A stretch of DNA of 64,000 nucleotides, from positions 259 to 64,258 of the IMG/VR virus record IMGVR_UViG_3300012007_000677; one strand, 5' to 3'. How positions within the stretch are numbered: the stretch's first letter is position 1; each line of letters begins with the position of its first letter. This document shows, piece by piece, positions 1 to 64,000 of the stretch. The notes beneath the pieces were generated by a model. It saw only the letters and a list, made by a program, of their open reading frames with translations, was not told the origin of the DNA and searched no databases. The translations under genes and the position numbers were made by a program. This DNA comes from a virus. Lineage: Duplodnaviria; Caudoviricetes.

Positions 1-738
1 ATGAAGAAGCAGGGCTACTCAACAAATTATTACGGACAGATAGAAAGAAGCATCCGAGCCGTCGTACGCCATTGTATCAAAAGGGGGTACTCTTCAACAG
101 ACGCATTCAAAATTTTTAAATGTAAGAAAGAAGACACGCGCAAACGCAACATATCCCCCGAGCAATTTCGGGCACTCCGCGACTTCGAATGCGAAGAGCA
201 CCAGAAGAAGTATCGAGACATGTTTTGTCTGATGGTATATCTTCGCGGTATTTCGCCAGTTGATTTATTTATGATGAAACGTCCCGAGAAGGTTGCTGTA
301 GGAGAATACATCTCCTACCGGCGCGAGAAAACCGGCAAATATGTCCCGCCAGTCCGTCTTGAACCGGAAGCGGTAGAAATCATCAAACGTTATGCTGGGC
401 GCAAATACCTGGTCAATGTTATGGAAACACACAAAAACTACAAGGATTTCCTGCACAGAATGGGTAACGGCTTGAAGTTAATTGGCCCAATGAAGCATGT
501 TGGCAAAAAGGGCAAAAAAGAACACCACCCACTTTTTCCTCAACTCTCAGCATACTGGGCACGCCACACCTGGATTACCGCTGCCGTTAGAGCCGGGCTC
601 CAAAGGAGTGTAGTTGCTATGGCCGTTGGACAGGTTCCAAAGATGACATTGGATATCTATGCAGAGTACGACTCAGAAATGTTTGACGAAGCCAGCAGGC
701 GCGTTCTGGACTATCTTAATGAAAAGAACAAAAAATAG
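1..738 (+). CDS. int: Tyrosine recombinase/integrase, C-terminal part (probably 5'-truncated by the window edge)
   Basis: YLRGISPVDL (catalytic Arg region), YWARHTW (HxxRH-like box), TLDIYA (catalytic Tyr). 245 aa is short for a full integrase. Confidence 0.9.
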   Translation: MKKQGYSTNYYGQIERSIRAVVRHCIKRGYSSTDAFKIFKCKKEDTRKRNISPEQFRALRDFECEEHQKKYRDMFCLMVYLRGISPVDLFMMKRPEKVAVGEYISYRREKTGKYVPPVRLEPEAVEIIKRYAGRKYLVNVMETHKNYKDFLHRMGNGLKLIGPMKHVGKKGKKEHHPLFPQLSAYWARHTWITAAVRAGLQRSVVAMAVGQVPKMTLDIYAEYDSEMFDEASRRVLDYLNEKNKK

Positions 739-765
739 GGCCGCGTTTCACAACGAAGCCCTATT
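734..765. terminator. Hairpin between the convergent integrase and 800..1615 genes
   Basis: Inverted repeat AATAGGGC ... GCCCTATT. Confidence 0.6.
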
Positions 766-799
766 CCAAACTTAAATCTAATACCATGAAAAACACTCC

Positions 800-1615
800 T
801 TACATCCAGTCATGATGATTACGCGCAAAAGTATTACGCGCGGTCAGAGCCCGAAGCAAAGCCCTTTCGCTTAGCTCAACACTCTTAAGTGCTTCCGCTG
901 CGTCGTTCGGACGCTGGAACCGCAGCACCTGAGACAAAAGATAATCAACGAAAATCTTATGTGCCGCAGACTTAATGGCACTGGTCATAGCAATATTGAA
1001 GTTGCCGGGCATGGCGAGTTCGAGAGGAATAACTGCATATTCTGTCGAGTCTGCAACAATCTCGACTTCTGCTGCCGGCCCACGACCGTTAACCACTGCG
1101 TCTTCTGCGCCAAGGAGGCCAGTAATTTCTACAGACACAGCTTTAGTTAAACCATACTGGCGGTCTCCGTAAGAGATTGTCACCTCAGGCTCTCCTGACT
1201 CTGCAGTCATCGTTATTCTATATTTTTCGCCAGCCCTAAGAGCAAAAGATGTAATGTTTGAAGGTGTTGGCGATGGTATACTGCCATTGAACACAGTGAT
1301 TCTCTCTCCGTTAATGATGCTCTCCAGTCGATTGTCGTCCTCTGTTCGCCCAACAATCAAATAGCGCTGGCTCACGGTTTTAATACGGTCGTACGCTTCT
1401 GTAAAAGCGCGCGCGACAATAGGGCGAACGACATTGTCGGATGGAGAGTTGATGTACCCAGCAAGAGTCCTGATCGCACTCGCGTCTTTTGTCTTTACGT
1501 CATCGGACTCTGCCGACAGTTCAATCGTTCTTGCAAGAGCTGCGAGATTAGAGCTTACATCTGTCAGAATAGTTCCCTTCGAAAACTCAATGATGATAGG
1601 TTTAGTCTTGTCCAT
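800..1615 (-). CDS. Putative virion structural protein (head-tail adaptor-like C-terminus)
   Basis: 271-aa ORF in the operon divergent from the portal, downstream of the palindrome promoter; helical C-terminus (KIFVDYLLSQVL...). Confidence 0.5.
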   Translation of the reverse strand: MDKTKPIIIEFSKGTILTDVSSNLAALARTIELSAESDDVKTKDASAIRTLAGYINSPSDNVVRPIVARAFTEAYDRIKTVSQRYLIVGRTEDDNRLESIINGERITVFNGSIPSPTPSNITSFALRAGEKYRITMTAESGEPEVTISYGDRQYGLTKAVSVEITGLLGAEDAVVNGRGPAAEVEIVADSTEYAVIPLELAMPGNFNIAMTSAIKSAAHKIFVDYLLSQVLRFQRPNDAAEALKSVELSERALLRALTARNTFARNHHDWM

Positions 1616-1630
1616 ATTATTGTTTTATTT

Positions 1631-2452
1631 TTAATGAATCTCCAACACTCCACAACGCTCTTCAAGCCACTCTCTGGTAACCTTTCTCATGTCTGCCACA
1701 ATGTTGTCTTCTAGTGCGGGCCTCATGCCGAAATTCTCTTCGTCGCCATCTGTACGTTCCGTGTCACCTCGGGCGGCAGTTGCACCGGTCTCGGTGTCCT
1801 CGTCGCCATCTGTACGTTCCGTGTCACCTCGGGCGGCAGTTGCGCCAGTATCAGCATCCTCGTCGCCATCTGTACGTTCCGTGTCACCTCGGGCTGCAGT
1901 TGCACCAGTCTCGGTCTCCTCGTTGCCATCTGTACGCTCCGTGTCGCCTCGCGCTGCAGTTGCGTCAGTATCAGCATCCTCGTCGCCATCTGTACGCTCC
2001 GTGTCGCCTCGGGCAACAATTTCGCGCGCCCCTTCTGCAGGTTTAGAAACCAGTGTTGCTACAAGCTCATTCGTCAGGGCCAGCTGCTGAACAGCATACA
2101 CAGAAAACGACTCGTTCCCAAACGGCTTAAGCCATTCGGCCAACAAGCCATAAGCGACGGCATACTGGAGCTGCATCTTGGCCCTCATGCTTCTTTCTGC
2201 TCCAGCCTCGATTTTCGGCACGTCAAGGACAACGTTTTCTTCATCGTTTTCGTCAAGAGAGAATTCGTATGTAGGCCACAATCCGGCACGAAGCGCTTTG
2301 GAGGTGTTCGTGAGAACGTTGTCCATCAGCCCCTCCAGTGCATCCTCGTTGTCAGGCGTACACTCAACCTCGCCCTTCCCGGCTCTGGCCAAAAGTGCCG
2401 TCTGGGAATAGACGAAGCCACGGATATCATTTGCTGCTACTGTAATCTGCAT
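1631..2452 (-). CDS. Putative structural/adaptor protein with acidic 20-aa RGD-containing tandem repeats
   Basis: 273-aa ORF with the repeat ATAARGDTERTDGDEDxxTG about 4.6 times. Confidence 0.6.
   Translation of the reverse strand: MQITVAANDIRGFVYSQTALLARAGKGEVECTPDNEDALEGLMDNVLTNTSKALRAGLWPTYEFSLDENDEENVVLDVPKIEAGAERSMRAKMQLQYAVAYGLLAEWLKPFGNESFSVYAVQQLALTNELVATLVSKPAEGAREIVARGDTERTDGDEDADTDATAARGDTERTDGNEETETGATAARGDTERTDGDEDADTGATAARGDTERTDGDEDTETGATAARGDTERTDGDEENFGMRPALEDNIVADMRKVTREWLEERCGVLEIH
1740..2014 (-). repeat. 60-bp in-frame tandem repeat, about 4.6 copies
   Basis: Sequence lines 1741, 1801, 1861, 1921 and 1981 are near-identical. Confidence 0.97.
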
Positions 2453-2472
2453 AACGCTTAACGATTTCGCGA

Positions 2473-2554
2473 CAAAGATAAAAACTTTGAAATGTCATTA
2501 GATTACAATGTGGCCACATTGTGTCGCATTTGCGCCCGAATATCCATAATTTTG
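2473..2554. promoter_or_regulatory. Divergent promoter pair around the palindrome ACAATGTGGCCACATTGT (2505-2522)
   Basis: Minus-strand TATCTTTG (2473-2480) and plus-strand TAATTTTG (2547-2554), each 25 nt from the 16-bp core at 2506-2521. Confidence 0.8.
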
Positions 2555-2578
2555 CTGCGCAACTTAACTTGATACAAG

Positions 2579-4534
2579 ATGGACAAACAATCTACCGATA
2601 GTGTGCTCTATCAGCACAAGCGCTTTGACGGCGAGCGACGCTGCACCGACTGGCTATGGAAAGGATACGCAGCCCACGCGCGGCTTCGCCCTTTCAGGAT
2701 GAACAGGAAGGAGTGTCGCGAATATCGCCTCGGCAACCAGTACGACAAGCCCATGTGGGTCAACGGTCGACAAATGTCGAAGCGGGAGTACATGGAGAAA
2801 AATGGTCTGCCGGTCATCCAGTTTAATCTCCTGGGCAAGAACCACCGCGTCATTATGGGCCAGTATCGCGGAAACGACGTTGCGCCAATCTGTAAGGCAA
2901 CAGATGCTGCAGAAAATGACTACGCCGCCATGTGGAGTGAGCTGTTGCGTCAGAACATGAAGATGAACCGATGCACAGAGAAAGACGCCAAAAACTTTTC
3001 TGAATTCTTGACCAGCGGACTGCCTTGCTACAAAATATCCTACGCCGACAGAAACGGCAAGCGTGATGTGTTTAGAGACGTAGTCAACCCTAACCTCATA
3101 TTCTTTCCGTACACAATCAGCCCCGACCTGGAAGACGTCGGTTATATCGGCATGATTCATTCGTTTGACTTTCGCAAGATCTTGTCTATGTTTGCCAGAA
3201 GCAAAGGTGACGCCCAAAAGCTCCGCGACATTTACACGATGTGCCAGAGCGATGAATATCTTGCCAGCACATATTCGCAAGATACCCGCTTCTCCGACCT
3301 GGCCGACGTTGACTTCTTCAAGCCAAAGGAATACAATAAATACCGCGTTATTGAACTTTGGACAAAAGAGTATCGTGACGCTTATCGCGTTATTGACGCA
3401 CGCGAAGCCAATCCGTATTATGTCCCCTATTCCAAGAGCGAAGAAGATAAGCTTAAGAAAATCAAAGAGGAGCGCCTGTCTCTCAATATGATGAAGGACT
3501 GGGATGGCGTTTCTCCTATGATGGACGAAGAGACGGGCGACATCAAATATTTCGAAGACCCCGAACTGTACTGGGAAGAGAACGGCATTTCTTGGGAGTA
3601 TTGCGTAGAAGAGTATTGGTATTTCCGATACATGGCTCCGGATGGCACCATCCTTGAAGAGGGCGTTAGTCCCTACTGGAACGGCGCCGAAAGCATACAG
3701 CCGTTCGTCGTAAAAGGATATCCGATGGACGACGGCATCATTCGCAGCCACTCTGCAGAAATGATTCCCGCACAGGATTACCTGAACTACTATATCATCT
3801 GCATGGACTTCTACATAAAGAACGCCGCCAAAGGCGTTATGGTGGTCGATGAGAACAGTATATCAGACATGCAGGGCTTCGAAGAGATGTGCGATCAGTT
3901 TATTCGTACCAACGGCGTTGTCTTGTATACCTCAGTAAGAGGCGGCAAGGCTCCCGAAATCAAGACCAGCCAAGGTATCCCGGGCGGTTTCGACTACATG
4001 ATCAATCTCTCAAAGAGTATGTCAGAGGACGTTTCTGGCGCACAAGCGTCTCTTCAGGGCAAGCGCGAGGCAAGCAATATGTCCGGCGTCCTGATGAGCC
4101 AAATGATCAATCAGGCTGCATCGTCACTTAGCGATATGCTTGGCACCTACAACGACTTCCTTGAACAAGCTGCCATGAAGCAGGTGAAAATCATGAAGTG
4201 CTGCTACACCGGACGCAAAAAGGTCAGCATCTGTGGCAAGATGCTCGAAGAGGATATGTCCATCCTGTCCGACGTGGACATGGAGTTGAGCATTTCTCAG
4301 AACTCCAATACGCCGACCTATCGCGCGCTCACCAGCGACTTCTGGCTCAACCTTGGTGTTAACAATAAGATTCCACTGAGGGTTGCCATAGAAGCCGCAG
4401 ACCTTCCGGACGGCCAGCGGGTACTGGCAATAATGGACAAATACGAGCAAACACTTGCCCAGCAGTCCGCTCCTGGCATTATGCCACCGGCCGGGACTCC
4501 TGCAGCAGCTCCAGCTCAGGGCGCTGTCGCATAA
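2579..4534 (+). CDS. Portal protein
   Basis: 651 aa; P22-like portal features (QFNLLGKNHRVIMGQ; PAQDYLN...IKNAAKG; SEDVSGAQASLQG; SGVLMSQMINQA). Confidence 0.85.
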   Translation: MDKQSTDSVLYQHKRFDGERRCTDWLWKGYAAHARLRPFRMNRKECREYRLGNQYDKPMWVNGRQMSKREYMEKNGLPVIQFNLLGKNHRVIMGQYRGNDVAPICKATDAAENDYAAMWSELLRQNMKMNRCTEKDAKNFSEFLTSGLPCYKISYADRNGKRDVFRDVVNPNLIFFPYTISPDLEDVGYIGMIHSFDFRKILSMFARSKGDAQKLRDIYTMCQSDEYLASTYSQDTRFSDLADVDFFKPKEYNKYRVIELWTKEYRDAYRVIDAREANPYYVPYSKSEEDKLKKIKEERLSLNMMKDWDGVSPMMDEETGDIKYFEDPELYWEENGISWEYCVEEYWYFRYMAPDGTILEEGVSPYWNGAESIQPFVVKGYPMDDGIIRSHSAEMIPAQDYLNYYIICMDFYIKNAAKGVMVVDENSISDMQGFEEMCDQFIRTNGVVLYTSVRGGKAPEIKTSQGIPGGFDYMINLSKSMSEDVSGAQASLQGKREASNMSGVLMSQMINQAASSLSDMLGTYNDFLEQAAMKQVKIMKCCYTGRKKVSICGKMLEEDMSILSDVDMELSISQNSNTPTYRALTSDFWLNLGVNNKIPLRVAIEAADLPDGQRVLAIMDKYEQTLAQQSAPGIMPPAGTPAAAPAQGAVA

Positions 4535-4556
4535 AAGATGCTTCCAACGCCACAAC

Positions 4557-4596
4557 AAACCGATCGCTTCTCAGAGGCGATCGGTTTTTCTTTTTG
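4557..4596 (+). terminator. Rho-independent terminator after the portal
   Basis: AAACCGATCGC...GCGATCGGTTT followed by a T tract. Confidence 0.85.
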
Positions 4597-4945
4597 ACAG
4601 GGTGTGATTCTCGCTCTCCCAGACTGCCCTACTCCTTATCTCGTTTGCAATAGCTCTCTTCTCTGCCTCGGCCGGCAACGTTCCGTGGAGGATGACATAC
4701 ACCCTACTCCTCGACATTCCGTACTCCACAGACATCCTCTCCGTGAAGCTCCTGTTGGGTGTGGATATCGGCTCCACTTTGTCTTCGTCTTGGGTAATCC
4801 GGACATTCTTATCCAGCACCCAGCGAGCACCCATTTCAAACAGCCTTCCGCTAAGCGGAATGTCGGGATGTGCGTCGCTGATAGTGCGAATCATTTCGTT
4901 CAACTCTCTCTCCAGTTGCGATTTACGAATCGACTTCCTCTTCAT
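4571..4945 (-). CDS. Small putative DNA-binding protein (HTH-like C-terminus)
   Basis: SVEYGMSRSRVYVILH resembles a helix-turn-helix; has its own promoter. Confidence 0.5.
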   Translation of the reverse strand: MKRKSIRKSQLERELNEMIRTISDAHPDIPLSGRLFEMGARWVLDKNVRITQDEDKVEPISTPNRSFTERMSVEYGMSRSRVYVILHGTLPAEAEKRAIANEIRSRAVWESENHTLSKRKTDRL

Positions 4946-4963
4946 GGCTCATAACTTTGCGTG

Positions 4964-4995
4964 CAAAGTTACAAAAAAGTTTCGACATACACAAA
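4964..4995 (-). promoter_or_regulatory. Bacteroidota consensus promoter TTTG-N20-TAACTTTG
   Basis: + strand caaagtta at 4964-4971 and caaa at 4992-4995. Confidence 0.75.
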
Positions 4996-5057
4996 AAGCC
5001 CTGCAGCAAAAATCGCTTGCCACAGGGCTTCCCAACATATAACAACTCAAAATGGCT

Positions 5058-5612
5058 TCAAAAACGAAGTTTTTTCCCAGTGTTCAGTGTTAATTCTCCA
5101 TAAGCAATGGCATTCAGCCGTCGCAGCCAGCCATTCAGGAATCGGTTCTGCGACGGGTCGTTCTCACAGATTTTCCTCAGATACTTTTCACGCGCCTCCA
5201 AAAGCATATAGAAAAGCTCCTTGGGGTTGTATGAATTGATCATGCGAAGTGTTTGCGGGCCGACAATGCCATCAGGCTTCGCGTAAACGAGCCTCTGAGG
5301 AATCACGATGCCGTTCTTTCCGCTGCACCACACCCAGTCCACCAACATATTAGCGACAGACTGGTCGTTAATTTCGTCCGCACGCCAACGGTTGTAGTAG
5401 TTGTTTTTGAGAATCCTCAGCGCGTCGGCCTCTGTGATGAGCTTTAGGTCATCGACGTCGATATCGCCATCGCCGTCTTTGTCGTAGCCCTGCTTTCGCC
5501 ATGTAGCGATGGTCACCCCTTTATTTGTGGCCCCTCCTCGATCTTTGGGGTCGTTTACAAACCCGCCCTCATACGACAGGATGAATTTACCAATCGGTTC
5601 TACTTTTGCCAT
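5058..5612 (-). CDS. Endolysin, glycoside hydrolase family 108 with peptidoglycan-binding domain
   Basis: [20 protein letters not shown] motif, [19 protein letters not shown]. Confidence 0.92.
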
Positions 5613-8600
5613 AGCTCATTTTCCTCCATCCTTTTTCTTTCATTTTTACTTTTCTTATGTTGTATCTCCCAGGCCCTATCACTGATCCTTGTTGGATTTT
5701 TCGTAATATCAAGAAACCTTGCTCGTAAAGCCCTAATTCTTCTCATTACTTCTATATCTTGTTCCCTGTCACCTGTAAGTTGTTCCTTTAAAGATTTATC
5801 CAAACGGTTGTAGCTGTCATATACTATGCCCAAATCAATCGTTTGCTTATGCTGACGGTCCCATTTTGCCGCCTCATGCTTAGCCCGAACATCAGAGCGC
5901 GTTCTTGCCGACGCTACTTCGCCTGCCCTTTCTTTCTTTAACTCATTAAGCTGGTTGCGTATATCGCCCACTTTTATGTCTTCAACAATGTCGTCAAACA
6001 ACTTTTGTTCTTTATAAGTGTCCGGATTGTTAATCTCACCTGGCGCCCAATCTTCGTCATAACTAATATACCCGCCACCTTTTGCAAGTTTTTCAATTTC
6101 ATGACCACCGTTATGCAGTTCTTTTGCAAGTGACTTGACTTCTTTTTCGGCTTTCTCGCCCTCGGCGGCTTTTATGCCGGGCATATATTCTCCAAGCCAA
6201 CTATATCTGGTCAAGAAGCCGTCGGCGTAGCCCACCACTTTCTGGAATTCCTCTTCCGTCGCATTCGGACGATATTCAATAAACAGCGTGCGCGCTGCCT
6301 CCATGCGTCCGTTTCTGGGCGTGTTGAGAAAATACATGAAGTCGACGAGTGCATCATCATAAGGATATCCGTTCTTAACCAGCCCTTCTACACCAATATA
6401 CATGTTCCCAAATGTTTGCGGATCAACGCCGCCAAACTTCGATATGTGCATCAGTATGTGTGCAGCAAGCATGGTGTTAAGAACACCGCCGTCCTGAACG
6501 TCTTTAGACATGTCCATCATCATCTTATTGAGCTCATCAACAAAGAGGATGGGATTGTAGTCGAACTTTTTGCCCTCTTCGCCAAGCATATAATCCTTGA
6601 ACGTAAACAACATGTTGCCGCCAGGCGTTCCCTGAACAGGTGTCAGCAGGTACGAAATGAAATCGTTAGAATTGCGTAGCGCCATGCGCTTTTCGTACTG
6701 CTCCTGCGTCTCGCCATCTTTGCGCTTCTCGTCATCGTCGTTCTGCAGGAATCCAAGCAGGCCGTTGCTTCCCCAGTTCCATGCGCACTTCAAGCCCCAA
6801 CCAAACAGGCCAAGTCTTGTCAGAAGATTAGGGTACTTCTTCCATGCGTCTTGACGCGCCAACTTCATGGCGTCCTCCGTGCTCAGACCAAAGCTCTCAT
6901 ACCTACGCGCCAGGCCATTGATGGTGCGCTGATAGTCTTTGGCCGAAATAAGATCTCGCGCCGCATTCATCATCGCTCTGGTGTAACCAAGGTTGGCGTT
7001 CTGATAGACAGTCAGAGCTCTGTCCATAAGACTGCGCGACAGCTGCATGGGCGACAGGAATGCCGGATGGCTCGACTGCTGTGTCTGGTTGTAGAAGATA
7101 TCTGCCTCCATCTTGGCCATTCGGTGTGCCTCTTGAATGCGCTGCGCACGCTCCTCCAGTGTCGGGTTGCCGACAGCTGCCAGCTTCAAATACTTTCTCA
7201 GAGCGTAGTCGTGAATTGCCTTGGCACCGATGCTCACCGTCACACCGTCCACAATGCGGTTGGGTATCATGCCGATGCTGGCGTACTTCTGCAGTCGCTG
7301 ACCAATAGCCGTCGCCGTATTCTCCGACAGGCGGTTGTCGCCAAGGTCTCCAACATCCACCCTCTCGCGGAAGCTGGGAATGTGGTCGTAACACCACTTC
7401 CAGTTTTGCCAAAGGGCGCCTGTTGCGCAATTCTTTGCCAAAATTCCCATAAACACAGGGTTCTGGCTGTACCCAAGATAGGCTGGCGCAGACAGCAGCT
7501 GCTTCAACGCCGTATTCAGACGGTACGCAATGTTGCCAGCAACGAGGCCCTTATTGAGAATCGATATCGTTTCATCGCCATACTTTGCGTCTCCGGGAAT
7601 GTAGCTCTTGGTGGCCACGGCTGCAGCCTCGTAGAATCTCTCAAAATCTCCGGCGTGGTTAGCGTTGAGCTGGTTGCGGAAATAGGTGTTGCTCAATATG
7701 GCATCCAGGTCACGTCTTACGCGAGCATAGGCGTACCAATTCTCCATCTGCTCCACATGGGCGCTGATGGCGTCAAAGATGCTCTGCGTGATATCCACGG
7801 GAAGCACGTTGAACTTTCGATTGATAAGGCTTCCGGCGCGAGTCTCCAGGCTTTTGCGCTGTGCGGCATCCTCCGACAGGTCGCTCTGCTGACGCACGGC
7901 GCCCTTGAAGATACCCATCGGCACATAGTTCTCAATGCGGGCCATCGACGTGTTATACATCTCACGATATCGCTCGTTGTACTTCGCACGACTACCGGCA
8001 AGAAACTCGCTCGACAACCACTTGGCCAGCTCGATATACTTGGGGCCTACAAACTTCTCAATCTCTGCGATAGAGGTGTCATCAAAGCCCTGGTTCTGGA
8101 GTTTCACCTTACCGTCGGCCATCTGCCAGCGCGCCCAGATATAGGTGGCCTGCCCCTTACTCATCGGCATTTCAAGGCGGTTGCCGTAGGCATCCACCAT
8201 CGTCACGCCGCTGTGGTTCTCAATCTCATCTGCCTTTGCAGCCTGTTTTACCCATGCGTCGGTTCTCAGGATTTTGCTGTTCTTTGTGCCGAACAACTCC
8301 TCCACCTTGGCGTTCAACGCATCCTTCTGCTCGCGCATTCCGGTCAGGTAGGTGTTGTAGGCCTCTATCACACCGTCCTTGCCTTCCATGAAGTAGCGGT
8401 AGAGCCAGCTGTCCTTTCCAACGCCGTCGGTGGCCACCTTTTGTGTCATGTAGTCAAATGAGGACATCGGCGCACTAAACAGACGTTTGACGGCACTTTC
8501 TTTTGTGGCATCCGAAATTTCCTCCTGTCCCTTTCGGGTTGTCTCGTTCGGGTCCTTTCCCCAAACAGAATGCACAGCCTCGCGTATCAGCATGATTCTA

Positions 8601-11600
8601 CGCTGCGCCTCGCGTTCTGTCTTAGCCTGCAGAGACTCCCTGCCGCCCTTGATGACGCCGTCGAAGAGCTCTATCACTCTGCTCAGCGCCTCGCTTCTGG
8701 CCATCTGTGCCTGATTGCGCTGCTCTTTTAGCATTTCTATCTCGCTGCGTATCTGGCGTATCTTACCAGTTAACTCATGGCGCTTTGCGTCGTCGGCCGT
8801 AGCGTTTCTCTCTTGCGTCGTTGCCTTTTGAAGGTCAATCTTTTCGGAGATCTGCCTGCGAATATTGGCCTCTTGTACCTCAAACTCACGGGGCTCTATC
8901 AGGGCCTGCATGAGTTTCAGCTGTGTCATGAGGTCCGTGTCCTCCGTTGTCCAGACGGCCTCCTTTCTGGCGGCTCGGTCCATCTTCTCTTCCAGGGCCT
9001 TAAGCTCCTCGTTGATGTCGCTCTCTCGGGTTCCCGGCTTTGCCTGACGGATATCCTCCATCTCCTGCTCCGTTGCAGCCATGTGGCTCTCCATCTCGCG
9101 CAGATCTTCCTCCAGTTTGGAAATGCGACCGTCCGGATCACCGTCACGACGCAGGCGACGAAGCTCCGCATTCACTTTCATGCGGTTGCGCCGCAGGTCA
9201 TCCATGCGCTCCAACAGTCCCGCCATCTTGTTGTCCATCACGCGCTGGTTTACTCCCCGCAGAATTACCCTTGTGCGGTCATCGACGGTCTTAGCAATAG
9301 ACATATTCTTGCCGTTGACACCCTGCACCTTCAGGGCCAGCATCCTGTCAAGGCGCTGCTGCTGCGCGCGCACCATGCCTGCCGTGCTGACATTCCTGAC
9401 TTCAAGCATAGCTTTCTCCAAGCCCTCTTGCGTCGTTGCGTTCTGCACAGCACTCAGAAGTTTATTCAACTCCTGTTTGGTGGTATAGGGCATCCATTCC
9501 GACGCTACCTGTTCGCGGATATAGTCAATCAGCTGCTTACGGATATTCTCCCGACGCTCCATCGCAATTCTGGTGTTGTCGAGCTTTTTGCCATCGTCAC
9601 GCTTCTCGTTCAACTCAGCACGAAGGGCCGCATTCTCTTCACGCGCAGCCTTGTTCTGCTGAATGAGTCTTTCGATTGCAGCCTTACCCTCTTTGTTCGT
9701 GCGCTCAGCTTTCAGCTCAGTCCACATACGCTCCATCTTCTCATTCTGCTGCTCTACCTTGCGCTGCAAGAGATCGATGGTCTCCTTGGACTTCCGGCGC
9801 TCTTTCTCTCCGCTGACCTCCTCAAAGATTTGGTCGTAGGTGGATTTATCCATGCCGTAGCGGTCATAATACTCTTCGTCAAGAGCCTCCTGCTCGGCAT
9901 CTTCATCAGCCTTAATCTGCGAACTTACTTCAAGCACTCTCTTGTACTGAATATAGTCGTTGAGCTGTCCCTTGCCACCACATTCTGACAAGACAGACTG
10001 CAGAGCGTTCACACCGGCCATGGGGTCGTTCTCGTCGTACGGGATACCAAGCCTCTGACATTCCGTCTCTACCTCTTCGCCGACGCGCTCAAAACCGCGA
10101 CCTCCGTTCTCTTCTGACGTGAACAGACCGAAGAATTTCTTGCGTTCGCCCTCCTTATAACCCATGAACGAGCGGACACCCTTGACGAGCACCTTGCCCT
10201 CAGAGTCCTTTACGTCGCCCCAAAGCAGACCGCCGCCGCGAAGTATGCCAGCAGCAACCTCTTCGATGGTGTGCGGCTCCAGGTCAAGCAACATGTCGCG
10301 ATAGTGGGCGTTGTCCTTCACTTCGTCCCACGTCTGCTTCCACAGTTCCGACTTGCCTTTCTTGATGTCGGAATCTTTGGAATACTTAACCCCGCTGTCC
10401 GGCGTTAAGCCTCCCCCCACTTCTCCAACGCTTTCGCGTCGGCCATTTCCTGGTAGGCGTACCTCAATTCTTTTGGCCACTCCATCCAGTCGATGGGGCA
10501 GTCGTCGAGTGCCTGATAATCCTCTTGCGATAGAGGCAATTTGATGCTCTGCAAGTCCTCTTTCTTTTCTATTGATTTCATCTTCAATAAGTTTTAATGC
10601 TTCTTCAAATTGTTGTTCACTTACTCCGTAATCCCAGTCTTTAGCTTCATCAAGACTAACCTCGCCCTTTGAGCTGTTTCTGCTGTTGTCAAGACAAACG
10701 ATGTTTACCTCTGGGAAGTTGTCGCTTAAATCTCTAATTTTGCCATTGTTGCTCACGAAAGCATGCCCAAAGAAATAGTTGAACGGTACAGTTCTACCCT
10801 CTTTCTTGGCTCGCGCCAGCGTGTTTGAGAACGACGTCACAGGGTCGTTGTACACCGCAACTACACGAATATCGCTCTCCTTGACGCCTGCTTCTTTAGC
10901 GGTATTTATGGCACGCGCCAGACTCTCATAGGTGTTAAACGCAGAATCGTAAACCACGCCGGCTTTCGATGTGTCTATTCCCGATGTTCTGAGCGATGTG
11001 CTCTTGCCTGCTCCCGCATGGCCTGTCAATAAGATTACTGTTGGATTGTTGTCTGCTATCGCTTTAGCCAGAGCTTTTCGGTATACCTTGGCAATCAGAT
11101 CGTCGTTCTTACCATACAACGAGACGTTTGTCCCGTCATACCCGACAACCGCAAACGCCCGTTCCCGCAATTCGTCCGGGTCAATGACGTTTGTACCTGA
11201 GCCAAATTTCTCATTGATATACTCATCAGCAATTTTTTCAGCAACAACATTATAGAAGTGATCAATCGGCTTCTTAATCTCTCTTTGCAAAGATACTAAA
11301 CTTTCTTCACTCAACAAACTTTCTGGGCCAAATTTTTTCTTTATTGTATTAATTTTGCTAATTCTATCTGCAATTTGCGCCTTTTTATCTTCGTTGCCGC
11401 CAGAATATTTTTCCGCAAAGTCTTCGCTCTCTTTCGAGAAACGCACACCAACCTCTTCGTCGTACTGGCGGCTGCGGGCCATATACTGCTCCAGCGTGCC
11501 ACTCTTGCCCTCGGTAATGGGATTGATATCCACCTTGATGCCGTCAAATTCTATCGGATTCTCGTTCAAAATGTTGAACAGAGCATCCTCGCTAACATCG

Positions 11601-14600
11601 CCGTCGTATTCGAGAACAACGTCAAGGTCGCTATCCTTGCGAGCATCACCACGCAGGCGACTGCCGTTCAGGGCCATTCCCTTGATTTCGACATCAACGC
11701 CACTGTCTTCAAGCATCTCTTCAACGTCTCCGCGAACGGCGTCTAAGACCTCCTGGCGGGTGTACCCCTCCAAGCCCTGCACTTCGTCTCCTTCGGCAAA
11801 TTCGAGACGGTCAATGTAGTCCGTCAGCGCATCCATCTGAGCGCGCAACGCCGTGCGCTCTTCGGTGGCATAACCGCCGGACCTCCACCGCTTCTCTACG
11901 TCTGCATACATTTGGTAGGCATCGTTCAGACTTGTTTTGCCCTGAATGAGCATATCGGTATAGGAGTCTATCTCCTCACCATACTCGTTGTTGTGGCGAC
12001 GGTCGTACTCTTCCTGATAGAAGTCCCAGTCTCTCATCTCGCCGCTGCCAATCTCTTGGAGCAGGTCACCATCGGCCAGCTCCTTGATGCGCTCCATCAC
12101 CGTCTTGTCTTTCTGGCGGTCGCGGAACAGGTCGAGCTGCGGATTCCCAAACAGGTCCAGCTGAGCGCTGCTCCTTTTTGTGTTTTTCGAAAACCTCACA
12201 CCACCATTCAATGCTTCAATATCGGCATCCGTCACGGCACCCTGCTCGCGTTTCTGCGGCTCGCGGCCAGCAGCAGCCACCATCTCGTCCACCTCACTGG
12301 GAGTCAGCAGACGATTCACGCGCATAGCACCCGTGATAATCCACGGATCGGTATTCGGGTCAGGATTGGTGCGGTACTTGTATGCTCCATCTTCCGGCAC
12401 CCTCGGCAGTCCTGCATAAGAATGACGGAATTTGCCGTTCTCAGTCATGCCGTAACTCTCGGCCTCCTTCTGGTAGTCCTTGTCGTTAGCATATTCCACC
12501 TCGGCCCACACAAATCTTGCCGGGAACAGTTCTTTCTCACCCGTTTCTGCGTTTTCTCGGTTGAACTGTGAGGCATAAGGTATCTCGCCCAGATGCCAAC
12601 CGGGGCGGTATGCCAGCTGGCCACTGCCACCCTGCGTACCCTTGCCTCCGGCCTTCACCTTTTTGCGCCCGCTCTTCGTCTCTGCCACCACGGGCGCAGC
12701 ATCGGCGTCCAGCCATACTCCCATCGGCGTATCCTCACCGCCAGGATTGGCCACCATAGGAGGATACAGCTTGCCGTCTTTCAGGTAGAACACCTTGTAG
12801 CCAATACCCTTTTTCTTCGGCTCATCCTTAGTGCGCTTGGAGAATTTTACTCCGCCGTCCGACAGCTCCTGCGCCTCACTCTGCGTGCGCTCCCATGCCA
12901 TCACGCGCTGAGAATACTCCAGCGGGCTCTCACCCTCTTTGGGCTCCGGCGCCTTGGCTGCAACAGGGGCTTCCTTAATGGTCTCTATATTGGCATATTC
13001 CTTAAATGGTTTGGTCTTACGCTTAGAGCTGTCCACCCACTTGCGGAATTCCTCCTTGCTCACACCGGTAATGTCGCCAAGACCCTTCCAGCCCTCTTCG
13101 TAGTTGGATAGGTAAGCATCGCGAGCTTCTGCTTCACTCTGGAAGCCGTACATCACCTTATGTTCATCGAACTTGCCCGTCTTGGGGTCAACCTGATCAA
13201 CGACATACACATTGCCCTGAGTCGGATTCTCCGAAAGGAAGATGTCAACGTGGTCTCCGTCCTTACCCTTTGTGCCACGAATGTATCCGTAGGTATAGTG
13301 CATCTTCGTCTCCCATGCCTTGCCGTCGGGATCTGTGCCGCGACGCACGCTGCCTGCAGGATTCTCTATGGTAATTTGATAGCCGTCCAGATGAGCGTGC
13401 CCCATCTTGTAGTTGCCGCTCTTCTTTTCAGCTTCAGAAGGATTGGTGTCCGTCTCGGCTATTGCCGTGCGGATACTCTCCAAATCGTCAATTTGACTGT
13501 CTGTTGCGCCACGTTGTTTTTGATTCATCCAACGCGACACGCGACCGGCGTAGTCCTTCCAGTCTTCGCCCTCTTTGGGTGCCGGGGTTTCTTTGGAATA
13601 ATCTACGCCTTGCCCGCTACTCTTTTCTCTGCCTCCCGAAGAGCGTCGAGCTTCGCCCAAGTCTCCCGGGCGTCCTGATGCAGGGCGTCGATCTGCTCTC
13701 GCGTCAGCCAATACGAGGAGTTCTCTTGCTTCGCCTTTTGTGAGGCCTGCGATGTCATCTGCGATGCCGAGTTCTTTGAGTTGCTCATTTGTTATTCCTT
13801 TTTGTTTTAATTGTTCTATCTGTTCTGCTGTGGGTTGAAGCTTGGAGCCGCCTGCGCTGGCTGTCAAGGTTGTTACGGCCACCACCTTGCCGCCTTTACT
13901 CTCGATGTAGTCTTTGAGGTCGCGAAGTGTGCCGCCCATCGTCACATGGTCATCAACAAGGATATACTCCGTCCCGGCTTCCACGTCGCCGTCAAAGCGA
14001 GCCCGTCGTATCATGCGCCCGATTCTGTCCGAGCCGGTGTGTTGCGGCTTGTTGGTCTGAACAATGTCTGTGTGCCCAAAGCCGTAGTCAGCAAGCTCGT
14101 TTGCATAAGCTTCGGGAATCCTATTTGTTCCTGTCGCTTCCTCTGCATGAACAAAAGCCACCTTCGCATTCGGGTGCTGTTCAGCCAAGGCCCTGATGCG
14201 GTCTTCTTTGACTACAGCCTTCACCAGTCGAAAAGCAGCCTCTACATCTCCAGCTTTAGCTTTTTCGTGCAGGTCGGCATACTTCTTACGGACGATTGGC
14301 AGGATGCTGTGTATCATCACGTCGCCAACACCTTCTCTCCACTGTGCAGTTGGAGACATTGAGTTGCGCTGTTCCCTAACAGCCTCTCTGTCTCTTTCAG
14401 AGTGCAAAGATACGAATTTTTCTCCAATCTGCAAATCGTCTTCCGATGTTTTTTTGCTATTGATTGAAAAATCTTCCTTAGAGAACTGTACATCGCCTTG
14501 CGGTACAATTCCCTCGTCGAAATAACGGTCAATGTCGGCAAGCACCCTGGACGGCTTGGCGTTGTCATACTCAACGTATGCCTCGCTCGTGTCGCCGTCG

Positions 14601-17600
14601 CCTATCTCCACCTGCACCTGGCCTCCGTTTCTGCTCACAAGGCGTCGCAACAGCTCGCGCTGCTCCGGTGTAGGCTTGGCCGACAGGTTGATGAGACCAG
14701 CGTTGTCATCGATTCGAATGGCACCAGAACGGATAAAGTCTGTCATATCGGTCTCAATGCCCGTCTTCGTGTTGCCATCGCGCTCGTATGCAAGCTCACG
14801 GATATCGCGATGATCGACGGTGCGCCGCCCTGCGAGCGATGATGCGTCCGAACCATCGTTCAGCCAATGTTTTCCAGAGAAATCCAGCATCGTGCCGTCA
14901 GGAAGGATATATCCCGCCTCTCTCAGGTCATAAGTGCGCCCAAAGCGCTTCTTGGCCTCATTGAATAGCGTCTCGGCATTTTCCTTGGAGAAACGGATAT
15001 CGGGATTCTTGCCATCAAAGCGTCCCGTGTTTTCTGTGGCAGACTTTATTTGTGTAGATTCAAATACCACATATTCATCCACGGGCTCCTGCAAGCTGCC
15101 CATATCCACACCGTCACGGATGTTTTTGAAGATTACGCCATCATACCCCTGTACCTGCGCTTCTTCTGCCCAGTCATAAGTACCTTGCCGTTTACCATTG
15201 TGCTCGATAGAAGCAAAGTTTGCTCCCTTGCAATCTATCACCAGAGGCTTTCTTATATTCAAGTATACGGGGTAAACAGTATTACCATACCCACCGGCAT
15301 TGTTTTCATCCGCAACAAAGAAATGACCTGCGCTCGGGTTGCCGTCAGTCCACGTTGTTCTAAAGACATTAAACTTCTTATGTTCCGTATCATACCATCC
15401 GTGCTCCTCGTTCCACGCTTTCTCCTCTTCTGTGGAGTTTGTCCCATGATAAACCACCAACGGCTCACCGTTCTCGTCAACTACTTTGCTGGCTTTTTGG
15501 GGCTCTTTTTCCCAATCTCCGAACCATTTTTTGAAATTTTCGCTATGAATTTGAGATTTTTCGCTTTCTTCAAGCAAAAATTTTCCTTCATCGTAGGATT
15601 TTTCAACATTTTGCAGTAACTTTGCGCCAGAAATAGAATTGATTGAGGTCATTGCCGAATGTTCACTGCTGGCATTGTTGCCACCCGTGGAAGGCGCTTC
15701 AACCAATTCTATTTTTGTTACTTCATAACTGTGCGCTCTTGCGTCCCTATTTTCATCCGCATACTCACGAATTGTCGTTTTTACACGATAGATATTTCCA
15801 TCTATACGGGCTGCGCCATAAAATCTGTGTATCAAAGATTTCATGTTGACAGAGTTGTTTCTATTGCGCTCCCCGGCTTTATTTTTTGTATAGTCGGGGT
15901 GAACTTCAACTTCCACACTACCAGAGATTACTTCCGGTAACACTTTCAATACAGAGAGATGCACACCGAGATTTACACTCTTCTGTGTAGAGGAGGGAGA
16001 AACGTATTTCTCTATGGATTTTTTTCCTATTGTATAGGCGAACCTTTTATTGTCGCGTCCTGTGGCATAATACGTCCCGACAATATGCTTTTTTGCCCAT
16101 TGTTCGGCAGATTTTAAAGCTTCCGCACCGGTACCCCTAAAATCATGTCTTGGCACATCTATAACATCAAACTCAATACCCGAGAGTCCGCTCGTCACAT
16201 ATCCGCCGACATCGATTGCACGCTGGCGCCGCTCTTGAAAATCCTTAGCCTCCTTGGAGAACATCACCTGTCCCTGCATAACGCTCTCCTTCATCTCGGG
16301 AGTGATATCCACAGCCCACATGTGGCGCCCGGCCTCTTCGACGTTGGGGAGCTCGATGTCGTACACCTTCACGCCCCATTTCTTGCCGTACTTATTCATG
16401 AAGCGCGGCAATATCTCGTCATAGAAAACGCCCTTGCCCTCGGCACCAATACGCAACCCCTCGCCCTCGATCTTTGTGTTGTCAGGAGAGCTGAGTACCC
16501 TTACGGCCAGGTCCTTGCCTATCAATTCCGAAAGCGACTTACCAACAGTACCGTCGTTCATAGGTGTTCCCATCGAAGTACTGGTGGCTCGCACAATGCC
16601 GTCTTTATCGACATCATAACCTAACATGCCACCCTTCGTATCAAGCACAACAGTTTTCCAGTTTTCTGAATTGAGACTTTTGGCGATATAGATGTCCTTC
16701 ACCACAGTTCCTATATTATACCTCGCTGCCTGCTGCTCGCCGGTAGTCCACGCCATTTTATCATAACCGTTCTCTGCGGCATAGCGAAGCATACGCTTCA
16801 TGGTCAACTCATACCAATTCTTTGCAAAAGGAGCGTCAGGAACACCCACAACTGTCGCATAATCTTTTTTAACAAGATTAACAGCCTCTGCCTCTGTGTC
16901 AAAATCCTCATAGCCTATCTGCCGACCCTGACTATCCAGCGGCCTGAATTTGTCGGCTATCTTCTCAATTTGGCCGATGTGTATACCGTCGTGCTCAAAA
17001 ACGTTTGCAAAAGATATATGCTTGTACCTCTCATCTTTTACAGGGACATACTCACCAACATGCACCCCCTCAACAGGAAAGACATGCTCGAACCCCTTTC
17101 CTTTTGCGTCCTCAAAACGCTGGCTCTGCACCTCATCAATAACAAGCACACGGTTGCCGTCGCCTGTCGTCTCCCCGAACCTCGCCCAAGCGATAGCGCG
17201 TCCTTGCGTTGCGTCATCATCAAAATGTATCTCGCGCAAGTCTCCATGATACGGATCTGCAGTCGGCACAACAAGCGCAATCTCGCGCTTGTTGGTCAGC
17301 CCCTCTGTGGTAAGCCCCAAGCGTATTTCGTTGATAACATTCTTGTCGATGTCAAGATAGTGTCGTGCTGCCCCGGACAATTCGCCATCCCAGTCCGTAA
17401 CGGGTGACAGTTCGTTGTTGTCATACTCGAACGCAGACGCAAAGTCGTCGCCGTAGTCGCTCACCATTGCGTCAAACGCCTCTGCTGCATTGCCCGTTTC
17501 TTCGATGCGCTGCTTGAATTCCTCTGAGTATTTCTTCATAGCAGGCAAGGCCCAGATATCGTCGCCGGACATTTCTTCGTAATGCACATCCTCCACCTGT

Positions 17601-20600
17601 ATGGAGTTGTCCATGATGTATTTCAACACCTCGTCCTTGGTCAGCTTCTCACCTTTCTTGCTTCGCAGCCAGTCGGACAGGCCCATCCACTTGTCTTCGC
17701 CTGCCTTGATGCCACCCATCTTCTCGGCCATTGCCAGCCACTGTTCTGCCGTAGCCTTATCTTGTTTAATGTTGCGCACAGCAACCTCTGCGTTCGACAG
17801 GAAAATGGGATGTCTCTCGATCTCCTTCGGCTCAGCGTCCTCCTTGGAGAACTGCGGAGCCTCCATCTTAAGTATGGTCTTGTCTCCCTGCAGAGCAAGT
17901 TCGTAGTAGCGCTTGGCGTAGTCAATGGCATAGATGTTGCTATCTATCACGCGACGGGCGCCGTCAGTAACCACCGGAGATTTGCGTATCGTAACGTATT
18001 CATTTTGCAGCCGTTCAAGAGCGTCAATGTGGTCGCGGGTATCAACAAGGTTTTGTGGAGACATGTTCACCTTGATGCGCCCACCGTCCGCACCTTCGGA
18101 TATGATACTGTTCGGGCGGTGTCCAAGTATCCTATTGTTCAGGCCCCATTCCAGGCCATAAACACTAATTTCGTTTATGCCGCCACGTCCGAGACTGCGC
18201 CAATTAAGCTTCCTGCCTGCCTGCAAACCTTTCTCATAGTCTTTTTTGACAGCCGTGAGACGTTCTGTCTCTCTATACTGTTCCTCTAAACGTGCATTTT
18301 CGTGCTCTTTTTCACTTTCTTTTGAAAAATCTACACCGTTTTCTTGGTCGTTTACAAAAATATCCTTACCTTTGCTCTCAGAAGACAAGCCGCGCGTAAG
18401 GTCGGAAAGGGCGCCGACCTCTTTCGAGAATTCGGAAGGCAGTATGAGGAGTTGCCCGCCCTCACGGGCCGCTTGTCTTCTAATTTTTTGCAATCCCCTA
18501 TCATCAATAAAATGCCAATGGACAATTTCTACATTATCCTTATTTTCATTGATTTCTAATAACACTAATCTGTTGCGGTCTCCCTTCTTTGTATTAATGA
18601 CCACCCAGTTATATGGGCGACTTACCTTTTGATTCTGCCCATATAAATTAGTGTCATAAAGAGCATCATGTAAAATCTCACGACCGTCTTCTGCCGTTAC
18701 ATCGGGATGGTTCTGCAGGTTTCTTTCAAAAATATTCTTTTTGATAACCACAGGCTTACCGTTAATGCCCAATGCTTCCGTTACCTTTTGAGGAATCTGT
18801 GGCAGAACAATGTTGCGTTTCGGTGCTATGAAGTCGTCGTCGCTTATTTCATCAAGACTTTTCACATTTTCCAAAAACAACTTGCCGTTCTCATCTATTG
18901 GATTGCCTTGTTTGTCTACACGACCGCTCTCCATTGCCTTTTTATAGGCATTTTCTGCCAGAGACAGCAGGCGTTCACCCCTTTCGCCGTCCATGAGCAA
19001 TGGGTTGGCTTCCTGCGCTTTCTTTGTGAGCGAATCCCAGGTCTGCTTAAGAGTCTTCATCACAGCGGTCTGCCCTACCCATGATTTAATCTTGTCGGCG
19101 AGCGTTTTGGCTTCTTCCACACCAAGTCGCTTCATGAGCTCTCCGAACGCTCTTTCGTCTGTAAAGATTCTACCCAGACCGTCGTTGGCTATTTCGCTCA
19201 GCAGTTCACTGTCTGTACTGTTTTTGTAAACCTCTTCCCCTCTAAGGCTCTCCATCTTTTGTGCAACAAAGAGGGGGTCAAGCGTGTCCAGAATAGCGGC
19301 CTTTAACACCTCATATTGTTGAGGTGCTGCCTCTTCGACCTGATGTCCGGTCTCATGGCCCATCGTCCAGACGAGCGCGTGTTCGCTGTTTGTGTTGATT
19401 ACGATTGTTCCGTCCTTCCTGCGATATCCGTTGTAACTGCTTGCTTCAAGCGGGTCTTTGGGCTTTGACGTGATCGACTCGTCTGCCATCATGGTGTCGT
19501 ACATGTTATCTGTGAACACCACTTTCACGCCAAGTTTCCCGGCCAGCTTCTCTATCTGCTCGCGCGCAATCTCCTTGGGTTGGCGATAGTTATCCGGATT
19601 ATCGATATCTCCCGCCAGAACCTCTTTCCTTCGGCCGGTCATCTCGCTCAACAGGCTAAGCCAATAGTCCTGCTCACGGGCAATCTTGGCACGCCTGGCG
19701 TTGCGTTCGCGTGCAGAAGCTGCCATGGCATTCAGGTCTCCACTTTCCTCTCCTGCGGACTCTGCGACCTCTTTGCTTTGCTTTGTAAGCGACTTTATCT
19801 TAGCAGCCACAACGCGCTGAGCACGGCCCAAATCCCCATCAAAAGCCTCGCTAAGAGCATCGATAGCATTGACAACAGACGTGCCGGCCTCGGCCATGCC
19901 GTTGAGGTCGGCGTTGCCCTCCTGGTCTCTTGGTACGGGCACATCCTCAACATCGACAACAGGCACCTTTTTCCCGGACTTACCGCCTTTGTTAAACCGC
20001 CCTTCCTCTGCTTCTGCCTCTCTTCTTTCTATATCTTTTGCCTTGATAGCCTCCACCTCCTCCTTGAAGTAGCGTTCGTCATCAACGCGCTGCTCCTGCT
20101 CGCGCAACAATTGTGTCAGCTCCTCTTCCGTCACAGCACGCTGGGCACCGTCTTCACTCTGGATCATCCATGTGCCGTTGCCGTCGGTTCCGACAACCGT
20201 TTCGCGCACGACGTTGCCCTGCTCATCGGCTACAGTCTCCACCACTTGACCCACTTCGGGCTTTGTGTCGCCAAAAATAGCATCTCGCTCTGCTGTCACG
20301 TTGGGGTACATGGAGCGCATCACTTCGTCCACATTGTGCATCTCAAACTCTCCTGCATCACGGCGCATCATGGTACGGGCACGTGAGCGGTCTGCAGACG
20401 CAAAGTCTATGGTGCCATCCTGGGCGGTCTCCACGGGCACAACAATCATGCTGTCCATGTCGGCGTTGAGCACAACGAAAGCCTTGTCGCCCATGCGCAC
20501 CACGCGAACATTGCCATCAGCGTCGGCCATCAGCTCGCTCTTGGCAAATTTCTCAGCCGCGCCGTAGGCCTCAGAGTGGTTGCCGTTATGCGTTTCGAGC

Positions 20601-23143
20601 ATGGCGTCGTAAATGGCTTTCTGGCGAAGATAATATTCAAACAGATGTTCGTCAGCCTTGCTGCCCTCATGGCGTGCTTTTGCTGCGCGAAAACGCAACA
20701 CCTGTTCGTGCATGGCTTTCGCGTCGCCGGAGGCGTACAGCTTACGTCCCTCTGAGCGAAGCTGCTCCAATTCGCCGTCTGAAATAAGCTCCCTGGTTGC
20801 ATTCTCGTCTTTTTGGTTATCCAACATTCCGGGCTTGGTATACTGCTCCAGCAACTGCATGAAGTCGCTCATCACCTGATCCCCAAGCTTCGTACGGGAA
20901 TCAGACTCTACCGCACCACGAACAGCTTCCACGGGGACACCATGTTTCTCTGCTATGTCGTAAAGGGCATCTTCGTAGGGCGTCTCCGTTAGGTCCATGA
21001 ACGTTTGTCTTACGTCAAGAAACTCCTCCCTTACTTTTCTCTCGTCCCCGGTCAAGTTCTTTTCGTCCTTAGCAAGAATCTCCGTCATCTGTTCGGGGTA
21101 AACACCACGACGGAACATTTCCGCAAACGCCATCGGTGTTGCCTTGGCCAGCTTGACCGTCTCGCTCTGCTGCTGACAGAACTTGCGCCAGTTCTGCGTG
21201 ACGGTTTCGCCCATCTCTTCACGATATTGCTGAGCTTCCTGTTCTGTGGCAAAGATGGTTCTCTTCTGGAATGTTCCATTTCCATCAAACTCATCCACGC
21301 GGTATTGTGTCACAGGGTTGCCTTTGCTGTCCAAAACGATGTACGGCTGCACGTCGCCAAGCTTGGTTGTTTCCATGACGGGAACATTCGGATTCAGCCC
21401 TGCAGCTTTCAGGAGCATGTTTTTCTGCTCCACCGACAACGCTTTATTTTCAATGATACCCATGGCACGACGATACCATAGCTGCTGTTTGGGGTCAAGA
21501 TCGGTGTACAGCTCGGCGTTTTGGAACAGCCATTTGCGGGCGTCACCATCGCGCACCACTGGGATGCCAGCGTTACGGAATGCCATCTTGTCCGCTTCCG
21601 TGAAATGAACGTTGCCAAGAGCTTCTTTTTGGGCTCTTGCTGCACGAATTTTATCTGGAGCTGCAGCCAGCTCAATCATCATAGTGGTGAGCGCAGAGTT
21701 TGCCAGCACATCACCCCAATCGACATCGTTGATATCAAAGTTGGGGTCTGTGGCCCATCGTTTCATTACGTCGGACACCGCAAATACCGCCGTTGTTGCA
21801 GCAAATTTCTCACCCGCACGCAAAGCCTCTTGCGGCTTACCAAAGTGTCCTTTGTTCAACATGGCAGCACCCTCATGGCGCTTGGCGAGACCCGTTTTAA
21901 CAGAGCCAAGCGCAAAGCCCGTCAGCGCCCCAGAAGCATAGTTCATGCCGAAGTTCTTTGCTGCCTGCCAAACACTGACTTCGTCCTGTGCGATATCATT
22001 TAGCAGCCCGCTTGTGCCCTCATACAGGCCAAACGTGCCACCTTCATGCAGACCTGCACGCACAGCCGTACTTAGGAAACCGTTGCCGCTCAGAGTGCTG
22101 GCACGGGCCAACCTTCCAAGACCGGCTGTATTAGAAACCGCGCCAAACAGTCGGAACGGGCCTGCATCCGCAATAAACGGAACGGCCATCCTGCCAAACG
22201 CCATTGCACCTGCAGCAACCTTTTCGGCTGCGCCGCCGTTTTCAAGCTCTTCCTTCAACCTTTCGTCATACCTTACTTGAGCTTCCTGCTCCACGCCACG
22301 AATTTCGTTTGGCACACCAGCTGTGCTTTGTAAGATCCTACCTATGATACTCTGACGCAATGGAGAAAGTGCGGCATCTATGGCATTCTTCGGCATCTTG
22401 CGCCTTACCAGCTCTTCCCTTACCTTATTTTCGACAACAGGAAGCAAGAGCTTTTTTACATACTCCTCTTCTGTTAAATTCAAGGCTGCAGCATTGTTGC
22501 GTATGTTGCTCAATGCCAAGGGGGTATCCAGATTATCAGCAATATTGTCAACAATTTGAGAAGGAACATACTTCATGTTTGCCTCATATGGCGTTAGGTA
22601 TAAATCTTTCTCTCCATGTCGCGATGCAACAATTTTCTCGCCCTCGCTCATATCCTCGTTGCGCACCAATGTCTGATTGATGTAGTCATCCATCTGCATT
22701 ATACCTGCACGCGCCACGTCACTGGCCAGCCTGTCTGTATTGCTGTCCACAGCAGGATACTTGCTTTCTACCGGCTCTGCCTCACGTTTCGGTGGAACCG
22801 TTGCGGCAACCGCATCGGATGGGGCTATGGGTTGCTCCTCCGGATTGAAGTGTCTGCCACCACGCTCCCAAAGTGGGCGCTGGGCATTCTCCAACGCCTC
22901 TCTTCGCACCTCGGGCTCAACTATCTGGGCTCGTCTTTGGATGTTTTCAGAAGCGGTCTCGCCCCAATCTTTGATAGGATTAGGCATGTCATCCCAAGAG
23001 CGGATAGGCGTTTCCCCTTGACCAATGCCATCGCGCACGTTCTCTCGGACATTCTCCTCCACGCGCTCGGAAAAGGCATTATCAAAATCCGCTGCCCCCC
23101 AGTTAAGTCCCCACTTTTTATCTTTATCTTTCTTCGTCGCCAT
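5600..23143 (-). CDS. Giant polyvalent protein, 5,847 aa (metallopeptidase, PBECR-like and LPD-type nuclease-like, ART-like, PRTase, pyrophosphatase-like, nucleotidyltransferase, zeta-toxin-like kinase modules); likely ejected virion protein
   Basis: Motifs GHETGH; [11 protein letters not shown]...HWHF; IDEVQSQ; FKKWFGDW...VVYHGT...EYVVF; [14 protein letters not shown]; ITIENPAGS...[10 protein letters not shown]; [15 protein letters not shown]; [11 protein letters not shown]. Confidence 0.9.
14405..14435 (-). promoter_or_regulatory. Candidate internal promoter inside the giant ORF (TTTG-N19-TATCTTTG)
   Basis: + strand caaagata at 14405-14412 and caaa at 14432-14435, just after an FSKE linker and upstream of the PRTase module. 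Confidence 0.5.
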
Positions 23144-23170
23144 GTTGTTTGTTATTGTTGGTTTGTTGGT

Positions 23171-24322
23171 TTATTCTTCTATTAACGTCGCGTTCTCTTC
23201 AAGATATTTTTCTTGTTGAAGTGGTGTCAAATCATCAAACCATTCATCGATTTCAGTTACATCTGCGTTAGGATTCTTGATGTTATACGCATGTTTCAAA
23301 GCTCTCTCTATTTGACTTTCAGGATATTTTTTGTTACCAACCTTATAGTACCTCGCCTTGCTTTTACCTCTGCTGCCACCAGAGCCACCAGACTTGCCTC
23401 TACGAACCAGGCCTGCAGCAATAGCCGCGTCTTCGTGACTCATGCCCCGTCCTACATAGTCTAAATATGCGTTCGCCTGAGATTCCTTCATCCGTTCAAC
23501 CGCAGACTTAGAAGGTTGGTGCTCACGCTTGTATGTTTCACGACGTTCGAAGTCTTCAAAATCCTCCGCTCTTTGCTGTTGTCTTGCTGCAGCGCGCCTT
23601 GCCTCGGCCTCTTGCTGCAGGCGCTCGCGCTCCTGCTTCTGGAAGGTATTGGCCCAAGCATCCCAATTCTGTGCAGCACGCACCTCTTCGAGCCTGCGCA
23701 TACGGTCTCCAAGCCCTGGCTCCTGGCTCTTTCCTGCAGGAATAAAGGTGCGTCCTGCCTTTCCGTAACCATAGGCTGCTGCTGCTTTGAGAACGTCAGC
23801 AACAGGTTGAATGGCGTCGGCCAAAAAATGTCGTACCCTGTCGCGCTTTTCCTGCTTGGCAGTCTTGTCCATGCTATGATTGCCCAGCATTGCTCGGTAT
23901 GTTTCCGGTTCAAGCGACGGCAAATTGTGTTCCTTGCGGTAGTTCAATATGTTATACAGAAAGTCCCCTCCTTTCAGTGTAGATTTCAGGCCAGGCTCTC
24001 TTTTTAGCACATCATCCAAGGTGATAAACCTTTTGACACCATTTTCCTCTGTCTCACCCGACAACCACCAGGGCTCATTGATTTCCTTGTGAGTTTGATT
24101 TATCTGGCCGCTGTTGTCTTCCGGTGTAATCTTTATAGACACACCCTCACCCTCCCTGTGTTCTACTCCAGGTACGGCAACACTGGCCCCAGACACCATT
24201 CCCTCGTTGTAATGACCGTCTGACGCAGACACACCGGCTGAATTTGCGGTTACAACCCCGCTCCCATCTTTCGGTTCACCATATATCGGGGCAAGTGAAT
24301 TTTTCTTTTCTTCCTTAGCCAT
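23171..24322 (-). CDS. Putative internal virion/ejection protein
   Basis: 383 aa, coiled-coil and Gly/Ala-rich, directly upstream of the giant gene. Confidence 0.45.
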   Translation of the reverse strand: MAKEEKKNSLAPIYGEPKDGSGVVTANSAGVSASDGHYNEGMVSGASVAVPGVEHREGEGVSIKITPEDNSGQINQTHKEINEPWWLSGETEENGVKRFITLDDVLKREPGLKSTLKGGDFLYNILNYRKEHNLPSLEPETYRAMLGNHSMDKTAKQEKRDRVRHFLADAIQPVADVLKAAAAYGYGKAGRTFIPAGKSQEPGLGDRMRRLEEVRAAQNWDAWANTFQKQERERLQQEAEARRAAARQQQRAEDFEDFERRETYKREHQPSKSAVERMKESQANAYLDYVGRGMSHEDAAIAAGLVRRGKSGGSGGSRGKSKARYYKVGNKKYPESQIERALKHAYNIKNPNADVTEIDEWFDDLTPLQQEKYLEENATLIEE

Positions 24323-24369
24323 TATTGTTTCTGTTTTGTCTATTACTCAACCTTGTGGAGACGGTTGGG

Positions 24370-24846
24370 TTAGCCCCCACCAAAGGCTTTCATTGCGGAG
24401 CCACCGAGTGCAGCGACGCCCTGAATACCGGCCTGAGCCAACTGTGCGCCGAGCTGTGCTTCTGTCTTGGCTTGATCGTAGCGGTGCTCACTCTGCGTCT
24501 TGGCGTAGTCGCGTGCCACGTCCTGATATCCCTGCATGGCACGCATGGCATTTCCCGTGGAAGCTGCCGCCATCTGCGAGGTGGCATCGCTAACAGCCTT
24601 GCCCGCTCGGGCTCTGGCATCTGCCATTGCGCTCTCTGTGGCGCCACTGACAGCAGCTGCGGCCTGCTGGTCCCTCAGGTTCTCCTTCATCATGTCGCGC
24701 ATCCTGGACTCAGCGTGCTGCGTGGAGGCGTCCTGTCCGCTTTCGAACTGAGCTCGCAACGCCTTGTAGTCAGCGCCGAGCCCGCCCTTATAATCCTCCA
24801 TGTACTGGTCGGCCTCTCTGGTCAACTTTTCGTCAAAACTTCCCAT
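24370..24846 (-). CDS. Putative small ejection (pilot-like) protein
   Basis: 158 aa, Ala/Gln-rich helical, Gly-rich amphipathic C-terminus. Confidence 0.45.
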   Translation of the reverse strand: MGSFDEKLTREADQYMEDYKGGLGADYKALRAQFESGQDASTQHAESRMRDMMKENLRDQQAAAAVSGATESAMADARARAGKAVSDATSQMAAASTGNAMRAMQGYQDVARDYAKTQSEHRYDQAKTEAQLGAQLAQAGIQGVAALGGSAMKAFGGG

Positions 24847-24857
24847 AGTCTTATTTT

Positions 24858-25346
24858 TTAGTTATTTGATTTCTTGCCTTCAAGATACGCCAGGCCAAAT
24901 TCCATCAACCTCTGTTCAACACTCAGGTCACGCTTACCACTGTCTTCTACATCGACCCTTGCAAGGGCAGGCATACAGAACGGCGCAATCTTCGCAATGG
25001 CGTTGATCTTTTTTTCGTTCGACGGGATTTGTCTTATGAGTTTTGGTGCTTCAAGCAGCAGGCCTGCCATACCCGAACGCAGCTCTTCCTGAATCTCCTT
25101 CACGGTCTTCCGGACATTCTCGTTCTCGGGGTTCTTTCCGTGGTAAGGATGCCCGGGCTGGAAGCGCCCGTCCAAAGCGGGCCCCATCGGCATCTCGTCG
25201 GCCACAACGCCGGATATCGGGTACGTCACACACGCCCCGCTCTTCAATTCGATGACCACTGTGCCGTCGTCTTTTATCTCGCGCAGCATGCCCTTAAGTC
25301 CATCCTCTTGGGCAATGACAATTTGTCCTACATGTATCTCACTCAT
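24858..25346 (-). CDS. Possible terminase small subunit-like protein
   Basis: GRFQPGHPYHGK resembles the GRF.PG...G motif of TerS-like proteins; APFCMPAL helix motif. Confidence 0.35.
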   Translation of the reverse strand: MSEIHVGQIVIAQEDGLKGMLREIKDDGTVVIELKSGACVTYPISGVVADEMPMGPALDGRFQPGHPYHGKNPENENVRKTVKEIQEELRSGMAGLLLEAPKLIRQIPSNEKKINAIAKIAPFCMPALARVDVEDSGKRDLSVEQRLMEFGLAYLEGKKSNN

Positions 25347-25359
25347 AACTCACTCTCTT

Positions 25360-28300
25360 TTATCTCATTCTGCCGTCTCCACGCACCTCAAACTTCACGC
25401 GGATGCCGGTAATATTCTCTGTCTCATGCAGCTTCGTCTTCATGATGACGCGCCAGTATTTGAACCACCGGCCCACGATGTGCGGCACACGGTTTCGCTT
25501 CGTCGTGCCCAGCGTCACCCAGTTGTTCTGCTGGTCTTGCCCGTCGGCGTAATCGCCCTGTATGGAGTTGCTGCCCTGAATCGTCAGCTCCTGTTCCTCG
25601 CGGCAGTTGCCCACCAGCGATATCTCGGATATCTTTTTCAGATCCAGCGAGTCCATCTTGATGGGGCGCGACACCAGATATCCCTCATAGGCGCCGTCTT
25701 TCTCGTCGATATAGTCCATACGGCCGTCCAGACGCATGATGCTGTAGTCCTCAAACTGAATGTACGAGAACGGATGCTGATTCAAGACGGCACGCAACGG
25801 GTAGTCCGTTGTCATCATGGAGAATGTCTCGGTGGTCATATTGAACACGACAAAGGTGCGCGCGCCCTCCACGCCGTAGAAGATTCTCTGCCCCACTTCG
25901 TCGTACACCGTCTTCACATTTGGGTTGGAGAGAATGCGCATATAGCTCGTCTCTTCCCAGACAGAGTTGTATGTTGTGAGGCTGATGGCACAGCGGTAGT
26001 CTTCCGGAATTTCCGTCATCTTCACGACGGTTTTCTGCCGCTCCTCGTCCGTCATATATTTGTTGCCATAAGCCACCTGCAGCGGATGGATGGTCACCAC
26101 GACATTCTTGAAGCTGGCCTGTGCGACAAGGTCTTTCATCTCCACATAGCCACCATCGTACAAAGCAACGAGATTGCCACCCACCATCACGGCGACGGGA
26201 ACAGGCGTGCCGTCTGTCAGCACGCTGTTGACGGTCAGATCGAAATGCTTGTTCTTCTCAATAGCCAAACCTGTTTCCTTCATGTTCCATCGCGGATTGG
26301 GCAGGAACGGAACGTCTGTCTTTATCTTGGGCTCATTCTCAGACGTCACCACCACCGAAAGCTCCAGGCTGGTGTCCTTGACGTTGTCGATGTTGCCGTT
26401 AGCATCCACGGGAATCTGCAGGATAATATCCTCGGCATTGGCGCCGATATCGCAGCCGGGATCCTCCATATAGACACCATTACCGTCTTTAATGCCGTTG
26501 ACAAACGTCGTAACGTCGCCTTGGTATTTAACCTCTTGGTCGGCCGTAACGATGATTTGCTGTGTTCCGGCCAGCAGCTCCGTGAGGTTTGGCAGATTCA
26601 GGCGCGCCGGACTGTTGTTACCAAGTCCCCTCTGCGAGATGTCCACACATCTCATATTGGTGACAAAGGCTTCTTCTGCTGTTAGCGTAATCTTTCTGGG
26701 GTTATTTCCGTACCAACGACCTTCCTCGTCCAAAAGTCCTTTCTCGACTTCCTCACCTTCGTCTACATGAGTTCCGAAACCCCAAGTGTTAGTATATCCG
26801 GATTCGCTGTCATATCGCAAGTCACAAGGAACCATCAGGGGCCCACGCTTAAGCAGCACATTATCTGTATCAATAAACACTATCGTCGCAAACCTTACCG
26901 TGCCCGGCTCTACAACATAAACAGGGTCTTTGCCGGGGCGAACAATCTTCCTAAAATCCCAATTATCAAATCCGGCATCATCTGTCTTGACCACAAAAGA
27001 ATCGTCTTCGGCGTTTGCTATTGTGTGAACGGTCAGGTCACCGCCACTAATAAGCTCCTGAATCTCCTCGTCGGTCATATAGGTCTCGGCCGCAGGGTCT
27101 ATCTGGTTGCCATAGCTTCCTTCAATAACAACATACCGCGTGCTTCCGTGAAGATGTCTTTTTAGGATGTCGTAGCCGTGCCGCACAGCACCAACGGCTT
27201 CATCATCGTCCAGAATGATGTCATTTTCGTCAAACTTGGCCTCGCCGTCAAACTTCATCGTGTATGTGAGGCCAACGGGGCCTGTTGCCGTCTTGCCTCT
27301 CACCTCGATACGCCTGAAACCGCTTTGAGGCTGTTCACTCGGATCAAAGAAAAGCGTCTGTGTACCTTTGGCTTCGTCCCGACTTTGCACAAGCCCGAAG
27401 CGGCTCTCCTGCCGATATGTACCGATAACAGCTTTTATCGTAAACACCACATCCAATTTATTGTAATTGGTGAATACGATGCCTGTGCCGTCGATGACAT
27501 ACCAGAACTTCACCACCGGGTCTGTCTCCGTGGCCGTGAATCTGATGGGCGCAAAGTCTTTCGCCTTGGTGTTTAATCGGCTGATAGGCCCGTTGTAAAG
27601 CGGTTCGCTCTGCAAAGAAGAGTATATTCTGATGGTTGTGCCAGTCTCTGTGCTCTTGATGAAGTCACAGATGTTACACGACAACTCGTACTGATATCCC
27701 TTCATCAGGCTGCAGGTCGCCTTATCCCAGGGCTTCTCCCAGATGCTCTTCTCTGTCTTCGTTATTGTTTCAACAGAAACGATGCTGCCCATGCTACTCG
27801 TCTCGCTCTTGCGAAGCGTCACGCGACAAGTCTGCAGCGCAATGTCATGATAGACATCCTGCTGCCCGTGTTGATGTTTACCCTGCACAAGCACATTAAC
27901 CTCAAACGTGCGCTCTTTCTCGCCATCGTCCTCGCCATCGCCCTCGCGCCAATGAAGGCGTAGTGGAGCGTCGCCAACCGTTGCGTATGATGCCCATTGT
28001 GGTGCAGCATTAGAGTTTTCTTCGAACGAGCACCCCAAAAGAAACTCTGCGTTTTCTCCTGTAAGATTATCGATTACGAACTCATCATCCATCCAGCCTT
28101 GGTGGTGTTCCGTCTGGCCAACACGCAACCTGACCTCCGGACTCATTTTGCCCACAAGTCTCGTTGGCACGCCACTGGTTTCTGAGTGTTCTGCGTTATA
28201 TTCTGCATCAACGTAATCTGGCGCCTCAAAAAACAAAGGGGAGCCAGTCTTCTCTACGCCAACCACGGACACAAAGGGACGCTGATCGCCGTTAGAGTTA

Positions 28301-31248
28301 TCTATCCACGCGCCGGTTTCGTGCTCGTCCGGATTGATGTTAAGAAACTCGTTCAGGTTGCTGGTAATCTTAATGCGGGCACAAGAGGGAACGAATCCCG
28401 GAATGCACTTAAAGATGTCTGCTGCCGTGGCGTTTTCAAGAGTTATTTCGTGCTCCTGGGCGAACGCCGTAAGTTCGTCACCCGTCAGCGTCCGATGTAC
28501 GATGCTTGCATTCGTGTTGCTTACAGGAATTTGCTGCACCACGATATTGTCTTTTTCCTTGCCTCTGACCACAATGTTACTCGGGGCCTTGCCCTCCAGC
28601 GGACGGGAAAGTATCTTGTGCTGGTTGCCGCGAAGCAGGCACAGGCCATCTTTCGACATATAATATATGCCTGATGTGGTGGACACCAAAGAGTTTCTGT
28701 TTACAAGCACAGGACCCTCCATGGGTTCCACCCTGAGAATTTTGCCATTTTCGTCCAACGACAACGCATAGTTGCCATCCGTGCAAAACGCCACTATGGG
28801 TCGGTCGCCGAATTGCCCTATGCTGATGGCGTCGCGCTGAACGGACAGAGCTAAGATCTCTCCGTCACCTACCACGATTTCTTTTTGATTATCGGGGAAT
28901 CCTGAGTCATAGGGATTATAAGTGTCGCTGTAGTCAATCTTGTTCAGGTCCTGTTGCATGGGGGACGATGTTTCGAACACCATGTTTTTGCCGGGTCGGG
29001 TGTATCCCAAGTCCTCTTCTTTGTCCACCTTCATGTTGTACCAGCTCCAGTAGGAGAAGTTGGCGTTGAGCTTGGCGCTCTTCATCGGGATGGTGAATTT
29101 TCGCCAATGCCCTGTTGTGTCTTCCTGAAACAGTACAGCCCGGTAGCAGCCGTGTTTGGGATAGGAGAAAAACATAAAGGGCATCTTGGTGCCGCACAGT
29201 CCGTATATCTGGGGATTTTTCCCGTATGTATTTTCCCCAATCTTGTCGCAATAGCTCTTGCCTTGGGAGTCTTTATAATAGACATAGCCGTACAGACTGC
29301 CTCGCATCTCAGAGGTGCGCCAGCTGTCAATACCCATCCTGTTAGAGTCAACATAGAAAATGTCGTCGTTGTCTTCGTCAGGGATTATGAACAATGGATA
29401 ATCGCCATCGTTGTCCGATATCGGATTGTCGCCCGTGTGCCCCCACGCACTCCGTTGCGGCATCTTGACATTGCATTCCACTAAAGCGCCGGTTGTCTGT
29501 GTCAACTCGTCGCCGGTATATGGCGCACCGCCTCCTTGTGTAGTGTGACCATACTTAAACAGACGGCTGTTATAGCGGAACAAGTGCCCACCCATCGTGA
29601 CACTATTGGTGTCGAAATCCAGGCTCGGCATTGGGACTCCTTGGTTTTGAGCAATGCCTTGGTAGCTGTTTGCGTTCTTGATGTGGCCCTCAACCACAGA
29701 GAGTTTGTCGTTTTCGCCGATGTTGAACGTCTTAAACAGCTTGAAGTTCCCGTCAATCAAGGCCGCTTCGAGAACATCATCCAGATTATCCTTGGCCGAC
29801 GGCGTAACCAAAAAGTCTCGTGTCATATCGAACGGCCACTTCTCGTAATTATATGGAGCACTCTCGCTGTCTCTGTGCTTCGCGTCAAGCATCAGCTCGT
29901 TCAGCTTAAGAAGCCATTCGAGCTTTTGGTCTATCACCATCTTGTGAGAGAAGTGCTTGCCGGCAGCAGCATCAAAGACCAGACTGTCACCGTTCGTCTC
30001 AAAGAGAGATGTCAGAGAGCCGGAAACCACATCGTTTCTCACACCCCTTTCAATCCAGGGCGCGCGAATAATATTGTCTGTTGAACCGTTTCTCCAGCCA
30101 TGAAGCGCTTCTGTTTGATAGTCAAACGAGTACGGCACATTAGTTAAAGTGTACCCTTTAAGGAAGTCAAACAGATACAGCGGTGGCGTCACATAGACCT
30201 CAATGCTGCCCACGCGCCCACCAATAACCATGTCGCGGTTGCCGACAACCGTTATTTTCAGGTTGCTGCGACTTAGATCCTCGTTGCTGTTGTTCGGGTC
30301 ACCACACGCGCCAACGACGCCATAATGAAACTTGTGTTCATAATGTTTTGGCGTCTCCCATTCGTCATTGTCGTGATGAAAATCAACCACCAACAACGGA
30401 CAGCATGTTGTCGGCGTCACCAGAACTGGAGGAGAAACCTTGATGGGGATGCCCCCAACATTCTTCACAACATAGCGAACAAAGAATGGCAAGACAAACT
30501 GGTTGTGTTTGGCGCACTTGTTGATAACAAGTTCGTTCATCAAGGACGTAAAGTTACCAGCATTGTTTTTGACAGCGGAACCATCCTCAGCCGTGCTCGG
30601 ATTACCCATCTTCGGTGAACATTGGATGATTGTCTCGCTATTGTCCATCCAATCCACATCATTGTCTGCGTATTCGCCGCCGGAGTTTATATCCATGTGA
30701 CCCAAATTCACAAACTGCGTAGAGTCCGAGAATATACCAAAGTTTAGACAGATATCCTTGACGCTGTCGTCCGCAACGTAGTCAATAGCCTTATCACCAT
30801 CCTTCACCAGCCCGCTGGTGTATTGATATTGGCTGTTCCTCCAAAGCAAATAACTATCGTCAGCCTTGTCGCTTTTAAGCACGATGATGTTGCCTATCGC
30901 ACAAGCCTCTGTCGATTCTGTCCACACACAGCCGTCAATGCGAGTTGGCCCAACCTTTCCTTTGACGTCATAATAATACACATCGCCATCGTTTTCTCCC
31001 TTGGAGAGTATCAGGTGTTTGATGCTGCCGGTGGCATGGATATATCTTAGCGTGTAGCCCTCCTTAGAAAAGTCATACTCCAGCCTTTCCCCTTCATCGG
31101 TGTTGCCGATAAATGCTGCAGGCTTCACGCTGCCGGCATGCACCTCCATATTGTTCAGCAGCTCCAGCTCGCCGTCCGGACTGATATCCGAATAGGGAGC
31201 TGCCGTCATTCCTTTCTCAAAAGTGATAAGCTTCTCGCGCTTGGCCAT
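25360..31248 (-). CDS. Large tail/stabilization protein (P22 gp10-like ends, large central insertion)
   Basis: 1,962 aa, first gene of the tail operon; beta-rich ends (GQFGDRPIVAFCTDGNYAL; GRWFKYWRVIM). Confidence 0.65.
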   Translation of the reverse strand: MAKREKLITFEKGMTAAPYSDISPDGELELLNNMEVHAGSVKPAAFIGNTDEGERLEYDFSKEGYTLRYIHATGSIKHLILSKGENDGDVYYYDVKGKVGPTRIDGCVWTESTEACAIGNIIVLKSDKADDSYLLWRNSQYQYTSGLVKDGDKAIDYVADDSVKDICLNFGIFSDSTQFVNLGHMDINSGGEYADNDVDWMDNSETIIQCSPKMGNPSTAEDGSAVKNNAGNFTSLMNELVINKCAKHNQFVLPFFVRYVVKNVGGIPIKVSPPVLVTPTTCCPLLVVDFHHDNDEWETPKHYEHKFHYGVVGACGDPNNSNEDLSRSNLKITVVGNRDMVIGGRVGSIEVYVTPPLYLFDFLKGYTLTNVPYSFDYQTEALHGWRNGSTDNIIRAPWIERGVRNDVVSGSLTSLFETNGDSLVFDAAAGKHFSHKMVIDQKLEWLLKLNELMLDAKHRDSESAPYNYEKWPFDMTRDFLVTPSAKDNLDDVLEAALIDGNFKLFKTFNIGENDKLSVVEGHIKNANSYQGIAQNQGVPMPSLDFDTNSVTMGGHLFRYNSRLFKYGHTTQGGGAPYTGDELTQTTGALVECNVKMPQRSAWGHTGDNPISDNDGDYPLFIIPDEDNDDIFYVDSNRMGIDSWRTSEMRGSLYGYVYYKDSQGKSYCDKIGENTYGKNPQIYGLCGTKMPFMFFSYPKHGCYRAVLFQEDTTGHWRKFTIPMKSAKLNANFSYWSWYNMKVDKEEDLGYTRPGKNMVFETSSPMQQDLNKIDYSDTYNPYDSGFPDNQKEIVVGDGEILALSVQRDAISIGQFGDRPIVAFCTDGNYALSLDENGKILRVEPMEGPVLVNRNSLVSTTSGIYYMSKDGLCLLRGNQHKILSRPLEGKAPSNIVVRGKEKDNIVVQQIPVSNTNASIVHRTLTGDELTAFAQEHEITLENATAADIFKCIPGFVPSCARIKITSNLNEFLNINPDEHETGAWIDNSNGDQRPFVSVVGVEKTGSPLFFEAPDYVDAEYNAEHSETSGVPTRLVGKMSPEVRLRVGQTEHHQGWMDDEFVIDNLTGENAEFLLGCSFEENSNAAPQWASYATVGDAPLRLHWREGDGEDDGEKERTFEVNVLVQGKHQHGQQDVYHDIALQTCRVTLRKSETSSMGSIVSVETITKTEKSIWEKPWDKATCSLMKGYQYELSCNICDFIKSTETGTTIRIYSSLQSEPLYNGPISRLNTKAKDFAPIRFTATETDPVVKFWYVIDGTGIVFTNYNKLDVVFTIKAVIGTYRQESRFGLVQSRDEAKGTQTLFFDPSEQPQSGFRRIEVRGKTATGPVGLTYTMKFDGEAKFDENDIILDDDEAVGAVRHGYDILKRHLHGSTRYVVIEGSYGNQIDPAAETYMTDEEIQELISGGDLTVHTIANAEDDSFVVKTDDAGFDNWDFRKIVRPGKDPVYVVEPGTVRFATIVFIDTDNVLLKRGPLMVPCDLRYDSESGYTNTWGFGTHVDEGEEVEKGLLDEEGRWYGNNPRKITLTAEEAFVTNMRCVDISQRGLGNNSPARLNLPNLTELLAGTQQIIVTADQEVKYQGDVTTFVNGIKDGNGVYMEDPGCDIGANAEDIILQIPVDANGNIDNVKDTSLELSVVVTSENEPKIKTDVPFLPNPRWNMKETGLAIEKNKHFDLTVNSVLTDGTPVPVAVMVGGNLVALYDGGYVEMKDLVAQASFKNVVVTIHPLQVAYGNKYMTDEERQKTVVKMTEIPEDYRCAISLTTYNSVWEETSYMRILSNPNVKTVYDEVGQRIFYGVEGARTFVVFNMTTETFSMMTTDYPLRAVLNQHPFSYIQFEDYSIMRLDGRMDYIDEKDGAYEGYLVSRPIKMDSLDLKKISEISLVGNCREEQELTIQGSNSIQGDYADGQDQQNNWVTLGTTKRNRVPHIVGRWFKYWRVIMKTKLHETENITGIRVKFEVRGDGRMR

Positions 31249-31267
31249 CGTTTTCGTTTTTGCACGG

Positions 31268-31316
31268 CAAACTTAATAAGTTGCCCACAAAAACTCTGCA
31301 CAATGTGGCCACATTG
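31268..31316 (-). promoter_or_regulatory. Tail-operon promoter: TAAGTTTG box with CAATGTGGCCACATTG 25 nt upstream
   Basis: + strand caaactta at 31268-31275; palindrome at 31301-31316. Confidence 0.8.
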
Positions 31317-31318
31317 CA

Positions 31319-31756
31319 CTAAACTTTCTTCTTTCTCGACGCCCACTTGTATTTGCTGGCGATGTCGTTCGTCTCCTGAAGTGTCACCAGCCTGCAATCC
31401 TGACTCCTGCGGAAGACCGACACCACACTCAGCCGCATTTCCTCCTTGCCCAGACGGGCCCGCCATCGTCTGGCCATGTCGCGCGAATAGAACTGCATAT
31501 TGCTCTGCCCGGTCACCTTTCTGACGTTAGCAGGCATCGCCGGACTCTCCCATACTTCCATCATCAATCCTTTCAGCGACGGCTCTGCGAGGAATGCAAA
31601 GCAGTCCTCCGTCAGCCCCATCCGCTTGGCGCTCTCCGAACGGATGAGTACGCGCCCGTTGCGGGCGTTGATGGTGACGTCGTTGAGCCGGTACGGAATG
31701 CCGGTCAACCGCGTCACCACCATGCTCTTGGCGTAATATACCTTACCCTTGGCCAT
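31319..31756 (-). CDS. Hypothetical protein (end of early operon)
   Basis: 145-aa ORF coupled to the upstream gene. Confidence 0.6.
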   Translation of the reverse strand: MAKGKVYYAKSMVVTRLTGIPYRLNDVTINARNGRVLIRSESAKRMGLTEDCFAFLAEPSLKGLMMEVWESPAMPANVRKVTGQSNMQFYSRDMARRWRARLGKEEMRLSVVSVFRRSQDCRLVTLQETNDIASKYKWASRKKKV

Positions 31757-32124
31757 CAGAACGGCAGGCTTTCGTCTTCGTTCTCAGCAAACGACGCCAC
31801 GCCGTTCACCTGCATCTGTTGCTGCTGAAACTGCAGAGGCCTCATGTTACCTAAGATGGGGAGCTCTCGCCGCTGCTCTTCTGTCAGGAGCTCGCGCACA
31901 TCCTTGGGGATATCGCTCTTGACCATGTGTGTGTCTTCATACTTCGGGTTCTGAAGCTCCACGGCCACCATGCTGAGATAGCAGCCCTTCCCGCCCAGAT
32001 AGATGCCCGGGTCATCGTCCACGGGAATGATGATACAGCGCTTCGTCTGCGTCCTGCCCTGCACGTTCTTCATGAACGCGCCCTTGATTTTCAACAAATC
32101 AATCTTGATCCCAAAATTTGCCAT
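31756..32124 (-). CDS. Putative single-stranded DNA-binding protein
   Basis: Beta-rich 122 aa with acidic-aromatic tail EDESLPF, in the replication operon. Confidence 0.6.
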   Translation of the reverse strand: MANFGIKIDLLKIKGAFMKNVQGRTQTKRCIIIPVDDDPGIYLGGKGCYLSMVAVELQNPKYEDTHMVKSDIPKDVRELLTEEQRRELPILGNMRPLQFQQQQMQVNGVASFAENEDESLPF

Positions 32125-32128
32125 TGTT

Positions 32129-32539
32129 CTAACTGTTTTTATTGTTCTCTGATATTGTTATCGCACCATCGTCGATGTGTTCATAATACTTCTTCCTGTC
32201 CTCGCGGATATCGTGAAGACGGAATATCTGTTTTCTGTAGTTTTTGGCAGCATCAAACTCCGTATGACACCCGCTCGACCGCTCCCATCCGTAGTCCAAA
32301 CAGATGGCATCACACTCCAGCACCTGCTGCACGCAGCGTCCTAGAGCCTGCGCCTCTGTGGAGCCATCAGGCTTCGGTCGCCCGTCAAACGTGCTGACGG
32401 TCTCTGCTTCCGGCTGCTGCTTCTTCAACCATGCTGCAATCTCCTCGACACGCTTGCGAGCTGCCTCATACTTCTCTTCAAACGTCGCCTCGCCTCTGGC
32501 GTTGATCGGCGTAGATATATAGATTTTCACGGTCACCAA
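32129..32539 (-). CDS. DUF4406 / nucleoside deoxyribosyltransferase-like protein
   Basis: IYISTPIN ... LECDAICLDYGWERSSGCHTEF. Confidence 0.75.
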   Translation of the reverse strand: MVTVKIYISTPINARGEATFEEKYEAARKRVEEIAAWLKKQQPEAETVSTFDGRPKPDGSTEAQALGRCVQQVLECDAICLDYGWERSSGCHTEFDAAKNYRKQIFRLHDIREDRKKYYEHIDDGAITISENNKNS

Positions 32540-32542
32540 TAC

Positions 32543-32764
32543 TTAAGGATAAACAACTGTTCTTTTAACTGGCTTATTTTGAACGCCCAAATGAACGAGC
32601 GCTTTCCTTAACGTGTCAAACACAGCTTCGAAATGCGTGTCTCGTTCTGCGTCGTAGAATGTGTCCGTATGCCAACCGCACGGAATAAAGCCCATTATCC
32701 TGTTTGTTTCAACGACATATCTTCTTCTGTCGTTTTCGAAAATTTCTTCAACAATTCTCTTCAT
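32543..32764 (-). CDS. Hypothetical protein
   Basis: 73-aa ORF co-oriented in a tightly packed operon. Confidence 0.55.
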   Translation of the reverse strand: MKRIVEEIFENDRRRYVVETNRIMGFIPCGWHTDTFYDAERDTHFEAVFDTLRKALVHLGVQNKPVKRTVVYP

Positions 32765-32772
32765 AATCGCAT

Positions 32773-32955
32773 TTAATTCTTGATTATACTCAATTCTTTC
32801 TCACCAGCACTATATATGACAGGTTCGTCAAAAGAAACCCCGGCCCTCTCAACATCGCATGCTGCCATTTGCGCCTTTACTACAGAAGTGTACGCATCGA
32901 ACTTCTGGCCCATATATATAAGAATCGCCTGATGAATAAATTCTCCTCTTGTCAT
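32773..32955 (-). CDS. Hypothetical protein
   Basis: 60-aa ORF in the operon. Confidence 0.5.
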   Translation of the reverse strand: MTRGEFIHQAILIYMGQKFDAYTSVVKAQMAACDVERAGVSFDEPVIYSAGEKELSIIKN

Positions 32956-33066
32956 AACCTTTTTATTTTATCCGATTCCACCATTACGCCCTTGCCATAT
33001 ATAAAAAGCAAACGGAGCAAGAACTATAAGCGCACCAATAATTGCGCGAAACAACATATCTTCCAT
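32953..33066 (-). CDS. Small membrane peptide (37 aa, not in the ORF track)
   Basis: MEDMLFRAIIGALIVLAPFAFIYGKG...; fills an operon gap and overlaps the next start codon. Confidence 0.45.
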
Positions 33067-33076
33067 TGTCACAACC

Positions 33077-33703
33077 TTACTTCACTGATTCAAATTCATA
33101 AACAAATCCCCACGGGTTCTTCTCCCATGTGCCCTTGCCTGACATCTTATCGATGAGTGCGGCAAAGGCATTTTTCGGCGTTCTATACATAGGCACATGT
33201 TTGGGGGCTCCCAAAAACGAATAAAGAGTTAGCGGCCGTTTGTATATTCTCGTGTCGACAATACACCTGCGAATGCCCTCGCGCATGCAGTCCTCTTCGC
33301 TGATGTCCTGCAATCGCTCCACACGGATATTGGTGATACGAATGCGGTGGGGCATAAGGTCCGCACAAACAAACATCTTGTTCGTCCAGCCTTTGTGTTT
33401 CCTAAATTTGTCTTTAATATTCAGCGACAATCCTTCCTTTTCGATTTCTCTTTCGATGCTGCTGTACGATTGAGCAACAGCCACCTCTTCGCCCACCTGA
33501 TAGGCCGGGTACACATCCTCTTTGACGCCTGTGTTGTATGTGACGGTGACGTATGCGCGTCCCTGTTTGTCCACTTTCAGCTTGGAGATGTCCTTCACAA
33601 GCGGATGGTTGAGTACCTTGTTAGAGCGGAACGTCCGGGTCTTTATCCTGTCGATCACCGCCTGAGTCAACTCAAAGCGGTCGCTAAACATTATTTTCTT
33701 CAT
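33077..33703 (-). CDS. ASCH/PUA-like domain phage protein
   Basis: KKIMF...KTRTFR; ITNIRVERLQDISEEDCMREG; WEKNPWGFVYEF. Confidence 0.7.
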   Translation of the reverse strand: MKKIMFSDRFELTQAVIDRIKTRTFRSNKVLNHPLVKDISKLKVDKQGRAYVTVTYNTGVKEDVYPAYQVGEEVAVAQSYSSIEREIEKEGLSLNIKDKFRKHKGWTNKMFVCADLMPHRIRITNIRVERLQDISEEDCMREGIRRCIVDTRIYKRPLTLYSFLGAPKHVPMYRTPKNAFAALIDKMSGKGTWEKNPWGFVYEFESVK

Positions 33704-34461
33704 GGTTCAGATTCTTCTTTATAGATTATAGGAATTTGTTCATATATCCTGCCGTCAAGGCTGTTGCCATTCTTGTATTTTGAGCGCTTCACACCGTCTT
33801 CTCCCCACGCGCCCCATTGCTTAAAAAACAAGAAACGGTTAGCGGACAAAACGGAGTCTCGCAACGAGCGAAACCATTCCGGGTTTGTCCTGCGCGCCCG
33901 TGGCCCACTCTCGCCGCCCATGATAACCCAGTCGATGCCGTCAAGGTTAATGTCGCACATATCGCCAAGCAGCGGCTCACAACTGAGAAACTTTATTGCG
34001 CCACCCGGAACGACTCTAAGGTGGTCGATACGGTCATAGTGCCGCGCGTTCTCAACTGTGGTACCCAGCCAGCAATTCTGCGGTGCACCATGGCGCGTCT
34101 GAAAGTAGCTGGCCATACGGTCGGGACGTTTCGTCAACAGCTGGTAAGTGTGCTGCGGCGTCTGCTGTATAACAAGCATGATATTGTCGATAATCCAGAA
34201 CGGTACATCCTGATGGAACAGGTCACCCATGGACACAACAAACACCACCGTCGGCTCCTTATATGATAGCGGCTCCATCAGTCGCTCTGGATGATATGTG
34301 ACCTTAAATCCGTTCTCGTACCCCTTAATATGATTACCTTGCAGACGACGCGCCATCACTTCTGCATAACAATTCTCGCAAGCTTCACTTACCTTGGTGC
34401 ATCCCGTCACCGGATTCCATGTCTTTTCTGTCCACTCTATCTTTGTACTCTTGTTTTTCAT
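33700..34461 (-). CDS. DUF5131 (Gp37/Gp68) radical SAM family protein
   Basis: TWNPVTGCTKVSEACENCYA; LLTKRP; FLSCEPLLG; IDWVIMGGESGP; FFKQWG. Confidence 0.92.
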   Translation of the reverse strand: MKNKSTKIEWTEKTWNPVTGCTKVSEACENCYAEVMARRLQGNHIKGYENGFKVTYHPERLMEPLSYKEPTVVFVVSMGDLFHQDVPFWIIDNIMLVIQQTPQHTYQLLTKRPDRMASYFQTRHGAPQNCWLGTTVENARHYDRIDHLRVVPGGAIKFLSCEPLLGDMCDINLDGIDWVIMGGESGPRARRTNPEWFRSLRDSVLSANRFLFFKQWGAWGEDGVKRSKYKNGNSLDGRIYEQIPIIYKEESEP

Positions 34462-34739
34462 GACTCCTTCTGTTTGTTTATTCTGCTTTCATTAAATCGC
34501 TTCGCAACCCTCTTAAACATACCAATAACACTTCCTCTGTTGTTATAATCCTCTTGAATAATATTTACCAAAACACCCACATCTTCGGCTGTCAGCGCAA
34601 GGTCTTTCTCGGCTTGGCGATAGCCATTGATAAACATCGAAAAAGCAAGATTCAATTCTTTTTCCGAATACCCACCATCAGGAAGGAGCTCTTTTGCTTT
34701 TTTAATTATTCCTATGTTCTTTTCTTCCGCTCTGTCCAT
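34458..34739 (-). CDS. Hypothetical protein
   Basis: 93-aa ORF with overlapping start and stop codons. Confidence 0.55.
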   Translation of the reverse strand: MDRAEEKNIGIIKKAKELLPDGGYSEKELNLAFSMFINGYRQAEKDLALTAEDVGVLVNIIQEDYNNRGSVIGMFKRVAKRFNESRINKQKES

Positions 34740-35029
34740 AGTTTTATTTTGTTTCTTTTTGACGTTTTCAATAATGCCGAAAGATTAAGTTTGATTTTAA
34801 CAAAACCAATAGGCCTGCCCAGATTATTATTAAAAAGGCTGCATGGTATAACCCCATCTCCACGCATCAGAAGACAATAGTGACCATTCCCTTTATTGTG
34901 GAAAGCACAGTGTGCACAATCAAGTTCTTCTGTCACCCTAACTGATAATCCATTGTGCGTAAAAACGCCACCAATCCTCGCCTTAAGACAAAGGGTGTTT
35001 ATCCACCAGTTTGCTTCTATTCTATTCAT
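34712..35029 (-). CDS. Hypothetical Cys-containing protein
   Basis: 105 aa; CAHCAF...YC...PC possible Zn site. Confidence 0.45.
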   Translation of the reverse strand: MNRIEANWWINTLCLKARIGGVFTHNGLSVRVTEELDCAHCAFHNKGNGHYCLLMRGDGVIPCSLFNNNLGRPIGFVKIKLNLSALLKTSKRNKIKLWTERKKRT

Positions 35030-36017
35030 TTGCGCTTAACAGAGCGTTTCCGCATGTGATTCTATCCTCGTCTTCCTCCTTAGAAGGAATAAATACGATA
35101 ACCTCCCACCCCTCATCAAGAAGTGGCTGTTCGAACTGACGGTACACATCATACTTGTAGTATCCCTCTGGCGTGTTGATCCCGTTGGCGTTGGCCTCAT
35201 TGGTTTCGTGTATGGGCGTAATCTTCACGATGAACTTTTCCTTGTCGAACAGTCTGCTCAACTCCTTGGGGTCAAGAATGGTTTTATCGGTGACAGGGAA
35301 ATTGAGTGTGTATTTGCGACCATTTGGCATTGGCAGTATACGACATATACGGCTGATTGTTTCGAGGCTCATAGAACGACCGCGGAACAATTCTTCGCGC
35401 TGTATGGCATCTGTCGAATTGATTGAGAGTTGCAAGCCTGCCTCGCCGTTGTAGTCCTCGTTCTTGATGCGGCAAAACTCTTCCAATATATGTCCCACGC
35501 CTTTCATGCCGAGTGACTTGGGCATCATTGTCGTAAAGACGGGGTGGATGGTGTTGGCTTTCATCTTGGAGTTTACAAGCGGGCGCAGGTCTTCTTTGAG
35601 AAATGCGAGAACATTAGCGGCATTAAGTGAGGGTTCGCCCATTCGTGCAAGGTGGAGGTTGAAACGCTCAGTGTACTTGCACCCGCTGAAATCGATAGCG
35701 TTGATCACCTCTTCTGCCAGCTCCTCGCGGCTGATGTTGCCGCCAAACTTAACCTTCGGGCAGTCACAGAACATGCAGTTCATCGGACAGCCCTTCTGCG
35801 TGGAGATTGTAACGACCATCTTATCCTTTAGGTCAACGTCGTGGTGTGGTACTGAGTTGATTTCCTTCTTGAACCCAAGGAAGTCTGCCTTGATATTGTT
35901 TTCCTTGCCGTAGTCTCCAACATAAAGGTACTCCATTCTCTTTTCTGTGTCACAGAAGATTGCGCCAGTACGCGTCTTAAATTCTTTAATCATTGTCTTA
36001 TTTTGTTTTTGCTTCAT
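35022..36017 (-). CDS. RlmN/Cfr-like radical SAM enzyme (divergent)
   Basis: TISTQKGCPMNCMFC, ARMGEPSLN, C-terminal RITCGNAL. Confidence 0.85.
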   Translation of the reverse strand: MKQKQNKTMIKEFKTRTGAIFCDTEKRMEYLYVGDYGKENNIKADFLGFKKEINSVPHHDVDLKDKMVVTISTQKGCPMNCMFCDCPKVKFGGNISREELAEEVINAIDFSGCKYTERFNLHLARMGEPSLNAANVLAFLKEDLRPLVNSKMKANTIHPVFTTMMPKSLGMKGVGHILEEFCRIKNEDYNGEAGLQLSINSTDAIQREELFRGRSMSLETISRICRILPMPNGRKYTLNFPVTDKTILDPKELSRLFDKEKFIVKITPIHETNEANANGINTPEGYYKYDVYRQFEQPLLDEGWEVIVFIPSKEEDEDRITCGNALLSANE

Positions 36018-36155
36018 TCAGTTTTACAATCAGTTGCATTTTGGCCCTGTCGAGACATTTGCGACAATACGGATGACTCGGGATGTCCGGATCGATGACC
36101 GGCCAGAACGCTACAGCCTGCTGCCCGCAGACACAACACTTACAGTCAGAAGCTT

Positions 36156-36557
36156 TTATTTCCTTGGCCATTTTTTATAACCCATTTCGTGCAACCTCGA
36201 TATCATTTCCACGCAAGAATCAACAAGATTCTCGTTCCTGCATTCTTTATAAGAATCCCCATTCTCATAGGCCACTTCGCACGTCTTCCCATCCCAGTTT
36301 TTATCTATAACAAGCTGTAAGTAACCCATACCTGTTACTATGTGTTGTGGCAAGAGGTTAATCAAAGCAGCCAAGCTCCAGCAAGGGATATCCCTTTTGT
36401 CTGTCGCTTTTTCAAATTCCGGCCACTCACGATAATCCGGCTCTCCAACCCATTTGTCTTTCTGATATTTCCAGCTCATATCCGCACTTTCATGCGGCAG
36501 TATTTTTGCGAGAGCCTGGCTCTGTTCTAAGTCTGTGTATGATTTAATTTCTGCCAT
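36156..36557 (-). CDS. Conserved phage hypothetical protein
   Basis: YTDLEQSQAL...PCWSLAALINLLP; 133 aa. Confidence 0.65.
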   Translation of the reverse strand: MAEIKSYTDLEQSQALAKILPHESADMSWKYQKDKWVGEPDYREWPEFEKATDKRDIPCWSLAALINLLPQHIVTGMGYLQLVIDKNWDGKTCEVAYENGDSYKECRNENLVDSCVEMISRLHEMGYKKWPRK

Positions 36558-36559
36558 AG

Positions 36560-36745
36560 CTATTCTCCTCTCTGTTCTTTCACTTTTAGACGTGAATATG
36601 ATTTAAATTCCGGCGAACCAAATAAATCAATATCTTCATCTTTTGCCAGATTAAGGAAATTTTTCAAGGATTCTTTTATGCTTTGTGCGTCGCTATCTTC
36701 AAACCCTGTTATTAACAATTCAACTTTATATTTTTTCATAGTCAA
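36560..36745 (-). CDS. Hypothetical protein
   Basis: 61-aa ORF in a coupled array. Confidence 0.5.
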   Translation of the reverse strand: MTMKKYKVELLITGFEDSDAQSIKESLKNFLNLAKDEDIDLFGSPEFKSYSRLKVKEQRGE

Positions 36746-37245
36746 TCCTCCCTAATTATGATTATTTTCACCTTGTCACCACTTTTGAATTTATCTTTAG
36801 GCAATAGTATCATATCGGTATGAGTTAAAACAGGTAATGTTTCTATCGCAGGGCACATACTCCCTTCTGCTACTTCTCTACCAATAGCATCTTTCATCAT
36901 TTGTTCTTTCTGCCAGTTAGCACCAGCCTTGAATGTTGCCTTAATTTTGTCATGCCCATACTTACTACTTGTGAACCTGCAAGCATATTTTTCGCTTGCA
37001 TATTCCAAATCATCACTCACGGGTTCGTCTTTTGTGTTGCCAACACTTCCTGTCAACCCATAAAATATAACAGAAGATTGCGTATCGCTTACAGGTTCTT
37101 CTTGTAGGGAGTCAATAAACATTTCCAATGTGGTGCAAATTCTATCTGCGTAATCTAAGTAAATGTTATCGCTATCAATGACTGACGGCAATAGTTTGTG
37201 CATTCTTTCAACCTCTTTACGGATTTTCTGTACTTTGTCTGTCAT
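36742..37245 (-). CDS. Hypothetical protein
   Basis: 167-aa ORF; FKAGANWQKEQMMK. Confidence 0.6.
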   Translation of the reverse strand: MTDKVQKIRKEVERMHKLLPSVIDSDNIYLDYADRICTTLEMFIDSLQEEPVSDTQSSVIFYGLTGSVGNTKDEPVSDDLEYASEKYACRFTSSKYGHDKIKATFKAGANWQKEQMMKDAIGREVAEGSMCPAIETLPVLTHTDMILLPKDKFKSGDKVKIIIIRED

Positions 37246-37502
37246 GCCTCATTGTTTTTTATTTTGTTTACGACTCTTATTATATTATCACATATCAAGT
37301 GACGCAGAGTAGGAACATTACCACTAAATGTAACATCGTCAATATGATAAAAACCACGAATAGATTTATCTTTTACACCAGTTATCTCATGCTGTTCATT
37401 TTCGGTTAGCATTTTTTCATCTGATTTATAGGCGGCAAAATAAAAGTTTCGGTATGTCAATACATAAAAACAAACTTTTAGTCTTTCCCAAATTTGTTTC
37501 AT
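37242..37502 (-). CDS. Hypothetical protein
   Basis: Start placed at MKQIW after the AGGAGAATAGTTATG junction. Confidence 0.55.
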   Translation of the reverse strand: MKQIWERLKVCFYVLTYRNFYFAAYKSDEKMLTENEQHEITGVKDKSIRGFYHIDDVTFSGNVPTLRHLICDNIIRVVNKIKNNEA

Positions 37503-37504
37503 AA

Positions 37505-37924
37505 CTATTCTCCTTTCTGTGCTTGATGTCTTACCCACTCAATCTCCTCGGTGAGGTCTATACGGTAATCGCTTTCAACACGCTTTAGGTTGATGATGAC
37601 CTCCTCTACCATACCCCTGTCTGCTGCGGTAGTGGGATTGCTTGCCTTTAGTCCAAGTTCAAAGAAATGTTTGGCAACATCAAATAACGAAGGCAAGGCT
37701 TTATGAAACTTAAGTTCTGGAGTAATCATAGAGTCAAGTTCTTTCTCCAAATCCACTTCTTTCACTTCAAGGGCGTCAATGAAAGAAAGAAGTTGATGAA
37801 GAGCATTACAAGCCCCATAATCGGCAGGCCCACCATTCTTGTTGATGTGGTAATCATTAAAATGAATTTTCTCTCTTTTTTTGATCTCCGCCACTAAAGC
37901 GTCTTTATCTATTAAGTGTGCCAT
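37505..37924 (-). CDS. Hypothetical protein
   Basis: Start placed at MAHLIDK after the AGGAGAATAGCTATG junction. Confidence 0.6.
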   Translation of the reverse strand: MAHLIDKDALVAEIKKREKIHFNDYHINKNGGPADYGACNALHQLLSFIDALEVKEVDLEKELDSMITPELKFHKALPSLFDVAKHFFELGLKASNPTTAADRGMVEEVIINLKRVESDYRIDLTEEIEWVRHQAQKGE

Positions 37925-37926
37925 AG

Positions 37927-38490
37927 CTATTCTCCTAATACACAATAAGCCAAAAACCAACATGTGCCAAATGCAACATTGAACGTTGCAAACTGTATAT
38001 CGAACTCATCTCCAACAGCTGCGCAAATAAACGCAGAGAAACAGAATATTATCCCAAAACCAATCAAAGTCATTATAAACGACCAAAAAAGTTTAAAGAA
38101 CACTGTCGGCCCATTTTGTTTTTTCTGCAGCTGCACTTCTTCGACCCCTTCTTTCGTTTCTGTGTTATATTTGTCTGTAAGCACAAAGTCATCCTGTGCA
38201 TCGACATTATCATCGGTCAATGTTTCAAGTTTGCGCTTGCACCTGTTCATCTCTCGCTCTACCACCTCCATCAATGGTTTGTTGAGCCATGTCGGTAGGT
38301 CTTGCATGTCTGCTTCCCTGTGACTCCAGTTCTTACAAAACTCAAAGTGAAATAAGTCTGCACTTTCATTGATGCCCCAATGACTCCACCGCCCTCGCTT
38401 GTAGTAAGACAGGGCGAACTCCATCTGTTGAATGTCTTCTTCAAGACGCTTCGCCGTTTCAAGTGTTTCTTTCTTCATAGTCTTAAACAA
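37927..38490 (-). CDS. Hypothetical membrane protein (two C-terminal TM segments)
   Basis: Hydrophobic FFKLFWSFIMTLIGFGIIFCFSAFICAAV and FATFNVAFGTCWFLAYCV. Confidence 0.6.
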   Translation of the reverse strand: MFKTMKKETLETAKRLEEDIQQMEFALSYYKRGRWSHWGINESADLFHFEFCKNWSHREADMQDLPTWLNKPLMEVVEREMNRCKRKLETLTDDNVDAQDDFVLTDKYNTETKEGVEEVQLQKKQNGPTVFFKLFWSFIMTLIGFGIIFCFSAFICAAVGDEFDIQFATFNVAFGTCWFLAYCVLGE

Positions 38491-38989
38491 TTATTTCTTT
38501 TTCAATTCCACAAAGCCGAAGCGCGTGTTGAAGTTGGTGAACATAATTCGCGCTGCACAGATGTATGTCGTTAATGCCTCCGTTATGAGGCGGAACCCCC
38601 CCCCAACACTTGACCAATGTGCTAACGCCACATATAGGCTCTTTGTACAAATTAACTTGGATTGTGAAGGATTTTCTTTCAAAACCCGTAGGCACGACAA
38701 GGTGATATCGAACACAAACCCTCTCATCTTCACCAGAATCTTTAATAAACCCATTCTTCTCCAATATCTCGGCGGTTAGAGGTATCGGTTCAAGAAACTC
38801 TGTCCATATTCCCCAAGACATCCTGTCCTCGTCATCAACAGCAACACATGTAGCGCTGCCGACAAGTCCCTTTTCCGTGAAGCGATTATCAGCGTCTATA
38901 CCGTGAACTATTACAACGGTGCCCTTTTTAAGGCACACGTCTTTTGCAACACGCACAATATCTCCAATCATCAAATCGTTTGCTTTCAT
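38483..38989 (-). CDS. YopX-like phage protein
   Basis: MKANDLMIGDIV; LEPIPLTAEILEKNGF; YVHQLQHALRLCGIEKEI. Confidence 0.6.
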   Translation of the reverse strand: MKANDLMIGDIVRVAKDVCLKKGTVVIVHGIDADNRFTEKGLVGSATCVAVDDEDRMSWGIWTEFLEPIPLTAEILEKNGFIKDSGEDERVCVRYHLVVPTGFERKSFTIQVNLYKEPICGVSTLVKCWGGVPPHNGGINDIHLCSANYVHQLQHALRLCGIEKEIIV

Positions 38990-39249
38990 ATCATTTTCTC
39001 CCTATAAAATACATCTAAAGTGTCCTTGCAACTATTCAATCCTCGATAGGTATGAGCTAAATACACAAACTCCTTTGTCTGTATCTCTTCATCAGAGAAT
39101 ACTGTACGAATAAGCCTCTCTGCCATGTGTTTAGGCTTTTCATTTCTGAACATTCCGTAGTCGTAATTCTCACAAGCGATTTTCCACCTTCCTTGTGGGC
39201 GGCTGTATAGTCTTCTTATATCAATCTTGATTTCTTTTGCTTCCATCAC
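38986..39249 (-). CDS. Hypothetical protein
   Basis: 87-aa coupled ORF. Confidence 0.5.
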   Translation of the reverse strand: MMEAKEIKIDIRRLYSRPQGRWKIACENYDYGMFRNEKPKHMAERLIRTVFSDEEIQTKEFVYLAHTYRGLNSCKDTLDVFYREKMI

Positions 39250-39890
39250 ATCAACTTTTTAAGGTCATCATACAACTGTGACAAATAAAAACCTATTCTG
39301 TCATTGCGGTCTCTTGCTATTTTTAACGCTTCCATCTGCTCTTCACTCGGCTTCCAAGTGTATCTTTCTTTGAGGGATTTGAGCCAAGAAAAACATTGGT
39401 TTGCTTCGTCATGGTCATCGTTACTTATGAAATAATTAACAGCACGCATCGCCCTTGCAAGCATTTTCGCGTCAAAATCGCTCCACTCTTGTTTTTGAGT
39501 TGGATTGAGGTTAGCAAACGACCGAATCCACTTAACCACATTCGGCTTGTTTTTGCCGTAGAAACTATCTCCGTTTTCATCAACAAACGTAGCAAGATAG
39601 CCCAAACTGATTAAATCCTCTTCGCTCCATTCTTGCTTCTGCTCACCTTGCCTTTCAAGCCAAGCAAAGGCTTTATCTGCCATTACATCATTAACAATAT
39701 TATCAACAACATATTTAGATTCCAACTCTTTCTTTATCCATTTCCTTATCCTCTCATCCTCGCTCTCTTTGAGTTCTGGAATAAGTGTTTCTAATGCCGT
39801 TCTCTCAGCAAATAGTGACTTATCATGTAATTCTTTAAGAATCTTTAGTGCCGTTCCTTTTTCCATATCCTTCTCTCTCTTTAATTCCAC
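39246..39890 (-). CDS. Hypothetical protein with repeated 'KQEWSEED/WKPSEEQM' units
   Basis: 214 aa; LKESEDERIRK; QKQEWS twice. Confidence 0.65.
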   Translation of the reverse strand: MELKREKDMEKGTALKILKELHDKSLFAERTALETLIPELKESEDERIRKWIKKELESKYVVDNIVNDVMADKAFAWLERQGEQKQEWSEEDLISLGYLATFVDENGDSFYGKNKPNVVKWIRSFANLNPTQKQEWSDFDAKMLARAMRAVNYFISNDDHDEANQCFSWLKSLKERYTWKPSEEQMEALKIARDRNDRIGFYLSQLYDDLKKLM

Positions 39891-39892
39891 TT

Positions 39893-40057
39893 TTACTTAA
39901 ACACACTCACACTCAGGAGCCAGACAACGGCGGCGACACCTGCACGCACCAGATAGCATAGCGATGTGACCAACACGCAGCCCGTTGCGGCCATCATGAG
40001 AACATCGGCCATCTTGCGCGTAGCCCTTCTCAACTCTTCTCTATCCTCTGTCTTCAT
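39893..40057 (-). CDS. Small membrane protein (54 aa, not in the ORF track)
   Basis: MKTEDREELRRATRKMADVLMMAATGCVLVTSLCYLVRAGVAAVVWLLSVSVFK, translated by hand. Confidence 0.5.
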   Translation of the reverse strand: MKTEDREELRRATRKMADVLMMAATGCVLVTSLCYLVRAGVAAVVWLLSVSVFK

Positions 40058-40274
40058 TGATCAGTCTCTGGTTAGTGAACGCCACCTGAAAATCCCGTCC
40101 TTTTAACGACGGCATCTTACTGATGACGTAGTTCTTAATCTCGTTCTTTTTGAAATGCACTCCGCAAAACTCCTTGCCGTCGTCCGTTGTGAGCGCCGTC
40201 ACCTCCTTCGTGTAGGACAGCTGGCAGACGAACCTGTCGTTCAGCAGCACGTCAAACAATACTTTGTGCATCAT
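40041..40274 (-). CDS. Hypothetical protein
   Basis: 77 aa; FDVLLNDRFVCQL. Confidence 0.6.
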   Translation of the reverse strand: MMHKVLFDVLLNDRFVCQLSYTKEVTALTTDDGKEFCGVHFKKNEIKNYVISKMPSLKGRDFQVAFTNQRLINEDRG

Positions 40275-40276
40275 AG

Positions 40277-41053
40277 TCAGTCGATTTTGCGTATAGTATC
40301 CTTCATGCCGTTGATGGTAGCCTCCAGCGCCTCCAGACGATATGTCGGGAACTTGCCCTTGCCCAGCAGCTTATTGGGCGCCGTTGCCTCCACGATGCGG
40401 AACTTGGCCCACGTCGCATACGGGCTGATGCCACTCTTGAAGAAAAGCTCCTGGGGCTCCGGCGCCGTATCCATCACGGTGTAGTATTCCGTTCCGAACA
40501 GGCCCAACCACTTCCTGCGCTTGGCGATGTGCTGCACATTCTGGTGCTGCAGCATGGTGTTAGGCACGGGAGTCATGTAAAATCGCTTCTTCCCGGGGTC
40601 ATAAATCATTGCCACGCAACGTGTTACCACTCTATCCTGTACGAATTTCTTGGGAAGTATCATTTCTCTCTTCCACACGGGCGTCCACGCTTCGTCCACT
40701 GAATCCAACAATCTGTTCACCCATCGGCGCAGACCGTTCAGCCGACTCTCTCTGTTGACCACTTCGATGGTTGTCTCGTAGCCTGTTTCCTGAATGTTCT
40801 CGCTGCCGCTCTTGCTCAGTATCTCGCGCTCTTTGTCTGTATCGACCACGCGGTCTCGCTCCACACGAATGTTCTTAGAGTTTTCGTCGGCCAGCACTCT
40901 GTCATCACGCACGCCAACGTGCTCCATCGTCTGAGCGTCTTCACGGCTCACAATTCTCTCTTTCTTTACTGCACGGCGCGCTCTGCGCATCATGCTTGAT
41001 CCTTTCTTTGCCATCGTACTTTGTTGATTAAATGTTTTTGTAAACCAGTCCAT
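40277..41053 (-). CDS. Hypothetical protein (true start may be the internal MAKKG)
   Basis: 258-aa ORF in the operon. Confidence 0.6.
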   Translation of the reverse strand: MDWFTKTFNQQSTMAKKGSSMMRRARRAVKKERIVSREDAQTMEHVGVRDDRVLADENSKNIRVERDRVVDTDKEREILSKSGSENIQETGYETTIEVVNRESRLNGLRRWVNRLLDSVDEAWTPVWKREMILPKKFVQDRVVTRCVAMIYDPGKKRFYMTPVPNTMLQHQNVQHIAKRRKWLGLFGTEYYTVMDTAPEPQELFFKSGISPYATWAKFRIVEATAPNKLLGKGKFPTYRLEALEATINGMKDTIRKID

Positions 41054-41351
41054 CCTTGCATCTCGGGCAAGGCTTTTTCATATACAGGTCGCACTCCAGA
41101 CAGCAGCCAGCCGTCACCCGCTCACCGCCACCTGCAGCTTCACCCACGTTCACTCCTCTGTGTACAGGCACATCCGGCTCTCTGCCGTCAATAGCCTTTG
41201 TCGCTTTCACCAAGCCACCCAGATATCTGTACACACGACCTTCCACAACATCTGCAGCATCCTGCACATCGCGAAGATCCTCCAACACTCTGCTCTCTAT
41301 CCTCAGAGCCTTAATCAATGGCATCAGCCACACGATAATTTTATCTTTCAT
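41028..41351 (-). CDS. Hypothetical protein with C-terminal Cys cluster
   Basis: Start at MKDKII with ATGA overlap; CCLECD...PCPRC. Confidence 0.55.
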   Translation of the reverse strand: MKDKIIVWLMPLIKALRIESRVLEDLRDVQDAADVVEGRVYRYLGGLVKATKAIDGREPDVPVHRGVNVGEAAGGGERVTAGCCLECDLYMKKPCPRCKDGLVYKNI

Positions 41352-42244
41352 CTTCTTACTGTTTTTGAATTTCTCATACACGTCATCAGATACGCCGGTT
41401 TGTCTTGAATAGTCGATGGGATATTGGCCAGCACCATCCAAATCCGTGCCCCAATCTTGCCCCACTCTCCCCAGCTCATCAGATAGAACTTCTCTCTCAC
41501 CTTGCACCCGAGCTCGTCCAGCCTCTCGCTCAACATGTCGAACTGGTGCGCGTCTTTCTCGCTCATCCCTGCGCGCTTGCGCTGAAGGATGTCTTTAATC
41601 TCATCTTCCTTCATGGCTTCTGTTTTTTTTAATTTCAAAAAAGCCTCTTCTTCTTCACCCCCTGGGGGGTATGGGGGGAGAATTTCTTGGTCTTTTTCTT
41701 TTGTAGAAGTTTTCTTTTCTAAGGGGGTGCAGGGGGAAAGATTTTCTTTTATACTTTTCTTTTTCCCTTCTTTCGCATCACAAACCCCGTTTAAGACGTC
41801 CGAAACCTCGTTTGTGACGTCTAAAACTCCATTTGTGCTACTCAAACCCGACTCAAAATTCCCTTCTTCCCTACGGGAAGCAGCACGCTCTCGCTGTTCA
41901 CGTTGGCACAATCTATGTTTAAGCTGCTGCTCCATACGCTTCTTATGGGCGTTGCTGTAGATTTTATATCCATCGCGCTGCAGCAGGCCCAGCGTGCAGC
42001 AGTAGTCCAAAATCTCCTGCAGCTGAAACGAGGAGACCCCGAAGTCCACAGCCAGGAGTTCTGTGTTCAAAGGCGTCATCTCAAACTCGAAGCCGTCTTT
42101 GTCTGTCAGCACCTCCAACATCATGCACCACACGGCATATCCCTCATGGCCGTATTTCAGCCTGAGCGCACGCACATACATGTCGTTGCGCATATCCGCG
42201 TCATGCCGGAAGTAGTCGCTGTTGTTTTTTATTGGCCGGGCCAT
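41348..42244 (-). CDS. Replication initiator (DUF4373 / Lin1244-like N-terminus)
   Basis: YFRHDADMRND...LRLKYGHEGYAVWCMMLEVL, then a low-complexity linker and C-terminal domain. Confidence 0.8.
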   Translation of the reverse strand: MARPIKNNSDYFRHDADMRNDMYVRALRLKYGHEGYAVWCMMLEVLTDKDGFEFEMTPLNTELLAVDFGVSSFQLQEILDYCCTLGLLQRDGYKIYSNAHKKRMEQQLKHRLCQREQRERAASRREEGNFESGLSSTNGVLDVTNEVSDVLNGVCDAKEGKKKSIKENLSPCTPLEKKTSTKEKDQEILPPYPPGGEEEEAFLKLKKTEAMKEDEIKDILQRKRAGMSEKDAHQFDMLSERLDELGCKVREKFYLMSWGEWGKIGARIWMVLANIPSTIQDKPAYLMTCMRNSKTVRR

Positions 42245-42247
42245 CTG

Positions 42248-42454
42248 TCAAATCTTGCTGATGCTGCCACCACATTCTTTCAACGCATACTTCCTGACCT
42301 CTTCCTGCTTGGCAAACTGTTTACTCCAGCGAGGCATACCGCCACGAAGATATTTTCTGGCCGTCACGGTGCTGATGCCACAGCGTTCGGCCAACACGTC
42401 CAGCTGACCATGAGGAAGAATGATCACTCCGCTCTCTGTCGTTCTTGCACTCAT
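42248..42454 (-). CDS. Small HTH protein (Cro-like)
   Basis: LPHGQLDVLAERCGISTVTARKYLRG. Confidence 0.6.
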   Translation of the reverse strand: MSARTTESGVIILPHGQLDVLAERCGISTVTARKYLRGGMPRWSKQFAKQEEVRKYALKECGGSISKI

Positions 42455-42708
42455 CTTGTTTGTCTTAATTGGTTATACACAGCCCTGACGCTCACGCCCA
42501 GCTGCGCAGCATACCACTCGGCGCTCTGGCCTTGGTATTTGCTAAAAAGTTCGATATAATCTCTTCGCGTCGGACGCATCTTGATGCCCAGCGCCTGAGC
42601 CTTTCGCCTGACGGACTGTGTTGTCCGCTTCAGTCGGCGTGCAATCCACTCTGCTCCGCGATCTCTCTTATCGCGCAGCAGCCGTCTCTCGTCCGGCGTC
42701 CACGTCAT
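42451..42708 (-). CDS. Tandem HTH/Myb-like small protein
   Basis: MTWTPDE...IARRLKRTTQSVRRKA...YAAQLGVSVRAVYNQ. Confidence 0.6.
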   Translation of the reverse strand: MTWTPDERRLLRDKRDRGAEWIARRLKRTTQSVRRKAQALGIKMRPTRRDYIELFSKYQGQSAEWYAAQLGVSVRAVYNQLRQTR

Positions 42709-43001
42709 AGTCCTGCCTTCCGCTTCTCGTTCTCCAGATGAGCCTGAGCCAGCGCATAGGTGCGCTCGTTCACGACGGCCCGCTCCAAACTCTCTTCGTA
42801 GCTGTGGATGTTCCACAACATCAGCCTGGCATTCACCACAGCCACCTTCACCATACCCTTGTCGCGCAGCTCACAGATGGCATCGCGTCCCATGCCGGTG
42901 AACTTCATAAACTCTTTGGTCGGAAGCCAGACACGCTGCACACCGACTGTTCTGCCTATCAGACGTTTCTGCCTGGGCTTCACCTCACTCTCAGTTTTCA
43001 T
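42705..43001 (-). CDS. Excisionase-like (winged HTH) protein
   Basis: WLPTKEFMKFTGMGRDAICELRDKG...LWNIHS. Confidence 0.5.
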   Translation of the reverse strand: MKTESEVKPRQKRLIGRTVGVQRVWLPTKEFMKFTGMGRDAICELRDKGMVKVAVVNARLMLWNIHSYEESLERAVVNERTYALAQAHLENEKRKAGL

Positions 43002-43572
43002 AAGCCTCTTTCAGTTTTTTGATGTTTTCGTTACCGTAATCACTCTCTGTTGCCCGAAGAAATTCTTCCATCGTCACGCGCACTTCGGGCCCACGCTGTT
43101 TAATCCATTCCTGCCGGCCTTTCTCGCAGCTGCCGGTGATCATTGCGTGAACATCGCCCCATTCCTGCCACGTCGCCGTGCTGGAGAGACTGGGATATCG
43201 CTCCTTCACCTCTGCGATTCTGGCTTCCAGCGGCATTCTGCGCCACGCTCTGTAGCGTGCATCCAGCCACGCTTCCCTCACGGTGTCTCCAAAGCCGTAA
43301 GCGCCGGGAACATAGACAATCTTGATTGGCACAGCCCGCCTGGGGTTTCCTCTGTACACGATGCCGCCCAAGGCACACCGGCCATGCACGCTGTCGATAT
43401 ACACAGGGCGCCTTTCAATCATGTGTATGGAATAACCGTTGAATCTTCTCGCACGGTAGTCGAAGGGAGAGATAGCGGCAACACCCTTTACTGTGCCGCT
43501 ATCTCCTGTCATTCCAAGAGCCAAGAATTCTTTCACCTGTTCACGAAGGCGACGGCGCTCTGCTTTCTTCAT
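42991..43572 (-). CDS. Conserved phage hypothetical protein
   Basis: 193 aa; HAMITGSCEKGR. Confidence 0.6.
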   Translation of the reverse strand: MKKAERRRLREQVKEFLALGMTGDSGTVKGVAAISPFDYRARRFNGYSIHMIERRPVYIDSVHGRCALGGIVYRGNPRRAVPIKIVYVPGAYGFGDTVREAWLDARYRAWRRMPLEARIAEVKERYPSLSSTATWQEWGDVHAMITGSCEKGRQEWIKQRGPEVRVTMEEFLRATESDYGNENIKKLKEAYEN

Positions 43573-43584
43573 GGCTCCGTGCGC

Positions 43585-44340
43585 TTACTGTTCGATAATG
43601 ACAATCTCAGGTGCCACCCCGCGAAGTTCATCCACGACTTGCGAAATATAGCGGTTACGCATATCCTCGACAACCTCATTGGCGCCCGGCGAAATAAGAT
43701 GGATGCTCACTTCCGAGCCGTCAATAGTGGTGAACGTCTCAACATTGATTTCGGTGGGCACACTACCAGCCACAACAGGAATAAGCAGCTTAAACGACGC
43801 CGGGATATTAGAGTCTACAGCCTGACGAAACGTGGAGGCCTTGTTGCCATTCTCCTGCTTCTCGCGCTGAACCACTTGATTAACCTTAGCATCAAAAGAT
43901 TTCAGCGCAGCCACCACCTTCATGTTTTCTTCACGGCTCACAAAGAGCGCCCGGTTGAGCTTCAGGAACTGGCCGAGCTCTTCGGGTTCCCAACGAACAG
44001 AAGGTTTGTTGATGCCAAACGACTCAAACACTGAACTCAGACGGAGTTTACCAACCACAACACCACGGGTGTAGGCACTGTCCTCGTCGAATACAAGCAT
44101 GATAGACAACGAATCACGGCAAACGATAATATGCGCCTTGTGCTGATCGATGTCGGCGACACGCTTTCTCAAAAAATCCAGCGGGGCGTCAATCGTTCCC
44201 GAAAGGTTAATCTGGTTGGGAGCCAGCTGGTCCAGTTGTTTAGGTGCTTCTCCCTGCAGCACAGTCACCTGTGTCTGTCCCTCTGGCATGTTCACAACGA
44301 TGGGTCTGATTTCATTCCCGTAATTCACTTCTTTTTCCAT
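43585..44340 (-). CDS. DUF2303 (YfdQ)-like phage protein
   Basis: LGQFLKLNRALF; IPASFKLLIPV. Confidence 0.45.
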   Translation of the reverse strand: MEKEVNYGNEIRPIVVNMPEGQTQVTVLQGEAPKQLDQLAPNQINLSGTIDAPLDFLRKRVADIDQHKAHIIVCRDSLSIMLVFDEDSAYTRGVVVGKLRLSSVFESFGINKPSVRWEPEELGQFLKLNRALFVSREENMKVVAALKSFDAKVNQVVQREKQENGNKASTFRQAVDSNIPASFKLLIPVVAGSVPTEINVETFTTIDGSEVSIHLISPGANEVVEDMRNRYISQVVDELRGVAPEIVIIEQ

Positions 44341-44356
44341 AGTTTTGAGTATTTAA

Positions 44357-44788
44357 TTAGTTATTTGTACCGGTTTTCCTCAACACAGAAAACACGGTGG
44401 TTTGCAATTCGCTCGGGTACGCCGGGCGCGAAGACACCAGATTGCCCTCCTTGTCGTAGTAACCAATCATGCTGCTCTCTTCGTCAAGGAACTTGTAGCA
44501 ATCTTCCGTCGCTTCGTCGGCCTTGTTTTTAAGATGGAAGATAAGGTGCTCTTTCTCCGACGTCAGCGGCTTCATTCGCTCCTTGATGTCATCCAACACC
44601 TTCTTCTTCTCGGCCTCAATGTCCGAGATCTTAATACTCACGCTCATCAGAGACTCTTTCATCGCAGACAGCTGAGTCTGGGAAAATGGTCTGTTGAACG
44701 TAATTTCTTCAACTGCATCACAGGTGTTTTTCAGAAACTCTTCACGCTCCTCAACGGCAACGTCCTGTGCTAATTTCTTTTCTAACAT
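44357..44788 (-). CDS. Conserved phage coiled-coil protein
   Basis: 143 aa; YYDKEGNLVSSRP. Confidence 0.6.
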   Translation of the reverse strand: MLEKKLAQDVAVEEREEFLKNTCDAVEEITFNRPFSQTQLSAMKESLMSVSIKISDIEAEKKKVLDDIKERMKPLTSEKEHLIFHLKNKADEATEDCYKFLDEESSMIGYYDKEGNLVSSRPAYPSELQTTVFSVLRKTGTNN

Positions 44789-44809
44789 AGTTTACTTTAT
44801 TTTGGTTAA

Positions 44810-45025
44810 TTACACAATATCGTCCGGCACTTCCTGAAACCCGATGGCACGCATACGCTGCAGCGTCGTGTTGATGTAGGTTATCAGCGACGAGTCACAA
44901 TGCTCCACTTGCTTACGGTTCATACCGCCGTTCGCCAGCCGCCGATGGGCGCGCATAGTCTCTGTCACCAACAGGAAGAAGCGAAACGCCTCCAGGTTGG
45001 TGATTTCAGGTTTTGGTCCGTTCAT
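44810..45025 (-). CDS. Hypothetical protein
   Basis: Start at MNGPK overlapping the upstream stop. Confidence 0.5.
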   Translation of the reverse strand: MNGPKPEITNLEAFRFFLLVTETMRAHRRLANGGMNRKQVEHCDSSLITYINTTLQRMRAIGFQEVPDDIV

Positions 45026-45156
45026 GTTGCAGCCCTCCACATCTCTTGCACACTGGGATACCCCATCAGGGTTCCGGCGATGGTGACAAACATGGTCGAT
45101 GCAACTATCGCTGTCATCACGATGTCCATCGAACTCTCTAAAATTCTCTTACCCAT
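45022..45156 (-). CDS. Small membrane peptide, first gene of the early operon (44 aa, not in the ORF track)
   Basis: MGKRILESSMDIVMTAIVASTMFVTIAGTLMGYPSVQEMWRAAT; ATGA overlap with the next gene. Confidence 0.5.
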   Translation of the reverse strand: MGKRILESSMDIVMTAIVASTMFVTIAGTLMGYPSVQEMWRAAT

Positions 45157-45283
45157 TTTTCTCTCGTTTTTTAGTTAAAAAATCTAAATCATACTCTCTC
45201 TATTTCTCTTTTTTATTATATTTGCATTTCTAAACACATATATATTTAGATTTCGAAACACACTTGCAAACGAAAATCTGGTG

Positions 45284-45315
45284 CAAATGTAATACTATTT
45301 ATTACAATACGCAAA
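45284..45315 (-). promoter_or_regulatory. Early lytic promoter TTTG-N20-TACATTTG with overlapping operator TGTAATA-N5-TATTACA (45288-45306)
   Basis: + strand caaatgta at 45284-45291 and caaa at 45312-45315; palindrome overlapping the -7 box and spacer. Confidence 0.75.
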
Positions 45316-45412
45316 TTTGTAATCGATTTTATTTCGTTATTTATGGAATTTTAACACAAATTGTATTACAAGGCACAAAAAACAGGTAAAATAATACAAA
45401 TAACTTTGTACC

Positions 45413-45733
45413 ATGAAAATTGAAAGAGTAAACCTTGGGGAATCTATCCGAAACAAAGTTGAAGAACTTGGACTATCTCAGGCCGAATTTGCCAGAAGAA
45501 TTGGGATGGCTCGCCAAAACGTGACCAAAATGGTTTTTGAGCGCGCAAGCATTGACACGAACTTGCTATGCCGTATTTCGGAAGAATTAGAGTGTAATTT
45601 CTTTGATTACTTTAAGAGTAATCCAGGAAATGACAAAACCGAGCTTAAGGCAACAATAACCATTGAGCTGGGAGAAAGAAAACAAGACCGTACGGTTCAC
45701 TTTGTTTTCGGCGAGAATGATATTAAATTATGA
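45413..45733 (+). CDS. XRE-family HTH prophage repressor
   Basis: LGLSQAEFARRIGMARQNVTKM; divergent from the early operon. Confidence 0.85.
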   Translation: MKIERVNLGESIRNKVEELGLSQAEFARRIGMARQNVTKMVFERASIDTNLLCRISEELECNFFDYFKSNPGNDKTELKATITIELGERKQDRTVHFVFGENDIKL

Positions 45734-46092
45734 GTAGCGAAATCGCCAAACAGAACAATATTACTATCGGTGCTTTGTGGCCCACAGTGGAGTCCATAAA
45801 CATCAGCGTTGAGGAGAATAACCAGCGCATCTACGAGGAAATCAAACGAACTCCTCCAAAAGGAAGAAGATATAGCTCATCAGATGTTTGCGATTTTAGC
45901 TTCCAATGCATCAACCCGGGCTGTACCTCCAAAAATATCGATTTGTTTGAATTTGTAAGCAATATGGTACAGCAGCATAAAACAAACGAAAATGGAGACA
46001 AAGAATGCAATGGGCGAACGGGCAAATTTTATAAGACAAGCTGCGGCTCTGTCTTAACCTATGTGATTAACATAACTTATCGCGATGCGTAA
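45730..46092 (+). CDS. Hypothetical Cys-rich protein in the immunity operon
   Basis: FQCINPGCT...ECNG...SCG. Confidence 0.55.
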   Translation: MSSEIAKQNNITIGALWPTVESINISVEENNQRIYEEIKRTPPKGRRYSSSDVCDFSFQCINPGCTSKNIDLFEFVSNMVQQHKTNENGDKECNGRTGKFYKTSCGSVLTYVINITYRDA

Positions 46093-46621
46093 AAGAACAA
46101 CAAATGTATTACTGGCGTCTTCTTTTGCGTGCCTTCTTCTAATGTCTGCGTGCAATCAAATTCACATACAAAAGACAGAAGACAACGTTTCTGGGGAAAA
46201 AGTTTATAGCAACATTGTGCGCGAAGAGGATATTGCTGGTGATATTAAGGTAGAGAAGATATATAAGAACGCCTGCGAAGCAAAAAACGAACGAGACGAA
46301 GATATTCGCCGCCTTTGGTCTGTTGCTCCGTGTGTTGACAGTGCGATCAAACTAGTTCCCTATATTGATAGACAATATGAACACGAACTAATGAACTGGG
46401 AGCTGTGCCAGATTCTTTTCAAAAGGCTTGACCAACTAAAGAGCCAACTTTCTGGACAAAAAGAATACGACGAAAAAACAATGCAAGCAATCCGCGATGT
46501 TAAGTCATATTTTATAAAGATAGAGAACGACGACAAGGCCCTTAGAATAGAAATGAAAATCTTAAAAGACGAGCTTCTGCTTGAAAGGATTGTGCGCGCC
46601 CCGTTTTGCATCACTCGCTAA
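46085..46621 (+). CDS. Lipoprotein (possible superinfection exclusion)
   Basis: MRKR + hydrophobic core + lipobox LMSA-C; co-transcribed with the repressor. Confidence 0.6.
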   Translation: MRKRTTNVLLASSFACLLLMSACNQIHIQKTEDNVSGEKVYSNIVREEDIAGDIKVEKIYKNACEAKNERDEDIRRLWSVAPCVDSAIKLVPYIDRQYEHELMNWELCQILFKRLDQLKSQLSGQKEYDEKTMQAIRDVKSYFIKIENDDKALRIEMKILKDELLLERIVRAPFCITR

Positions 46622-46854
46622 CCTCTGAGGCTTCTCAGACTCTTCTCAGACTGTTCTCAGAGGGTTCAAAGCGGAGTCTCAATGCCGATAAACAGGGCGC
46701 TTGCTACGTTGTTGTACCGTTTGTTCGGTGTCCCCTGGCATCGTCTGCGCTATATTGTTTCGTCATCGCGGTGCTGTTTGTTGCCATCGCCTGAAGGCTC
46801 GGCCGCATTGCTTACGCAAAGCACCCAGACTGTTCAAATGTTAAAACGCAAACA

Positions 46855-46879
46855 ATCCCCTCGGTAATACCGAAGGGAT
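46855..46879. terminator. Hairpin between convergent operons
   Basis: ATCCCCTCGGT-AAT-ACCGAAGGGAT. Confidence 0.55.
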
Positions 46880-46906
46880 GTCTGCTTATCTTAAGAAAAA
46901 AACTTT

Positions 46907-47341
46907 TTATTTCCCCAGTTCTATCACATAATCTTCCCTGAAGATTTTATGATATTCCGTAGGAGGTATCATCGCTCCCTCTAAGGGCGTGTTCTGTGTT
47001 TTCAGATACATCACACCTCTTATAGCCCCGTGTCCGAAAGAAGCGCACTGAGCCAAGAAGTTTGCGGGTACAACCAGCCTGTTCTCTTCTGTCATGTTCT
47101 TTACAGAATCGGGATGCAGCTCTATGTATGTGCAAAATTCAATATCCAGCACCGAATTTATTCCTTGCACAAAGGACATACTTATGGTGCATTTCAAGAC
47201 CTTCTTCTCTGCATTGTATGCAAAGCCAATGTTGTTTTGGATTTCTACACCAACACCGTCCGTGTAATTTTCCCATGCAGGTCTGAACTGAGTCAGTTCA
47301 AACCCGGCCAACTTATATTCTATATTTTTCTGTTTGTTCAT
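46907..47341 (-). CDS. SecB-like chaperone (TAC system)
   Basis: Four-strand plus helix SecB pattern ending GHGAIRGVM...MIPP; start placed at MNKQK. Confidence 0.75.
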   Translation of the reverse strand: MNKQKNIEYKLAGFELTQFRPAWENYTDGVGVEIQNNIGFAYNAEKKVLKCTISMSFVQGINSVLDIEFCTYIELHPDSVKNMTEENRLVVPANFLAQCASFGHGAIRGVMYLKTQNTPLEGAMIPPTEYHKIFREDYVIELGK

Positions 47342-47355
47342 GGTTCGCTCGTTTA

Positions 47356-47751
47356 CTATCCGACACACTTTTGCGCAAAACTGTACTCCCGTTCTTTAGA
47401 ATAATGCAGAGAAAACACATTGCCACAGTCTTCTTCCGGCCTTTGAACAAAAGAGAATTTGTAAATAGACGTATTCAACAAGTTCACTCCCAAGGCGTGT
47501 TCTATTACAGTCAAGGTATCTACAGTAAAGTTTCTGTCACCGGACAGCCAGTCCGACACCTCAGATTCCGTTTTGCCGACCAGTCTTGCAAATTCCTTTT
47601 GTGTAAGCCCCTTGCTTTTCATTGCATCGCCGATCTTCACGGCAAGGCGCATTCTGTTCCGGGTTTTGAGCAGGTTCTCCTCATTGATATTGGCTAACAT
47701 GCTGGCCAACACCCCCGTTGCTTTCTTCTTTTCTACCGGTTTCATTCTCAT
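47356..47751 (-). CDS. HigA-like XRE antitoxin with aromatic-rich C-terminal extension
   Basis: GLTQKEFARLVGKTESEVSDWLSGDRNFTVDTL...ALG plus a ~40-aa tail. Confidence 0.8.
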   Translation of the reverse strand: MRMKPVEKKKATGVLASMLANINEENLLKTRNRMRLAVKIGDAMKSKGLTQKEFARLVGKTESEVSDWLSGDRNFTVDTLTVIEHALGVNLLNTSIYKFSFVQRPEEDCGNVFSLHYSKEREYSFAQKCVG

Positions 47752-48212
47752 AGTTCTCTTAGGGTTCCGTCTTGTCCCACTTTAAGTTCTCCGTTGCTTA
47801 TTCTTCGATTTATCTCTTTGGCGATTTCCTTCATTAACTGAGCTTTCTCATTGAGCGGCGGATAATCCTGATATGCTCTGACCTGGGGTGGTTTATATCC
47901 CCCGGAGCCTAACAGGATAAGCATGTCATTAAAATATATGCCATATAGTCTCAGCGTGCCGGTCCTGTCTATGGCCACCATGCCGTCTGCCCAATCGCCT
48001 TCACCTTCTTTAAACAGACTTCTTACGCACCCCGTATCGTTGGCCATCACATACAATCTTTCAAAAATCTTCTGTATGTCTTTCCTGTATTTAGCGTTTT
48101 CTTCAAAGAACTGTTCCAAAAGCGAACTTTCCTCACCATCCATCACGACAGAGTATATACGAGCCATCTTGCCCGACAAATCCTCAATCTCTTTGATGGA
48201 AAAATCTCTCAT
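47748..48212 (-). CDS. HigB/RelE-like toxin
   Basis: LEQFFEE...KIFERL...LRLYGIYFNDMLILLGSGGYK; upstream of the antitoxin. Confidence 0.7.
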   Translation of the reverse strand: MRDFSIKEIEDLSGKMARIYSVVMDGEESSLLEQFFEENAKYRKDIQKIFERLYVMANDTGCVRSLFKEGEGDWADGMVAIDRTGTLRLYGIYFNDMLILLGSGGYKPPQVRAYQDYPPLNEKAQLMKEIAKEINRRISNGELKVGQDGTLREL

Positions 48213-48229
48213 TCGCTGGTTTTATCGCA

Positions 48230-48262
48230 CAAAAATATTAAAATAATTCGGATAAAACCAAA
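48230..48262 (-). promoter_or_regulatory. TAC promoter TTTG-N21-TATTTTTG
   Basis: + strand caaaaata at 48230-48237 and caaa at 48259-48262. Confidence 0.7.
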
Positions 48263-48273
48263 TTCTTCTCAAT

Positions 48274-48303
48274 AAAAACGCACAAAAACGCACAAAAACG
48301 CAC
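48274..48303. repeat. AAAAACGCAC x3
   Basis: Exact 10-bp tandem repeat upstream of the TAC promoter. Confidence 0.9.
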
Positions 48304-48405
48304 AAATCCGTTCAAAATCCGTGCATTTACTGACGAAATCAACGTGCAAACCGCAAAAACCTATCCTGGTTCTGTTTGCTGCCACTCTGTGGCCGCGCGT
48401 CATGC

Positions 48406-48461
48406 TCATTGTTCAATGGTCAATGTTTAATGGTCAATGTTCAATTGTCAATGTTTAATGA
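48406..48461. repeat. Heptamer tandem repeat (consensus TCAATGT) x8
   Basis: tcattgt tcaatgg tcaatgt ttaatgg tcaatgt tcaattg tcaatgt ttaatga; overlaps the spanin stop codon. Confidence 0.85.
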
Positions 48462-49059
48462 ACCTTATCCACATCCACACAACGGCGGCAATGAAGAGGA
48501 AGATAATGCCACCAAAGATGCTCTGCTTGATTTTGTCCCAGAAGGAAAGCTCTTTGATGACCGTCTCTTTGTCGCGAAGCTCATGTGTCAGGGAGTCTAT
48601 CCGGCTCCTGTACGACTGCTCGCGCACGCTGTCCGAGACGTACACGAACTCCGTGCGCACACTATCGCGCCAGCGGTCGCGCCACAGAGTGTCGTGTATC
48701 GCCTCTTTCTCCTTCTCGCTCCTCACGGTGCGGATATCGCGCGTGCCGTCGGCATTGATGATGACAAATGTGCTATCGTGGACCTCATGCCAATGCTCCC
48801 TGTCGGTGATGCTATTCACGGTCTCTCCGGCGTTCACGCTGGTTGTCACGTTGCTGTCCCGCCGGGCAATGTGCGCCATGCTGTCCGTGGTCTGCTCAAT
48901 GTGCTTTTTTTGCGTTGTATCCGTCACCACCTTCGACGTGCTGCTGCAGCCCGCACACATCAACACCATCCCGGCAATCACCGCCACATACAACACAATA
49001 TACATCGCTGTCAGCGCAATGTCATGCCACGCCTGCTTATCTCCTTCGTTCATAGTCAT
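48448..49059 (-). CDS. Unimolecular spanin-like lipoprotein
   Basis: Lipobox MCAG-C near the N-terminus and a C-terminal TM (IFGGIIFLFIAAVVWMWI), in the lysis cassette. Confidence 0.7.
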   Translation of the reverse strand: MTMNEGDKQAWHDIALTAMYIVLYVAVIAGMVLMCAGCSSTSKVVTDTTQKKHIEQTTDSMAHIARRDSNVTTSVNAGETVNSITDREHWHEVHDSTFVIINADGTRDIRTVRSEKEKEAIHDTLWRDRWRDSVRTEFVYVSDSVREQSYRSRIDSLTHELRDKETVIKELSFWDKIKQSIFGGIIFLFIAAVVWMWIRFIKH

Positions 49060-49649
49060 ACAAAATCAGAATAAATAAATGTTTTGTCGTTAAACTCTAC
49101 CCTACCATGTATCTTAGCCCACAGCCAAGGAATAGGCAGCAAACAGCGCCAGCCGTGGATGCCTTTGAACCCCACGCCGTCCCCATCGTAAGCCAGTGGA
49201 TAATATGTCTCTATCGCCTCCCAGGGCACCTTGCGATTGATGCGCGTCACAACGGCCCGGCCGTGACAGACAAGCTGATGCTTAAGCCAAGTCATTGCCG
49301 CAAACGCTTCGTACGTCACCTCTCGGCCCTCGTAGGTCAGCTCAAAATACACCGGGTCTCTCTCTGCCTCGCCAGGCTTTAATCTTGCCAGAAGAGGCAA
49401 CAAAACTTTGTACACCTCGTCTCTGCTTCGCCAGGGTCCGTGGTGGATGTAAAGTTTGCCGTCCTTGTGCAGCCGTACCCTGATATCAAACAGCCTCACA
49501 CCGGCATCATAGAGCTCCACCAGCGTCTTACTCTGACAGCGGGCAAAGGGCGTCAGTGGCCAGCTCCAAAAACAGCCCCTCTCGCCGGTTGCTGCATTAT
49601 GTGCGCCAATCTTATTCATTTTTCTCTTTGTCTTTTTCTTTTTCTTCAA
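49056..49649 (-). CDS. PI-PLC X-domain-like phosphodiesterase
   Basis: IGAHNA...CQSKTLVELYDAGVRLFDIRV...IHHG. Confidence 0.7.
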   Translation of the reverse strand: MKKKKKTKRKMNKIGAHNAATGERGCFWSWPLTPFARCQSKTLVELYDAGVRLFDIRVRLHKDGKLYIHHGPWRSRDEVYKVLLPLLARLKPGEAERDPVYFELTYEGREVTYEAFAAMTWLKHQLVCHGRAVVTRINRKVPWEAIETYYPLAYDGDGVGFKGIHGWRCLLPIPWLWAKIHGRVEFNDKTFIYSDFV

Positions 49650-50187
49650 GCATCTTTCTCAGGGTGAGCAGCTGTTCGTCCGTGAAGCGCCCGTCTTTTT
49701 TAAGCTCATCGAGCGTGATATCGAAGTGACGCTCTGTCTTATCAATCATGATGCGCTGCAGCATCTTCCAAAAGCGACTCTCGTTCTCGTCGCGGCAGCT
49801 GCTCTCATTCTCCAGTATCGACCACGCTTGTTCAAACAGTATGGCGCCGGTCATGATGTAGGTCAGATGCGTATCGACGTGAACAAACACCCAATGCTCT
49901 GCTGTCCACGCCATCAGCACAGCCCACAGCCGCTTCGGGATGGTCGTCTTCACCACCTTGCCAAAAGCGAACGACGTGAAGTATATCTCCTGGCGTGCCT
50001 TTTTTGTTGGGTATTTGGCATGTACCCGCCGATCGAGCTGAAATGCCGTCCATGCGTCGTACAGGATGAAGACCATCGTCACGGCCATGAGAGGAAAGAC
50101 CGGACGAAACTCCTCAACGAGCCATCCCACAGCACCTCCTGCGCTCACAAACACTGCCTTCCAAGCATTATCGACAAAACGAATCAT
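49612..50187 (-). CDS. Holin
   Basis: Several TM segments; ILYDAWTA; EQAWSILENES; charged C-terminus. Confidence 0.75.
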   Translation of the reverse strand: MIRFVDNAWKAVFVSAGGAVGWLVEEFRPVFPLMAVTMVFILYDAWTAFQLDRRVHAKYPTKKARQEIYFTSFAFGKVVKTTIPKRLWAVLMAWTAEHWVFVHVDTHLTYIMTGAILFEQAWSILENESSCRDENESRFWKMLQRIMIDKTERHFDITLDELKKDGRFTDEQLLTLRKMLEEKEKDKEKNE

Positions 50188-50201
50188 TTAACAAGGGCCT
50201 C

Positions 50202-50699
50202 TTAAAGTTGATACCTGCTCCAATCAACGCTGTCTTTTTCTTGCCACCCCTCGTTCAAACATTCGTTGATATAGGCGATGGCACTTATGTAGAAGTCTCG
50301 CAATTCGGTTAGCGTTTCGAAGGTGTGGTACACCGGCTCACCGGCATATTCTCCCAACTTGAATTTCACTGGGAGATTCTGGCCTCCGCTTTGTAACGCA
50401 ATATCATAAGCAGCCTTGAAGTTAAACTGATTCTCCGCCGATAGCCAAACACGAACACCATTCCAAATGAAGCCGTTGGTGATTCGCTCGTCTGTCTCGG
50501 CGTTGATGCCGTTCAACACGACATCCTTTATCGCGCCCAAGGTTGGCACATACTCCACTCTGGCAACGGAATACTGCCATTGCTTGCCACGCTCGTCTTC
50601 TATGAGTGTTTCGCCCCACAGAACGAGATAGATGTGCCTCTGATTATTGATACACAACACAAGATTATCTTGCTTCTCTACAAATATTGTCTTTTTCAT
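50202..50699 (-). CDS. Tail-fibre-associated protein (DUF4376-like)
   Basis: GFIWNGVRVWLSAENQFNFKAAYD...LPVKFKLG; follows the fibre gene. Confidence 0.55.
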   Translation of the reverse strand: MKKTIFVEKQDNLVLCINNQRHIYLVLWGETLIEDERGKQWQYSVARVEYVPTLGAIKDVVLNGINAETDERITNGFIWNGVRVWLSAENQFNFKAAYDIALQSGGQNLPVKFKLGEYAGEPVYHTFETLTELRDFYISAIAYINECLNEGWQEKDSVDWSRYQL

Positions 50700-50703
50700 C
50701 GTT

Positions 50704-51915
50704 TTATACCGGAGTTGCAGCCTTAAAAACTGCTATGTTTGTTGTAACTTCAATCGGGCCGTGATAAGCTAGACGGGATGCGGCGTTTGGCGATGCATAC
50801 GACGTATCACCACTCGCGTTTAAAAACGTAATGCCGCAGGCAGATGACGCCCGCTCAGAAGAACGACAGACATAAGAAGTGCCAGTAGAGCCATAAAACG
50901 CATCACAATAGCCTGCAGCATCACTACCCGAGGTCTGGTCAGGAAGAGGAATTAGGTCAAGATACTCACCCCAGTGAAGTTTTTTGGAATACACCCACGC
51001 CCTACTATTTGGTGCCAATACGGTGCGAACGATTCCGTCATCTTCCGTGATAGTCCAAGTGCCGTTATTGGCAACAACGCTCTGCATCCACTCGGATTTA
51101 TTGCCCCACCAGTTTTCCAAGCCCCAAAAGTTAATAGACATAGAATTACCATTAGCGGAAGTGGTGTCAGTCATGCCAAGAGTGTTGGTTTCCCCAGTTG
51201 TCTTACTGTTAGAGGATGTCCCCGCGCCACATTGAGACTGACAGTGTGTGTTGCCATACTTGCAGCAGTATAGCGTACCCATAAGGTTGTGGTGTTGAGG
51301 CTTGGTAATAGAAAAACCAGACCCGCGACTTGCCGCGTAGTCAACATACTGTGTTTGAGGATATCCACCAGTACTTTGTCTGCCGCTCCAAGAATAGAGT
51401 TTGCCTGTCTCGGAATACGCCTCATAAACACCTATAAGGTCATTGTTGGGAAACAATCGGCCCCCGTTGTCTTTCGTGCTGATGTGAATGTAGACCTTAT
51501 CTCCTTCCCTCGCAGCTATTGCATAGATGTCTGGATGCCGCATCCATACGTCGCCCATTGTGCCATCAAGTGCGGCTGCAGTTGTTCCGTCAAAGAAGTA
51601 GTTACTGTTCGCATCAGAGAGTTGACAAAGAAGCATCTTGCGACCACCGCTGCCAGTATCAATATACTTGCCAAGGTATCTGTGCGACTGGTTGCGAATC
51701 TGTTGTATGTACTGCCCGTTTACATCGCCGCTTACTCGCGTCATGGGGTCATCAATACTCTCGTCTATAATGATGACATCCTCTATAGGAGTGAGAAGCG
51801 AAACGATATTATTTTCTATTTTAATTCCCTGCCCTGCCGTTAGTTTTTTTTGGGCATAAGGGTCATTGATGCTAAATTCTGTCGAACCGATTCGTATCCC
51901 CGAAACATGATCCAT
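50704..51915 (-). CDS. Tail fibre / receptor-binding protein with C-type-lectin (FGE-like, DGR-target-type) C-terminus
   Basis: NFWGLENWWGNKSEW; YCDAFY...VCRS...G...NAS...SYASPNAASRLAY. Confidence 0.75.
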   Translation of the reverse strand: MDHVSGIRIGSTEFSINDPYAQKKLTAGQGIKIENNIVSLLTPIEDVIIIDESIDDPMTRVSGDVNGQYIQQIRNQSHRYLGKYIDTGSGGRKMLLCQLSDANSNYFFDGTTAAALDGTMGDVWMRHPDIYAIAAREGDKVYIHISTKDNGGRLFPNNDLIGVYEAYSETGKLYSWSGRQSTGGYPQTQYVDYAASRGSGFSITKPQHHNLMGTLYCCKYGNTHCQSQCGAGTSSNSKTTGETNTLGMTDTTSANGNSMSINFWGLENWWGNKSEWMQSVVANNGTWTITEDDGIVRTVLAPNSRAWVYSKKLHWGEYLDLIPLPDQTSGSDAAGYCDAFYGSTGTSYVCRSSERASSACGITFLNASGDTSYASPNAASRLAYHGPIEVTTNIAVFKAATPV

Positions 51916-51996
51916 TTTTTCTCGTGTTATATGTTAATAATAAAGCCCCCTCCCGCCCTGCTTGACGGGAGGGAGCCTTAATTGCTCGATAAGCAC

Positions 51997-53529
51997 TTAG
52001 GATGCCGTGCCGTTCACTTCTGCACTCTTGGTGCCGCTTTCTACGGTATCGTAGCCAAGAGCGATATTCGTCTTGATCGTCGTGTTCGACGTACCGCTGA
52101 CGCTGACGTTTCCTGCCGTGCCCGTGAACTTCTGTGCTGCTGCCGTGCCGCTCACCTCTACGTTCTCTTCCGTGCCCGTGAACGTCTGTGCTGCTGCCGT
52201 GCCGCCTGTGGGCAAGGCCGTGGCCACCGTAGCGCCTGCGCCTGTGGAATCCACACTGCCCGTAGCCACGGTGACAGCCGAACCTGCTTTGGCTACAGTC
52301 TTATCCGCGATGGTAACACCCGTTACAATGTCCGAGCCGGTGCCCGTAGAAGCCACAGCACCTGTTGCCACCGTGGTAGCCGCCGATGCAGCCTTGGCCA
52401 CCGTCTTGTCACTGATGCTGACAGCGGTCACGATGTCCGAGCCTGCGCCGTTGGAGGCTACACCGCCTGTTGCCACTGTCACGTCCTCGAACGTTACGGG
52501 AGTGAGCACGAGCGTTTCGCCGTCAACAGACACCTTGCACAACTGAGTGCGGTCTGCGGCAGCCACCTGCTTCACGGTGCCTGTCACCAACTTGCTGGCC
52601 GTTCTCGTCACCTTGCTGACACTCTCCGTGCCGTTGGTGCCCGTAATGGTCGTTGTCACAAGTTTGCTGGCGGTCTTCGTCACTTTGCTGACGCTCTCGG
52701 TGCCGTTGGTGCCCGTAATGGTCGTTGTCACAAGTTTGCTTGTACTGCCGCCTGTCAACGACACGGCACTGGCCGCATTGGTGCCCTTGGGTTTCACGGT
52801 GGCGCTGCCCGTCACCGAACTGGACGCATTCGTGCCGGCCGGAGTAAACGAGCCGCTGGAGGACACTGTGCCCTGCTGCAGAGCCAGGGCTGTCGAAATC
52901 TTTGCCTTCTGGTATGAGTGCGTATGTGCTGCCGCCGTACCCGTCACGGTAGCGCTATCCTTAAAGGCGAGTCCTTTCAAACTGCCCGTCGAACCGAACT
53001 CGTCGAAGGTAATGATGTGACCGTTTGTGGTGACTTCGTCTCGGGCCACAAACTCCAATTGACGCTGAGCGCCACCCACGGTTTTGGCATTAAGGAAAAG
53101 GTTGCCGAGTTTCACGATGCCGTCAAGCCCAAGGTTTATCTTGACATACTCTTCATACTCTGCATCTGACATGGTGTCAGGATGTTGAGGAGAGACGAAA
53201 CGAATGCCCAACACCTTGTAGTTGTCTTCGCTACCAACAACAAGCAAAGGACGTGACGTGTCGCCATACTGCCCACCACTAATCTGCATGCCATCGACAA
53301 GGTTGGCGGGGTTGTGTGCAATAGTGTCTTGAATAACAGAGTCGGAAGGTGCGCGACCATCCGCATCAACGCTTTGAACAATCGCCAACAACTTGCCGGC
53401 GTAAACGATGCCCTGTAAGGCCTGCAGAGACGCAATCAATTCGCGTGCCTCGTTGTCGCGAATGTTCATCAGCCTCATTTGGCCCGACGACGGGTCATAA
53501 ACCGTGATTTGTGAAAAATAATTTCCCAT
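51997..53529 (-). CDS. Thr/Val/Ala/Gly-rich tail fibre-like protein with internal repeats
   Basis: 510 aa; IRDNEAR near the N-terminus; 24-aa and ~35-aa repeats. Confidence 0.7.
   Translation of the reverse strand: MGNYFSQITVYDPSSGQMRLMNIRDNEARELIASLQALQGIVYAGKLLAIVQSVDADGRAPSDSVIQDTIAHNPANLVDGMQISGGQYGDTSRPLLVVGSEDNYKVLGIRFVSPQHPDTMSDAEYEEYVKINLGLDGIVKLGNLFLNAKTVGGAQRQLEFVARDEVTTNGHIITFDEFGSTGSLKGLAFKDSATVTGTAAAHTHSYQKAKISTALALQQGTVSSSGSFTPAGTNASSSVTGSATVKPKGTNAASAVSLTGGSTSKLVTTTITGTNGTESVSKVTKTASKLVTTTITGTNGTESVSKVTRTASKLVTGTVKQVAAADRTQLCKVSVDGETLVLTPVTFEDVTVATGGVASNGAGSDIVTAVSISDKTVAKAASAATTVATGAVASTGTGSDIVTGVTIADKTVAKAGSAVTVATGSVDSTGAGATVATALPTGGTAAAQTFTGTEENVEVSGTAAAQKFTGTAGNVSVSGTSNTTIKTNIALGYDTVESGTKSAEVNGTAS
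52583..52740 (-). repeat. 72-bp in-frame repeat, about 2.2 copies
   Basis: KLVTTTITGTNGTESVSKVT(K/R)TAS repeated. Confidence 0.9.
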
Positions 53530-53548
53530 TTTTTTGTTTTTATTAAGG

Positions 53549-54112
53549 TTAAGTATTCATTGTTTCATCGGTTGCCACAAGATATATCATGTGGTTGCGG
53601 GTATCTACACTAATGATGTCGTTCTCCAGCTCAGAGAGCTTGGTTGGTACCATGATAACGCCGTCCTCCACAACGAGAAGTCTGTCCATGCTCAGCCAAT
53701 CTTCCGTTTCAAAGACTATCTCTGTGCCCTCACAATCCACAGTGGCTGTTACATAATCACCCGGAACATACCAGTTATCGCCGATGTGTATATCGCCACC
53801 CTCTGCTGCATAGAAGCTTAGTCTATAACTGCCCTCACGAGGCACACTAAGAACGACACGCCCTCGAAACCGCCATCGTCCGTCGGCATATTCCTGTTCC
53901 TGAGCATAGATGTCCTCAGAAAATACCGTTTCCGTCAGATTATAGTCGCCTTTGTATAGAGTATGGACATTAAGAAACTCGCGAACCTCCTCGCGATAAT
54001 CTTCCATCCGACTGAGCCCATCCTGAATCTTCTTTAGCGTCTCCTCGCTAACAACAACCCCCTTTAATTGAGGCCTGCATCTTGGTCCAACATGTTTATT
54101 GAACTCGGTCAT
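53549..54112 (-). CDS. Putative structural protein
   Basis: 187-aa ORF in the capsid/fibre operon. Confidence 0.55.
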   Translation of the reverse strand: MTEFNKHVGPRCRPQLKGVVVSEETLKKIQDGLSRMEDYREEVREFLNVHTLYKGDYNLTETVFSEDIYAQEQEYADGRWRFRGRVVLSVPREGSYRLSFYAAEGGDIHIGDNWYVPGDYVTATVDCEGTEIVFETEDWLSMDRLLVVEDGVIMVPTKLSELENDIISVDTRNHMIYLVATDETMNT

Positions 54113-54124
54113 GTCTGTCTGTTA

Positions 54125-54853
54125 TTATTGTTCCGCAGTGGATGCGGTCTCCATTTTCAGTGTACTGATCATCGCTCCTGCAAGCGATGCAAGGGCGCCC
54201 GATTTCTCGTCACCCGTGGCCGATAGGTAAAGGGCTGCTGTCTGGCCAGCGACAGCATCCAGTAGTTCGTCTGAGAAGTTGGCAAAAACTTCTATGCCGC
54301 CAACTTCTGTGATTTTTGGCATCTCCACCATTGAGATTTTCACATTGAAAGGGCCGCTACCGGCAAGGCTGTGTATCTCAATCATGTCAATGTCGCCCAG
54401 AGGACTGTAGGCGCGCGGCCTGTAGATGCCGCTGCCCACGCCCTTCTCGGCAGAATACTCCATAGCATAGTGCTCATCGTCGCCGGTCAGGATGGTGCGA
54501 ATCGGCTGCAACAAGCCATCCACATCGATCTGAACAATGCGCAGCCAAACAGGAATGTCCGAGCCGTCTGGCACGATGCGAATCATATATCTCCCGTCAG
54601 GACGACGAAGGAGGCGTGTGTCGCCCTGGGAGGCTTGTGTAGTCGCAGTCCGCACACTAAGATATCTCAGGGGGCAAAGCTTCCCGACAATGCGTGCAGC
54701 AACTTCGGCGTGAGCCCGCAGGAGCTCGTCCGTCTCCTTGGAAAACTCGTCCGCATAGTTGCCTGCAGCAGACAGGTCGTCTTCGTTGTTGCCAACGTAT
54801 TCGTTGAGAAACTTTCTTGCCTGATTGATGACGGCCGAAAGAGCTAATGCCAT
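54125..54853 (-). CDS. Putative head-tail adaptor-like protein
   Basis: 242 aa, helical ends; downstream of the capsid gene. Confidence 0.5.
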   Translation of the reverse strand: MALALSAVINQARKFLNEYVGNNEDDLSAAGNYADEFSKETDELLRAHAEVAARIVGKLCPLRYLSVRTATTQASQGDTRLLRRPDGRYMIRIVPDGSDIPVWLRIVQIDVDGLLQPIRTILTGDDEHYAMEYSAEKGVGSGIYRPRAYSPLGDIDMIEIHSLAGSGPFNVKISMVEMPKITEVGGIEVFANFSDELLDAVAGQTAALYLSATGDEKSGALASLAGAMISTLKMETASTAEQ

Positions 54854-54867
54854 GGGGTTGTAAGCGT

Positions 54868-55536
54868 TTAGAATTGGAAATTAGGGAAGGTGACGCCGTT
54901 GGACGCTGCCCATGCAGCCACATCGTCGCGCGAGAGCACTTCGTCGGGCATGCCCATCTCGTCGCGCAGGTAGTTCACGGCGTCGGTGTAGTTATCCACC
55001 TCGTCAATTGTAAGCCCGGACGAAGCGCCGCTCTCTGTGCCGGCGTCCTGTGCTCCCGTATCGTCTCCGAACAGCGTGCCGTCGCTGGATTCGCCGCCTT
55101 GCGCACCGGCATCGGAATCGGACGTGTTTGTCTTCTGTTCCTGCTCGGAACCCTGTCCCTGAAGAGACGTATCATCGTCCCCGGCTCCGCCTGTTCCCGG
55201 TGTGTTCACACTCTGCATACTCCTGAGCCACGGGGCTGCGTTTCCCGTCTTGCCTGTCTCAGATGCTCCTTTCTTAGGGGCGGCATGCACCGGCACGCTC
55301 TCAATCTCCCGGATTACCCCGGACTTAAACAGTGCACAGGCCCTGATGGCGGCGGCCTTCTCGGGGTCGCTTGTTGAAAAATACGACGATCCCTCAAAAG
55401 CAACGCTGAATTTGAGGTTCATTTTGAATCCGCGCACTATCGCGGGCACAATGACGGAATGACGCGAGGTAAACCGATACAGCACGTCGCTGAGCGTATT
55501 GTCTGATTGCTTGTTTTTCTTAGTTCCTTTACGCAT
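54868..55536 (-). CDS. Conserved head-associated hypothetical protein with acidic linker
   Basis: YFSTSDPEKAAAIRAC...; C-terminal AWAASNGVTFPN. Confidence 0.55.
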   Translation of the reverse strand: MRKGTKKNKQSDNTLSDVLYRFTSRHSVIVPAIVRGFKMNLKFSVAFEGSSYFSTSDPEKAAAIRACALFKSGVIREIESVPVHAAPKKGASETGKTGNAAPWLRSMQSVNTPGTGGAGDDDTSLQGQGSEQEQKTNTSDSDAGAQGGESSDGTLFGDDTGAQDAGTESGASSGLTIDEVDNYTDAVNYLRDEMGMPDEVLSRDDVAAWAASNGVTFPNFQF

Positions 55537-55590
55537 GGGAAGATAGTGTTTTGGGAGCCGCGAACGCCTCGCAGCTCCCTGTTTACAATG

Positions 55591-57087
55591 TTAAGCGCCC
55601 ACCTCTTTAGCTTCCATGGGCGGCATCGAGATGCGGCAATGCGCATCGGGATAAGCCAACGTCCAGCAGCTGAACTCCTCCATCACAACGGCGTTGGAGT
55701 TGCGGATGAAAAGCTTCTTCAGATCGTACTCGTTACGCTCCCAGGTCTGGAAGGTCCATTTGTCCAGGTACTCGGGATCCAGCGAGAAGCCCTTGCCCAC
55801 GAAGCCCCACTCATTGAAGAGGTCGTGACGGTAGAAGAGCAGCGTTGTGCCCATGCAGGTGTAGCTGTCGAAGTCGAGGCCCAACTTCATGTAGTTGTCC
55901 TTCTGCTCCAGCAGACGAATGCGGTTGTTGGTGCGAATCTTGCAAAGGGCAGCGTAGATATCGCGGTCCACGAACACCATCTTCTTACGGCTCGTGTTGC
56001 CGGCAGAGTCGGTGATGTTGGACACCAGGTCAACCAGTTCGTCCTCGGTAATCACGTAATCCTGCACATAGTAGGTTTTGCCGCCGGCCGTGTATGTCAC
56101 GGAGTTGCCGTTGCTGTCCTTGCGAATCTCCCAGTGTCCGAGCGTGGCGTCCTTACCGGCGTGCCAGTAGATGCCGTCAGAGAGATACACGAGGCCCTTG
56201 CCGTCAGGCAGCTTGTGCACGCCCTTGTTGCCGAAGAGTCCCGTGGCCTCCATGCCAATACGCATATCCTCCATCGACATTTTCTCCAGACGGGTGAACG
56301 TCCAGTCCACTTCCTTCTGGCTCATGCGGGAATAGGTGGTCTCTTCAACCATCATGATGAAGCGCTGACAGTACTGTTCGGAGGGTTCGGGAATCTGATA
56401 GAAAGAACCGGTATTCACGTCAACTTCGGCTGCTGCTCTACCCATTCTCAGGAGCTGGGCACCGGCAGGAAGGGCCTGCAGTCTGAACGGTCGTCCGTTG
56501 TTGTCATTCAGTCCGTTGGTTGCGTACACCTTGGGATTTCCATCGTCATCGATGGCATTCACGCGCAGCTGCAGAGGGCGATCGGCGTATTTCTCATCCT
56601 GACTCTGGGTCATGATAAAGTTGCCGTTCTCGTCCATCACGAGCAGCGTGTCCATCACGCCGATAATGGCCTGCTTTTCCACCACAATTTTGACGGCGCC
56701 GCCGTTGGAATTGCTGGCTTCGGTTGCCTGAGCGATACCTACACGCAGGGGGCGCTGGCCGACACTGTAATACTTCACGACAATGCTCTTCGAGGCATTG
56801 GTGGATGCCTGGCGAAGAATCTGGTCAATCGGCGTACCGCAGAACTTCATCTCGACAATCTTCTGGTTCACCTGCTTCACAAACCAGTCGTTGTCATACT
56901 TCTGCTCTTCCTGGCTCGTCTTGGACGCAGGGCCCTCAACGGTCTTACCGGCCGTAAGGTCGGCTGCAGCCGTTCCGTCAACACCATCTGCTGCCATAGC
57001 ATAGCCGCCCGACGTCAGAGCCAGGAGCACCATCACGACAACAGAGAAGATACAGTGGATAACACTGAAAACACTTTTCTTTTTCAT
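55591..57087 (-). CDS. Major capsid protein with N-terminal signal/TM-like segment
   Basis: 498 aa after the scaffold gene; QRFIMMVEETT...DMRIGMEATGLFG; DPEYLDKW; VVMEEFSCWTL. Confidence 0.75.
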   Translation of the reverse strand: MKKKSVFSVIHCIFSVVVMVLLALTSGGYAMAADGVDGTAAADLTAGKTVEGPASKTSQEEQKYDNDWFVKQVNQKIVEMKFCGTPIDQILRQASTNASKSIVVKYYSVGQRPLRVGIAQATEASNSNGGAVKIVVEKQAIIGVMDTLLVMDENGNFIMTQSQDEKYADRPLQLRVNAIDDDGNPKVYATNGLNDNNGRPFRLQALPAGAQLLRMGRAAAEVDVNTGSFYQIPEPSEQYCQRFIMMVEETTYSRMSQKEVDWTFTRLEKMSMEDMRIGMEATGLFGNKGVHKLPDGKGLVYLSDGIYWHAGKDATLGHWEIRKDSNGNSVTYTAGGKTYYVQDYVITEDELVDLVSNITDSAGNTSRKKMVFVDRDIYAALCKIRTNNRIRLLEQKDNYMKLGLDFDSYTCMGTTLLFYRHDLFNEWGFVGKGFSLDPEYLDKWTFQTWERNEYDLKKLFIRNSNAVVMEEFSCWTLAYPDAHCRISMPPMEAKEVGA

Positions 57088-57132
57088 TTTTCTTTTTGTG
57101 TGTTTTGGTTAATAATATAATGATTAAAACTC

Positions 57133-57975
57133 TTAGCTGAATCTCGGCTTCATGCGGTCGTAGCTACGCATGGTGGGATTTTCCTCCGGCTCTTCGGTCT
57201 CGGGCGCGCCGCTACCGCCGCCGCCAAGGTCTGTAGGCGTCTCGCTGAATCCGCGATGTGCAGCTCCGGGGCGCTGTCCGCGACCGGCTCTGCGGCCCTC
57301 TTCGCGCGCACGCTCCAGATCGCTGTCGCGTGTCACGGCGTAGAGCAGAGATGTGATATCCTCCTTGGTGAGCGTGCGGCTCAGGATGCGACGGAACAGG
57401 CCATCTTCCTCACCGTAAACCCAATCCACAAGCTTCTGCATCGTGGCGTTGTCGGCACCCACTTCGTCGGCCACCTCTTTGGCAATCTCGTTCATTTTGG
57501 CAAGATTGTTGGCCACCTCTTCTTTGCGCTTGGCCTCGGCTGCAGCTTCCTCTGCTTCCTGTTGCTGCTTCTCAGCCAGCCACTCCAGCGCCTCTTCGGT
57601 GTTGGCGAAGTCCTTAAGCTCTGCGCCGTAGTTCACGATGATTTCCTTCAGCAGATTGAAGTCCTCGCCGTCGTCGTTCTTGCCGGTGAGGATGCCGCTG
57701 ACAAGGCGTGCGTTGCGAGGGTCGCTCCTAATAGCTTGGTTTATGCGCTCGTTGTCCTCCTTGCGCTTGTCGGCCTCAGAGAATTGTTCGCCCAGATAGG
57801 CGTCCAGAGCGTCTTCGTCATCCAGATTCAACTCGGGATTTCTCTCACTCAGTCTCTTCTGCCACTTCTTTTGTGCAGGAGCTGCTGCGCCTGTGCCTGC
57901 ATCAGGGGGCGTCTGTGCTCCGGGAACGCCGGTTGCAGAATTTGCTACCTGCTGGTTCTCTTTTTCCTTTTCCAT
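57133..57975 (-). CDS. Scaffold-like protein
   Basis: 280 aa, acidic coiled coil, directly upstream of the capsid gene. Confidence 0.65.
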   Translation of the reverse strand: MEKEKENQQVANSATGVPGAQTPPDAGTGAAAPAQKKWQKRLSERNPELNLDDEDALDAYLGEQFSEADKRKEDNERINQAIRSDPRNARLVSGILTGKNDDGEDFNLLKEIIVNYGAELKDFANTEEALEWLAEKQQQEAEEAAAEAKRKEEVANNLAKMNEIAKEVADEVGADNATMQKLVDWVYGEEDGLFRRILSRTLTKEDITSLLYAVTRDSDLERAREEGRRAGRGQRPGAAHRGFSETPTDLGGGGSGAPETEEPEENPTMRSYDRMKPRFS

Positions 57976-58009
57976 TTGTCTTCGAGTTTTTTTTAGAATA
58001 ACCGTGCTG

Positions 58010-58070
58010 CAAATTTACCCTCCTTATTTTTGCGTCCTATTGCAAAGTGTCCACATTGTGAATAATTTTG
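58010..58070. promoter_or_regulatory. Divergent head/packaging promoters with variant palindrome CAAAGTGTCCACATTG (58043-58058)
   Basis: Minus TAAATTTG at 58010-58017, 25 nt from the palindrome; plus ATTG-N20-TAATTTTG with the palindrome inside its spacer. Confidence 0.75.
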
Positions 58071-58077
58071 CAGCGAA

Positions 58078-58500
58078 ATGAGCAGAAGCGAAGAATTAAG
58101 TATCTATCCAGCTATGGAATTGAGACGCAAATTCATACTCAAAGAGTTTGCACGTCTCAAAAAGACCTGTCTCTATACCTCAGTCATTCAGATATGCCGC
58201 GTCATCGCATCGCTTCCCTGCCAGTTTTTCATCTCCCATCGTACTGCAGAAATTCTCTATAATATATATATTGTGGGCAAGCGGCACGCCGGTCTCTCTC
58301 CGTACAACAGGTCCCGCCAATCGCGTATATTTGTCGAACGGATGAAGCAGCTTCACGACGAATGCCCGTCGCTCACAAAAAAAGAGATTATCGAACGAAT
58401 ACTCAACTCCGACGCGCCCAACCTCGGCGTAGGGGCAAACTTCCTCAGAAAATACATCCTGCATTATGAAAAATGTAAAAAAGCTCAAAGGCCTGCTTAA
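58078..58500 (+). CDS. Putative DNA-binding late regulator (candidate)
   Basis: Basic 140 aa with two similar halves (LPCQFFIS...ILY / APNLGVG...ILH); sits next to the operator. Confidence 0.4.
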   Translation: MSRSEELSIYPAMELRRKFILKEFARLKKTCLYTSVIQICRVIASLPCQFFISHRTAEILYNIYIVGKRHAGLSPYNRSRQSRIFVERMKQLHDECPSLTKKEIIERILNSDAPNLGVGANFLRKYILHYEKCKKAQRPA

Positions 58501-58843
58501 CATTGTGCCCGTCACCATCGCCGCCATCTCTATCAATATCGCCAAAATGCGCGCCGACTCCCTGTTCGCCAAGACAGGCAAGCGCTTTTATGTTGTCTGG
58601 GATGGGTCCAGACGCAAGCTGGTCTGCATATCCTACGACGCCATTCCCGGCCGTGCCGACTCTTACAGATACCTGCGCCTGCGCGGATGCTTCCCACCGC
58701 AGACACGCCAGCAGATTAAGGACGGCTCACTTTACTATTCGCGCTCTAAGTCGCACCCGGCAATGCCCAAGGATATTTTCCAAGCGCGCCTTTGGACATT
58801 AGTCGCACTGCGCAAAAGAAAAAAAGACAAAAATCAGAAATGA
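58466..58843 (+). CDS. Basic hypothetical protein
   Basis: 125 aa, coupled to both neighbours. Confidence 0.6.
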   Translation: MKNVKKLKGLLNIVPVTIAAISINIAKMRADSLFAKTGKRFYVVWDGSRRKLVCISYDAIPGRADSYRYLRLRGCFPPQTRQQIKDGSLYYSRSKSHPAMPKDIFQARLWTLVALRKRKKDKNQK

Positions 58844-59310
58844 TTGTTCCGCTACGATACCAGTGGGGGCTGTTCCTGCTCATGGGGGCCCTCTTACCCT
58901 TTTCAACCTCTCTCTCCCTCAGCGGGTGGGACTCCCCACTGGCATCGTTTCTTTTTTGGCCGTTCGCCCATGCCAACATACTTCACTATCTCGTCAACCT
59001 CTGGGCATGGATATGGTGGTGGCCATTGGTGACGTGGGACAGGCTTTGGTCCGCCTACATTGTTTCCATTCTTGCTGGGCTGGCACACATAACTTTCACG
59101 CCACACCCCCTGCCTCTCTTGGGGTTTTCGGGCATCATATTCTTTTTCGTCGGATTCTCTGTGCCGTTGCGTCCGCTTAAGTCTGTCCTAATCTCTTTTG
59201 TCTTCCTTGCACTCCCTCTTTTGTTTTTTGATACCATCGCCGGTGCGGTCCACATGTTGACTTTCTGCTTCGGGTGGGCCTACTGCAAGAGCATTCAGAT
59301 GTATGGATAA
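58840..59310 (+). CDS. Rhomboid-family intramembrane serine protease
   Basis: FAHANILHYLVN (HxxxxHxxxN), LLGFSG (GxSG catalytic Ser), AGAVHM (catalytic His); multi-TM; ATGA overlap at the start. Confidence 0.85.
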   Translation: MIVPLRYQWGLFLLMGALLPFSTSLSLSGWDSPLASFLFWPFAHANILHYLVNLWAWIWWWPLVTWDRLWSAYIVSILAGLAHITFTPHPLPLLGFSGIIFFFVGFSVPLRPLKSVLISFVFLALPLLFFDTIAGAVHMLTFCFGWAYCKSIQMYG

Positions 59311-61450
59311 GGAAGACAGCATAGACCTTGTCATCGACGAAATGCTCAGCGACAACGAGCGTCGCAAAAAGGAGCTGTTTCCCGAGTTCAATCAGTTTAC
59401 GGGCGAAGGGTGCCCGGGCGAGCGCACATGGATTGAAGTGGAAGATCTCTGTGGTGGCGTTCGTTGGTATGTGCCGACAGTGCTCATCAACGAAGACCCG
59501 CTGTGGTCTGCCCTTGCATTCTACCATTCTGTAAGTGCCTACTGCTACGCCTGTTTCGGACGCACAGGAGAAGACCTGCGCGAAAACCTGATAACACAAC
59601 TGCTTCGCTCACGCGCTAAGCACGACGTGTATTTCTTCTTCCTGGTATATTGGCGCATTCGCCCGAAAGACTTTGGTGACAACATCCCCTTTAAGCTTCG
59701 CGCCGTCCAGATGCGTTTCATCGCGCTCTGCGAAGAGATGCGCCTTTCCGGGAAGCCCCTGCGCTACATCATCCTCAAAGCACGTCAGGCCGGCATCTCC
59801 ACTCTGATCGACGCCTACATCGGCTGGTATCAGATTATGTGGGAGAAGTCTAAGGACTCACTCATTGTCGGTCATCAGTCCGACGCCTCTGTGGAGGTGG
59901 AGGATATGTATAAGACAGCCATCAACCTCTTGCCCGACTACCTCTTCTATGAGCCCGGCGAAGAAGTGTCTCTCAAAGGCGACAAAATCACCGGCTCCAA
60001 GACACAGAACATTTCCCACATCCCTGCGCGCAACTGCAAGATTAAGACCGGCTCTGCCGTCAATCCCGAGGGCGCCCGAGGCGGTGCGTCTTCACTTATC
60101 CACTACACCGAGGTTGCGTTCTGGCCCGAAACGGGCAAGATTAAGCCCAGGAATCTTATTAAGTCTGCCACCTCTGCAACTGGCGGTCGCCCGGGTACGA
60201 TGGTCTTCTTTGAATCAACACCCAACGGCCAGAACTTCTACAAGGACGAATGGGACCGTGCTGGCCAATACGACGACTACGGCGAGAAGGTTTCTGCCTA
60301 CTACCAATTCTTCATCGCCTGGTGGCACATCGACCTCTACCGCACGACGCCGCCAGATATGCGCCTGTTCTGCCGCCAGCTCATTGAGCGCCGCGACGAC
60401 AAGAATGGCGGGTGGCAATATCTCTACTGGCTCTGGACGATTGGCGCTACACTGGAGGGCATCTATTGGTACTACCAGACGCGCAAGGAATATCAGTCTG
60501 CAGACGATATGCAGCAGGAGTTCCCGTCCGACCCGATTGAGGCCTTCAAGTATGCAGGCACACTGGAGTACGACCTGTATCTGTGCGAGAAGCGCAAGAA
60601 GTCCTGTCGCCCGTGCAAGTGGCGCGGCGATATCGAGGGCGACGCACCCAAGGGCGAGCTCTCTGTTCGCAATTTGCGCTTCTTTGAGAGTGAAGCGGGA
60701 TGCCTGCAGGTCTGGGCGAAGCCGGACAAAAAGCTGCGACTCTTCAACCGCTATCTCATCTCTGTGGATATCGGCGGCAAGTATGCCACGTCCGACTGGT
60801 CTGTCATCACGGTGTTCGACCGTGCTGCCATGATGCTCGACAAAGAAGGACACCTCAACGAGAACGCCGGTCCCACCGTCGTTGCCGAATGGCGCGGTCA
60901 TGTTGATCCTGACCTCCTGGCCATCAAGTGTGCTCAGCTTGCCATCTGGTACAACAACGCCATCCTTGTCATCGAAAACAATACGGCCTATTCACGCTAC
61001 AACGGCACGGCCAATGATGATGTCACGGAGTTATTCTTCCCCATCCTCCTGCCGCTGTACACCACGAACCTGTACCGTCACAATCAGTCCGAAACCAAGG
61101 TTCAGCCTGGAGCAGAAACACGTTGGGGTTTCAACACAAACAGAAACACCAAGACCGCTGTTGTGAAGTACCTTGGCCAATGTCTGCGCGACAACACCTA
61201 CGTTGAGCGCGAGAAAGGAGCCATCGACGAGATGGAGACCTTCATGAAATATCCGAATGGAACCTTTGGCGCCGTTGAGGGCAAGCACGACGACCGCGTG
61301 ATGTCGCGCGCCATCGGCCTTTACGTGTCAAGATTTGAATGGGACAAATATCCGGTTAGACCTATGCCCACGCGCAAGCAGCGCGAAGAATCACGCCGCC
61401 GCGTCAATGCCCGCCGCAACCTCGCTGCCAATGTTATCCTAAATCATTGA
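59303..61450 (+). CDS. terL: Terminase large subunit
   Basis: ILKARQAGIST (Walker A), HYTEVAFW, FFESTPNG, ISVDIGG nuclease, HDDRVMS. Confidence 0.95.
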   Translation: MDKEDSIDLVIDEMLSDNERRKKELFPEFNQFTGEGCPGERTWIEVEDLCGGVRWYVPTVLINEDPLWSALAFYHSVSAYCYACFGRTGEDLRENLITQLLRSRAKHDVYFFFLVYWRIRPKDFGDNIPFKLRAVQMRFIALCEEMRLSGKPLRYIILKARQAGISTLIDAYIGWYQIMWEKSKDSLIVGHQSDASVEVEDMYKTAINLLPDYLFYEPGEEVSLKGDKITGSKTQNISHIPARNCKIKTGSAVNPEGARGGASSLIHYTEVAFWPETGKIKPRNLIKSATSATGGRPGTMVFFESTPNGQNFYKDEWDRAGQYDDYGEKVSAYYQFFIAWWHIDLYRTTPPDMRLFCRQLIERRDDKNGGWQYLYWLWTIGATLEGIYWYYQTRKEYQSADDMQQEFPSDPIEAFKYAGTLEYDLYLCEKRKKSCRPCKWRGDIEGDAPKGELSVRNLRFFESEAGCLQVWAKPDKKLRLFNRYLISVDIGGKYATSDWSVITVFDRAAMMLDKEGHLNENAGPTVVAEWRGHVDPDLLAIKCAQLAIWYNNAILVIENNTAYSRYNGTANDDVTELFFPILLPLYTTNLYRHNQSETKVQPGAETRWGFNTNRNTKTAVVKYLGQCLRDNTYVEREKGAIDEMETFMKYPNGTFGAVEGKHDDRVMSRAIGLYVSRFEWDKYPVRPMPTRKQREESRRRVNARRNLAANVILNH

Positions 61451-61454
61451 AAGA

Positions 61455-62444
61455 ATGCTGAAAATCGGACTTATAGACGCAGACCTTATGTGGCAAAAGA
61501 GGGCCAACGGGCGACGATACGGCAAGCAGAAGGCCGACGTGTTCCCCAACCTCGCCATCATGAAGCTCTCGGCATGGCACAAGCAGCAGGGTGACAGCGT
61601 TGAGTGGTACAACGGCGTGGAGCACTACGACCGAGTGTATATCTCCAAGGTGTTCAGCACCACGCCAGAACTGCCCGACATCATCAATGCCGACGAGGTG
61701 GTGCGCGGTGGCTCAGGCTACGCCATCCACCTGGTGGACGGGCGCGAGGTGTGGGGCGGCGAAGACAAGCCTATGCCCTACAACGTGGAGCACATCATGC
61801 CCGACTACGAACTCTACCCGATGGTGAAGGACACGGCCTTCGGCTTCCTCTCTCGCGGCTGTCCGCGTGGCTGCTCTTTCTGCCACGTTGCCGCGAAGGA
61901 GGGGCGCCGCTCCTACAAGGTGGCCGACCTCTCGGAGTGGTGGAGCGGACAGCGCAACATCTGCCTCTGCGACCCGAACATCCTCGCCTGCCGCGAGTGG
62001 CGAGATCTGTTGCAACAGTTGGCAGACTCCAAGGCGCGAGTTGACATCAATCAGGGCATGGACGCACGGCTGCTGACGGAGGAAAAGGTGGAGATGCTGA
62101 ATCAGATAAACCTCTCGACCATTCACTTCGCATGGGATAACTACCGACAAAAGGAAGCTGTGCTCAAAGGACTACAATGCTTTGCCGACCACTTCCACCG
62201 CTCACTCGACAAAGGACATTGGGCACAGGTGTTCGTGCTGACCAACTTCGACACCACGCCGGAGCAAGACCTTGAACGCATCTACACCCTGCGCGATATG
62301 GGCTTTGAGCCTTACGTCATGGTGTACGACAAGCAACACGCGGCACCCTTCTATAAGTCGCTCCAGCGTTGGGTGAATATGCGGGCTATATTCCATCGCG
62401 TGAAAACCTTTGAAGAATATGACAGAAAAGCGGCAAAAGAATAA
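61455..62444 (+). CDS. Radical SAM protein with N-terminal B12-binding-like domain
   Basis: IGLIDAD...FPNLAIMKLS...GGSG; SRGCPRGCSFC; DINQGMDARL. Confidence 0.85.
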   Translation: MLKIGLIDADLMWQKRANGRRYGKQKADVFPNLAIMKLSAWHKQQGDSVEWYNGVEHYDRVYISKVFSTTPELPDIINADEVVRGGSGYAIHLVDGREVWGGEDKPMPYNVEHIMPDYELYPMVKDTAFGFLSRGCPRGCSFCHVAAKEGRRSYKVADLSEWWSGQRNICLCDPNILACREWRDLLQQLADSKARVDINQGMDARLLTEEKVEMLNQINLSTIHFAWDNYRQKEAVLKGLQCFADHFHRSLDKGHWAQVFVLTNFDTTPEQDLERIYTLRDMGFEPYVMVYDKQHAAPFYKSLQRWVNMRAIFHRVKTFEEYDRKAAKE

Positions 62445-62518
62445 TCATTATCCATTAACAATAAGCCAAAGAATCAAGTTCAAATACCCAATATTATTAA
62501 CCCTTAAAATTCAAACTT

Positions 62519-62911
62519 ATGGCAGACATTAAAGATGTTACAACAGCCCTTGCTGACCTCACCGTGAAATTTTCGCAGGTTAACACGACAATTAAAGATG
62601 CTTTTGGCATCAGTGTCGAAGAATTGCTTTCGGGCAACAAATACGGCATGACATTTGGTGGTGCTATCGCTGCGCTGAAGCTGGGCATTAAAGTCGCGCG
62701 TGTCGGTTGGAACGGCAAAGGCATGTGGCTCTATCTCGTTACAGAGGGCAAATATCCCATGAAAATGAATGCCGCCAGAGCAATCGCCGACGAGAAAGGG
62801 GATGTTTGCTACGGGGCGTATATCGCGCTGAAAGCCGCCGACGGAAACGTTTACCCCTGGAATGCGTCGCAAGCCGACATGCTCAGCAACGACTGGATGA
62901 TTGTCGAATGA
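62519..62911 (+). CDS. tad2: DUF2829 / Tad2-like anti-defence (signal-sponge) protein
   Basis: MTFGGAIAALKLGIKVARVGWNGKGMWL ... PWNASQADMLSNDW. Confidence 0.8.
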   Translation: MADIKDVTTALADLTVKFSQVNTTIKDAFGISVEELLSGNKYGMTFGGAIAALKLGIKVARVGWNGKGMWLYLVTEGKYPMKMNAARAIADEKGDVCYGAYIALKAADGNVYPWNASQADMLSNDWMIVE

Positions 62912-62967
62912 TGACCGACCACACTCATTGGCATTAGTATTATACTAACTATTAAAAATCAAAAAAA

Positions 62968-63333
62968 ATGACATCAATCATCATCTGCGCGGTTGCTACC
63001 GCAATTCTTATCGCCGCAATTTTCTATCACATCGGCAAGGCCAGCGTAAAACAACCCGACATCGCACCAAGGGAGCTGTCTATCGACACTACACTTCTCG
63101 ACAAGTGGGAGAATGAGAGACGCGCCACCAAAACGTCCACCCGCTACGTCCGCATGGACAAAGACGACGTGGAGCGCACCAACAGCGACATCAAGATGCT
63201 GGAGATAGACGACTACGCCGTCACCGACTACGACACCGAGGACGGCATTATCACGATGGAGAAGAAAATTATCCAACCCAAGACAACAGAGAGCGACACA
63301 ACCGTCGAGGAAACCATGAGCCATGAAGCCTGA
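62968..63333 (+). CDS. Membrane-anchored hypothetical protein
   Basis: N-terminal TM segment; 121 aa. Confidence 0.6.
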   Translation: MTSIIICAVATAILIAAIFYHIGKASVKQPDIAPRELSIDTTLLDKWENERRATKTSTRYVRMDKDDVERTNSDIKMLEIDDYAVTDYDTEDGIITMEKKIIQPKTTESDTTVEETMSHEA

Positions 63334-63535
63334 ATCCGGACCAGACCGCACCTACTGTAGAGGGCATTGCAAAGGTTTCCGAGAGACTGGGGGCCTTTGC
63401 TTTGCAGACGGTGCTTGCGAGAAATACACACAATATATGAGAGAGCAAAAAGTTGGTGCCAAGTCCGGCCCCTCGGACGCCGACGTGGTGGAGGCGGTCT
63501 TCAAGGCCGAGAGTCTTCCGGAAGGGCACTGTTAG
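63323..63535 (+). CDS. Small Cys-containing hypothetical protein
   Basis: YCRGHC...LC...AC; overlaps the upstream gene. Confidence 0.45.
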   Translation: MKPESGPDRTYCRGHCKGFRETGGLCFADGACEKYTQYMREQKVGAKSGPSDADVVEAVFKAESLPEGHC

Positions 63536-63702
63536 GCGATCAATTAAGCCTGCTGCAACGCGCACCAAAAAACGGCCAAAAACCGCTGTTTTTGCGAGTT
63601 TGACGAAAAACGAGATATCTAAATTTCTGTGCAAATCGCGTGCAAATTTGCAACACACATTTTGCATAATGCTCGTTTACAGCGTATTGCAATAAAAATC
63701 CG

Positions 63703-63749
63703 TTGGCTTCCCAAGCCGAGGGTCGCGGGTTCGAGTCCCGTCTATCGCT
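63703..63749 (+). tRNA. 3' half of tRNA-Gly(CCC), duplicated att core; not an intact tRNA
   Basis: Anticodon arm TTGGC-TTCCCAA-GCCGA, T arm GCGGG-TTCGAGT-CCCGT, acceptor 3' strand CTATCGC+T; no matching 5' strand or D arm upstream. Confidence 0.85.
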
Positions 63750-63770
63750 CTCCCTAATAATCAAATGTTT

Positions 63771-63800
63771 AAGAGGCTTTTCGATGGCCTCTTTTTTTAT
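63771..63800 (+). terminator. Rho-independent terminator of the host tRNA locus
   Basis: AAGAGGC...GCCTCTT followed by a T tract. Confidence 0.85.
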
Positions 63801-64000
63801 GTCTCACACTGAAATCACTGAAATCACAGATTTTTTTGAACACGAATCACACTAATCTCACGAATGCCTTGGTTGCTGATATTTAAAGAAAAACCAAGAA
63901 AACCCTACTCATGAGCCAGATACTCTTTGCAGAGTATTTAATGCTGTCAGCAATAAGCCTGCTTGAAAACAAGTTCGTGCAATGCACAGACATTGCTCCC

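Follow-up and report, generated by a model that had tools for sequence, protein, structure and literature searches.

A mini-rhomboid encoded beside the terminase gene accompanies a short capsid leader in gut Bacteroidales phages and points to a possible membrane step in head building

Among the phage records that we examined, a small rhomboid protease is encoded only where the major capsid protein (MCP) begins with a short hydrophobic leader, and this pattern of sequences points to a possible and so far undescribed membrane step in the building of tailed-phage heads. Tailed-phage head assembly is regarded as soluble and cytoplasmic, with soluble maturation proteases. Contrary to this view, by sequence rules the shell protein considered here should go into or across a membrane. 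The more specific suggestion that we favour, that the phage rhomboid removes the leader, is a tentative one, to which the sequences allow somewhat less than an even chance.

The window, the whole 64,000-nucleotide stretch that was analysed, belongs to a gut Bacteroidales phage in which the rhomboid gene adjoins that of the terminase large subunit (TerL) in the head and packaging module. The features of interest are these:

2579..4534, plus strand: portal protein, P22-like (P22_portal at 7e-34, phrog_156 at 2.2e-44)
55591..57087, minus strand: MCP precursor, SU10_MCP family (HK97-type), 498 aa (PF17236, phrog_26635, Foldseek)
56893..56997, minus strand: acidic, Gly/Ala/Thr-rich disordered linker of about 35 residues, from the leader to the conserved N-arm of the MCP
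56998..57087, minus strand: MCP leader, residues 1-30 (sequence, predicted helix, homologue comparison)
57133..57975, minus strand: acidic coiled-coil protein of 280 aa, scaffold-like, encoded just upstream of the MCP (phrog_22323 at 3.8e-11)
57976..58077, no strand: divergent intergenic region between the scaffold-MCP and rhomboid-TerL operons (ORF map)
58078..58500, plus strand: first gene of the packaging operon, 140 aa (phrog_27246 at 1.9e-09)
58466..58843, plus strand: poorly conserved ORF of 125 aa, with its stop overlapping the ATG of the rhomboid gene as ATGA (ORF map)
58840..59310, plus strand: mini-rhomboid, a predicted intramembrane serine protease of 156 aa with six TM helices and a minimal L1 loop (PF01694, GlpG-like fold)
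59303..61450, plus strand: TerL, with its ATG at 59303 (phrog_2 at 1.2e-19)

The two operons diverge from 57976..58077, where a consensus scan for promoters gave no more than chance. A search of sequencing runs for this phage listed none of RNA. TerL starts 8 nt inside the rhomboid ORF, whose stop occupies 59308-59310; the overlap can be read directly in the sequence and agrees with the translational coupling of the two genes claimed in the sequence-only reading. From there the packaging operon runs on around the record ends into the portal gene. The scaffold-like gene has the same position in the cultured phages BF1-TP2 and BS-TP4 and in loci L090 and L058, and a search of its product for a hidden protease found none. 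No similarity links the small ORFs that precede the rhomboid gene to their BF1-TP2 counterparts; the 125-aa ORF in particular has no family match in Pfam or PHROGs and does not resemble BF1-TP2 gp58. In BS-TP4, gp5 carries the name 'YajC', which might have been relevant to Sec; but the protein is without a membrane segment, and we take the name to be spurious.

That 55591..57087 encodes a capsid protein was part of the sequence-only reading, and it is borne out by profile searches: residues 71-486 match PF17236 (SU10_MCP) with 53.9 bits, where the cut-off is 24.1 (2.5e-14), residues 9-488 match phrog_26635 at 2.7e-80, and 387 homologues were found. An MCP profile matched the MCP of VP1 with an E-value of 0.001. 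The best Foldseek matches are likewise phage capsids, those of VP1 (1e-7) and crAss001, with low TM scores for a query model that is itself poor (pLDDT 53, from a 15-row alignment) and gives no independent confirmation of the HK97 fold. In the same poor model pLDDT is 23-31 across residues 26-113. The linker that follows the leader is a variable low-complexity stretch, present in all homologues compared.

The leader consists, in this order, of a basic tip (MKKK), a hydrophobic helix of about 22 residues, T-S-G-G and Y-A-M-A, after which the protein continues with A-D-G. This is the arrangement first noticed at the MCP start, and the sequence agrees with it. The poor MCP model places the helix at residues 3-25. 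Among the 120 closest MCP homologues no full-length protein lacks the leader, and 114 of 147 distant cluster representatives also have it, at identities down to about 25%, a recurrence far above chance. Since the leader is kept at the protein level, it is translated, and we regard it, from these comparisons, as a real part of the MCP. A different start had to be considered. There is an in-frame ATG at codon 31 (M-A-A-D-G), and initiation there would make the leader an annotation artefact. We think this extremely improbable and have rejected it: a basic and hydrophobic segment would have to be conserved at the protein level in hundreds of homologues, to about 25% identity, for no reason, and most of them lack an equivalent internal Met. 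In addition, the first ATG is set in A-rich sequence, as the starts of the neighbouring genes typically are, and the internal one in G+C-rich sequence. The good start context noted earlier is indeed found on reading the spacer before the first ATG, which is A-rich and places the ATG 45 nt past the stop of the scaffold-like gene.

The product of 58840-59310 is a minimal rhomboid with its catalytic residues intact, as judged from sequence and model, and its activity is predicted. The Pfam match to PF01694 scores 23.8 bits, above the cut-off of 22.6, and a profile built from 23 phage rhomboid homologues matches GlpG at 4e-7. The AlphaFold model (pLDDT 91.2, pTM 0.86) has GlpG as every Foldseek match with E < 0.03, at TM 0.64-0.74 normalised to the query and with 0.72 for the top matches. 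H44, H49, G95, S97, G105 and H138 are invariant among the 23 diverse homologues, and N53 and G145 are nearly so. The catalytic Ser lies in G-F-S-G at the start of helix 4, aligned with G-L-S-G of GlpG; the last Gly of this motif varies among the homologues. H138, the catalytic His, is on helix 6 ahead of a packing motif of small residues and aligns with the catalytic His region of GlpG, and H-x4-H-x3-N on helix 2, holding the oxyanion and stabilising residues, is intact. Homologue alignments show no conserved W-R motif in the L1 loop of some 10-15 residues. The rhomboid that had looked intact by its GxSG Ser and His is thus upheld by family, profile, fold and invariant residues alike. TTG 58792 was considered as its start and set aside; ATG 58840 is likelier, since its surroundings are rich in A and its ATGA also contains the stop of ORF 58466-58843.

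We found no prohead protease of the HK97 S78, T4 S77 or ClpP/S49 type in the ORFs of at least 120 aa, in line with what had been reported from inspection of the window. Nor did Pfam and PHROGs give any peptidase family in the other ORFs of at least 120 aa of the 64-kb phage, including giants of 5847 and 1962 aa; for the batch of 41 ORFs the PHROGs part of this statement covers the matches listed, 25 of 43 families.

How do leader and rhomboid occur in relatives? Every record examined with a short one-helix leader (about 110, among them the cultured Bacteroides phages BF1-TP2 and BS-TP4) encodes a mini-rhomboid. Of 80 related viral contigs, 79 have the rhomboid gene on the strand opposite to the MCP, at 1.3-2.8 kb from the MCP start; the remaining one has been rearranged and carries it elsewhere. 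The same pairing recurs in 30 further, more distant loci and in L272, BF1-TP2 and BS-TP4. Conversely, all rhomboid-positive records examined, among related loci that were gathered from the MCP side, carry a short-leader MCP. A second class of leader is longer, with a second stretch rich in Ala, Gly and Val, and its bearers have no rhomboid in 15 whole records, of which 5 are at least 90% complete and 4 are complete genomes. These whole-record searches covered sampled records, with G011, G012, G015 and G025 as positive controls. Leaderless MCPs form a third class, for which no mini-rhomboid was seen in the two capsid-portal islands read and the five genomes searched, a sample outside which lie the 80 leaderless prophage loci L127-L206. 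Two leaderless MCPs that were looked up are on short contigs only. All these counts are raw, with shared ancestry ignored and no tree correction.

The check proposed at the outset, leader against rhomboid across relatives, has therefore given rhomboid carriers that all bear the leader and leaderless relatives without a mini-rhomboid. Because of this pattern across three leader classes, a functional link between short leader and rhomboid is well supported at the level of sequence comparison. As a general requirement the link does not stand, since the 15 long-leader records do without a rhomboid. The same records count against cleavage by the rhomboid, for leader-bearing capsids can evidently be made without one. 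They also leave room for another explanation, which we consider distinctly unlikely: that the rhomboid acts on some other phage or host membrane protein, in lysis timing, superinfection exclusion or host takeover, and that the leader is an independent matter, being kept or otherwise removed. Rhomboids have diverse substrates, and the tie to the leader rests on comparison. Against this, the gene belongs to the head and packaging operon, where it overlaps TerL, and not to the lysis cassette, and in the sample it accompanies short-leader MCPs and never leaderless or long-leader ones.

If the rhomboid does act on the capsid protein, the following can be suggested. The MCP would be made as a precursor with a leader of about 30 residues resembling a Sec signal or signal anchor, which would direct freshly made capsid protein to the cytoplasmic membrane and keep it there. 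The mini-rhomboid, whose gene shares an operon with those of TerL and portal, would cut at the S-G-G / Y-A-M-A junction or close to it, where the helix ends on the outer side, and with the leader cut the capsid protein or procapsid would be freed. The rhomboid would then take the place of the prohead protease missing from this phage. We infer all of this: membrane insertion, cleavage, the cut site, the enzyme, and the retention of the capsid domain in the cytoplasm or its return there. In rhomboid substrates and inhibitors, IATA and FATA among them, P4 is large and hydrophobic and P1 is small, and Y-A-M-A of the leader resembles their P4-P1; entries with the FATA inhibitor occur among the profile and fold matches of the phage rhomboid. 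Unfavourably for a rhomboid cut, P2' at the proposed site is acidic, not hydrophobic, and the leader helix is N-terminal to the site, the opposite of canonical N-out rhomboid substrates. When the rhomboid and residues 1-70 of the MCP were predicted as a complex, each supplied as an alignment, the score was 0.01, which counts neither for nor against.

Topology poses a difficulty. Charge distribution in the homologue alignments predicts that the rhomboid active site faces the periplasm, and the outer end of the leader is predicted to be on the same face. With the leader N-in and the active site periplasmic, the cut site and with it the capsid domain would be extracytoplasmic, where a DNA-packaging capsid cannot assemble. 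The sequence-only reading had itself cautioned that KKK predicts N-in and turns the capsid domain outward; the caveat is real, and the predicted active site sharpens it.

It had also cautioned that host signal peptidase could cut at A-M-A|A, and this is still a live rival, though in our estimation a rather unlikely one. Signal peptidase I would then remove the leader, and the rhomboid would have a secondary, related job, for example clearing tens of thousands of freed leader peptides in the manner of a signal peptide peptidase, or jammed precursors. The leader fits a Sec signal, with KKK as n-region, 22 residues as h-region and small residues at -3 and -1; long-leader relatives manage without a rhomboid, and its restriction to leader-bearing MCPs would still be explained. 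Moreover, SignalP-type signal peptides have been predicted on some MCPs of Porphyromonas gingivalis phages ('Nixviridae'), where removal by a prohead protease was assumed and a rhomboid is not mentioned (PMC10367356); in our search of the phage collection this MCP did not match them. Other features speak against signal peptidase. The h-region, at 20-22 residues, is of transmembrane length and exceeds that of typical cleaved signals. The A-x-A rule does not hold in general: many relatives have Met, Val or Cys at -3, and in the distant ones -2 is nearly always large and hydrophobic. Bacteroidota substrates of signal peptidase I commonly have Gln at +1, and that Gln is missing. Finally, the topology paradox is the same, as a cleaved secretory protein ends in the periplasm.

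Extended to a large family of tailed phages of gut Bacteroidales, the rhomboid proposal would be that the leader inserts an HK97-type MCP in the membrane, that the rhomboid makes the releasing or maturing cut, and that sister lineages use a longer, two-segment leader and no protease. In this broad form it is rather doubtful. To our knowledge, the natural substrates of bacterial rhomboids are mostly unknown, and if the link holds these proteases gain a clear one. It would also mean that a phage group among the most abundant in animal guts builds its heads by a new, membrane-coupled route without counterpart among studied tailed phages, and would pose sharply the question of how a membrane-targeted capsid protein remains cytoplasmic. 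Three cultured phages (BF1-TP2, BS-TP4 and BKO1-TP3) open the proposal to direct testing. A literature search on phage rhomboids acting on capsid proteins, or on the pairing of leader and rhomboid, found nothing relevant.

Several known systems can be compared with this one. With E. coli GlpG and Providencia AarA (MEROPS S54, PF01694) the phage rhomboid shares the six-helix core, G-x-S on helix 4, His on helix 6 and H-x3-N on helix 2, as well as, by prediction, an N-in/C-in topology in which the active site faces the periplasm. It differs from them in having 156 aa, no cytoplasmic domain, a minimal L1, no W-R and an unconserved fourth GxSG residue; in adjoining TerL; and in a proposed substrate of reversed polarity, with the helix N-terminal to the cut and P2' acidic. 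As with AarA and TatA in Providencia, a single partner would, as proposed here, lose a short N-terminal piece to an enzyme dedicated to it, and IATA at P4-P1 of TatA is similar to Y-A-M-A. Rhombosortase and GlyGly-CTERM also pair a rhomboid-family enzyme with a tripartite tag (Gly-Gly, hydrophobic helix, basic cluster), a pairing likewise recognised by co-occurrence. In the phage the tag is N-terminal, its order is mirrored (basic, helix, Gly-Gly) and the substrate would be a capsid protein; the phage rhomboid does not match the NCBIfam rhombosortase family.

In M13, the gp8 procoat is a major coat protein with a cleavable signal-like leader that is inserted in the membrane before assembly and cut by host leader peptidase, and the leader here is signal-like too. 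Inovirus coats, however, are small membrane proteins assembled by extrusion, whereas here a 498-aa HK97-type protein without a second anchor forms a shell filled by terminase packaging. Last, as with the prohead proteases (HK97 gp4 and the delta domain, T4 gp21 and gp23), a phage protease of the head module would, in our proposal, remove an N-terminal piece of the MCP. Those enzymes are soluble and act inside the procapsid on soluble propeptides, while here the candidate is an integral membrane protein and the propeptide a membrane-type helix.

The window, which covers nearly all of the 64,258-base virus record, holds the two divergent operons that make up our finding. The minus strand carries a scaffold-like acidic gene and the gene for the major capsid protein (MCP). 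On the plus strand two small ORFs are followed by a rhomboid ORF, the gene for the terminase large subunit (TerL) and a radical-SAM gene, and a P22-type portal lies further on.

Head and packaging genes of the window, with the second radical-SAM-type gene
57133-57975, minus strand: scaffold-like acidic gene, 280 aa
55591-57087, minus strand: MCP gene, 498 aa (Pfam SU10_MCP, 53.9 bits, cut-off 24.1; phrog_26635, 2.7e-80)
58840-59310, plus strand: rhomboid, 156 aa
59303-61450, plus strand: TerL (phrog_2)
61455-62444, plus strand: radical-SAM-type gene (phrog_9298, 3.7e-94), after a 4-nt gap from the TerL stop
2579-4534, plus-strand operon reached around the record ends: P22-type portal
35022-36017, minus strand: second radical-SAM-type gene

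The window thus encodes two radical-SAM-type genes, the first of them in the packaging operon. The same operon encodes, 3' of TerL, a 130-aa protein (62519-62911, plus strand) with a Tad2-like (anti-Thoeris) domain (E 4.8e-23).

As the sequence-only reading had described, the MCP begins with M-K-K-K, about 22 hydrophobic residues and T-S-G-G, continuing Y-A-M-A-A-D-G. Every full-length protein among the 120 closest MCP homologues (41-90% identity) shares this layout, the leader usually ending in G-G-[Y/F]-A-[M/L/C]-A with Ala, Asp or Glu as the next residue. When 50%-identity cluster representatives were searched exhaustively, 114 of the 147 proteins listed had an N-terminal hydrophobic segment, down to about 25% identity. 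These comparisons show that the leader is a genuine, translated part of the MCP. Initiation at the internal Met is rejected, because in most relatives the equivalent position is not a Met. Between the leader and a conserved N-arm lies a low-complexity acidic linker, about 35 residues long and predicted to be disordered. The structure model of the MCP (pLDDT 53) is too poor for confirmation of the fold; its best structural matches are phage capsids.

For the rhomboid the likeliest start is ATG 58840, which has an A-rich stretch before it and forms an ATGA overlap with the stop of the upstream ORF. The expected coupling to TerL is borne out, the rhomboid stop lying 8 nt inside that gene, and so is the intactness of the protease. 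A profile built from 23 diverse homologues in phages shows H44, H49, G95, S97, G105 and H138 to be invariant and Y40, N53 and G145 nearly so. This set corresponds to the helix-2 H-x4-H-x3-N, helix-4 G-x-S and helix-6 His of rhomboid proteases, and when the profile is compared with the E. coli rhomboid GlpG (E 4e-7) the conserved residues align with their GlpG counterparts. AlphaFold models the protein with confidence (pLDDT 91.2), and all Foldseek matches with E < 0.03 are GlpG structures (query-normalised TM 0.64-0.74). It is a minimal rhomboid, of 140-180 aa across the family and without an extra domain; its L1 loop is very short and has no W-R motif, and it matched no NCBIfam subfamily. In the alignment Lys and Arg are concentrated at the N-terminus, the 2-3 loop, the 4-5 loop and the C-terminus. 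From the positive-inside rule we therefore infer the canonical topology, N-in/C-in, in which the active site faces the periplasm.

The sequence-only reading saw no prohead protease, and Pfam and PHROGs give no peptidase family for any window ORF of at least 120 aa, although for one batch of 41 ORFs the PHROGs result rests on the best 25 of 43 families. The same two databases found no peptidase family in the scaffold-like protein or in two giant ORFs of 5847 and 1962 aa. The first of these (5600-23143, minus strand) is a single-ORF 'polyvalent protein' with LPD13, LPD3, ART-PolyVal (ADP-ribosyltransferase), InPase, Zeta-toxin-like kinase and nucleotidyltransferase domains. Its probable role is in counter-defence, as an injected protein that combines several enzymes. 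The second (25360-31248, minus strand) has no Pfam match whatsoever. Similar proteins of about 1600-1900 aa lie close to the head genes in two related loci (L090, 3-4766; L058, 143-5947), and the paper on cultured relatives describes the DGR targets of these phages as unannotated proteins of about 2000 aa. Other Pfam matches in the window are DUF5131 (1.4e-94), a GH108 endolysin with PG_binding_3, and DUF4406/nucleoside deoxyribosyltransferase. There is also a weak match to the protelomerase TelK 'muzzle' domain (6.5e-4), along with a PHROG integrase match; the former may hint at a prophage maintained as a linear plasmid.

How constant is the pairing of leader and rhomboid? A rhomboid homologue (E 1e-7 to 1e-16) was found in 79 of the 80 closest IMG/VR loci (42-60% MCP identity), each time 1.3-2.8 kb from the MCP start and on the opposite strand. 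In the one exception, L058, the portal has relocated to lie ahead of the scaffold gene, and the rhomboid is elsewhere in the 98%-complete record. Seeding from more distant MCPs gave a second set, in which 30 loci carry the rhomboid, all 30 having a leader-bearing MCP. The cultured Bacteroides phages BF1-TP2 and BS-TP4 (35% MCP identity) have the same layout, and their records already name the gene as rhomboid. Other labels in GenBank are less apt: TerL is called 'tail spike protein' in BF1-TP2 (gp60, L081 5143-7170) and BS-TP4 (gp7, L209 2859-4955), the MCP of cultured relatives appears as DUF5309 or DUF2951, and BS-TP4 gp5 is named YajC, yet has no membrane segment.

Records from two other MCP clades have long leaders: a basic tip and hydrophobic helix, then a second hydrophobic stretch (12-20 residues, rich in Ala, Gly and Val) before the polar linker. 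A whole-record search found no rhomboid anywhere in 15 such records, five of them at least 90% complete and four of those 100%; the same search recovered the gene in four positive controls (G011, G012, G015, G025). In L090, which has no rhomboid, a small upstream ORF abuts TerL with no gene in between. L272, from the same seed search, combines a short leader with a rhomboid. In the sample examined the mini-rhomboid occurs only with a short single-helix leader. These counts ignore shared ancestry.

MCPs without a leader are frequent in the genomes of Muribaculaceae and other Bacteroidales; at least 564 matching stretches were counted in species genomes of Bacteroidales, most of them from Muribaculaceae (L127-L206 among the loci). 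These MCPs lie in tiny islands consisting of a small acidic ORF, the MCP, an additional ORF of roughly 180-190 aa and a P22-like portal.

Two leaderless islands
L131, 9587-13123: host genes on both flanks
L124, 943-4329: host gene upstream

Neither island contains terminase, tail genes or the rhomboid. In five genomes with leaderless MCPs the mini-rhomboid was not found; there were at most weak matches (20-23 bits), all to ordinary cellular rhomboids of 250-350 aa. Such islands may represent satellites that form capsids, or domesticated particles.

On the simplest reading the leader would be a membrane-targeting pro-piece of the MCP, and the phage rhomboid its dedicated peptidase, substituting for a prohead protease. 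We favour removal of the leader by the rhomboid only tentatively, giving it somewhat less than an even chance. It draws on the gene's position and the comparative leader pattern, which make a rhomboid substrate unrelated to the leader seem quite improbable, and on the lack of any other protease found in the phage. The helix carries small, helix-breaking residues at its outer end, cut site and active site are predicted on the same membrane face, and Y-A-M-A resembles P4-P1 of known rhomboid substrates. Against this, a protein that opens with an N-in helix and continues into an acidic stretch looks secreted, whereas a DNA-packaging capsid must remain cytoplasmic. Moreover, in contrast to canonical substrates, the MCP helix is N-terminal to the proposed cut, the reverse orientation, and P2' is acidic rather than hydrophobic. 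Host signal peptidase I also suits A-M-A|A; that it cuts the leader, with the rhomboid an accessory, we regard as unlikely, if a serious competitor to rhomboid cleavage. One scheme that topology would allow, though wholly speculative, is that a folded or scaffold-bound capsid domain is unable to cross, so that only leader and linker engage the membrane, and that a cut at the outer face would free the linker to slip back. In long-leader relatives a two-segment hairpin might return the chain to the cytoplasm, sidestepping the topology problem.

A full-text literature search found no paper tying a phage rhomboid to capsid proteins, and the paper reporting BS-TP4 and BKO1-TP3 (another cultured Bacteroides phage) does not mention rhomboids. 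If the membrane step were shown, the pairing could be categorically new for tailed-phage assembly. As it stands, it is a variant of two known themes: the MCP propeptide with its phage maturation protease, and the dedicated rhomboid-substrate pair.
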